This document shows positions 1 through 41,686 of a DNA stretch of 41,686 bases, piece after piece. The stretch is taken from NCBI GenBank assembly GCA_038328565.1, contig JBBQMC010000002.1, forward strand, positions 1 through 41,686, read 5' to 3'. Numbering within the stretch: position 1 is the first letter of the stretch; each line of letters starts with the position of its first letter. The notes under the pieces are model-generated. The model saw nothing but the letters and a program-made list of their open reading frames with translations. It made no database searches and was not told the origin of the DNA. A program made the position numbers and the translations under genes. The DNA comes from Candidatus Limnocylindria bacterium (GTDB lineage: Bacteria > Chloroflexota > Limnocylindria > QHBO01).

Positions 1-370
1 GGAGGCGCGGCAGGTCGCGCGGGTCGTGGCTGAAGTCGGCATCCATCTGGACCACCGCCTCGGTCTCGGGTCGCTCGAGGACCCAGCGGAAGCCATGACG
101 GTAGGCGGCTCCCAGGCCCTGCTTCGCGGACCGATGGAGGACCTGCACCCGCTCGTCGCTCGCGGCGATCCGGTCGGCCAGCGCGCCGGTCCCGTCCGGC
201 GACGCGTCGTCCACGACGAGGACGTGCGCCTGCGGCAGGGCGCCGAGGATCGCCGCGGCGATCGGCTCGATGTTCTCGCGCTCGTTGTAGGTCGGCAGGA
301 CGACCCACACCCCGCGGCCCGCCGCGAGGCCGACCCTCGGCGCGCGCGCGGCCGCCGGATCCACCTCCAT
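1..370 (-). CDS. Glycosyltransferase family 2, polyprenol-phosphate mannosyl/glycosyl-transferase-like (Ppm1/DPM1 type). Only the N-terminal 123 codons are present; the gene runs off the left edge.
   Basis: Not in the ORF track because there is no stop in the window. Reverse translation from ATG 368-370 gives MEVDPAAARAPRVGLAAGRGVWVVLPTYNERENIEPIAAAILGALPQAHVLVVDDASPDGTGALADRIAASDERVQVLHRSAKQGLGAAYRHGFRWVLERPETEAVVQMDADFSHDPRDLPRL. GT2 signatures are PTYNE, VVDDxSxDGT and QMDADxSHDP. The start lies 7 nt after the stop of the upstream dehydrogenase. Confidence 0.75.
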   Translation of the reverse strand, partial: MEVDPAAARAPRVGLAAGRGVWVVLPTYNERENIEPIAAAILGALPQAHVLVVDDASPDGTGALADRIAASDERVQVLHRSAKQGLGAAYRHGFRWVLERPETEAVVQMDADFSHDPRDLPRL

Positions 371-377
371 CAGCGCC

Positions 378-1652
378 CTAGCGACCGATGCCCAGGTACG
401 CGACCCCGGCGGCATCGAACGGCGTCCGCTCGAGCGCGTTCCGCCCGTCGACGAACAACTCGAGGCCGGGCAGCGCGTCCGGCGCCAGGTCGCGGTAGAC
501 GCGGTGCGGGGCCTGGACGATCGCGACTTTCACCGTCTGCGCATCGTCGAGGTCGTACGGCTCGAAGCCACGCTCGCGAAGGTGCTCGTCGCTGAAGTAC
601 GGGTCGTGGGCGTAGACCCGCGCCCCCGCGGCGAGCAGCTCGTCGCGCAGCCGGAAGGCGGAGCTGAACGCGTCCTCGCGCACGTCGGCCCGATAGGCGA
701 TCCCCAGCACGAGCACCGGCTGGTCCTCCAGCGAGCCGACCCGTTCCTCGATCTCGTCGACGGTGAACGCGCCCATCCCCTCGTTGATCTCGCGCGCGAG
801 CGGCGGGATGCGGAGGCTCGGATCGCCATTGAACAGGAAGTGCGGGTAGACCGGGATGCAGTGCCCGCCGACGCCGACGCCGGGCTGGTGGATGTGGCTG
901 TACGGCTGCGAGTTCGCCGCGCCGATGACCTCCATCACGTCGATCCCCCGCTCGTGGGCGAAGCGGGCGAGCTCGTTGGCGTAGGCGATGTTCACGTCGC
1001 GGTACGTCGTCTCGGCGAGCTTCGTCATCTCAGCCGCCTCGGCGCTCGCGACGGGCCAGACCTCCGTCCCCTCGTCGAGGACGGACCGATAGAGCTCGGA
1101 CGCGCGCCGCGTGCTCTCCTCGCTCGTGCCGCCCACGATCTTCGGGTAGCGCTGGAGGTCGAGGAAGACGCGACCGACGAGGACACGCTCTGGAGAGAAG
1201 GCGAGGAACAGGTCGCGGTCAAGGGTCAGGCCGCTGCCGGCGGCCAGCACCGGCCCGAATCGGTCACGGGTGGTGCCGACCGGCAGCGTCGTCTCGTACA
1301 CGACGAGCGTCTCCGGCTGGAGGCCGGCGGCGATGTCGCGCGTGGCGGCGTCGATCGGCCCGAAGTCGATCTCGCGCTGCGCATCCACGACGACCGGCAC
1401 GATGACGACGACCGCCTCCGACTCGCGCACCGCGTCGGCCGTGGTCGTGGTGGCGCGCAGGTTGCCCGATGCGACGAGCTTCGGGACGCGCTCGAGGAGC
1501 GCCGGCTCGTCGTCGTGCGGGCTCTCGCCGCGGCCGATCGCCTCGACGATGCGCGCGTTGATGTCGGCGCCGATGACGGTGTGGCCGCGCCCGGCGTACT
1601 GCACCGCGAGCGGCAGGCCGATGTGGCCGAGCCCGACGACCGCGATCCTCAT
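378..1652 (-). CDS. Nucleotide-sugar 6-dehydrogenase (UDP-GlcNAc / UDP-ManNAc dehydrogenase, WbpA/WecC-like), 424 aa
   Basis: This is the C-terminal 424 aa of track ORF 378..2630. It starts MRIAVVGLGHIGLPLAVQYAGRGH (Rossmann GxGxxG). It carries the family catalytic-Cys motif GVGGHCIPVYP and the KLAETTYRDVNIAYANE block. The ATG at 1650-1652 overlaps the upstream stop (ATGA). Confidence 0.85.
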   Translation of the reverse strand: MRIAVVGLGHIGLPLAVQYAGRGHTVIGADINARIVEAIGRGESPHDDEPALLERVPKLVASGNLRATTTTADAVRESEAVVVIVPVVVDAQREIDFGPIDAATRDIAAGLQPETLVVYETTLPVGTTRDRFGPVLAAGSGLTLDRDLFLAFSPERVLVGRVFLDLQRYPKIVGGTSEESTRRASELYRSVLDEGTEVWPVASAEAAEMTKLAETTYRDVNIAYANELARFAHERGIDVMEVIGAANSQPYSHIHQPGVGVGGHCIPVYPHFLFNGDPSLRIPPLAREINEGMGAFTVDEIEERVGSLEDQPVLVLGIAYRADVREDAFSSAFRLRDELLAAGARVYAHDPYFSDEHLRERGFEPYDLDDAQTVKVAIVQAPHRVYRDLAPDALPGLELFVDGRNALERTPFDAAGVAYLGIGR

Positions 1653-2704
1653 GCCAGTGCCTCCTGGAGCGCGGAGCCGGAGATCACCGCCCCGGTCTCC
1701 CCCGCCTCGACCATCTTGCGGGCCAGCAGCAGCGCGATCATCGCGTCGCGTGGGTCGACCGGCGGCGGGCCGTTGCTGCGCACCGCACTGGCGAACTCGG
1801 CCAGCTCGACGGCGAGCGGCTCCTGCTTGCGGATCACGCGGCGCGTCATCTCGCCCTCCGCGACCGACGTGATCGGCGCGGTCACACCGTCCCCGCCGCG
1901 ATTCTCCCATGTGGTATCCGCGTCGGGGTTGGCGAAGAAGAGGAGGTCCTGGTTGATGTAGTCGGCCACGTACATGCCGCGCTCGCCGGTCACCGTCAGC
2001 CTCCGGCGCTTCTGCGGCGTCAGCCAGTTGATGTCGAGGATGCCCACGATCCCGTTGGCGAACTTGAGGATCCCGTTGAACAGGTCCTCGTGATCGGTGT
2101 GGATCCGCTGCTCGGTCTCGGCGTAGAGGCGGATCGGCTCGCTCTCGGCGAGGTAGCGCATGACGTCGAGGTCGTGCGGCGCGAGGTCGATGACAACCCC
2201 GACGTCCCGGATGCGGGCCGGGAAGGGCCCGAGGCGGGTCGCCTTGATCTGGAAGACGCGTCCCAGCTCGCGCGCCGCGAGGCGCCGCTTCAGCTCGCGG
2301 ATCGCCGGATTGAAGCGCTCGATGTGGCCGACGGTGAGGATCCGCCCGGCGCGCTCGGCAGCGTCGATCATCGCCTCCGCCTCGACACGGTCCGATGCGA
2401 TCGGCTTCTCGACCAGCACGTGGGCGCCGGCGGCGAGCGCGGCGAGGGTGACGGGCAGGTGGAGCGACGTCGGCGCCACGATGCTCACCAGGTCGAGCTG
2501 CTCCTCGGCGAACATCGTGGCCGGGTCGGGGTAGCCGCGCGCGCCGCGGCCGGTCGTCGCCCGCCGCAGTGCCTCCGGATCCGGGTCCGCGACCGCGACG
2601 AGCTCCACGCCCTCGATCACCTCGTCCCACACCCGGACGTGATTGCGGCCCATCATCCCCAGCCCCACGACCCCGGCGCGCAGCGGGCGCGCCGCATCGG
2701 TCAT
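1649..2704 (-). CDS. Gfo/Idh/MocA-family NAD-dependent sugar oxidoreductase (WbpB-like UDP-sugar 3-dehydrogenase candidate), 351 aa
   Basis: Taken from MTDAARPLRAGVVGLGMMGRNHVRVW within track ORF 1649..2833. It has the N-terminal Rossmann fold and the EKP motif (VLVEKPIA) typical of the family. Its stop overlaps the dehydrogenase start. Confidence 0.8.
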   Translation of the reverse strand: MTDAARPLRAGVVGLGMMGRNHVRVWDEVIEGVELVAVADPDPEALRRATTGRGARGYPDPATMFAEEQLDLVSIVAPTSLHLPVTLAALAAGAHVLVEKPIASDRVEAEAMIDAAERAGRILTVGHIERFNPAIRELKRRLAARELGRVFQIKATRLGPFPARIRDVGVVIDLAPHDLDVMRYLAESEPIRLYAETEQRIHTDHEDLFNGILKFANGIVGILDINWLTPQKRRRLTVTGERGMYVADYINQDLLFFANPDADTTWENRGGDGVTAPITSVAEGEMTRRVIRKQEPLAVELAEFASAVRSNGPPPVDPRDAMIALLLARKMVEAGETGAVISGSALQEALA

Positions 2705-2756
2705 GCGGTCACCTCCGCGGCGAGGTGGATCGTGTACTGCGGCCGCGCGACGGGGA

Positions 2757-3929
2757 TCACGTCGCGTACGCCTCCGTTGTGCGCGCCGGTTCCGCCGCAC
2801 CTGTGAGATGGTGCTCGCTGGTCGTGGCGGCACCCGCGGCCGGCAGCGCGCGCTCGAGGGCCACGACGATGCGACGCGCCGTCTGGCCGTCGCCGTACAG
2901 CTCCGGCCGCGGCCGGTCCCGCGCGAGGAAGGTCGGGTCGGTGAGCGCGGCGTGGACGGCGTCGGGGGCGGTGCCGACGATCCGGTTCCAGCCGGCGTCG
3001 ACGGTCTCGACCCACTCGGTCTCTGTCCGCAGCGTCACGCACGGGACGCCCGCGAGGTAGGCCTCCTTCTGGACGCCGCCGGAATCGGTCGCGATGGCGC
3101 TCGCCGCGCGCTCGAGGGCGACCATCTCCAGGAAGCCGACCGGATCGACCGCGGTCACCTCCGCAGGCATCCGGATCTCGTGGCGCTCGAGCATCGCACG
3201 GGTCCGGGGATGGACCGGGAAGATCACCGGGCGGCCGGTCTGGGCCGCGGCACTGGCGATGGCCGCGACGAGGCCCTCCAGCCGCTCCCGGTCGTCGACG
3301 TTCTCCGCCCGATGGAGCGTCACGAGGAGGAAGCCCGGCCGCTCGGCCGCAGCCGCGGGAAGATGGGATCCGGCGCGCGCTGCCGCCCACTGCCACGCAT
3401 CGACCATCACGTCGCCGACGAGCTCGGTGCGCGCGGCCAGCCCCTCGCGTTCGAGATGCTCGACCGCCGCCGCGGTCGGCGCCAGCAGGAGGTCGGCGAG
3501 GTGGTCGGCGACGATCCGGTTGCGCTCCTCGGGCATCGCGCGGTTGAACGAGCGGAGGCCGGCCTCGACGTGGGCGAGCGCCGGGCGACGACCGTCCGCG
3601 AACGCCACCTTGCCGGCGACGACCGCGGCGGCGAGGGTCGAGTTCGTGTCGCCGTAGACCAGGATCCAGTCCGGCTCGTGCTCGAGCATGACCGGCTCGA
3701 GGCGGCGCATCATCTCGCCGGTCTGCTCGCCATGGGCGCCGGATCCGACCTCGAGGTTGACGTCGGGCGCCGGGATCTCGAGGTCGCGGAAGAAGGCCGC
3801 GCTCATCTGCTCGTCGTAGTGCTGCCCGGTGTGCACGAGCAGCTCGGTGTGGCGGACGCGCAGGGCGCGGCTCACCGGCCCCGCCTTCACGAACTGCGGC
3901 CGCGCCCCGACCACGGTGAGGACCTTCAC
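2757..3929 (-). CDS. UDP-N-acetylglucosamine 2-epimerase family (non-hydrolysing; WecB/MnaA/WbpI-like), 390 aa
   Basis: VKVLTVVGARPQFVKAGPVSRAL...VHTGQHYD...GEQTGEMM...VYGDTNSTLAAA..HVEAGLRSFNRAMPEERNR are classical epimerase_2 motifs. The GTG start at 3927-3929 overlaps the stop of the upstream acetyltransferase (GTGA). Confidence 0.85.
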   Translation of the reverse strand: MKVLTVVGARPQFVKAGPVSRALRVRHTELLVHTGQHYDEQMSAAFFRDLEIPAPDVNLEVGSGAHGEQTGEMMRRLEPVMLEHEPDWILVYGDTNSTLAAAVVAGKVAFADGRRPALAHVEAGLRSFNRAMPEERNRIVADHLADLLLAPTAAAVEHLEREGLAARTELVGDVMVDAWQWAAARAGSHLPAAAAERPGFLLVTLHRAENVDDRERLEGLVAAIASAAAQTGRPVIFPVHPRTRAMLERHEIRMPAEVTAVDPVGFLEMVALERAASAIATDSGGVQKEAYLAGVPCVTLRTETEWVETVDAGWNRIVGTAPDAVHAALTDPTFLARDRPRPELYGDGQTARRIVVALERALPAAGAATTSEHHLTGAAEPARTTEAYAT

Positions 3930-4522
3930 TCGGCGGTACCCGGCGGAAACGCGTCGCCGCAGCGCGGGCACGAGCCCGCAAAGGGCAATCCTTCGACGTC
4001 ATGGAGGATATTGCCGCACGGGCAGGCGCTGCCCATTCGGCGCGCGGGGTTGCCGGCGACGAGCTCGTAGTCGGCGACGTCGCGGGTCACGACGCTGCCC
4101 GAGCCGATCATCGCCCAGCGTCCCACCGTCACGCCCGGCAGGATCGTGCTGTTCGCGCCGACCGCAGCGCCATGGCGGACAAGGATGGGTGATACCTCCC
4201 AGTCGGCATCGCTCTTCAGCGTGCCGTCGGCATTGATGGCGCGCGGCAGCCGGTCGTTCGTGAAGCACACGTGCGGACCGATGAACACGCCGTCCTCGAC
4301 GCTGACGCCGTGGTACAGGCTCACGTTGTTCTGCACCTTGCATCGGTCACCGATGACGACATCGGCGTCGACATACACGTTCTTGCCGATGATCGATCCG
4401 GCACCGATACGGGCGCGCTCACGCACCTGTGCCTGGTTCCAGATGCTTGCGCCGGGACCGATGACCGCATCGGCGGACACCTCCGCGCTGGGATGGATCC
4501 GCACGGACGGTTGGTCGGTCAT
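3926..4522 (-). CDS. Left-handed beta-helix (hexapeptide) N-acetyltransferase, WbpD/WlbB-like, 198 aa
   Basis: Hexapeptide repeats run throughout (IGPGASIW.., IGAGSIIGKNVYV, IGDRCKVQNNVSL, VGANSTILPGVTVGRWAMIGSGSVV), followed by the GNPARR motif. A Cys-rich C-terminal tail (CPCG..CPRCG) is present. Confidence 0.8.
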   Translation of the reverse strand: MTDQPSVRIHPSAEVSADAVIGPGASIWNQAQVRERARIGAGSIIGKNVYVDADVVIGDRCKVQNNVSLYHGVSVEDGVFIGPHVCFTNDRLPRAINADGTLKSDADWEVSPILVRHGAAVGANSTILPGVTVGRWAMIGSGSVVTRDVADYELVAGNPARRMGSACPCGNILHDVEGLPFAGSCPRCGDAFPPGTAE

Positions 4523-4573
4523 GCGATCTCCTTGCCGATCGCCGCCGATTCTACCCCGCCCCCGGGTCGCGGG

Positions 4574-7500
4574 TCAGAGGCCCTCGATCTGGCTCCGCAC
4601 CGATTCGCTCACCGAGCCGCTGCCGCCGACCACGACGACGGTGCTCGGGTCGAGGCGCCGGATCTCGGCGACCACGGCCGCCGGCAGCGCGTCGCGCCCG
4701 ACCAGCAGGAGCGGCCCGCCGGCGAGACCGGCGACGGGACCGGCAGCCAGTCCATCCGCGAAGCCCGCGCCGGTGGCCACGTACAGCGTGGCGACGGGTG
4801 CGGGGTAGCTGGCGGCGCTGACCGCCGCCGCGGTCGCATAGCGATCGGCCCCCGCGATGCGCGTCGCCGTCCCCGCGGTGAGCGCGTCGAGGCGCGCGAC
4901 GACCGCATCGCTGATCATCGACGCCCCACCCAGCACGACGATCCGGCGGGGAGCGAGCCGCGCGAGCTCGGTGGCGGTCGCGGGCGGGAGGATGCCGGGC
5001 TTCGTGAGCAGGATCGGGCCATGGAGGTGCGCGGCGGCGGCGCCACCGGCCAACGCGTCGGCGAACGTCCCGCCGGTCGCCACGTAGGCGACCGCGACGC
5101 CCGGCGCGAACGCGGAGGCGCTGATCTTCGCCGCGGTCGCGTAGCGATCGATGCCCGCGGTCCGCGTCACGGAGCCGGTGGTGTAGGCGCCGAGGGCGGC
5201 GAGGACCGCGTCGCTCACCACCGCCGAACCACCGAGCACGACGATCCGAGCCGGGGCGAGGCGCGCCAGCTCGGCCGCGGTCGCCGGCGGCAGCGCCGTC
5301 GCGCCGGTCAGGAGGAGCGGACCGTGACCGGCGGCCGCGGCGGGCCCGCCGCTCAACGCATCGGCGAATCCGGCGCCGGAGGCTACATACGCAACCGGCA
5401 CGCCGGGCGCGAAGCGCGAGGTTGAGAGCAGGGCGGCGGTGGCATAGCGGTCCACGCCGCCGACACGCGGGGCCGCGCGCCGGGTGCCGAACGTCCAGCT
5501 CGTGCCCGCGAACGAGTTGCCGGCCGCCTCACGGATGGTCACCGCGCTGAGCGACACCTTGACGGTCGAGCGGCCGGGCAGCGTCGCCCGTGGCCGCAGG
5601 GTCGCCGTGCGGCGCGCGGCGTCGTAGCTGACGCTCGACGACAGCACGACCCCCGCGGCGTTCCGGATGGCCATCGTGGAGGTGCTGACACCGGTCACGG
5701 GCTCGCTGAACTGGACGGTGATGGCGCTGTCGGCGTCGATCCCGGCGGCGCCCGGACCCGGGCTCCGTGTGGCGATGAGTGGGGCGACGTTGTCGACGAA
5801 GGTCGGCGTGATGGCGTACGCGGCGCGCACCCCATTCGGCAGCCAGTTCGTCACCCGGATGGAGGCCGCCGCGCCGGCCGAGAGCTGGATCGAGCCGCGC
5901 TCGATCGCGGTCGAATCGGTTGGATTGTCGATGTGCAGCACGAGGCGGCCGGTCGCATCGTAGAGCTCGACCACCGGATCGAAGGGCAGCGAGCTCTTCA
6001 CCGGCCGCGTCGTGTCGACCACGGGCGTGACGGCCACGTCGATGCGCCCGGCGCGCGGCGCGGTGACGCGAACGACGTCGACGTCGCCGGCCGGGTAGCT
6101 GTTGGGTCGCGTCGTGACTCCCACCGGAATCGCGGCCGCCCGCGACAGGACGTTGTTCGGCTCCAGCGCGTCGCCCTGGCTCTGGGTCACCGGGGTCGCC
6201 GCTCCGCCGAGCGCGCGGAGGGCATTGACGCGACCGAATCCATACCGATCGTCACGTCCGCGGTAGCCGAGGTCGTCGACGGTCGCCTCGAGGCGGTCGA
6301 CGATCGCCTGCGGCGAGTAGGTCGGGAAGCGCGCCCGCATCAGCGCCACGACACCGGCCACGTTCGGTGAGGCGAAGCTCGTCCCGCTGATGGCGGTGTA
6401 GTCGCCCCATCCGTTGCAGCGGTTGCAGTTCGTCGTCGTCACCGCTGCGCCGGGCGCCGCGACCTCCACCCAGCTGCCGTAATTCGACCAGTTCGTGAGT
6501 TCGTCGTCGGCCTGCGTCGCGGTGACGCCGATCACGTGCGCGAAGTCGGCCGGGAACGTGGGGCTGCTGCTGCGGTTGTTGCCGGCGGCGGCAACGAGGA
6601 CGGCGCCGCGCGCCCACGCGCGGGCGACCGCGGCCGGGACGAGCGGGGTGTACGGGAAGCCGGCGATGCTCATGTTGATGACCTTCGCCCCGCGCTTCAC
6701 CGCGTAGTCGATTCCCGCGGCGAGGTCCGCGGTGTCGCCGGTCCCGGTGGCGTCCATGATCTTCACCGGCAGCACCTTGTCGCGCCAGCTGATGCCGGCG
6801 ATCCCGATCCCGTTGTCGTGGGTCGCGCCGATGATCCCGGACACCCAGGTGCCGTGGACGTTGTCCTCGGTTGGGTCGTTCGTGTCGGCCACGAAATTCC
6901 AGCCGCGCCAGTCGTCGACCTTCCCGTTGCCATCGTCGTCGCGCCCGTTCGACTCCTTGCCGCTGCCCAGCTCGCCGGCGTTGTAGGCGACGATGCCCTG
7001 GAGGTCGGGATGATCGAACTGGATGCCGGTGTCGAGCACGGCGACGATCGACGAGCCGCCGCTGCTCAACGCCCACGCGTCGCGGACGCGCATGCGGTCG
7101 AGGGCGTACTGCTGGACGTTCAGCGGGTCGCTCACCGGGACGGCCGCGACGGTGCCTGGGAGCGAGGTCACGTAGACGGGCTCGGCCCAGGCGACGGCGG
7201 GATCGGCGGCGAGCTCGGCCAGCACGTCCTTCGTCGCGCGGCCGTGCGTGTCGAGGATCTCCGTCGCGGGTGCGGAGGCCGCCACGTCGCGAACCGCCGC
7301 CAGGCCCAGGGCGCGCGCGCGGCCGGGTCCCTTCGCCGAATCGGCGTAGCGGACCGCGACGCGCCCGAGTACGACCTGCGGCGCCGGGTTCCCGGACGCG
7401 CGATCGGTTGGCGGCGCGGCGAGCGCCGCCGAGGCTGCGCGCGGGGCGGTGGGTGCGGCGAGCGCGCTCGAGCCGGTGGTGAGGACGAGCAGGGCCGCGA

Positions 7501-7636
7501 GGACGAGCGTGGCGAGGCGGGACAACGGCGAGGATCGGCTCCGGGCTGCGTGCCGGTGCGCGCGACCGTGCCCTCGGCAGCACGCGGCGGCAGGATGAAG
7601 GCTATCGACTGGCCGCGGGCGCCCGTACTGGACCAT
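4574..7636 (-). CDS. Secreted subtilisin-family (S8) serine protease with propeptide, PPC-like and Ig-like domains and 3 C-terminal CWB2 cell-wall-binding modules
   Basis: Catalytic triad motifs are VAVLDTGIQFDHPDL (Asp), HGTWVSGIIGA (His) and GTSFASPNVAGVVAL (Ser). The hydrophobic signal sequence is LATLVLAALLVLTTGSSALAAP. A GDALEPNN..YPAGDVDVVRV block is PPC-like, and a VDNVAPL...TVQFSEPV block is SbsA-type Ig-like. The start is uncertain: ATG at 7636, or TTG at 7523-7525, which gives a cleaner signal peptide (MSRLATLVL...). Confidence 0.85.
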   Translation of the reverse strand: MVQYGRPRPVDSLHPAAACCRGHGRAHRHAARSRSSPLSRLATLVLAALLVLTTGSSALAAPTAPRAASAALAAPPTDRASGNPAPQVVLGRVAVRYADSAKGPGRARALGLAAVRDVAASAPATEILDTHGRATKDVLAELAADPAVAWAEPVYVTSLPGTVAAVPVSDPLNVQQYALDRMRVRDAWALSSGGSSIVAVLDTGIQFDHPDLQGIVAYNAGELGSGKESNGRDDDGNGKVDDWRGWNFVADTNDPTEDNVHGTWVSGIIGATHDNGIGIAGISWRDKVLPVKIMDATGTGDTADLAAGIDYAVKRGAKVINMSIAGFPYTPLVPAAVARAWARGAVLVAAAGNNRSSSPTFPADFAHVIGVTATQADDELTNWSNYGSWVEVAAPGAAVTTTNCNRCNGWGDYTAISGTSFASPNVAGVVALMRARFPTYSPQAIVDRLEATVDDLGYRGRDDRYGFGRVNALRALGGAATPVTQSQGDALEPNNVLSRAAAIPVGVTTRPNSYPAGDVDVVRVTAPRAGRIDVAVTPVVDTTRPVKSSLPFDPVVELYDATGRLVLHIDNPTDSTAIERGSIQLSAGAAASIRVTNWLPNGVRAAYAITPTFVDNVAPLIATRSPGPGAAGIDADSAITVQFSEPVTGVSTSTMAIRNAAGVVLSSSVSYDAARRTATLRPRATLPGRSTVKVSLSAVTIREAAGNSFAGTSWTFGTRRAAPRVGGVDRYATAALLSTSRFAPGVPVAYVASGAGFADALSGGPAAAAGHGPLLLTGATALPPATAAELARLAPARIVVLGGSAVVSDAVLAALGAYTTGSVTRTAGIDRYATAAKISASAFAPGVAVAYVATGGTFADALAGGAAAAHLHGPILLTKPGILPPATATELARLAPRRIVVLGGASMISDAVVARLDALTAGTATRIAGADRYATAAAVSAASYPAPVATLYVATGAGFADGLAAGPVAGLAGGPLLLVGRDALPAAVVAEIRRLDPSTVVVVGGSGSVSESVRSQIEGL
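4577..5467 (-). repeat. Three tandem CWB2 (cell wall binding repeat 2, PF04122-like) coding modules (101, 101 and 95 aa)
   Basis: The modules begin RVGGVDRYATAALLS, RTAGIDRYATAAKIS and RIAGADRYATAAAVS. Each continues ..VAYVATG..FADAL.GG......GP.LLT....LP.AT..EL.RL.P..IVVLGG...VS. Confidence 0.8.
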
Positions 7637-7669
7637 GGTCCGGCCCCGATGGTCCCCCGCGGTCGCAGG

Positions 7670-8260
7670 TCAGCGCGTGAGCAGCTCGACGAGGCGCGGG
7701 GTGGCCGCCTGGACGGCGCGCCCGCGATGGCTGAGGCGGTCCTTCTCGCCCTCCGGCAGCTCGGCGCTGGTCACGCCGGACGGCAGGAGGAAGACCGGGT
7801 CGTACCCGAATCCGCCCTCGCCGCGGGGCCGGGTGGCGACGATCCCCTGGATTACGCCGCTGAACAGCTCGACCCTGGGCTCCGGGTTGCCGGGGATGCC
7901 GATCGCCAGGACGCAGACCATTCGCGCCCGACGGTCCGGGTTCTCGCCGAGCGCCTCGAGCAGCCGCTCCGCCTCGTGCCCGTCGCGGCCGCCGAAGCGC
8001 GCGCTCTGGACCCCGGGTCCCCAATCGAGCGCCGCGGCCTCGATCCCCGAGTCGTCGGCGACGGTCAGCAGCCCCGAGGCGCGGAGGTAGGCATCGGCCT
8101 TGACGCGGGCGTTCTCGGCGTAGGTGTCGAACGGCTCGTCGACGTCGAGCTCGAGACCGATCTCGTCCGGGGTCACGACGCGTGCCGGCAGGTGGGCGAG
8201 GAGACGGCCGAACTCGCGCCGCTTGCCGGCATTCGTGGTCGCGAGGAGGAGCTCCCTCAC
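7670..8260 (-). CDS. rdgB: Non-canonical purine NTP pyrophosphatase (RdgB/HAM1 family)
   Basis: [17 protein letters not shown]...[10 protein letters not shown]...ADDSG...FGYDPVF...[12 protein letters not shown] are HAM1 signatures. The start overlaps the rph stop by 4 nt. Confidence 0.9.
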
Positions 8261-8991
8261 TCCGCCGGGTCGGCGGCCACGGCGGCCTTCTGGAGCTCGA
8301 ACAGCTGCCGGATGCCGGCCGCGGCAAGATCGGTCATGGCGTTCATCTGCGCGCGGTCGAAGGCGCGGTGCTCGGCGGTGCCCTGGATCTCGACGAACCG
8401 ATCGTCGCTGAGCATGACCACATTGAAGTCCACGTCCGCGGTGGAGTCCTCCGCGTAGTTGAGGTCGAGATGGGCGACGCCACCGAGCATGCCGACGCTC
8501 ACCGCCGCGACCTGCGCGGTCAGGAGGTGCCCCATGCCGTACTTGTTCATCGCCCGCGCCAGCGCAACGTAGGCGCCGGTAATGCTCGCCGTCCGCGTCC
8601 CGCCGTCGGCCTGGATCACGTCGCAGTCGAGCGTGATCGTCCGCTCGCCAAGGCGGTCGAGGGCCACGACACCGCGCAGGCTGCGGCCGATGAGGCGCTG
8701 GATCTCGTGGGTGCGGCCACCGATCTGGCCACGCGCCGCTTCGCGCTGGCTGCGCTCGGTGCCGGCTCGGGGCAGCATGCTGTACTCGGCGGTGACCCAG
8801 CCAGCGCCCTTGCCGCGCATCCAGCCCGGGACGCGGTCCTCGATCGTCGCGGCGCAGATGACTCGCGTGTCGCCCACCCGGATGAGGACCGATCCCTCGG
8901 CGAACTTGATGTAGTCCGGCACGATCTTCACCGGGCGCAGCTGGTTGGGAGCGCGACCGTCGGGACGGCGCGCGGCGGCGATGCTTGTCAT
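8257..8991 (-). CDS. rph: Ribonuclease PH
   Basis: [13 protein letters not shown]...[18 protein letters not shown]...[17 protein letters not shown]...[18 protein letters not shown]...[19 protein letters not shown]. The start is taken at the [13 protein letters not shown] methionine; the track ORF extends to 9048. Confidence 0.9.
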
Positions 8992-9028
8992 GAGAGGGCC
9001 GATTCTACGTGCTACCGTCGGCCGACCG

Positions 9029-9925
9029 ATGCGCCTGCTCGTGATCACCGCACGCTATCCCACGCCCGACCGGCCGGCCGCCGGCGCATTCGTCCGCGAT
9101 CGCCTCGTCGGCGTGAACGCCACCGTGGTTGCCCCGCAGCGCTACGACATCCCCGGCTGGCGGCGGTACCTGGCGATCATGTGGCGCGCGTGCACCCGGC
9201 GCGGGCCGTTCGACGGGGTCGAGGCGCACTTCGCGCTGCCCACCGGCGTGATCGGGCTGCTCGCCGCCGGCCTGCGCCGGAGGCCGCTCGTCGTCTACGC
9301 GCATGGATTCGACCTCCGCGTGGTGGCGCACCGCAACCCGCTGTTCCACCTGCTTGCGCAACGCGTCGTGCGGTCGGCGGCCGCGGTGGTGACCAACTCG
9401 GCCGACATGGCGACCCTCGTCGCCGACCTCGGGGCGACGGCGGAGGTCATCCCTCCCGGGATCGACCTGGAGCGGTTCCGGCCCTCGCCCCGACCGGCCG
9501 AACGCCGCGTCCTCTATCTCGGTGGCAGCGTCGAGCACAAGGGCATCGCCGTCGCGCGTCAATTCGCGGACACCATGGTCGGGCCGGGACTGCGGGAGGT
9601 GGATCCCACCCTCATCCCTGGGCTCCTTGCCGAGCACGACGTGCTGCTGGTTCCGTCGCTCGCCGAGCCGCACGGGCTCGTGGCCGCGGAGGCCATCGCC
9701 GCTGGCCGCTGGGTGGTGGCGCGTGCCGTCGGCGGCCTGAACGACATCGTGACCGATGGCGTGAACGGGACGCTCGTGCGCGATGGGGACTTCGGCCGAG
9801 CCCTCGCCGCCGTGCCCGACTACGACCCGGTGGCTGTCTCTGCCACCGCGTCGCGCTTCAGCGTGGAGATCCACCGCGCCCGAATGGGCGAGCTCTGGGA
9901 GCGCGTGCTGTCGACCGAGCGCTAG
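9029..9925 (+). CDS. Compact GT-B glycosyltransferase (GT4/GT1-family), 298 aa
   Basis: [22 protein letters not shown]..., and the C-terminal EX7E-type motif [46 protein letters not shown]3 is high throughout. The stop overlaps the convergent CWB2 gene stop (CTAG). Confidence 0.8.
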
Positions 9926-11322
9926 GGCAGGAGTGCCTGGATCTGCTCCACCACGGCGTCCGAGATGACGCTGGTGCCGCCGAGGATGATGACCTCGTTC
10001 GGCCCGAGCCGGCTGAGCTCGGCCCCCACGCTCGAGGGCAATTCGCCGGGCGCCACGAGGAGGACCGGGCCCGGCACGAGCGCCGCGACGGGGCCACTGG
10101 CGAGGCCATCGGGGAAGGCGAATCCGGTCGCCACGAAGGCGGTGTCCGATCCGGTTCCATACGCGAACCTGCTGACCGCGACCGATGTCGAGAACCGATC
10201 GGCGCCGGCCAGGCGCTGGACACCGCCGGAGGCCGCGTACGACCGAAGGCCGGCGAGGACCGCATCGTCGAGCGCGCTCGCGCCGCCGAGCACCAGGATC
10301 CGCGCCGGTGCGAGGCGCGCCAGTTCGGCGGCGGTCGCCGACGGCACACCGGTCCGCGTCGCCAGGAGGACCGGCCCGCCGTCGCGGCCGGCCACCGCAC
10401 CTCCCGCGAGGGCATCCGGGAACGTCTCGCCGGTCGCCACGTACGCGACCGCCACGCCCGGCGCATAGGTCGCGGCGCTGATGGCGGCGGCGGTGGCGTA
10501 GCGGTCCGCCCCGGCGATGCGCTCGACCGGCGCGATGCCGTCGAGCGCGGCCGCAACCGCACCGGAGATGACGCCCGGACCGCCGAGCACGACGATGCGG
10601 CCGGGTCGCAGTCGGGTGAGCTCTTCCTGCGTCGCGGCGGGCAGCGTGTCGCGGGCGGTCAGCAGGACCGGGCCCGCGTCATGGGCCGCGGCCGCCGCGC
10701 CGGCGAGCGCATCGGGGAAGCTGGCCCCGGTGGCGATGTACGCCACCGCCACCCCCGGCCCGAAGCGGGCGCGGCTGATGGCAGCGGCCGTCGCATAGCG
10801 GTCCGTGCCGGCGATGCGGCTCACCACGGTCGTGCGGGTCGGTGCGGCGCAGAGCTTCACGAACACCATCGCCGAGTAGGCGGTGCCGCTGCTGGAGCGG
10901 GCGTGGCTGCCGCCGGACGCGTTGTAGTCACCCACGATGATCGCGTGGTGCCCCGGCGACGCCCACCACTGCTCCATCGTCCGAGCCGGGTCGTAGGTCG
11001 GATAGCCGCGCTCGGAGGCGATGATCTCGCCGTAGCCGGAGAAGCACGTGCCGGCCGCGTGGAGCTGGTTCGCGACATACGTCATGTCGTGGGCGAGCAC
11101 GTCGTTGGCGGCCATCTGGCGCGCGCGATCGTCACTGATTCGCTCGAGCAGCGCGCCGTAGGCCACCGGTGCGCGGCCCTCGAGGGCTCGCTTCTGGTTG
11201 GCGAGGCTCACGAGGGCCCGGCCGTCGACCGCGCCGGTGACCGAGGCGCCGGCCTGGACCATCCCCAGCGCGAGCACGATGGCGAGCGGTGGAACGGTGA
11301 ACCGATGTGGACGCGGGAACAT
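9922..11322 (-). CDS. Secreted CAP/SCP (PR-1 / YkwD-like) domain protein with 3 C-terminal CWB2 modules
   Basis: The signal peptide is MFPRPHRFTVPPLAIVLALGMVQAGA. The CAP block is LANQKRALEGRAPV...ARQMAANDVLAHD...GEIIA...MEQWWASPGHHAIIVGDY. Three CWB2 modules follow. Confidence 0.8.
   Translation of the reverse strand: MFPRPHRFTVPPLAIVLALGMVQAGASVTGAVDGRALVSLANQKRALEGRAPVAYGALLERISDDRARQMAANDVLAHDMTYVANQLHAAGTCFSGYGEIIASERGYPTYDPARTMEQWWASPGHHAIIVGDYNASGGSHARSSSGTAYSAMVFVKLCAAPTRTTVVSRIAGTDRYATAAAISRARFGPGVAVAYIATGASFPDALAGAAAAAHDAGPVLLTARDTLPAATQEELTRLRPGRIVVLGGPGVISGAVAAALDGIAPVERIAGADRYATAAAISAATYAPGVAVAYVATGETFPDALAGGAVAGRDGGPVLLATRTGVPSATAAELARLAPARILVLGGASALDDAVLAGLRSYAASGGVQRLAGADRFSTSVAVSRFAYGTGSDTAFVATGFAFPDGLASGPVAALVPGPVLLVAPGELPSSVGAELSRLGPNEVIILGGTSVISDAVVEQIQALLP
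9925..10818 (-). repeat. Three tandem CWB2 coding modules (99, 102 and 97 aa)
   Basis: The modules begin RIAGTDRYATAAAIS, RIAGADRYATAAAIS and RLAGADRFSTSVAVS, with the same downstream consensus as in the other three proteins. Confidence 0.8.
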
Positions 11323-11428
11323 GTGGTGGTCGGTGCTCCGGTGCGATGAGCCATGAGGGGCTCAGGCAGACGCTACCGAGCGTCGACGCGCGCCAACATG
11401 GCCCGATCCTCCTTCGGCGCTGCGCCCA

Positions 11429-13711
11429 TCAGTCCCAGAGCGCGCGGAGCTGGGCGGCGATCGCGGCGCTGATCGAGGCCGTCCCCCCGAGGATGACGAC
11501 GCGCGCCGGATTGAGGCGCTGGAGCTCGGCGAGGACGTCGGGCGGGATCGCCGTCGTGGTGGTGAGCAGCAGCGGGCCGTCGTCGCGGACCGCCGGCGGC
11601 GAGCCGGAGAGGCCGTCCGGGAACGCCTGGCCGGTGGCGAGGTAGACGACGCGCGGACCCGGCGCGGTCGTGGCGCGAGAGACGGCCACCGAGGTGGCGT
11701 ATCGATTCGCCCCGGAGAGCCGCGTCACCGTGCCCGACGAGGCGTATGCGACGAGCGCGCCCGCCACCGATGGACTGACCGCGACCGGTCCGCCCAGGAC
11801 GACGATCTCCGCCGGCTGGAGGCGGGCAAGCTCGGCGGCCGTGGCATCCGGCACCTGATCGGCGGCGGTGAGGAGGATCGGCCCGCCCGCGCGTCCCGCG
11901 GCGACGCCGCCGGAGAGCGCATCCGCGAAGCTCGTCCCGGAAGCGACATAGGCGACGGAGGCGCCGCCGGGGAAGGCATCCGCGCTCACCGCGGCGGCCG
12001 TCGCGTAGCGATCGCTGCCGCCGAGCCGGGTGACGACCCCGCCCTTCGCATACACCCCGAGCGAGGCCATGAGGGAGTCGGCGATCACCGACGGGCCGCC
12101 GAGGACGACGATGCGCTCCGGCTTGAGGCGAAGGAGCTCGCCGACGGTCGCATCGGGAAGCAGGGTCCGCTTCGCGAGCAGCACCGGGCCGCCCTGACGG
12201 CCGGCCGCAGGACCGGCGGCGAGGGCATCCGCGAAGTCGGCACCGGTGGCCACGTAGGCGACCGCGACGCCCGTCCCGTAGGCACCCGAGCTCACCGCAG
12301 CCGCCGTCCCGTAGCGGTCCGGTCCCGAGGCGCGCCCGACGCGCTCGAGCAGGTGCGACTCGATGACGTTCCACAGGTCGCTGGTGCCGGTATCCATGCC
12401 GAGCGCCCAGATGCCGGTGCCCGCGAGCCCGTTGCGCACGACGAGGTCGTACTTCATGCCGATCGAGGTCGGGTCGTCGTAGTACAGCTGCCGCCAGCCG
12501 CCGTCACTGGCGCGGTAGATGGTGTACGGACCCTGTCCGACCGCATCCCAGTGGCGGCCGTTCGTCGCCGCCAGCGATCGGGCGTAGTTGCCCGCCACGT
12601 CGGTGCGGAAGTAGGCGAACGCGGAGGAGCTGGCCGGGCTGCGGACCGGCGAGTTGACCTGATCGGTGCTCGTGTTCCAGGCGCGCCCGTAGTACGGCAC
12701 GCCCCAGATCAGGCGGCTCGGCGGAACGACCGCCATGTGGTCGCGCAGCGCGTCGCCGGCGGCGTAGATCGTGGCGCTGCCGTACGGCGCCACCCCGCCG
12801 GCCCGCGCCGAGCCGGCGTACGAGAAGTCGTACGCCATGACCATGATCGCGTCTGCCGCGCCGGCCGCGGTGAGTGCCGCGACGTCGTAGCCGGTGGACC
12901 AGGCGGCCGCGCCCGCCATGGTGTCCACCGTCAGGTATGAACCGACCCTGGCGCTCACGAGCGCGGCCTTCAGCTGACGGGTGAACGAGGTGAACTGGGC
13001 GCGCAGACTGGACGGCACAGGCTCGAAGTCGACGTTGACGCCATCCGCGTGGCGATCGCGGACCATCGCGACCACGCCGTTCACGAGGTTCGCGCGGTTG
13101 GCGGCCGAGTTGAGCAGGCCGGTCATCGCGGTGTAGTCGTAATTCCACGCCTGCATCGTGATCGTGGGCACCACGCGCACCCCACGCTGGTGGGCCGCGT
13201 TCATCAGGCTCGTCATCGTCGGCGAGGCCCAGCCCGCCCACCCCACGGTGGCCGCTCCCCCGGTCGTCGTCTTCTGGAGCGATCCGTTCTGCGAGACGCC
13301 GATGCTGAAGTAGGCGATCGTCGACAGGAGGTCGAGGCGCAGGCGCGAGACGACGGCCAGGTCGAGGTCCCAGTACGGCAGGAAGCCGAGCACCTCGTGC
13401 CCGAGCCCGTTCGGCAACGCGCCGCCCGGCCCGCTGATCGCGGCGGTCCCGCCGACGAGTGGATCGACGCTCCCGAGGCTCGCCTTGGCAGCCGAGCCTA
13501 CGGCGGCGGTCGTCCCGCCGCCGTGCGCGGCCAGCATCTCCGACTGGGCAGACGGCGCGACGAGGCCTGCCGGCATGGGCGGCAGGACCGATCCGTCGGC
13601 CAGCGTCACCGCGCCGCCGAGCGGCGACGGGTCCGCGGCGCCGGCGCTGCCGGGCAGCGCGAGGCTGGCAAGGAGGACGATGCCGACGACGGCGTGCCAG
13701 GTGCGCTTCAT
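11429..13711 (-). CDS. Secreted glycoside hydrolase family 18 protein (YaaH/CFLE spore-hydrolase-like subgroup) with 3 C-terminal CWB2 modules
   Basis: The signal peptide is MKRTWHAVVGIVLLASLALPGSAGA. GH18 blocks are VLGFLPYWD, the catalytic motif DGVNVDFE (13022-13045) and MVMAYDF. Three CWB2 modules follow. Confidence 0.85.
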   Translation of the reverse strand: MKRTWHAVVGIVLLASLALPGSAGAADPSPLGGAVTLADGSVLPPMPAGLVAPSAQSEMLAAHGGGTTAAVGSAAKASLGSVDPLVGGTAAISGPGGALPNGLGHEVLGFLPYWDLDLAVVSRLRLDLLSTIAYFSIGVSQNGSLQKTTTGGAATVGWAGWASPTMTSLMNAAHQRGVRVVPTITMQAWNYDYTAMTGLLNSAANRANLVNGVVAMVRDRHADGVNVDFEPVPSSLRAQFTSFTRQLKAALVSARVGSYLTVDTMAGAAAWSTGYDVAALTAAGAADAIMVMAYDFSYAGSARAGGVAPYGSATIYAAGDALRDHMAVVPPSRLIWGVPYYGRAWNTSTDQVNSPVRSPASSSAFAYFRTDVAGNYARSLAATNGRHWDAVGQGPYTIYRASDGGWRQLYYDDPTSIGMKYDLVVRNGLAGTGIWALGMDTGTSDLWNVIESHLLERVGRASGPDRYGTAAAVSSGAYGTGVAVAYVATGADFADALAAGPAAGRQGGPVLLAKRTLLPDATVGELLRLKPERIVVLGGPSVIADSLMASLGVYAKGGVVTRLGGSDRYATAAAVSADAFPGGASVAYVASGTSFADALSGGVAAGRAGGPILLTAADQVPDATAAELARLQPAEIVVLGGPVAVSPSVAGALVAYASSGTVTRLSGANRYATSVAVSRATTAPGPRVVYLATGQAFPDGLSGSPPAVRDDGPLLLTTTTAIPPDVLAELQRLNPARVVILGGTASISAAIAAQLRALWD
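11432..12334 (-). repeat. Three tandem CWB2 coding modules (102, 102 and 97 aa)
   Basis: The modules begin RASGPDRYGTAAAVS, RLGGSDRYATAAAVS and RLSGANRYATSVAVS. Confidence 0.8.
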
Positions 13712-13736
13712 GGGTCGCGGGACTCCAGCTGGATGT

Positions 13737-13759
13737 GGACGGCCCGCACGCGGGCGTCC
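13737..13759 (-). terminator. GC-rich hairpin between two CWB2 genes (candidate U-tract-less terminator or 5'-UTR structure)
   Basis: ggacggcccgcacgcgggcgtcc forms a 9-bp G/C stem with one bulged G and a 4-nt loop. It lies about 70 nt after the stop at 13830 and about 26 nt upstream of the GH18 start. No U-tract follows it. Confidence 0.3.
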
Positions 13760-13829
13760 GGGAACTGCACCGAACCGTACCGATCCGAACCGAGCGGCGA
13801 CATGGTACGAACTGCCCAGCCGCCCGCTG

Positions 13830-15629
13830 TCAGTCGCCGAGGATCACGCGCAGCTGCGAGATCGCCGCGTCGGCGACGACGCTCGTGCCGCCCAGCACGA
13901 CGACGTGGGCCGGACCGAGGCGCTGGAGCTCGCGTGCGGCGGCGAGCGGGATCGAGCCGTTCGACACGAGCAGCAGCGGGCCGCCGACGATCGCTGCCAC
14001 CGGTCCGCCGCCGAGCGCGTCGGGGAAATTCGCACCGGTGGCGAGATAGACGGTCGAGGCGGTCGCGAACATGCCGGCCGACACCGCCGCCGCGGTCTCG
14101 TAGCGGCTCGCGCCGGCGAGGCGGGTGACGGGGGCGTAGCCCGCCAGCTCGGTCGCCGTGGCGGACGGGACGACCGATGTCGAGCCGAGGATGATGATGC
14201 GCCCCGGTGCGAGGCGGGTGAGCTCCGTCCGGATCGCGTCCGGCAGGCCATCCGGGCCGACGAGGAGCACCGGCCCCTCGGCCACGCCCGAGGCCGGGAC
14301 GCCGGCGAGTGCGTCGGGGAAGTTCCCGCCGGTCGCGATGTAGGCGGCCGCGACCCGCGGCGCGAAGGTGGCGGCGCTCACGAGGGCGGCGCTCTCGTAG
14401 CGGCTCGCCCCGGCGATGCGTGTCACCTCGCCGCTGGTGGCGTATGCCGCGAGGTCGGCCACCACCGCGTCCGGGATGACGCCGCTCCCGCCGACGACGA
14501 CGATGCGGGCCGGTTGCAGCCGTTCGAGCTCGGTCGCCGTTTCCGGCGGCACCGACGAGGTCCCGACGAGGAGGACAGGGCCGCCGTCGTGAGCGGCGGC
14601 AGCACCCGCGGCGAGCGCGTCCGGGAAGTTGCCGCCGGTCGCGACATAGGCCACGGGGACGCCGGCCGCGAAGCTGGCGGCCGACACGGCCGCTGCGGTC
14701 CCGTAGCGATTCGTCCCGGCGAAGCGAGCGACGGCGGTGGGGGTCGGGCTGACGACCGCGCCGGACAGGGTGCGGTGCGGGTCACCCGCGAACGCATACC
14801 AGTAATCGGTGCCCAGCCACTGGTTCGTGGTTCGCTGGATCCACACCTGGCGGCCCGCCAGGTCCGGGTGCGGCGTGGACCGGATGGCGCCCGGGTCGAA
14901 TCCCCGGCCGGCGCGGAACGCATCACCGAAGGAGAGGCCTGGATTGGCAAGCAGGCGGCTGACGAGGTCGGCCTCGTCGCCGTAGTCGGTCGCGAAGAAG
15001 GCTCCGCCGCCAAGCTTGAGTGGCGGGTACGCGAAGTTGGCGGCCCGCGCTCGGGCGACGCTCTCCGCCGGCGCCGGCCGCGCCTCCCCGGCGCCCGGCG
15101 TGTAGCAGGCATGGGCGTAGATCATCACGAAGCCGGGGGCCGGCGCGATGCCGTCGTTCGCGGTGCCGCCGCAGTAGGTCAGCCGCGTGGCGTCGTCCGA
15201 GGCGGTGAGCGTCCCGAGCAGGGCCCGCTCGCCGCAGTACGCCATGTTCGTCTCGCTGTCGCCGCCGGTCGTGGTCCTGTTGAGCCCCCAGCCGTTCACG
15301 CGATCGGTGTTCTCGGTCGCGCTGTACGGATTGGGGAAGCCGTTGCCGTGGCCCATCCAGACGATGATGTTCGCGCCGCTCACGGCGGCCTTCACCTTCG
15401 CCCAGGTGGCGTTGGGTGAGTAGACCTTCACGACCGTCGCGCCGCGTGCGGCTGCGGCGGTGGCGACGTCATCGGCCGAGTTGCGATAGCTGGTGGTCTG
15501 CGCGCCGGTGGGACCCACGATGATCACCACCTTGTAGCCGGCGGCGGTCGCGGCGCCGGGAAGCAGCGCCAGGAAGGCGCTGACGGCGACGAGGACCGCG
15601 ACGGTCGAATGGCGAAGGCGGTCTCGCAA
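13830..15629 (-). CDS. Secreted protein: unassigned ~260-aa N-terminal domain with a clan-CD (caspase/gingipain-fold)-like His/Cys pattern, plus 3 C-terminal CWB2 modules
   Basis: The preferred start is TTG at 15627-15629, six nt downstream of GGGAG, giving MRDRLRHSTVAVLVAVSAFLALLPGAATAAG (signal peptide). The track ORF starts at ATG 15731. The head domain contains KVVIIVGP, GANIIVWMGHGNG and GFVMIYAHACYTPG. Confidence 0.7.
   Translation of the reverse strand: MRDRLRHSTVAVLVAVSAFLALLPGAATAAGYKVVIIVGPTGAQTTSYRNSADDVATAAAARGATVVKVYSPNATWAKVKAAVSGANIIVWMGHGNGFPNPYSATENTDRVNGWGLNRTTTGGDSETNMAYCGERALLGTLTASDDATRLTYCGGTANDGIAPAPGFVMIYAHACYTPGAGEARPAPAESVARARAANFAYPPLKLGGGAFFATDYGDEADLVSRLLANPGLSFGDAFRAGRGFDPGAIRSTPHPDLAGRQVWIQRTTNQWLGTDYWYAFAGDPHRTLSGAVVSPTPTAVARFAGTNRYGTAAAVSAASFAAGVPVAYVATGGNFPDALAAGAAAAHDGGPVLLVGTSSVPPETATELERLQPARIVVVGGSGVIPDAVVADLAAYATSGEVTRIAGASRYESAALVSAATFAPRVAAAYIATGGNFPDALAGVPASGVAEGPVLLVGPDGLPDAIRTELTRLAPGRIIILGSTSVVPSATATELAGYAPVTRLAGASRYETAAAVSAGMFATASTVYLATGANFPDALGGGPVAAIVGGPLLLVSNGSIPLAAARELQRLGPAHVVVLGGTSVVADAAISQLRVILGD
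13833..14726 (-). repeat. Three tandem CWB2 coding modules (102, 99 and 97 aa)
   Basis: The modules begin RFAGTNRYGTAAAVS, RIAGASRYESAALVS and RLAGASRYETAAAVS. Confidence 0.8.
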
Positions 15630-15799
15630 TGGGAGCTCCCGGGTGGGCGGCGGGTGGTTGGACGACGCGCGCTCAGGTGCCGCGGGCGGCGTCGAGATCC
15701 CACCGTAGGCGGGGCATGGGCCATCCGCCATGGCCCAGTGGTCCGCGCGAGCGAGCGACCGATGGGGCTATGTGCGGCGACGCAACCCCCGTCGCGCGC

Positions 15800-16660
15800 T
15801 CAGTCCTGGGTGTAGCTGAGTACGACGAGGAGTCGATCCAGGTGCCGGAAATCGAGAGCGGGGGTGACGAATGCCGTCTGCGTCAGCCCTTCGCCGGGGT
15901 CGGTCTCGACCGCCTGCACGGTACCGATCAGGAGGCCGCGCGGATAGCGGCTCCGGACCTCGCCCTTGCCGGCGAGGCCGGCGCTGATCACCGCGTCGCC
16001 GCCCTTGACCGCATCGGTCACGCGCACGTCGACCATGAGGAGGTCGCCGCCGAGCCGGCCCTGGACGAGGCCGAGGGCGCGGGTCGCCTGGTCGAGCGCA
16101 ATGACGCTCGAGCGCGTGTCGATGACATAGCGCACCTGCGCGGTGTCGGCGGTGACGCTCACCACCGTGCCGGCGAGCGCGCCGGCGCCGTCAGCACTGC
16201 CGACGACCGCCATCCCGACCTCGAGGCCGTCATCGGCGCCCGCATCGACGCCGACCTCCCAGCTGAAGTTCGACGGGTCAACGGACAGGACGCGCACCGG
16301 CAGCAGCTGCATGGCGAGACTCTCGCGCAGGCCGAGCAGCTGCCGCAGCTCGGCGTTCTCGCGGGCGGCCTCGGTCAGCTCGGTGACCCGCTCCTGCATG
16401 CCCGACGCGAGGCCGCGCAGCCCATCGTTCTCGGCGCGAAGGCGCTCGATCTCGCCGAGGGTGCCGAAGACGCCCACGATGCCGTCGCCGATGCCGGTCA
16501 CCGCGTGGCGCACCGGATCCAGCGCCCGGGCACCGACCTCCTGGATCGCCCGCGCCGGCGGCGTCCGCGAGGCGAGCAGCAGGACGAGCGAGATGATCAT
16601 GAATGCCGCATAGAGGCGGCCGACGCGCGAGCCGCGCCGAGGAGGTCCGCCGATCATCAT
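15800..16660 (-). CDS. mreC: Rod shape-determining protein MreC
   Basis: It has an N-terminal TM segment (LYAAFMIISLVLLLA) and a coiled-coil (LRAENDGL...ELTEAARENAELRQLLGL). The C-terminal beta domains include G.AVV.....G.VV.V....A.V..I.D and YPRGLLIGTV. The start is 17 nt downstream of mreB. Confidence 0.85.
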   Translation of the reverse strand: MMIGGPPRRGSRVGRLYAAFMIISLVLLLASRTPPARAIQEVGARALDPVRHAVTGIGDGIVGVFGTLGEIERLRAENDGLRGLASGMQERVTELTEAARENAELRQLLGLRESLAMQLLPVRVLSVDPSNFSWEVGVDAGADDGLEVGMAVVGSADGAGALAGTVVSVTADTAQVRYVIDTRSSVIALDQATRALGLVQGRLGGDLLMVDVRVTDAVKGGDAVISAGLAGKGEVRSRYPRGLLIGTVQAVETDPGEGLTQTAFVTPALDFRHLDRLLVVLSYTQD

Positions 16661-16677
16661 CGGCCCGGTGCGCGCGC

Positions 16678-17733
16678 CTACCGCGGCGCGCGAGTGAACT
16701 GCTCGGTGATGAGGACCCGCTCCAGGCTGTCGAGGTCCTCGAGCACCTTGCCGGTGCCGCGCACGACGCAGGTGAGGGGATCGTCGGCGACGTGCACCGG
16801 CATCTGCGTCGCCTCGGCCACACGGCGATCCAGGCCGGCGAGCAGGGCTCCGCCGCCGGCCAGCACGATGCCCTGGTCCATGATGTCTGCCACGAGCTCC
16901 GGCGGCGTCTCCTCGATCGTCTCCTTGATCGCCTCCACGATCTGCACGACCGACGGCTCGAGGGCCTCGCGGATCTGGTCCCCGCTCACTTCGACGCTGC
17001 GCGGCAGGCCGGTGAGCAGGTCGCGGCCGCGGAACGTCACCGTGCGGTCCGACGCACCGGGATAGGCGGAGCCGACCGCGATCTTGATCTCCTCGGCGGT
17101 CCGCTCCCCCATGAGCAGGTTGTACTCGCGGCGCGCGAAGCCGACGATGTCGACATCCATCTCGTCGCCGCCGATCCGGATGCTGCGCGCGACGACGATG
17201 CCGCCGAGCGAGATGACCGCCACCTCGGTGGTGCCGCCGCCGATGTCGACGATAAGCGATCCCGAGGGCTCACTGACCGTCAGCCCGGCGCCGATCGCCG
17301 CCGCCATCGGCTCCTCGATGAGCCGCGCCCAGCGGGCGCCGGCGTTGATCGTCGCGTCACGGACGGCGCGCTTCTCCACCTCGGTGACGCCGGACGGGAT
17401 GCCGACGAGCACGCGGGGGCGCGGGATGCGGGCGTATCGGTCGTGGACCTTCTGGATGAAGTACCGGATCATCTGCTCGGTGACGTCGAAGTCGCTGATG
17501 ACTCCGTCGCGCAGGGGCCGAATGGCGACGATGCTCGCCGGCGTGCGACCGACCATCCGCTTCGCCTCGGCCCCGATGGCGAGGACGCGCTTCGTCCGGG
17601 TGTCCATGGCGACGACCGACGGCTCGCTGATGACGATGCCGCGATGGCGGACGGTGACGAGCGTGTTGGCGGTGCCGAGGTCGATCCCGACGTCATGGCT
17701 GAGGAGGCCGAGCAGGCCGTCGAAGAGTCCCAA
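16678..17733 (-). CDS. mreB: Rod shape-determining actin homologue MreB
   Basis: DVGIDLGTANTLV...EPSVVA...AIGAEAKRMVGRTP..I.AIRPLRDGVISDFDVTE...LIVDIGGGTTEVAVISLGGIV...GGDEMD...IVLAGGGALL.GLD. There is no in-frame ATG near the true N-terminus. The proposed start is TTG at 17731-17733 (LGLFDGLL..), preceded by GAGAGGGA. The 642-aa track ORF is an artefactual extension. Confidence 0.9.
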   Translation of the reverse strand: MGLFDGLLGLLSHDVGIDLGTANTLVTVRHRGIVISEPSVVAMDTRTKRVLAIGAEAKRMVGRTPASIVAIRPLRDGVISDFDVTEQMIRYFIQKVHDRYARIPRPRVLVGIPSGVTEVEKRAVRDATINAGARWARLIEEPMAAAIGAGLTVSEPSGSLIVDIGGGTTEVAVISLGGIVVARSIRIGGDEMDVDIVGFARREYNLLMGERTAEEIKIAVGSAYPGASDRTVTFRGRDLLTGLPRSVEVSGDQIREALEPSVVQIVEAIKETIEETPPELVADIMDQGIVLAGGGALLAGLDRRVAEATQMPVHVADDPLTCVVRGTGKVLEDLDSLERVLITEQFTRAPR

Positions 17734-17873
17734 GGTCCCTCTCGTATGCGTCGCGGCGGCTGGCACGGAATCCGGCCGCGTCAGAAGTCGGCAGAGGCTG
17801 CGTCCGGGCACGGCGGATCGCGGTGCAACCCTAGCACAGGCCCGGTTCGGCTCCGCACCCGCGCGGATCCCAT

Positions 17874-17911
17874 CCGGTGGACCTATCGGCCAGGAACAGC
17901 CGGTCCACCGG
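17874..17911. promoter_or_regulatory. Perfect 10-bp inverted repeat (CCGGTGGACC-N18-GGTCCACCGG) in the divergent mreB/glgB intergenic region
   Basis: Read directly: arms at 17874-17883 and 17902-17911. It lies about 140 nt upstream of the mreB start and about 154 nt upstream of the glgB start. Confidence 0.35.
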
Positions 17912-18064
17912 CCGAACGTGGCCACCTGTTGCATGGGCTGACAACGGAAGCCAGGAAACGCCGGAATCCGCCTCCAGTTTGGCCGGTACCTCCACCGTGT
18001 GAACCACGGGCGCCCGGGGCTGGCGCGGTCGTGCAGCCCGGGTCGGACGGGTATGGTTAGACCG

Positions 18065-20248
18065 ATGACTGCGCCCACCGGCCGCGACCTCGCCCCGCCC
18101 GCCGCAGACGCGACCCGCCTCATCGCCGGGACGCACCACGACCCGCACGCCATCCTCGGCCGCCACGCTGGCATCGTCCGCGCCTTCCATCCCGACGCCT
18201 CGAGCGTCGACGTCCTCGTCGGCGGCGAGGTCATGACCATGGCGGCGCTCGGTGGCGGCCTCTGGGCGGCCGAGCTGCCCGCGACCGCGGGCGCAGCGCC
18301 GTACCGGCTGCGCTTCGGCTTCCCTGACGGCAACGATTGGCAACGGGACGATCCGTATCGGTTCCTGCCGACCCTCGGCGAGCTCGACCTCCACCTCATC
18401 GCGGAGGGCACCCACGAGCGGCTGTACGACGTGCTCGGCGCGCACCCGCGGACGATCGACGGCGTTGCCGGGGTGGCGTTCGCGGTCTGGGCGCCCGGGG
18501 CGCGCGGCGTGCGCATCGTGGGCGACTTCGATCGCTGGGATGGCCGGATGACGCCGATGCGCTCGCTGGGTCCGACCGGGGTGTGGGAGCTGTTCGTCCC
18601 CGACATCGGTCCCGGCGAGCTCTACAAGTACGAGGTCCTCGGCGCCGACGGCAGCCTGCGCCTGAAGGCCGATCCGCTCGGTTTCGCGATGCAGCTGCGG
18701 CCGGAGTCCGCGTCGCGGGTGTGGCAGCTCGGCCACGCGTGGGGCGACGATGCCTGGCTCGCCGCGCGCGCGACCCGCGAACCGACCCGCAGCCCGCTGG
18801 CCATCTACGAGGTCCATCTCGGGTCGTGGATGCGCCACGAGGACGGGTCGTGGCTCGGCTACGCCGAGCTGGCGCCGCTGCTGGCCGAGCACTGCCGGCG
18901 CTTCAGCTTCACCCACGTCGAGCTGCTCCCGGTGGCCGAGCATCCGTTCGACGGCTCGTGGGGCTACCAGGTGACCGGCTACTACGCGCCCACCGCGCGC
19001 TTCGGCTCACCCGACGAGTTCGCCGCCTTCGTCGACACGCTGCACCAGGCGGGGATCGGCGTCATCGTCGACTGGGTGCCGGCGCATTTCCCGCGCGACG
19101 ACTTCGGGCTGCGCCGCTTCGATGGCACGGCGCTCTACGAGCACGAGGACCCGCGGCTCGGCGAGCACCCCGACTGGGGAACGCTCATCTTCAACTACGG
19201 CCGGCCGGAGGTCCGCAACTTCCTCGTCGCCAACGCCCTCTTCTGGCTCGACGCCTACCACGTCGACGGGCTGCGGGTCGATGCGGTCGCCTCGATGCTC
19301 TACCTCGACTACTCGCGCAAGACGGGCGAATGGGTCCCGAACCGCTATGGCGGACGCGAGAACCTCGAAGCGATCGCCTTCCTGCGAGAGGTGAACGAGC
19401 GCTGCTACGGCCGCCATCCGGGGACCTTCACCGTGGCGGAGGAGTCGACCGCCTTCGGCGGCATCACGCGCCCGACTTACGCCGGCGGGCTCGGATTCGG
19501 GATGAAGTGGGACATGGGCTGGATGCACGATCACCTCGACTATTTCGAGCGCGACCCGGTCCATCGTCGCTGGCACCACGATCGGCTCACGTTCCGCGGT
19601 CTGTACCAGTATTCCGAACACTTCGTGCTGCCCCTCTCGCACGACGAGGTGGTGCACGGCAAGGGCTCCATGCTGCGCAAGATGCCGGGCGACGAGTGGC
19701 AGCGCTTCGCCAACCTGCGCTGCCTCCTCGCCGACCTGTACACCCAGCCCGGCGGCAAGCTCCTCTTCATGGGCACCGAGCTCGCGCCGTGGGAGGAGTG
19801 GTCGCACGAGTGGTCGCTTCCCTGGCACCTGGCGGATGGACCGATGCGCGCCGGCCTGGCGCGCTACCTCGCCGACCTCGGCGCGCTCTACCGATTCGAT
19901 TCAGCGCTGTGGGCCGCCGACCCCGACCCGGAGGGCTTCGCCTGGATCGACGCGACCGATGCCGACGCATCGGTCTACGCGTTCCTGCGCGGCGACCCCG
20001 TCTCCGGGCGCCGGGTGGCGGTCGTCATGAACCTCACCCCGCTGCCTCGGCTCGGCTACCGCATCGGCCTGCCGAGCGGCGGCCGCTGGAGGGAGGCCCT
20101 GAACTCGGACGCCGAGGCGTACGGCGGCTCGAACATGGGCAACCTCGGCGGCGTCGACACCGTCGACCTGGCGTGGCACGGCCAGCCGTTCTCGGCCGAG
20201 CTGACGCTGCCGCCGCTCGCGGTCGTCATCCTGCGTCCGGCCGACTGA
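18065..20248 (+). CDS. glgB: 1,4-alpha-glucan branching enzyme
   Basis: 727 aa counted from MTAPTGRDL. GH13_9 motifs are GVIVDWVPAHF, DGLRVDAVASMLY, FTVAEESTAF and PLSHDEVVHGK. The typical N-terminal HDPHAILG block is present. Confidence 0.92.
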   Translation: MTAPTGRDLAPPAADATRLIAGTHHDPHAILGRHAGIVRAFHPDASSVDVLVGGEVMTMAALGGGLWAAELPATAGAAPYRLRFGFPDGNDWQRDDPYRFLPTLGELDLHLIAEGTHERLYDVLGAHPRTIDGVAGVAFAVWAPGARGVRIVGDFDRWDGRMTPMRSLGPTGVWELFVPDIGPGELYKYEVLGADGSLRLKADPLGFAMQLRPESASRVWQLGHAWGDDAWLAARATREPTRSPLAIYEVHLGSWMRHEDGSWLGYAELAPLLAEHCRRFSFTHVELLPVAEHPFDGSWGYQVTGYYAPTARFGSPDEFAAFVDTLHQAGIGVIVDWVPAHFPRDDFGLRRFDGTALYEHEDPRLGEHPDWGTLIFNYGRPEVRNFLVANALFWLDAYHVDGLRVDAVASMLYLDYSRKTGEWVPNRYGGRENLEAIAFLREVNERCYGRHPGTFTVAEESTAFGGITRPTYAGGLGFGMKWDMGWMHDHLDYFERDPVHRRWHHDRLTFRGLYQYSEHFVLPLSHDEVVHGKGSMLRKMPGDEWQRFANLRCLLADLYTQPGGKLLFMGTELAPWEEWSHEWSLPWHLADGPMRAGLARYLADLGALYRFDSALWAADPDPEGFAWIDATDADASVYAFLRGDPVSGRRVAVVMNLTPLPRLGYRIGLPSGGRWREALNSDAEAYGGSNMGNLGGVDTVDLAWHGQPFSAELTLPPLAVVILRPAD

Positions 20249-20320
20249 TTCCCGATTCCGGCTGCGTGCCCGGCCAGAAATCACTGTGGCGAGGCGTAGG
20301 CGGGAGGAATTGGCCAGGAA

Positions 20321-21085
20321 TCAGCCGGCGGCTGGTTGTGACGGCGCACCTGCGGCACCGTGTGCTCGGGGAGCACGGACGCGCTGCTGACCGGCCCGCG
20401 TACGTCCATCTCGGTTGATATCTGGCAATGGGATGACGGCAAGGACCCCCGAGCCGGGGATCGTCGGGTCCGCCAGCCAGCGGGCTGCCTCGCGGCCGCG
20501 AAGATCGAACCCACCAAAGAGCGTCGGGGCAGCAGCGATCCGGCGGCGCGTGGTCCGGCCTTCGGCCACCACCAGCGCACGCACGACGCGCCCCGCCCGC
20601 CAGCCACGCTCAGCCGCGACGCGAGCGCCAAGGCGCGCCTTGACATCGAGACGGCCCAGCGTTTCGGACACGTCCCAGATGCCGGTCTTGCACTCGGCGA
20701 CCTCGAGTGTCCGCGTTGGTGTGTGGAACGCGAGCAGGTCAATCCGGCCACGCTCGCCGTAGATGCTGAAGCTCGCCTCCGGCCAGATCTCCCACGTCCC
20801 GCGCGCATGCCGCTCGGCCCAAGCTGTAACGAGGGCGGCGTGGTCGCGGTCGAGCAGGCGGTCGAGGTCGCCGAGGCCGCCCCATCGCACGTCGAGGTAT
20901 CCCCTCGTGCCGAGCGCTGCGAGGACGGCCCGCAGCGTCCCGAGCGTGAACCGATCCGCGGCTCCGCGCTCGATTGCCGAGATTGCGGCCTGGCTGACTG
21001 CCGCGACGCGTGCGAGATCGGTCTGGCGCCAGCCGCGGCGCTGTCGAAGCACCCGCACCGCCCGACCGAGCCGTCCGTCGTCCAC
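20321..21085 (-). CDS. XRE-family helix-turn-helix protein fused to a PD-(D/E)xK (Hjc/restriction-endonuclease-like) domain
   Basis: GTG start. The HTH is LGRAVRVLRQRRGWRQTDLARVAAVSQAAISAIERG. The C-terminal half reads ...EIWPE..SIYGERGRIDLLAFHTPTRTLEVAECKTG..., i.e. E...D...ExK on a predicted beta-beta-beta core. The tail is low-complexity. Confidence 0.65.
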   Translation of the reverse strand: MDDGRLGRAVRVLRQRRGWRQTDLARVAAVSQAAISAIERGAADRFTLGTLRAVLAALGTRGYLDVRWGGLGDLDRLLDRDHAALVTAWAERHARGTWEIWPEASFSIYGERGRIDLLAFHTPTRTLEVAECKTGIWDVSETLGRLDVKARLGARVAAERGWRAGRVVRALVVAEGRTTRRRIAAAPTLFGGFDLRGREAARWLADPTIPGSGVLAVIPLPDINRDGRTRAGQQRVRAPRAHGAAGAPSQPAAG

Positions 21086-21104
21086 GCCGGAAGGATGCGG
21101 GGCG

Positions 21105-21129
21105 GTGCCGTACCGACCGGTTACGGCGC
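21105..21129. promoter_or_regulatory. Imperfect palindrome / hairpin between the malQ stop and the HTH-nuclease gene start
   Basis: ggtGCCGTAccgACCGGTTACGGCgc has 6-bp perfect arms at 21107-21112 and 21122-21127 (8 bp as RNA), around an ACCGGT core. It lies 20-45 nt upstream of the GTG at 21085. Confidence 0.3.
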
Positions 21130-21146
21130 GCTTATGCGAGACCCGA

Positions 21147-22960
21147 TCACGAGCGCTGCAGCACCTCGGCGAGGTGCGCGACGAAGCGGTCGTCGCGCAG
21201 CGACTCGATCGGCCGCGGGAGGGCCGTCGACCAGTTCTCGCGCGCCGGCGCCACCGTGCCGGGGATGTTCGGCCGACGCTCGACCTGCATCGCGTCCTCG
21301 AGGGTGCCCGCCACGAGCGCGGCCGGCGACGCAGCCAGCGCGCGGTGCGCGGCGAGCGTCACGGTGGGCAGGTCCGTCGTTTCGGGAACGCCCGCGGCGG
21401 CCGCGATACGACTGCGCAGCAGGGCAAGCCCGGCCGCGTCGGGCGCGAGGCCCGCGGCGGCCTGGTCGGCAAGGTCCGTCCCGCTCCACATCCCGGCAAG
21501 GGTCGGAAGGTCATGGGTCGTGATTGAGGCGAGGGCGCGGCGCGGGTAGCCCGCCGGGGAACGGCGCTCGAAATAGAGGAGGCGGGTGGAGAGCACGTTC
21601 GCATGCGCGAGCCGCGATCGGACGCCACGCGGCACGGTGCCCAGATCTTCGCCCACGATGACCGCACCGGCGCGGACGCTCTCGATGGCGAGGATGGCCA
21701 GCAGCTCGTCAACCGCGTAGCGCACGTATGCGCCGTCGCGGGGATGGGCCCCGGCCGGCACCCACCACATGCGAAACAGACCAAGGACATGGTCGATCCG
21801 CAGCCCGCCCGCATGGCGGAGCCCGGCGCGCACCGTCTCGACGAAGGCACGGTGGTCGCTGGCGCGTGCCAGGTGCGGCACGAAGGCGGGCAGCCCCCAG
21901 TCCTGGCCGATCGCGTTGAACCGGTCCGGCGGCACACCGATCGTCGCTCCGTCGGCCAGCTGCGCCTGCCAATCCCACGCGTCGAAGCCCTCCAGGTCGG
22001 CACCGATCGGCAGGTCGTTGATGATGCGGGTTCGGGCGCCGGCGTGGGCGCGCTGGAGGTCGATCTGCCACTGGAGCCACTCGTGGAACGCAACCCGCGG
22101 CGCGTGGCCGGCGGCGAAGCGCGACACCACCCCGGATGCCGGATCGCGGTAGTCGGCCGCCCAGCTCCGCCAGCGCGGGCCGAGCTCCTCGGACAGCACG
22201 GCAAAGGTCGCCCAGCGTCGCAGCGTCGGACCGATGGCGATGCGGAACGCCTCCGGCACCGCCGGCCGGTCGGCCGCGTGCCAGATGGCGCGCAGGGCGC
22301 GCAGCTTGAGCTCGGCGACGGCCGCGCGATCGATGCGCGGCATGCCGTTCAACGCGCGGCCGGCGGCAGCGAGGCGGACGAGATCGGTGCCGAGGGTATC
22401 GGCGCCGGACACCTCCTCGACCCGCAGGTAGAGCGGCGAGTGCATCCGGCGCGACGACGGAAAGTACGGGCTTGGCTCGGGGATCGCCGCGCCGGGGTTT
22501 GCGGCCCAGGTGGGCGAAACGGTGACGAACCCGCCGCCCTGCGCCGCGGTCGTCCCACCGAGTGTCGCGAGGTCGGCGAAGTCGCCGTGGCCCCAGCTCA
22601 GCGTCGAGCGCGCCGCGTGGAGCTGGACCGCCCAGCCCCAGGCGCGGAGGCCGCGCGGCAGGTGACAGCGCGGCGGGGGGACGAGGAGAAGCTCCCCGTC
22701 GAGGTGGTGGTAGCCGGTCGGCAGGTCCGGCGGCAGCTCGGCCAGCCGCCCGAGCTCGGTGCCGTCCTCGAGGACGATCTCGCCCGGCGTGGCGAGTACC
22801 TGCCCGGGTCGAGCGACGGCGGCGCCGGGTGATGGTGGCGCCGCATCGCCCTCGATCCGCATGGCGGCAAGCACGGCGCGGCGGCTGGCGGCAGGAATGC
22901 GGTGCCGTCGCTCCCAGGCGTCGCGATAGCTCCCCGCGATCCCCCAGGCGCCGGGGTCGG

Positions 22961-22964
<4 letters not shown>
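21147..22964 (-). CDS. malQ: 4-alpha-glucanotransferase (amylomaltase, GH77)
   Basis: GH77 motifs are [50 protein letters not shown] and THDLPT. The GTG start at 22962-22964 overlaps the glgX stop (GTGA). The track ORF is extended to 23270. Confidence 0.85.
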
Positions 22965-25110
<2,146 letters not shown>

Positions 25111-25114
<4 letters not shown>

Positions 25115-26433
25115 GCGTCGCGAAGGATAGGCACCGCGAGCCTCGCAACCACGGCGAGCGGCAGCCAGCGCCATGCCGGCCGGTTGTTCGCCTCGTAGGC
25201 GACCTCGTAGCACGCCTTCTCGAGCTCGAACGCCTCGAGCAGGGCCGCCTCGGGTGGACCGATGGCGCCGTAGGCGCCGGTGAAGGCGGTTCGCGCCTGC
25301 TCGAGCCAGGCGTCGGCATCGAACCGCGCCGCATGCGCGCCCGCTGCCGCGCTGCGCGCCGCGTAGTCGAGGCTGCGCAGCATGCCTGCCACGTCGCGCA
25401 AGGGCGAGGCGTGGGCACGCCGCTCGACGAGCGGCCGCGCAGGCTCCCCCTCGAAGTCGATGACGAGGAATCCGGCGGGCGTGGCAAGCAGCTGGCCGAG
25501 GTGATAGTCGCCATGGATGCGGGTCACCCGCGCGGAGCCACTCGCGCGTCCGAACGCGTCGGCGAAGCGTGCCCGGATTGCCGGGCCGAGGGCGACGAGC
25601 GCGTCGTGCTCGTCCCCGGAGAGCGCGGCGACCGCGGCGGCCAGCTGCGCCTCGGCGGCGGATCGCCAGGCGCCGGTCTCGGAGGTGCCCGCGGAACGCG
25701 CCGCGAAGGCGGGCTCGTCATCATCGGCGGCGAGCGCGTCGTGGAGGCGCCGCGTCAACGCACCGATCTCGGCGGCGGCCGCGATCCCTGCCGCCGGGTC
25801 GCGCGCCAGCAGGGCGAGCATCGCGGCCCACGCATCTCCCCGCGACGGCACGAAGGCCTGGAGGATGGCGACGTCGCACGGCTCGCCGGCGACCGGGAGG
25901 TAGGTCGCCGAGCCGGCGAGCGCCGGCATGCCGTCGAAGCCGTGCGCGGTGAGGAAGGCGCCGATCTCGATGTCAGGGTTGCGACCCGGCTCAAGGAGCC
26001 GGAAGAGCTTGAGGATGAGGCGCTCCCCGAGCACAACGCTCGTGTTGCTCTGCTCGACGCCGAGGCGGCGCTCAGCGAGCGCATCGATCGCCTCGCGCGG
26101 GGAGGGCAGCAGCTCGGCGAGCGCCGGCGTGGCGGCGCAGCGCAGGCGGCCATGGTCGCCGCGGATCTCCGCGCCATCGGCCATGGCGGCCACGATCGCG
26201 CGCCACGACCCGCTGCCGTCTGCGGGCTCCGCGTCGCCGGCGAGCGGGATGACGTAGCGGTCGGCCGTGCCGCCATCGACGTAGGAGACCTTGACCACGA
26301 CGAGGCGCGCCGTCGCGGTGAGGGGCAGCTCGTCGATCGGCGTCACCGCGGCGATGGGCCGCGACTTGGCGCGGAACCAGCGCTGCGCAGCGAGCCAGGC
26401 GGGCGAGGCGGCGATGGCGTCAGCCGTCGCCAT
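25111..26433 (-). CDS. mak: Maltokinase (maltose 1-phosphate-forming; Mak/Pep2)
   Basis: [13 protein letters not shown]..., [29 protein letters not shown], and the kinase core [12 protein letters not shown]....[14 protein letters not shown]. The start lies 14 nt inside the 3' end of treS. Confidence 0.85.
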
Positions 26434-28129
26434 CGGTCAGCTCGAACCAGTAGAAGTCGTGCGGGCCGAGGGTGAGCAGGTATGGCAGCTCGCCGATGCG
26501 CGGGAAATGGACGCGGCCGATCAGCTCCACCGGCACGCGGCCCTCGCAGGCCGACAGGTCGAGCTCCACGTACTGCGCGAAGCGCGACAGGTTCGCGACA
26601 CACAGGATCGTCGTGCCCTCGTGCTCGCGCATGTAGGCGAGGACGCGCCGGTTCTCGGGGTGCAGGAACACGAGCGAGCCGCGTCCGAAGGCCGGGTACT
26701 GCTTCCGCACCCGGATGAGGCGCTTCATCCAGTTGAGGAGCGAGCCGGGGATCCGCTCCTGGGCCTCGACGTTGACCGACTGGTAGCCGTAGACCGGGTC
26801 GCTGACGAGCGGCGAGTAGAGGGCATGGGCGTCGGCGCGGGAGAAGCCCGCGTTCCGGTCGCCGGTCCACTGCATGGGGGTGCGCACCCCGTTCCGGTCG
26901 CCCAGGTAGATGTTGTCGCCCATCCCGATCTCGTCGCCGTAATAGATGATCGGCGTGCCCGGCATGCTGAAGAGGAGCGAGTTGAGGAGCTCGAGGCGGC
27001 GGCGGCTGTTGTCGACGAGCGGTGCCAGGCGACGTCGGATACCGAGGTTGATCCGCGCCCGACGGTCGGCCGCGTACTCGGACCACATGTAGTCGCGCTC
27101 GTCGTCGGTCACCATCTCGAGCGTCAGCTCGTCGTGGTTGCGGAGGAAGATCGCCCACTGCGTCCCCTCCGGGGTCGGCGGCGTCTGGTCCATGATCTCG
27201 ACGATCGGGTACCGATCCTCGCGCCGCAGCGCGATCCAGATGCGCGGCATGAGCGGGAAGTGGAACGCCATGTGGCACTCGTCGCCGTCGCCGAAGTACG
27301 GCAGCACGTCCGGGGGCCACTGGTTCGCCTCGGCAAGCAGCATGCGACCGGGGTGCCGCTGGTCCATGGCGGCCCGCAGCCGCTTCAGCACGGCGTGCGT
27401 CTCGGGCAGGTTCTCGCAGTTCGTGCCCTCGCGCTCGACGAGGTACGGCACGGCATCGAGGCGCAGCCCGTCCACGCCGAGGTCGAGCCAGAAGCGCATG
27501 ACCCGCGTCACCGCCTTCACAACCGCGCGGTTGTCGAAGTTGAGGTCCGGCTGATGGCTGAAGAAGCGATGCCAGTAATGCTGCTGGCTCCCGGCATCCC
27601 AGGCCCAGTTGCTCACCTCGGTGTCCGTGAAGATGATCCGCGCGTCGGCGTAGCGCGAGTCGTCGTCGCTCCACACGTACCAATCCCGCTTCGGGTTGTC
27701 GCGGCTCGCGCGCGACTCGACGAACCAGGGGTGCTGGTCGCTGGTGTGGTTGATGACGAGCTCGGTGATCACCCGCAGCCCGCGACGATGCGCCTCGCGC
27801 ACGAACATCCGGAAGTCACGCAGCGAGCCGTAGTCGGAGTGGATCGCGTAGTAGTCGGCGATGTCGTAGCCGTCATCGCGCAGCGGGGATGGGTAGAACG
27901 GGAGCAGCCAGATGGCAGTCACGCCGAGGTTGGCGATGTAGTCGAGCTTCGCCGTGAGGCCGGCGAAGTCGCCCATGCCGTCGTTGGTCGAGTCGTGGAA
28001 GGCCTTGACGTGGAGCTGGTAAATGATCGCGTCGCGATACCACAGATCGTCGTCGCGGTGGATCGGCACGGTGCCGTCGGTCATCGGCACGCTCGACGGA
28101 TCGAGCGCGGCGTCGCGGGGTGATTCCAT
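26420..28129 (-). CDS. treS: Trehalose synthase / maltose alpha-D-glucosyltransferase
   Basis: [91 protein letters not shown] and [12 protein letters not shown]. The start is taken at MESPRDAAL. Confidence 0.9.
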
Positions 28130-28149
28130 CGGTCTCGTTCGCCTGCGCG

Positions 28150-30246
<2,097 letters not shown>

Positions 30247-30323
30247 TTCGGCCTCAACCCTACCCGATGCGCAAACCGTGAGCCGAACCCCGCGGCGCGC
30301 CGCGGGGTAGTGTCCGGTGACTG

Positions 30324-31607
30324 ATGACGACCCTCGCTCACCGCGGCGTTGCCCGGCTCGCCCTCGCACCCCTCGCGATCGCGTTGCTCGTGACGGCATG
30401 CGGGACGCCGGCAGGGAGCGGCACCGGCGGCCTGCCTCCTGCTGGCAGCTACGCGGGACACCCCCGCAGCGGCGCTTCCTACGCGAGCGAGCCGGGTTCC
30501 ACGATCCCGCCGCTCGACACCGGCCCGGACGCGCTCGCCCTCGAGTCGTTTGCCTCCGGCCTTGCCGCGCCGACCGGACTGGCGACCGCCGGCGACGGCA
30601 CCGGCACCCTGTACGTCACCGAGAAGGCCGGCCGCGTGCGCGTCGTCAGCGCCAGCGGCGATGTGCGTGACGCCCCGTTCCTGGACATCGCGGACCTCGT
30701 GGACGGGTCCGCATCCGAGCGCGGCCTCCTGGGCCTCGCGTTCCATCCCGACTACGCCACGAACGGGCGCCTCTACGTCGACTACACCGATCGCAACGGC
30801 GACATCCGGGTCATCGAATACACCGCCCGTGACGGCGTCGCCGATCGCTCCACCGCGCGCGGCCTGCTCGACGTTCCCCACCCGGCCACGAACCACAACG
30901 GCGGGCAGCTCGCATTCGGGCCTGACGGCTACCTCTACGTCGGTCTCGGGGACGGTGGCGGCGGCGACCCGGAGGGCAACGCGCGCAACCCGAACGCGCT
31001 GCTCGCCAAGATCCTGCGCCTCGACGTCGACGCGCCGCCGCCCGATGGGCAGCGGTACGCGATCCCCGCGGGGAACCCGTTCGCGCCGGGCGCTGCCCGT
31101 GCGGGCCAGGCAGCGCCCGAGGTCTGGGCGATGGGACTGCGCAACCCGTGGCGCTTCAGCTTCGACGCCACCTGGGGCGACCTCTACATCGCCGACGTCG
31201 GCGCCGGGACGTGGGAGGAGATTGACCGGCAGCCGGGCGACTCGGCGGGTGGCGAGGACTACGGCTGGAACATCATGGAGGGGCGCAGCTGCCTGTCGGA
31301 CCCGAACTGCGACCAGCGTCCCTACGTGAAGCCGATCGCCCAGTACGGCCACGACCAGGGATGCGCCGTGGTCGGCGGGTACGTGTACCGGGGAACGGCG
31401 CAGCCGAAGCTCGACGGCGTGTACGTCTACGCCGACTACTGCTCGGGACGTGTCTTCACGCTCCAGGTGGACGAGGGCACGACCACGCCGAAGCCGGTGC
31501 TCGACTCCGGGCTCGCGATCTCGAGCTTCGGGCAGGCGGAGGATGGCGAGCTCTACCTGACCGATCTCTCCGGTGGCACGATCCAGCACGTGGTCGTCGG
31601 CGGCTGA
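30324..31607 (+). CDS. PQQ-dependent sugar dehydrogenase-like beta-propeller lipoprotein (GSDH / YliI-Asd family)
   Basis: The lipoprotein signal is LAIALLVTAC. Family blocks are ERGLLGLAFHPDY..NG.LYV.YT, HNGGQLAFGPDGYLYVGLGDGG, NP..LLAKILRLDVD, GLRNPWRFSFD and YGWNIMEG. Confidence 0.85.
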   Translation: MTTLAHRGVARLALAPLAIALLVTACGTPAGSGTGGLPPAGSYAGHPRSGASYASEPGSTIPPLDTGPDALALESFASGLAAPTGLATAGDGTGTLYVTEKAGRVRVVSASGDVRDAPFLDIADLVDGSASERGLLGLAFHPDYATNGRLYVDYTDRNGDIRVIEYTARDGVADRSTARGLLDVPHPATNHNGGQLAFGPDGYLYVGLGDGGGGDPEGNARNPNALLAKILRLDVDAPPPDGQRYAIPAGNPFAPGAARAGQAAPEVWAMGLRNPWRFSFDATWGDLYIADVGAGTWEEIDRQPGDSAGGEDYGWNIMEGRSCLSDPNCDQRPYVKPIAQYGHDQGCAVVGGYVYRGTAQPKLDGVYVYADYCSGRVFTLQVDEGTTTPKPVLDSGLAISSFGQAEDGELYLTDLSGGTIQHVVVGG

Positions 31608-32297
31608 TCATCCGCACGCTCCGAGGGCGCTCAGGCTGACCCAGCGGCCGTGTCCGATGACGACGTGGTCGAGGAGGCCGATGTCGAGCAGCGCCCCTGC
31701 GGCCGCGATCTCGCCGGTGATGCGCAGGTCCTCCGTCGAGGGCACCGGGTCGCCGCTCGGGTGGTTGTGGACCACGACGATGCCCGCGGCGCAGCGCCGG
31801 ACGGCATCGGTGAAGAGCTCACCCACCCGCACCGAGGAGCCGGCCAGGTTGCCGACGTAGACCGTTCGCATGGCGCTCACCGCGTTCTTCGTGGTGAGGT
31901 TCAGGACGCGCAGCTCCTCGCGCTCGAGGAGTCCCATCTGCGGCAGCAGGCGCTCCGCGACATCGGCGGGGCTGCGCACGACCCAGCCGTGGCGTGGCCA
32001 GGCGGTCGTCGCTCGGCGTCCGAGCGCGAAGGCGGCGGCGAGGCGGGCGGCGCGCGCCGGGGTGAGGCCGTGGTGCTCGAGCTCCGTGGCCTCCATTCGC
32101 GCCAGGCCTGCCAGCCCGTCGCCGGCCCCGAGGATCCGCCGAGCAACGAGCTGCGCATCCGCTCCACCGAGCGCCGCCGCCACGAGGTCGACCGAGTCGT
32201 CCGAGGCCGGGTCCCCGGGCGGAGCGTCGGGCGAGCCGCGCTGCGCACGACGAAGGAGCGGGATCGGGGCCGGCTCGCGGACGGACATGGCGCCCAT
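31608..32297 (-). CDS. radC: RadC-family JAB/MPN domain protein
   Basis: It has an N-terminal HhH-like region. The C-terminal JAMM core is ...EELRVLNLTTKN...VVVHNHPSGDPVPSTEDLRITGEI. Its stop abuts the convergent dehydrogenase stop with no gap. Confidence 0.85.
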   Translation of the reverse strand: MGAMSVREPAPIPLLRRAQRGSPDAPPGDPASDDSVDLVAAALGGADAQLVARRILGAGDGLAGLARMEATELEHHGLTPARAARLAAAFALGRRATTAWPRHGWVVRSPADVAERLLPQMGLLEREELRVLNLTTKNAVSAMRTVYVGNLAGSSVRVGELFTDAVRRCAAGIVVVHNHPSGDPVPSTEDLRITGEIAAAGALLDIGLLDHVVIGHGRWVSLSALGACG

Positions 32298-32349
32298 GCT
32301 GGCGCCGCCCGCTCATCGGTCCATTAGTCCGCGCTTAGCGCGGCCTCCC

Positions 32350-33291
32350 TCAGGCGAGGGCGACGAGGATCGTGCTGATGGCGTTGAAGGTGGCGTGGAT
32401 GCCGATCACCATCGGCAGGCTCCGCGTGCGCTGGTACGTGATGCCGAGCACGAGCGCCAGGATGAGGATCGGCGGCACGATGAAGATGCCGCCGTCCGGC
32501 ACGTGGATGGCGGTGAACAGGAGCGCCGAACCCCACAGCCCGCGCCGCGGCCCGTACTCGCGCTCCCAGGCGTTGAGCGTGACGCCACGGAAGAAGAGCT
32601 CCTCGGCGATCGGGGCCACGACGGCGACGCCCACGATCCCCACCGCGAACGGGACGTTGCCGAGCAGGTCGACCGCGAGCTGCTGCCCGCCGAGCTGCTG
32701 ACCGAGCTGGCGCAGGACCCACTCCAGCGCGGCGGAGATAAAGAAGACGAAGACCCAGGCCACCGCACCGATGCCGACGCCGGCGGCGAAGCGGCCGACG
32801 GCTCGAAGCCCGTCGACCCAGTGGACGCCGGCCAGCGCCCGCGGCCAGATGACGAAGAGGAGCGCGACGGCGAGGAAGCTCACCGGGGTGAGGAAGAGGA
32901 GGAGCGTGGCGGTCGCGGCGGGCAGCGCCGCGAGGTTCGCGATGGCCTCCGGGTCCATGAGCCCCACCGCACCGCTCACGATGTTGCCGGCCACGAGGAC
33001 GATGAGGAGCAGCACGAAGATCGACGGCCCGCGGTAGCGCTCCGGTGGCAGGAATCGCTTGGCGCGAATGGCGCGTAGGGCGAGGCCAACGAGCCCGAGC
33101 AGGAGGAGCGCGCCGCCGACCGCGGCCATGGCGGTGTACGTGGCGCGACTCGCGCGTGGCGCATCGCCAGAGGCAATGAGTGCGATGCCGATGAAGCCGG
33201 CGACCGTCAGCAGGCCGCCGACGACGAGGGTGACGACGAGGAGCGAGCGTCCCCAGGCCCGCTGGGCAGCCGGGAGCGGCGGGATCCCCAC
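32350..33291 (-). CDS. CPBP-family intramembrane glutamic metalloprotease (CAAX protease / Abi family)
   Basis: Polytopic membrane protein. The motifs are IAEELFFRG (EExxxR), ALLFTAIH (FxxxH) and IGIHATFN (HxxxN). GTG start. Confidence 0.8.
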   Translation of the reverse strand: MGIPPLPAAQRAWGRSLLVVTLVVGGLLTVAGFIGIALIASGDAPRASRATYTAMAAVGGALLLLGLVGLALRAIRAKRFLPPERYRGPSIFVLLLIVLVAGNIVSGAVGLMDPEAIANLAALPAATATLLLFLTPVSFLAVALLFVIWPRALAGVHWVDGLRAVGRFAAGVGIGAVAWVFVFFISAALEWVLRQLGQQLGGQQLAVDLLGNVPFAVGIVGVAVVAPIAEELFFRGVTLNAWEREYGPRRGLWGSALLFTAIHVPDGGIFIVPPILILALVLGITYQRTRSLPMVIGIHATFNAISTILVALA

Positions 33292-33313
33292 CGAGGCTAC
33301 GGGGTGGCGGCGA

Positions 33314-33901
33314 TCAGGAGTTCGATGCGCCGAGCGCGCCCTGCTCGGCCGTCATGTCGCGGCGCCGCGCGCCATCGGCTCGCGTCGCCGTCGCGGCGGC
33401 CGGCGCCTGCGCCGGACGGGCGCCGCGGCCGAACTCGTGACCGCAGTACGCGCAGAGCGGCCAGGTCGGGTCGGCGAGGCGGTTGCAGCTCGGGCAGACG
33501 CGGTGGAGGCGGGTGCGGCAGTTCGGGCAGACGAGCCAATCGGCCTCGACGCGATCGCGGCAGACGGGGCACAGCTCGTTCTTCTCGACCTCGGCGAGGA
33601 GCGACTCCTCGGCGAGCGAGCGCTCGTAGACCTCCGCCATCGTCTCGCGCGGGCGGACGATGAGGTAGAGGATCACGGCGAACACGAAGAGGAGCGGGGT
33701 GAAGAAGATGATGAGCGCGGCCGCGAAGTACGGAAGGATCGGGTTCTCGGTCCGCGCCTGCATATCGCGGAATGCCCAGTACGCGGTCCCCAGCCACAGC
33801 AGCACGACGTAGATGACGATGAGCTGCCCGGCGAGCTGGACGATCGGGTTCGAAATGAAGTCGTCCCAGATCTTGCCCGGATCTGGAAGGCCCTGCGGCA
33901 T
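33314..33901 (-). CDS. Membrane protein with two N-terminal TM helices and a C-terminal double zinc ribbon
   Basis: TM segments are IVQLAGQLIVIYVVLLWLGTAYW and ILPYFAAALIIFFTPLLFVFAVILYLIV. Four CxxC pairs follow: CPVC..CPNC..CPSC..CAYC. Confidence 0.7.
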   Translation of the reverse strand: MPQGLPDPGKIWDDFISNPIVQLAGQLIVIYVVLLWLGTAYWAFRDMQARTENPILPYFAAALIIFFTPLLFVFAVILYLIVRPRETMAEVYERSLAEESLLAEVEKNELCPVCRDRVEADWLVCPNCRTRLHRVCPSCNRLADPTWPLCAYCGHEFGRGARPAQAPAAATATRADGARRRDMTAEQGALGASNS

Positions 33902-33971
33902 GAGCTGTCAGCCTCGATGTGGGGGCCGCTCAGCGGCGGCGCGACGGTCATCCTAGCACGCAGTGGCCAGA

Positions 33972-34553
33972 TCACCCCTCCGCGGGAAGGCCGACCAGCG
34001 TGCTCACCAGGAGCCGATGCTCGACCGCCAGCACCCGCGCCGCGAGCTGCTCCGGCGTCTCGCCGGGCACCACCGGGACCGATCTCTGCGCCACGATCGG
34101 GCCGGCGTCGAGCTCGGACGTGACCTCGTGGATCGTCACCCCCGTCGTCGCGTCGCCGGCCGCCAGCACCGCGGCGTGGACCGCGAGGCCCATCATCCCG
34201 GTCCCGCCGTGGCGCGGCAGGAGGCTGGGATGGATGTTCAGCGTCCTGCCAAGGAAGGTTGCGAAGTAGCCAGGCCGCAGCCGCTGGTCGTAGCCGGCGA
34301 GGACGGCGACTGACACGCCGGCGCCCGTGAGGGCTGCGCCGATCGCGGCGTCGCGCGCATCGGCGTCGCCGTCGAAATCGGAGCGACGAAGCACGGTGGT
34401 TTGGACGCCGTGGCTCGCGGCAACCTCCAGCGCGGGCACGTTCGCGCGGTTGCTGACGACGAGGGCGACGGCGAGCTTCGCATCCAGGATCGCGGCGAGG
34501 TTGCTTCCCCGCCCCGAGACGAGCACGCCGATCCGGAGCGCCTCAGGCGGCAT
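33972..34553 (-). CDS. purN: Phosphoribosylglycinamide formyltransferase
   Basis: RIGVLVSGRGSNL.AI, LAGY and NIHPSLLP...G....H.A.L..G....G.T.H.V....D.GPI..Q. The start is taken at ATG 34551-34553 (MPPEALRIGVL); the track uses a TTG 9 nt upstream. Confidence 0.88.
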   Translation of the reverse strand: MPPEALRIGVLVSGRGSNLAAILDAKLAVALVVSNRANVPALEVAASHGVQTTVLRRSDFDGDADARDAAIGAALTGAGVSVAVLAGYDQRLRPGYFATFLGRTLNIHPSLLPRHGGTGMMGLAVHAAVLAAGDATTGVTIHEVTSELDAGPIVAQRSVPVVPGETPEQLAARVLAVEHRLLVSTLVGLPAEG

Positions 34554-34596
34554 CACGGACAAATTTGCGCGGGACGCACGTTAGACCCGTCCGTGA
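34553..34596 (-). promoter_or_regulatory. 8-bp stem (UCACGGAC ... GUCCGUGA) whose 3' arm ends on the A of the purN AUG; candidate translation-occluding hairpin
   Basis: Plus-strand tcacggac (34553-34560) and gtccgtga (34589-34596) are exact reverse complements separated by 28 nt. No Shine-Dalgarno-like purine run is visible before the purN start. Confidence 0.35.
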
Positions 34597-34673
34597 CACC
34601 GATTTGCGCGATCTCGACGGTCGCTGAGCGTGGGAACAACGCCGCTGAGCATCATCCAGGCCCCGACACGGCC

Positions 34674-34756
34674 TAACGGTCGTGGGGCGCACATCTGTCC
34701 GTGGTTGCGCCCACCACCGCCACATAACGGTCGTGGGGCGCACATCTGTCCGTGGT
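34674..34756. repeat. Two perfect 32-nt direct repeats (TAACGGTCGTGGGGCGCACATCTGTCCGTGGT) separated by 19 nt, in the purM-purN spacer
   Basis: Read directly: copy 1 at 34674-34705, copy 2 at 34725-34756, period 51 nt. A third, degenerate copy lies at about 34568-34596 (CACGGAC-N9-GTGCGTCCC on the minus strand). Confidence 0.9.
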
Positions 34757-34770
34757 CAACGGGCGCGGCG

Positions 34771-35787
34771 TCACGCGAAGCGGACGCGCGGCTCCCCGGC
34801 GTCCAAGGCCACGATCCGGCCGACGACGCGCGTCTCGGGGAGCGCGGCGCAAGCCGCATCGGTCTCGGAGGCAGGAAGGACGCAGGTCAGGCCGATCCCC
34901 AGGTTGAATGTTCGCGCCATCTCCTCGTCGCCGATGTCGCCTGCCGACTGGATGAGGGTGAAGATCGCCGGCACCGGCCACGAGCCGGCGTCCACCTCGA
35001 CCCCCAGCCCGTCCGGCAGCGTGCGCGGGATGTTCTCGATCCAACCGCCCCCGGTGAGGTGGGCGAAGCTCCGCACCCCGACCGCGCGGCGCAGGATCCG
35101 GATCTCGTCGAGGTAGGACCGATGCGGCTCCAGCAGCGCCTCGCCCACGGTCCGCTCCCCGTCCGGCATCGCGCGGCGCCAGGTGTCGGGCGGCAGGACG
35201 CGGCGCGCCAGGCTGTAGCCGTTCGTGTGGAGGCCGGACGACGGCAGGCCGAGCACCGCGTCGCCGGCCTCGACCGTCGAGCCGTCGATGAGGTCCGCCC
35301 GGCCTACGACCCCGACGATGAAGCCGGCGAGGTCGAAGTCGCCGCTCTCGTAGATGCCGGGCAGCTCGGCCGTCTCGCCGCCGACGAGCGCCACGCCGGC
35401 CGCGGCGCACGCGTTGGCGATGCCGGACACGATCTCCGTGACGCGCTCCGCGTTGAGCTTGCCGACGCCGAGGTAGTCGAGGAAGAAGAGCGGATCGGCA
35501 CCGGAGACGGCGATATCGTTGATGCAGTGGTTGACGAGATCGACGCCGATCGTGTCGTACACGCCGAGCGCCTGCGCGACGCGGAGCTTGGTGCCCACGC
35601 CATCGGTCGAGGCGACGAGCACCGGATCGGGGTGCGTGGCCGGGTCGAAGCGGAAGAGCGAGGCGAAGCCGCCGACCCCGCCGAGGACGCTGGAGTTGCC
35701 AGTCGCCGCGGCGGCGGCGGCGATGCGCGGCAGGGCACGGTTCCACTCGTCGATGTCGACGCCGGCCTGGCGGTACGTGCCGCTCAC
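34771..35787 (-). CDS. purM: Phosphoribosylformylglycinamidine cyclo-ligase (AIR synthetase)
   Basis: YRQAGVDID, GGFASLF, LVASTDGVGTKL, IGVDLVNHCINDI and GADPLFFLDY. The GTG at 35785-35787 overlaps the purF stop (GTGA). Confidence 0.92.
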   Translation of the reverse strand: MSGTYRQAGVDIDEWNRALPRIAAAAAATGNSSVLGGVGGFASLFRFDPATHPDPVLVASTDGVGTKLRVAQALGVYDTIGVDLVNHCINDIAVSGADPLFFLDYLGVGKLNAERVTEIVSGIANACAAAGVALVGGETAELPGIYESGDFDLAGFIVGVVGRADLIDGSTVEAGDAVLGLPSSGLHTNGYSLARRVLPPDTWRRAMPDGERTVGEALLEPHRSYLDEIRILRRAVGVRSFAHLTGGGWIENIPRTLPDGLGVEVDAGSWPVPAIFTLIQSAGDIGDEEMARTFNLGIGLTCVLPASETDAACAALPETRVVGRIVALDAGEPRVRFA

Positions 35788-37211
35788 CCCCGCTCCAGCA
35801 CGTACTTGTCGACCTCGAGCGGCACGTCGAGCGGATAGCGGCCCGTGAAGCAGGCCGTGCAGCGTGCCTCGCGGCGGCCGCCCACCGCGGCCAGGAGGCC
35901 CTCCTCGGACAGGTAGCCGAGCGTGTCCGCGCCGATCGCCGCACGGATCTCGTCGAGGTCGTGGTTGGCCGCGATGAGCTGGTCGCGATTGCCCGTGTCG
36001 ACGCCCATGTAGCACGGGTGGCGCATCTGTGGCGAGTGGATCCGGACGTGGACCTCCGCCGCGCCGGCCCGCCGCAGCATGGCGACGATCGGTCCGGTCG
36101 TCGTGCCGCGCACGATCGAGTCATCGACGACGACGACCCGCTTGCCGCGCAGCACCTCCGGCAGCGGGTTGAACTTCATGCGCACCGCCGCGTCGCGGCT
36201 GCGCTGCGCCGGCTGGATGAACGTCCGCCCCACGTAGCGCGACTTGATGAGCCCCTCGCGGTACGGCAGGCCGCTCTCCTCGGCATAGCCGATGGCGGCG
36301 GGGATCGCGGAGTCGGGCACGGGGATGACGAGGTCGGCGTCGGCCGGATGCTCACGCGCCAGGCGCCGCCCCATCTCGAGCCGCGCCTCGTAGAGGAGTC
36401 GCCCGTCGATGACGCTGTCCGGGCGGGCGAGGTAGACGAACTCGAAGACGCAGAGCTTCTCCGTGCGCCCGGCGACGGTGGACCGATGCGAGTGCACGCC
36501 CCCGGCGTCGATGGTGAGGATCTCGCCCGCCTCCACGTCGCGCACGAAGCGCGCGCCGATGGCGTCGAGGGCAGCGGACTCCGACGCCACCGCCCAGCCG
36601 ATCGGATGGCCGTCGGGATCCTCCATCCGCCCGAGCGCCAGCGGCCGGAAGCCGATCGGGTCGCGGGCTGCGACGAGGGCGTCGCCGGCGAGCATCGTGA
36701 ACGTGTAGGCGCCCATGGCGCGGTGGAAGGCGTGCTCGACCCGCGCCGCCCAGGTGCGGCCCGGGGCGTGGGCGATGAGCCGGGCGAGGACCTCGGTGTC
36801 GGACGCGGTCGTGAACTCGATCCCCTGCTCGCCGAGCTCGTCCCGCAGCCAGGTCGCGTTCACGAGGTTGCCGTTGTGGCCGATCATCAGCTCGCCGAGG
36901 TCGCTGTCGACGTAGACCGGCTGGACGTTCGGGAGGGAGTTGCTGCCAGTCGTCGAGTAGCGCGTGTGGCCGATCGCGATGTCCGCGTCGTCGAGCGGGG
37001 CGAGCGTCTCCTCGTCGAACACCGAGCTCACGAGGCCAAGCCGCTTGTGGAGCCGTTGCCGCTGCCCGTCGCTGACGGCTATCCCCGCCGACTCCTGCCC
37101 GCGGTGCTGGAGCGCGTGGAGCGCCAGGTAGGTGAGATGGGCGACGGGCTGGCCCGGCGCGTGGATCCCCACCACGCCGCATTCCTCACGCGGGCCGTGC
37201 GGCTCGTACAT
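35784..37211 (-). CDS. purF: Amidophosphoribosyltransferase
   Basis: MYEPHGPREECGVVGI (propeptide plus catalytic Cys), LQHRGQESAGI, IGHTRYSTTG, HNGNL.N and the PRPP-binding loop VVVVDDSIVRGTT. The 733-aa track ORF is an artefactual N-terminal extension. Confidence 0.92.
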   Translation of the reverse strand: MYEPHGPREECGVVGIHAPGQPVAHLTYLALHALQHRGQESAGIAVSDGQRQRLHKRLGLVSSVFDEETLAPLDDADIAIGHTRYSTTGSNSLPNVQPVYVDSDLGELMIGHNGNLVNATWLRDELGEQGIEFTTASDTEVLARLIAHAPGRTWAARVEHAFHRAMGAYTFTMLAGDALVAARDPIGFRPLALGRMEDPDGHPIGWAVASESAALDAIGARFVRDVEAGEILTIDAGGVHSHRSTVAGRTEKLCVFEFVYLARPDSVIDGRLLYEARLEMGRRLAREHPADADLVIPVPDSAIPAAIGYAEESGLPYREGLIKSRYVGRTFIQPAQRSRDAAVRMKFNPLPEVLRGKRVVVVDDSIVRGTTTGPIVAMLRRAGAAEVHVRIHSPQMRHPCYMGVDTGNRDQLIAANHDLDEIRAAIGADTLGYLSEEGLLAAVGGRREARCTACFTGRYPLDVPLEVDKYVLERG

Positions 37212-37370
37212 CGCGAGTGGCTGCCGCGCCGGCTGCACATCTCCCGCGGTGGCGGGGTCGTGAGGCGGCCGCGGGATCACGGCAGTCAGGCGGGCGCCGG
37301 GGCGTCGAGCACGTGCCGATGATACGCGCCCGCCTTGCGCCGGACCGGCGCGCGCGTGCACGATGCGCGC

Positions 37371-37802
37371 ATGCCGTCCGCTCACCTGCCGCTCCGCATG
37401 ACCGAGCTGCTCGCCGCCGCCCTGGCGGCCACGCTCGGCTGGGTCGGGATCGGCCTCGCCGTCCTCGGCCCGAGCCAGGCGGCGGTCTCGGCGACGCTCG
37501 AGCCGTCGAGTGCGACGGGCGCCACCGACGCGAGCCTCCTCGCGGCCGGCTTCCCGCCGCTCACGCTCCTCACCCTGCTCGCCGCGGGTCTCGGGGTGAC
37601 CCTCGTGGCAATCGGGGCCTGGCTCCACGCCGTGCGCGCCAGTGACGGCGGTCGCTGGCTCATCACGGTTGGCGCGCTGGCGGCCGTGGTCGCGACGCTC
37701 GTCAGCCCGTCCGGGCCGCTCGTCCTGCCCGGCGCGGCGCTGTCGGTGATGGCGGCGGCGATCGGCTGGTCGGCCCCGCGCTGGATGCGCCTCGCCCGCT
37801 GA
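37371..37802 (+). CDS. Small hypothetical polytopic membrane protein (about 143 aa)
   Basis: The frame has strong GC3 bias. There are 3-4 hydrophobic segments (LLAAALAATLGWVGIGLAVL, LTLLTLLAAGLGVTLVAIGAW, LITVGALAAVVATLV, LPGAALSVMAAAIGW). I recognise no family. The start could also be 37398. Confidence 0.5.
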   Translation: MPSAHLPLRMTELLAAALAATLGWVGIGLAVLGPSQAAVSATLEPSSATGATDASLLAAGFPPLTLLTLLAAGLGVTLVAIGAWLHAVRASDGGRWLITVGALAAVVATLVSPSGPLVLPGAALSVMAAAIGWSAPRWMRLAR

Positions 37803-37999
37803 TCTGGCTGCCGGGCTGATCCCGCCGGCATCCATCGGTACGGGGCGAGTACTGCACCAGACCGCCCAGCGGCCATTGGGCGCCGCGGACGCGGTGCGGA
37901 TTCGCACCCGGGTGACCATCGACCCATGGAATCGCGACCCCAGGGCGCAGATGCTTGCCACGGACATCGACCCAGCCCCCATCACCGTCGCGGAGAACC

Positions 38000-39685
38000 A
38001 TGCTTCGACTCGCTCGGGCTCTCGGATTCCTCGCTCCGCTTGCGGTGGCGGGCACGGCCGTCACGGTGTCCGGCCTGCTCGGCATGGCGGAGCCGGGCCA
38101 GCGCGACCTGTTCCTCGTCTTCATGGCCCTCGCTGCCCTGGCCGGGATGACGAGCATGGCGCTCGCGGCGTGGAGCTACATGGGCTGGCGGCTCAACCGC
38201 CTGGCCGGGTCCCTCGAGGAGACCCTCGACAGTGACGCGCCGGTGCTCATCCGGGAGAGCGGCGTCCCGGCCGAGCGGCGCCTGGCGCGCGCGTTCAACG
38301 CGGCGTCGGGCGCATTCCTCCAGGTCGAGGCCCGCGCGACGCACGACCGGCTGACCGGGGTCGCGAACCGCGAGACGCTGCTCATCACGCTCGGGGCAGA
38401 GGTCGAGCGCGCGGCGCGCCACCATAAGCCACTTGCGGTGGCGTTCATCGACATCGACCGCTTCAAGCCGGTCAACGACACGTACGGCCATAACTCCGGC
38501 GACGCCGTCCTCCGCCAGGTCGCCTCGCTCGTCAGCGACAACGTGCGCGCCTCCGACCTCTTCGGCCGCTACGGCGGCGAGGAGTTCATGCTCATCCTTC
38601 CCGAGACGACCGTGGACGACGCGCTGATCCTGGCCGAGAAGCTGCGATCGATCGTGATGTCCGCACCGATGCGCATCGCGAACGGCCAGACAACGGCGAT
38701 CACGATCAGCGCCGGCATCGCCGGCGGCATCGGCGGCGAGCTCCAGGTCGATCGGCTCGTCGACCAGGCGGACGCCGCGATGTACGCGGCGAAGTCGCTC
38801 GGCCGCAACCGGACCTACATGTTCCGCGACCTCGACGACGAGTCACCGATCCGCCGCGCCCCGATCTCCGCCGAGCGGCGCGAGGCGGCATCGGCGATCG
38901 GGCGCTGGGCGAGCGATACCGCGACCCAGGCCCTTGCATCGGTCCTCGCCCCGCAGCCGCACCATCGCGGCAGGCCCTCCGACATGATCGCCTCGCTCGC
39001 GACGGGCATCGCACTCGAGATGGGCCTGCCGTCCGACGAGATCGAGCGCATCCGGATCGCGAGCCTGCTCCACGACCTCGGCAAGCTCGCCGTTCCGTCC
39101 GAGATCCTCGACAAGCCGACGAAGCTCACCGATGGCGAATGGCAGGCGATCGGCGAGCACCCGCGCATCGGCCAGGTCATCCTCGAGCAGGCATCGGGCC
39201 TGCGCGACGCGATCCCGGTCGTGCTCCACCACCACGAGCGCTACAACGGCGGCGGCTATCCGCATGGCCTGCGCGGCAACGAGATCCCGCTCGGGGCGCG
39301 CATCGTGGCGGTCGCCGACGCCTACCACGCCATGGTCCACGACCGACCCTACCAGGGGGCGCTGACGCACGAGCAGGCCCTCGCCGAGCTGAAGCGCAAC
39401 GCCGGCACCCAGTTCGATCCGCAGGTGGTCCGCCACTTCAGCGCGGTCTACGCCGAGGGCGTGCCGCCCGACGGGCTGGAGGAGGTCTACCGACTCCACG
39501 AGCGCGCGCGGGGTGGCCTACGACGCATCGACCCGCAGGCGGCGGCCGCCGTGCTCTTCGCGCAGGAGCGGCCCGCCGAGGCCGCCGAGGCGTCCGAGCC
39601 CGCCGAGGAGGACCCGGATGCCGGCGCGCCACGGCCGGCACGGCGACGCCGGCCGCGCGGCCAGGTCCGCGAGGCGGCAGGGTGA
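38000..39685 (+). CDS. Membrane-anchored diguanylate cyclase (GGDEF, with I-site) fused to an HD-GYP phosphodiesterase domain
   Basis: The ATG is preceded by GGAGAA. There are two TM helices with almost no external loop. The GGDEF domain reads DRLTGVANRE...FIDIDRFKPVNDTYGH..GD..L, with RASD five residues before GGEEF. The HD-GYP domain reads LLHDLGKLAVP...HPRIG...HHERYNGGGYP...ADAYHAM. Confidence 0.85.
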   Translation: MLRLARALGFLAPLAVAGTAVTVSGLLGMAEPGQRDLFLVFMALAALAGMTSMALAAWSYMGWRLNRLAGSLEETLDSDAPVLIRESGVPAERRLARAFNAASGAFLQVEARATHDRLTGVANRETLLITLGAEVERAARHHKPLAVAFIDIDRFKPVNDTYGHNSGDAVLRQVASLVSDNVRASDLFGRYGGEEFMLILPETTVDDALILAEKLRSIVMSAPMRIANGQTTAITISAGIAGGIGGELQVDRLVDQADAAMYAAKSLGRNRTYMFRDLDDESPIRRAPISAERREAASAIGRWASDTATQALASVLAPQPHHRGRPSDMIASLATGIALEMGLPSDEIERIRIASLLHDLGKLAVPSEILDKPTKLTDGEWQAIGEHPRIGQVILEQASGLRDAIPVVLHHHERYNGGGYPHGLRGNEIPLGARIVAVADAYHAMVHDRPYQGALTHEQALAELKRNAGTQFDPQVVRHFSAVYAEGVPPDGLEEVYRLHERARGGLRRIDPQAAAAVLFAQERPAEAAEASEPAEEDPDAGAPRPARRRRPRGQVREAAG

Positions 39686-40434
39686 GACGCGGCGGCCTGG
39701 CGGTCATCATCGCGATCGGTGCGGCGCTCTGCGGGGCGCCGTCCATCGCGCTCGGCGCGGGGCCGAGTGACACCGCCTCGCCCATCGTGCTGACGCCGCC
39801 GCCCGTCGTTGTTCCCTCGGTCAGTCTCGTCCCGAGTCCGCGCTCGACCGACATCGTGGCCGCGATCGCGACCGCGACCCCGGGCCCCGCCACCCCTGCA
39901 TCGGCGGCGGCACTCGTGACGGTCGCGCCGACGCCAGCCATGGCGCCGGCGGCGCCGAGCGCAGCCCCATCGGTCATCCATGCGGTGGGGACGACGACCC
40001 CGGCGCGTGCCGCGGAGAGCCTCGCGCCCGCTCCCGCGCCACGCGCGCCGAGCGCCGCACCCAGTGGCGAGACCGCCCCCACCACGGCGCCAACCGATGT
40101 CGACGGCAGCGCGGCCGCGCGCGCCAACCCGCCGGGCGCCTCGCCGTCGTCGGAGGCGGGGCCGGTCGGGATCGGCAACGCGCCATCGGCGACGTTCGGG
40201 GCGGTCGCCACCCTGGCCGCGATCACGCTGCTCGGCGCGTGGTGGCTCCTCGTCCTGCGTCGCCGGCGGCCCGTCCTCGTGCCGGATGTCGAGGCGACGA
40301 GCGCGCTGCTGAGCGAGCGCGCGATCCGGCGGGCACGCATGCGAACCGGCGGCGATCCGGTCATCGCCGCGCTCGGCATCGACGAGCCGGACGCCGGCTC
40401 CGGTGACGCGCGCGAGCCCCAGGAGAAGGGCTAG
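39682..40434 (+). CDS. Hypothetical signal-peptide protein, Pro/Ala/Ser/Thr-rich, with a C-terminal TM anchor and a basic cytoplasmic tail
   Basis: The GTG overlaps the upstream stop (GTGA). The signal is VRRGGLAVIIAIGAALCGAPSIALGA. A long low-complexity P/A/S/T region follows, then FGAVATLAAITLLGAWWLLVLRRRRP. GC3 is high. I recognise no family. Confidence 0.55.
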   Translation: MRRGGLAVIIAIGAALCGAPSIALGAGPSDTASPIVLTPPPVVVPSVSLVPSPRSTDIVAAIATATPGPATPASAAALVTVAPTPAMAPAAPSAAPSVIHAVGTTTPARAAESLAPAPAPRAPSAAPSGETAPTTAPTDVDGSAAARANPPGASPSSEAGPVGIGNAPSATFGAVATLAAITLLGAWWLLVLRRRRPVLVPDVEATSALLSERAIRRARMRTGGDPVIAALGIDEPDAGSGDAREPQEKG

Positions 40435-41686
40435 AAGGGCGTCTCCCAGGCGCCGCGCAGCTCGGCGAGCGAGGCCTCCGCCTCACCGATGCGCAGCATC
40501 CCGCCCGTCGCGCTTCCCAGCCGCCGCACGGCGACGCCGTGGTGTGTGGCAAGGTCCGTCAGCTCCGCCACGTCGGGGGGCGCAACGCTCGCGATCACGC
40601 GCCCCACCCGCTCACCGAACCATGCCGCCACGCTCGTCGGCAGCTCGACCGTCGCCCCGCGGCCGGAGGCGATCGCCATGCGCGCCAGCGCGACCGCCAG
40701 ACCGCCCACCGACGCGTCGTGCGCGCCGCGGATCAGGGCGCCGGCCGACGTCAGCAGCTCGACCACGCGCGCGACCGACGCCGCGTCGAGATGCGGCCGC
40801 CCGCCGGGGTGACCGTGCACCGCCGCCCACTCGCTGCCCGCCAGGGCCGCGGGGTCGTCGCCGAGCTCGCCCAGCAGCCAGAGCTCGTCGCCCTCGCGCC
40901 ACGCCATCGGTCGGGCGTTCGATCGGTCGTCGAGGAGCCCGACCATGCCGATGACCGGGGTGGGCAGGATCGGTCCATCCGCCGTCTCGTTGTAGAGGCT
41001 GACGTTGCCAGACACGACCGGGATGCCGAGCGCGCCGCACGCGTCGGAGATGCCGCCGACGACCTCGGCCAGCCGCCAGTAGCCCTCTGCCGGCTCTGGT
41101 GAGCCGAGGTTGAGGCAATTCGTGAGCCCGATCGGGCGCGCCCCGCTGCACGAGACGTTGATCGCGGCCTCGCAGACGGCCGAGACGGCCGCCAGCCGCG
41201 GGTCGAGCACGCCGAGGCGCGCGGGCGACGGGCCATCCATGGCGAGCGCGATCGCGCGCGGCGTGCCCTTCACGCGGAGCAGCGCGGGGTCGCCGGCACC
41301 GGGCGCGACCAGCGTGTTGGTGCCGTTCATGTGGTCGTAGCGGCGCCAGATCGGCTTTCGACTGCGCGCGTTCGGGCTGCCGAGGAGGGCGAGCAGATCG
41401 GTGACCGACGGCGATTCCGCGGCAACAGCTCCCAGGTCGACGGCGCGCAGCGCCTCCAGCCCGGCCGGCGAGGCCTGGGGCAGGACGTAGCGCGGCGCCT
41501 CGTCGGCGAGCGCCAGGCCGGGGACTTCGCAGACGAGCTCGCCACCGGCTCGGCAGCGCACGACCGGCTCGTCGATGACGGTCCCGATCCGCATCGCATG
41601 GAGGTCATACCGCTCGAACACCGCCTCCACCTCCGGCTCCCGCCCGGCGCGAACGACGATCAGCATCCGCTCCTGGCTCTCGCTGA
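40431..41686 (-). CDS. purL: Phosphoribosylformylglycinamidine synthase subunit PurL (C-terminal about 418 codons; the 5' part lies beyond the right edge)
   Basis: The frame continues to the window edge as ..SESQERMLIVV (a conserved PurL block). Further on are RRYDHMNGTNT, GLTNCLNLGSPE, GIPVVSGNVSLYNE and HDASVGGLAVALA. The stop overlaps the convergent gene stop (CTAG). Confidence 0.9.
   Translation of the reverse strand, partial: SESQERMLIVVRAGREPEVEAVFERYDLHAMRIGTVIDEPVVRCRAGGELVCEVPGLALADEAPRYVLPQASPAGLEALRAVDLGAVAAESPSVTDLLALLGSPNARSRKPIWRRYDHMNGTNTLVAPGAGDPALLRVKGTPRAIALAMDGPSPARLGVLDPRLAAVSAVCEAAINVSCSGARPIGLTNCLNLGSPEPAEGYWRLAEVVGGISDACGALGIPVVSGNVSLYNETADGPILPTPVIGMVGLLDDRSNARPMAWREGDELWLLGELGDDPAALAGSEWAAVHGHPGGRPHLDAASVARVVELLTSAGALIRGAHDASVGGLAVALARMAIASGRGATVELPTSVAAWFGERVGRVIASVAPPDVAELTDLATHHGVAVRRLGSATGGMLRIGEAEASLAELRGAWETPF

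Follow-up and report, generated by a model that had tools for sequence, protein, structure and literature searches.

A probable Cwp-like cell-wall protein locus in a Chloroflexota bacterium, with a proposed polymer-anchoring mechanism

The window analysed here, a stretch of 41,686 nucleotides which spans an entire contig, comes not from an actinobacterium but from an uncultured member of the Chloroflexota, class Ca. Limnocylindria, found in soil and freshwater and with a genome of 72% GC. Four genes on the minus strand encode proteins with a signal-peptide-like N-terminus (4 of 4), a variable head and a C-terminal triplet of CWB2 modules. The range in which an earlier note on this DNA had placed them, 4574–15629, is bounded exactly by the S8 gene's stop codon and the fourth gene's TTG start. 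It also holds three genes absent from that note's set, encoding Ham1/RdgB (7670–8260), RNase PH (8257–8991) and a GT4 glycosyltransferase of about 300 residues (9020–9925, plus strand; Pfam Glyco_transf_4 and Glycos_transf_1). The GT4 gene is convergent with the CAP–CWB2 gene, occupies the same position in the type-A loci of relatives and has orthologues of 300–301 residues in loci L078 and L081. Immediately upstream of the four CWB2 genes, in a conserved context and likewise on the minus strand, lie mreC (15800–16660; Pfam MreC E 1e-27) and mreB (16678 to about 17700; MreB_Mbl E 7e-142).

The heads differ, as the earlier note had observed. The S8–CWB2 gene (4574–7525) encodes a signal peptide, a subtilase (Pfam Peptidase_S8 E 1e-49) in which the Asp, His and Ser motifs are present as VLDTG, HGTWVSG and SGTSFASP, a Big_5 Ig-like spacer (E 4e-12) and a triplet at 4577–5467 (modules 5174–5467, 4871–5164 and 4577–4861). 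Its longest reading frame extends to 7636; the likely start is a TTG at 7525, giving 983 residues, the length also of its orthologues. The CAP/SCP (YkwD-like) gene (9922–11322; 466 residues, signal peptide) matches Pfam CAP at E 2e-7 and the NCBIfam YkwD domain at E 3e-6, the latter below cutoff, and its triplet occupies 9925–10818 (modules 10525–10818, 10228–10521 and 9925–10215). The GH18 gene (11429–13711; 760 residues, signal peptide MKRTWHAVVGIVLLASLALPGSAGA) matches Glyco_hydro_18 at E 2e-31 and carries its triplet at 11432–12334 (modules 12041–12334, 11735–12028 and 11432–11722). Its barrel motif, DGVNVDFE, keeps the D-x-E catalytic pair; the canonical chitinase motif is DGxDxDWE. The fourth gene (13830–15629) begins at a TTG preceded by GGGAG and encodes 599 residues, as do its orthologues, comprising a signal peptide, a head of 270 residues and a triplet at 13833–14726 (modules 14433–14726, 14127–14420 and 13833–14123).

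No match to the fourth head was found in Pfam, NCBIfam or the PDB sequences. An AF2 model of the head alone has a pLDDT of 90 and a pTM of 0.91, and its best Foldseek match in the PDB is no better than E 0.037. The head belongs to a family of 458 matches, many of them head-only proteins of about 300 residues, and is 53–60% identical across the class. Within the family H68-G69, C106, C127, Y150, E156 and H228 are invariant, and position 149 varies between His and Cys. Sub-threshold matches to Peptidase_C25 (22 of 77 family members) and C50 (21 of 77) recur over the His-Gly/Cys region, and Foldseek gave weak matches to caspase-4 and Kgp. These weak but repeated hints point to a possible cysteine peptidase of a divergent, clan-CD-like (gingipain/caspase-like) type. 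As in clan CD (C25 gingipains, C50 separases and caspases), a beta-strand precedes the invariant His-Gly, and a further one precedes an invariant Cys located 38 residues downstream; on the other hand, none of the matches reaches a curated threshold, and nothing in the PDB is significantly similar to the model of the head alone. Alternatively, the two invariant cysteines could form a disulfide, and a metal site would also fit the His/Cys-variable position 149 together with invariant H228 and E156. That one or more of the four proteins, for instance this one, is a structural S-layer subunit analogous to SlpA rather than a displayed enzyme is the least probable of the readings considered. The C. 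difficile S-layer protein does itself bear a CWB2 trimer and the fourth head has no assigned function, but S-layer proteins are typically variable, whereas this head is small, strongly conserved and marked by invariant His, Cys, Tyr and Glu; the many head-only homologues and the weak clan-CD signals likewise argue against a structural role.

Pfam hmmscan with PF04122 (CW_binding_2), a check named in the earlier note, found exactly three stretches in each of the four proteins, with E values in the order of 1e-48 to 1e-55 (S8 1.3e-53, CAP 1.2e-54, GH18 6.3e-49 and fourth protein 5.2e-48) and scores of 162–183 bits against a gathering score of 24.9. An HMM derived from the modules of this window delimits twelve of them, each of 95–98 residues, and shows every triplet continuing right up to the stop codon; it detects no further module in six-frame ORFs of at least 100 residues in the 41.7-kb window. 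The claims of three modules per protein and of C-terminal triplets thus both stand, and the consensus proposed alongside them (R..G..RY.T..., ATG..F.DAL, GP.LL, LP, EL.RL.P, VVLGG) is visible in the alignment. Pairwise identity among the modules is 40–68%, and all twelve contain a P[ILV]LL motif. In C. difficile the ILL part of the corresponding P[VIL]LL motif is essential for anchoring, and all three repeats are needed (PMC4973711). Module 3 is the shortest and most divergent of the triplet, as it is in that organism. With a pI of about 5.0, two triplets out of four are acidic, contrary to what binding to an anionic polymer by charge alone would lead one to expect.

Sequence matches in the PDB and the predicted fold agree with Pfam in assigning the modules to CWB2. 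The CAP–CWB2 protein matches Cwp6 (E 9e-29), Cwp8 (2e-21) and SlpA (2e-13). Structure prediction on a single triplet, also among the checks suggested earlier, recovered the CWB2 trimer fold in an AF2 model with a pLDDT of 91. Foldseek matches this model to Cwp6 (E 1e-22), Cwp8 (3e-21) and the SlpA HMW subunit (5e-18), and it superposes on the CWB2 trimers of all three; for SlpA HMW the TM-score is 0.71 and the rmsd 2.7 Å over 348 columns.

Beyond the S8 gene, again on the minus strand, lie the amino-sugar nucleotide genes and the GT2 gene which, with the GT4 gene above, had been noted as flanking the set; domain matches were obtained for each. A WbpD/WlbB-like hexapeptide N-acetyltransferase (3926–4522; Pfam Hexapep) has as its best PDB match 3mqg (E 2e-35), a 'lipopolysaccharides biosynthesis acetyltransferase' which we take to be Bordetella WlbB. 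It is followed by a WecB/WbpI-like non-hydrolysing UDP-GlcNAc 2-epimerase (2757–3971; Epimerase_2 E 5e-95; NCBIfam TIGR00236 wecB at 285 bits, cutoff 210), by a remnant of a DegT/WbpE aminotransferase gene (2701–2760), and by a GFO/IDH/MocA oxidoreductase resembling UDP-GlcNAc 3-dehydrogenases of the WbpB step (1649–2704; Pfam GFO_IDH_MocA; NF040723 E 3e-85, below cutoff; best PDB match 7bvj, E 4e-32). Next comes a nucleotide-sugar 6-dehydrogenase, UDP-ManNAc dehydrogenase-like (WbpA/WecC step), at 378–1652 (424 residues in the gene call taken from P0241; TIGR03026 at 322 bits, cutoff 190), whose best PDB matches are the UDP-ManNAcA dehydrogenase 4r16 (E 9e-63) and Cap5O (4e-60). The GT2 gene (1–369; NCBIfam GT2-type matches) is cut by the contig end; its full-length orthologue in L081 has 260 residues. 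The DegT remnant comprises nineteen codons, VIPVARPQYTIHLAAEVTA, and a stop, the start of the gene being fused to its end by a clean deletion of 1,053 bp (blastn breakpoint 2737/2727 in the window against 7872/8926 in L081). Every relative examined has DegT between its WecB and GFO genes, even one whose dehydrogenase protein is 97% identical. With DegT deleted, the product of the Wbp pathway (defined in PMC4031482) could here be ManNAcA only, unless another aminotransferase is encoded elsewhere.

At least 20 related MAGs share the four-gene set in synteny, flanked by mreBC on one side and by a Wbp-like sugar cluster for a diacetamido-uronic acid on the other, and the CWB2 and sugar blocks lie adjacent in two different gene orders, found in two groups of MAGs. 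In L081, beyond the point matching the end of our contig, the DegT-bearing cluster runs on to a PPIase, a GT4 and a Glycos_transf_4 (WecA/TagO-type) initiating transferase, and also holds Wzy_C, GT1 and a LytR_cpsA_psr (LCP) ligase; any counterparts of its initiating transferase, Wzy_C and LCP ligase would fall past this contig's end. L080, an anchor-less (Big_5-only) version of the locus with the sugar cluster beside it, includes a Wzx-like Polysacc_synt gene. Locus L079, whose MreB identity is 93%, has the order MreB-MreC-head-GH18-CAP-like-RNasePH-Ham1-S8-AcT-WecB-DegT and carries SLH domains where the orthologous enzymes of our contig have CWB2. We count this replacement as support for the view that the triplet functions as a wall anchor. 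Further CWB2-triplet proteins in related MAGs include a second S8 protease, GSDH, CarboxypepD_reg repeats, VanY (with an N-terminal triplet) and other heads without assignment.

The earlier note had placed the anchors beside their polymer locus. The pairing itself gains from the L081 extension and the two block orders, but adjacency does not single out the CWB2 ligand: the sugar cluster is equally conserved beside the SLH-type and Big_5-only loci and, since it is kept in the former, cannot be called a CWB2-specific ligand locus. Moreover, the loci compared all come from one class, and because rph and rdgB lie inside the locus the synteny may in part be simple inheritance within that class. These points, together with the loss of DegT from a contig on which all four CWB2 genes are intact, favour a reading in which the triplets are wall anchors whose ligand could be peptidoglycan, a polymer of teichoic-acid type or a polysaccharide with its genes elsewhere, the adjacency reflecting an inherited gene order. 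We consider this unlikely, given that the two blocks stay adjacent though their relative order differs, that the extended locus has all the hallmarks of a peptidoglycan-linked wall polysaccharide, LCP ligase included, and that the arrangement matches the pairing of cwp and AP loci in C. difficile.

The reading we favour, with a probability of about 0.7, is that of a Cwp-like cell-wall protein locus in which enzymes are anchored to a wall polymer. Sec would export the S8 protease, the GH18 glycosidase, the CAP/YkwD-like protein and the possible clan-CD-like cysteine peptidase via their N-terminal signal peptides. The three non-identical C-terminal modules of each protein would form one pseudo-threefold unit, through which the enzyme would be bound, with no covalent link, to a secondary cell-wall polysaccharide that an LCP enzyme has attached to peptidoglycan. 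The most likely polymer is an anionic one with a ManNAc-type uronic acid as its building block; in relatives, the adjacent Wbp-like cluster would supply this as 2,3-diacetamido-2,3-dideoxy-mannuronic acid. Because the set adjoins mreBC, the enzymes probably serve in wall remodelling or surface-protein maturation. A protease, a GH18 protein and a possible cysteine peptidase also make up a typical scavenging set, and Limnocylindria have been proposed as degraders of complex organic matter (PMC10608941), so that the four might be released exoenzymes acting on chitin, protein or microbial necromass, with triplets that bind foreign walls. This is very improbable: the set lies directly downstream of mreBC in at least 20 MAGs, CWB2 is exchanged in orthologues for SLH, a self-wall anchor, the relatives' VanY is a D,D-carboxypeptidase acting on the cell's own wall, and the GH18 motif is not that of a canonical chitinase.

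Parallels to the proposed Cwp-like system can be drawn from several bacteria. Reviews describe CWB2 from Firmicutes and Actinobacteria, and no paper on CWB2 in Chloroflexota was found in the literature searched, in keeping with the earlier supposition that the system is probably uncharacterised in this lineage. B. subtilis CwlB/LytC and actinobacterial (Micrococcales) proteins likewise bear CWB2 repeats on wall-active enzymes in monoderms outside Clostridia (PMC5817068). Their head sets differ, however, and among the actinobacterial loci, which were the more distant matches in our search for relatives, several have N-terminal or internal triplets (e.g. L043, L047, L049 and L069), unlike the conserved Limnocylindria locus, where they are always C-terminal. 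SLH anchoring, as in B. anthracis Sap and EA1 and Paenibacillus alvei SpaA, shares a three-module pseudo-trimer and non-covalent binding of wall polysaccharide, and the two domains are interchangeable on orthologous Limnocylindria enzymes; SLH is nevertheless unrelated in fold and sequence and requires a pyruvylated ligand. In Geobacillus stearothermophilus the S-layer proteins SbsA, SbsC and SgsE, which are not of the SLH type, are anchored by an SCWP that contains ManNAc(3NAc)A and is not pyruvylated (PMC4232325). The binding domain there is of a third, unrelated type, and the Limnocylindria sugar is predicted from genes, with DegT missing on our contig. As proposed for Limnocylindria, the SCWP is an anionic, non-covalent protein anchor, and its sugar, 2,3-diacetamido-2,3-dideoxymannuronic acid, is the predicted product of the relatives' cluster (PMC4232325; PMC4031482).

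The closest resemblance is to the C. difficile Cwp family (SlpA, Cwp2, Cwp6, Cwp8, Cwp66 and Cwp84). By contrast with that family, the Limnocylindria locus belongs to a GC-rich Chloroflexota genome and is linked to mreBC, its proteins are only some 18–19% identical to those of C. difficile in Foldseek alignments, and intermodule identity, 40–68% on this contig, averages 27% there. No slpA (or SlpA-like), secA2 (or SecA2-like) or cwp84-type (papain-like) gene is present on the contig, and the PSII polymer of C. difficile contains mannose, whereas a ManNAc-uronic or diacetamido-uronic polymer is predicted here. Yet both systems combine three tandem, non-identical CWB2 modules into one unit, with a P[ILV][ILV][LV] motif in every module and a predicted fold in common; both vary the enzyme heads, proteases included; and both cluster the genes beside a wall-polysaccharide locus with glycosyltransferases and an LCP ligase, in C. 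difficile that of the anionic polymer PSII. Thus the Limnocylindria locus would extend a known anchoring system of the C. difficile type to a new phylum, the Chloroflexota.

By profile, repeat number, motif and predicted fold, the S8, CAP and GH18 proteins of the window and a fourth protein with an unannotated head are assigned to the CWB2 family (PF04122). An earlier note, made from the sequence alone, had proposed that each of the four ends in a triplet of such modules, and this is borne out. With hmmscan the four proteins score 162–183 bits against a gathering score of 24.9 (E 1e-48 to 1e-55), with three PF04122 stretches in each, and an HMM trained on the modules of the window delineates twelve modules of 95–98 aa, every triplet extending to the C-terminus, with no additional module in any ORF of the window. 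Pairwise identity among the twelve is 40–68%; modules 1 and 2 are the most alike, whilst module 3 is the shortest and most divergent. A PVLL, PILL or PLLL motif is present in all twelve. In C. difficile, the ILL of the CWB2 motif P[ILV][ILV][LV] is essential (Cwp66), and the three CWB2 repeats are all needed and are not interchangeable (PMC4973711). Searches with phmmer against PDB sequences matched C. difficile CWB2 proteins only, the CAP protein for instance matching Cwp6 (9e-29), Cwp8 (2e-21) and SlpA HMW (2e-13). An AlphaFold2 model of the fourth protein (residues 61–633, numbered on a 633-aa ORF from ATG 15731 in which the triplet occupies 336–633; 98 homologues, pLDDT 91, pTM 0.86) was matched by Foldseek to Cwp6 (5j72, E 1e-22), Cwp8 (E 3e-21) and SlpA HMW (7acy_B, E 5e-18, target-normalised TM 0.71, rmsd 2.7 Å over 348 columns). 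These superpositions predict that the three modules pack as in the solved trimers, so that the pseudo-threefold trimer which the earlier note had suggested looking for is recovered in a predicted model. The N-termini of all four proteins are signal-peptide-like (e.g. MKRTWHAVVGIVLLASLALPGSAGA/ADP).

The gene map of the window was drawn from a third-position GC frame plot combined with Pfam and NCBIfam scans, and it agrees with the coordinates and head assignments first proposed for the locus. From the left end, the minus strand encodes a GT2 truncated by the contig end (1–369), a nucleotide-sugar 6-dehydrogenase (378–1652), a GFO-family 3-dehydrogenase-like enzyme (1649–2704), a WecB 2-epimerase (2757–3971), a hexapeptide acetyltransferase (3926–4522), the S8 protease with a Big_5 domain and its three CWB2 modules (4574–7525), Ham1/RdgB (7670–8260) and RNase PH (8257–8991). 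A GT4 (about 9020–9925) lies on the plus strand. The minus strand then continues with the CAP (9922–11322), GH18 (11429–13711) and unannotated-head (13830–15629) proteins, each with three CWB2 modules, followed by mreC (15800–16660) and mreB (16678 to about 17700). There is no mreD after mreC, since just 170 bp separate mreC from the next gene. Beyond mreB lie a GlgE-pathway glucan cluster, radC and purine genes. The GlgE-type alpha-glucan cluster is complete (GlgB, MalQ, GlgX, maltokinase, TreS and GlgE; 17999–30399) and directly adjoins mreB. Among the loci fetched from related genomes for comparison, radC (31608–32297 in the window) is next to mreB–mreC in the more distant relatives L040, L048, L053, L054 and L057; in the window and its close relatives the two are about 14 kb apart, and the glucan cluster fills most of the gap. 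A PQQ-type glucose/sorbosone dehydrogenase (GSDH; 30324–31607, plus strand) carries no anchor in the window; GSDH genes of the related MAGs L030 and L046, about 31–32% identical to it, have a C-terminal CWB2 triplet.

The GC content is 72% across the whole window, and long spurious ORFs are consequently abundant on both strands. Many very long antisense ORFs (up to 1055 aa), without family matches, overlap real genes; they are a consequence of the GC content and would mislead naive ORF calling. The 1055-aa ORF at 8182–11349 (plus strand) was considered as a gene, but it lacks a Pfam match and has no single plus-strand frame in the GC frame plot; the high GC has given rise to it as an antisense artefact. 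A 95-nt tRNA-Gly(GCC) reported by ARAGORN at 39022–39116 (minus strand) lies inside a GGDEF/HD-type c-di-GMP ORF (37955–39685, plus strand), has no Rfam match and is probably a false positive. Rfam at gathering thresholds detected no RNA family in the window.

A scan of the fourth protein against one genome per GTDB species returned at least 499 relatives, the closest being 86% and 77% identical. Almost all full-length matches come from MAGs labelled Ca. Limnocylindria, Chloroflexota or 'uncultured Chloroflexia'; the labels of two others, Steroidobacteraceae and Zixiibacteriota, seem to reflect mis-binning. An actinobacterial origin was considered on account of the GC content and of the GlgE pathway, which is best known from actinobacteria. 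It was rejected, as the close relatives are all Chloroflexota/Limnocylindria MAGs. Actinobacterial matches to the fourth protein are confined to its CWB2 part. Genomes of the class Ca. Limnocylindria have a median size of about 2.4 Mb and a GC content of about 69% (PMC10608941); neither a cultured member nor an envelope description was found in the literature consulted.

Synteny was assessed in the fetched loci by an HMM scan and by tblastn with the window proteins as queries. The four CWB2 genes keep their order in at least 20 MAGs. In Type A loci (this contig, L001–L007, L017, L020, L041 and L078) the order is MreB, MreC, unannotated head, GH18, CAP, GT4 (opposite strand), RNase PH, Ham1, S8, acetyltransferase, WecB, DegT, GFO, dehydrogenase and GT2. 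In Type B loci (L008, L010–L014, L016, L023 and L025) it is acetyltransferase, WecB, DegT, GFO, dehydrogenase, GT2, PPIase, large GT4, unannotated head, GH18, CAP, RNase PH, Ham1 and S8. The CWB2 block and the sugar block are thus swapped in order between the two types while their adjacency is retained. Across all related loci, exactly three modules are present in 139 of 158 CWB2-bearing ORFs; among the remainder, several come from frameshift-prone assemblies or contig ends. Apparent frameshifts split genes in several long-read-looking MAG assemblies ('contig_NNNN' records), as with DegT in L008 (793–2669) and many genes in L079 and L082, so that gene lengths and domain counts in such assemblies need caution. 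At other sites, related MAGs encode further CWB2-triplet proteins, among them a second S8 protein, a PQQ-type GSDH, CarboxypepD_reg repeat proteins, a VanY with the triplet at its N-terminus and proteins with unannotated heads. With at least 5–6 triplet proteins per related MAG, these form a Cwp-like multigene family.

Three of the heads belong to recognisable families. The Asp, His and Ser motifs are present in the S8 domain. The GH18 domain has the sequence DGVNVDFE, in which the D-x-E pair is kept and Asn replaces the second Asp of the chitinase motif. The CAP domain weakly resembles the YkwD group. The constant position of the genes adjoining mreBC suggests that the enzymes act in wall remodelling or surface-protein maturation.

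The comparison of anchors across orthologous loci bears directly on what the triplet does. In L079, a locus of another Limnocylindria-like genome, where MreB is 93% identical and the gene order from GlgX to DegT is the same as in the window, SLH domains stand in place of CWB2 on the unannotated-head, GH18 and CAP-like proteins (10001–14486). In the related locus L080 (10001–19073), Big_5/Ig domains are present and neither CWB2 nor SLH. SLH is found on 38 of the best 120 (of 458) homologues of the fourth head, and NCBI names the SLH-type orthologues 'S-layer homology domain-containing protein [Ca. Limnocylindria]'. The anchor is exchanged over a whole set of enzymes. Because orthologous enzymes can carry either SLH or the CWB2 triplet, the comparison argues strongly that the triplet serves as a wall anchor.

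The amino-sugar nucleotide genes, GT2 and GT4 which the earlier note placed beside the CWB2 genes are indeed on the contig, and they constitute its polymer genes. The arrangement of anchor plus polymer proposed from them stands partly on the contig and fully in L081 (GCA_038209995.1), a relative whose polymer locus runs on past GT2 (L081 11284–21275). There GT2 is followed by a PrsA/SurA-like PPIase, MazG, a GT4 and a Glycos_transf_4 protein (WecA/TagO/MraY family), and further on by Wzy_C, a GT1 and a LytR_cpsA_psr (LCP) ligase. This stretch would fall to the left of the window, the contig ending before the corresponding genes. A Wzx-like Polysacc_synt gene occurs in L080. The gene content of L081 and L080 is that expected of a peptidoglycan-linked secondary wall polysaccharide. 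The sugar cluster is retained whichever anchor is present (CWB2, SLH or none), so adjacency alone cannot name its product as the CWB2-specific ligand.

In family-level matches, four enzymes of the left flank fit the Wbp route to UDP-2,3-diacetamido-2,3-dideoxy-mannuronic acid, a pathway defined in PMC4031482. The epimerase (WbpI step) passes the WecB equivalog model TIGR00236. The best PDB match of the acetyltransferase (WbpD step) is 3mqg (2e-35), which we take to be WlbB. The GFO enzyme (WbpB step) is nearest to UDP-GlcNAc 3-dehydrogenases and the 6-dehydrogenase (WbpA step) to UDP-ManNAc dehydrogenases; from these resemblances, the order of steps may be the archaeal one.

A DegT/WbpE aminotransferase gene lies between WecB and GFO in every relative examined. 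In the window a clean deletion has removed it, and what remains between WecB and the GFO dehydrogenase is an in-frame 19-codon stub (2701–2760, minus strand) that joins the start of the gene (VIPVARP) to its end (EVTA, followed by the stop codon). In blastn against L081, window positions 2737/2727 correspond to L081 positions 7872/8926, with 1,053 bp missing. One relative with a 97% identical dehydrogenase protein still has an intact copy. Either the loss occurred recently, at the level of the strain, or it is an artefact of the assembly. Were it genuine, this strain could still make UDP-ManNAcA and not the diacetamido sugar, unless another aminotransferase exists.

The head of the fourth protein gave only noise in Pfam, NCBIfam, PDB phmmer and PDB profile searches (77 homologues), although it represents a large and conserved family of 458 hits, in which the head either makes up a protein of about 300 aa by itself or is joined to CWB2, SLH, Big_5 or further Ig-like domains. 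A head-only AlphaFold2 model (pLDDT 90, pTM 0.91) has no significant neighbour in the PDB by Foldseek, the matches being generic flavodoxin-like alpha/beta folds at E >= 0.037. Invariant in the family are H68-G69 (after a strand), C106 (after another strand), C127, Y150 and H228, and E108 and E156 are nearly so. Peptidase_C25 and Peptidase_C50 are families of clan CD, and when 77 members were scanned singly sub-threshold matches were obtained to C25 in 22 (best E 0.006) and to C50 in 21 (best E 0.001), over the region that ends with the GHG...C segment. No member of the 77 matched a clan-CD profile above its gathering score, and the window protein had no such match at all. The full-length model weakly matched caspase-4 (probability 0.44) and gingipain K/Kgp (0.33) in Foldseek. 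On these profile and model matches we put the probability that the head is a divergent clan-CD-like cysteine peptidase at about 0.45; it may instead be a metal-dependent hydrolase, or the two Cys may have a disulfide role. Within the head, C149 of 'AHAC' was rejected as a catalytic Cys, the position being His in most homologues. An Amidase_3-like identity, considered for the GHG motif, was likewise rejected: no amidase is among the listed matches of the head-only model, though the library contains Cwp6, a CWB2-anchored amidase/autolysin (PDB entry name; PMC5817068). Well folded, conserved and unannotated, the fourth head is a candidate for a new peptidase family.

A broader reading, which we consider rather unlikely, would be that in Ca. 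Limnocylindria a core, mreBC-linked set of wall enzymes is switched as a block between CWB2 and SLH triplets, with no recognisable anchor in some lineages, while the diacetamido-uronic-acid polymer locus is kept, and that the fourth head founds a new clan-CD-like peptidase family acting as a conserved partner of the elongation machinery in monoderm Chloroflexota. Were the block switch true, anchor type would track lineage-specific change in the decoration or recognition of one secondary wall polymer, and the loci would constitute a natural experiment on what each anchor reads. The orthologous CWB2 and SLH loci provide matched protein sets for the determinants of anchor and ligand specificity.

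To our knowledge, work on CWB2 anchoring has dealt almost solely with C. difficile and a small number of Bacillus autolysins. Reviews name only Firmicutes and Actinobacteria as carriers of CWB2, and no paper connecting it to Chloroflexota was found in the literature searched. Database pipelines already name the proteins 'cell wall-binding repeat-containing protein'. A known anchoring mechanism is extended to a new phylum, and current understanding is not overturned; the additions are the orthologous CWB2/SLH swap, a head family that is new and conserved, and the deletion of DegT. In the mechanism judged most likely, the four CWB2 proteins would be exported through Sec, and the C-terminal CWB2 pseudo-trimer would grip, non-covalently, an LCP-attached wall polysaccharide, probably anionic, with the result that the four enzymes would be displayed on the wall. 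The locus places a Cwp-like multigene family in an uncultured Chloroflexota class abundant in soil and freshwater, and it yields testable envelope hypotheses for Limnocylindria: a monoderm organisation, an LCP-attached anionic polysaccharide and surface-displayed proteases and glycosidases.

Parallels can be drawn with two known systems. Pfam and NCBIfam scans of the window, which is the entire 41.7-kb contig, found neither an SlpA-like S-layer gene nor SecA2, and with slpA and secA2 absent from the contig the locus does not reproduce the S-layer cassette of C. difficile. It resembles the S-layer/cwp cassette of that species in that the cwp genes there adjoin the wall-polymer (AP) locus, with its GTs, a lipid-carrier-level transferase and an LCP ligase. 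The predicted sugar product, in turn, recalls Geobacillus stearothermophilus, in which the acidic sugar of the secondary cell-wall polysaccharide is ManNAc(3NAc)A and this non-pyruvylated polymer is a known non-covalent protein anchor (PMC4232325).
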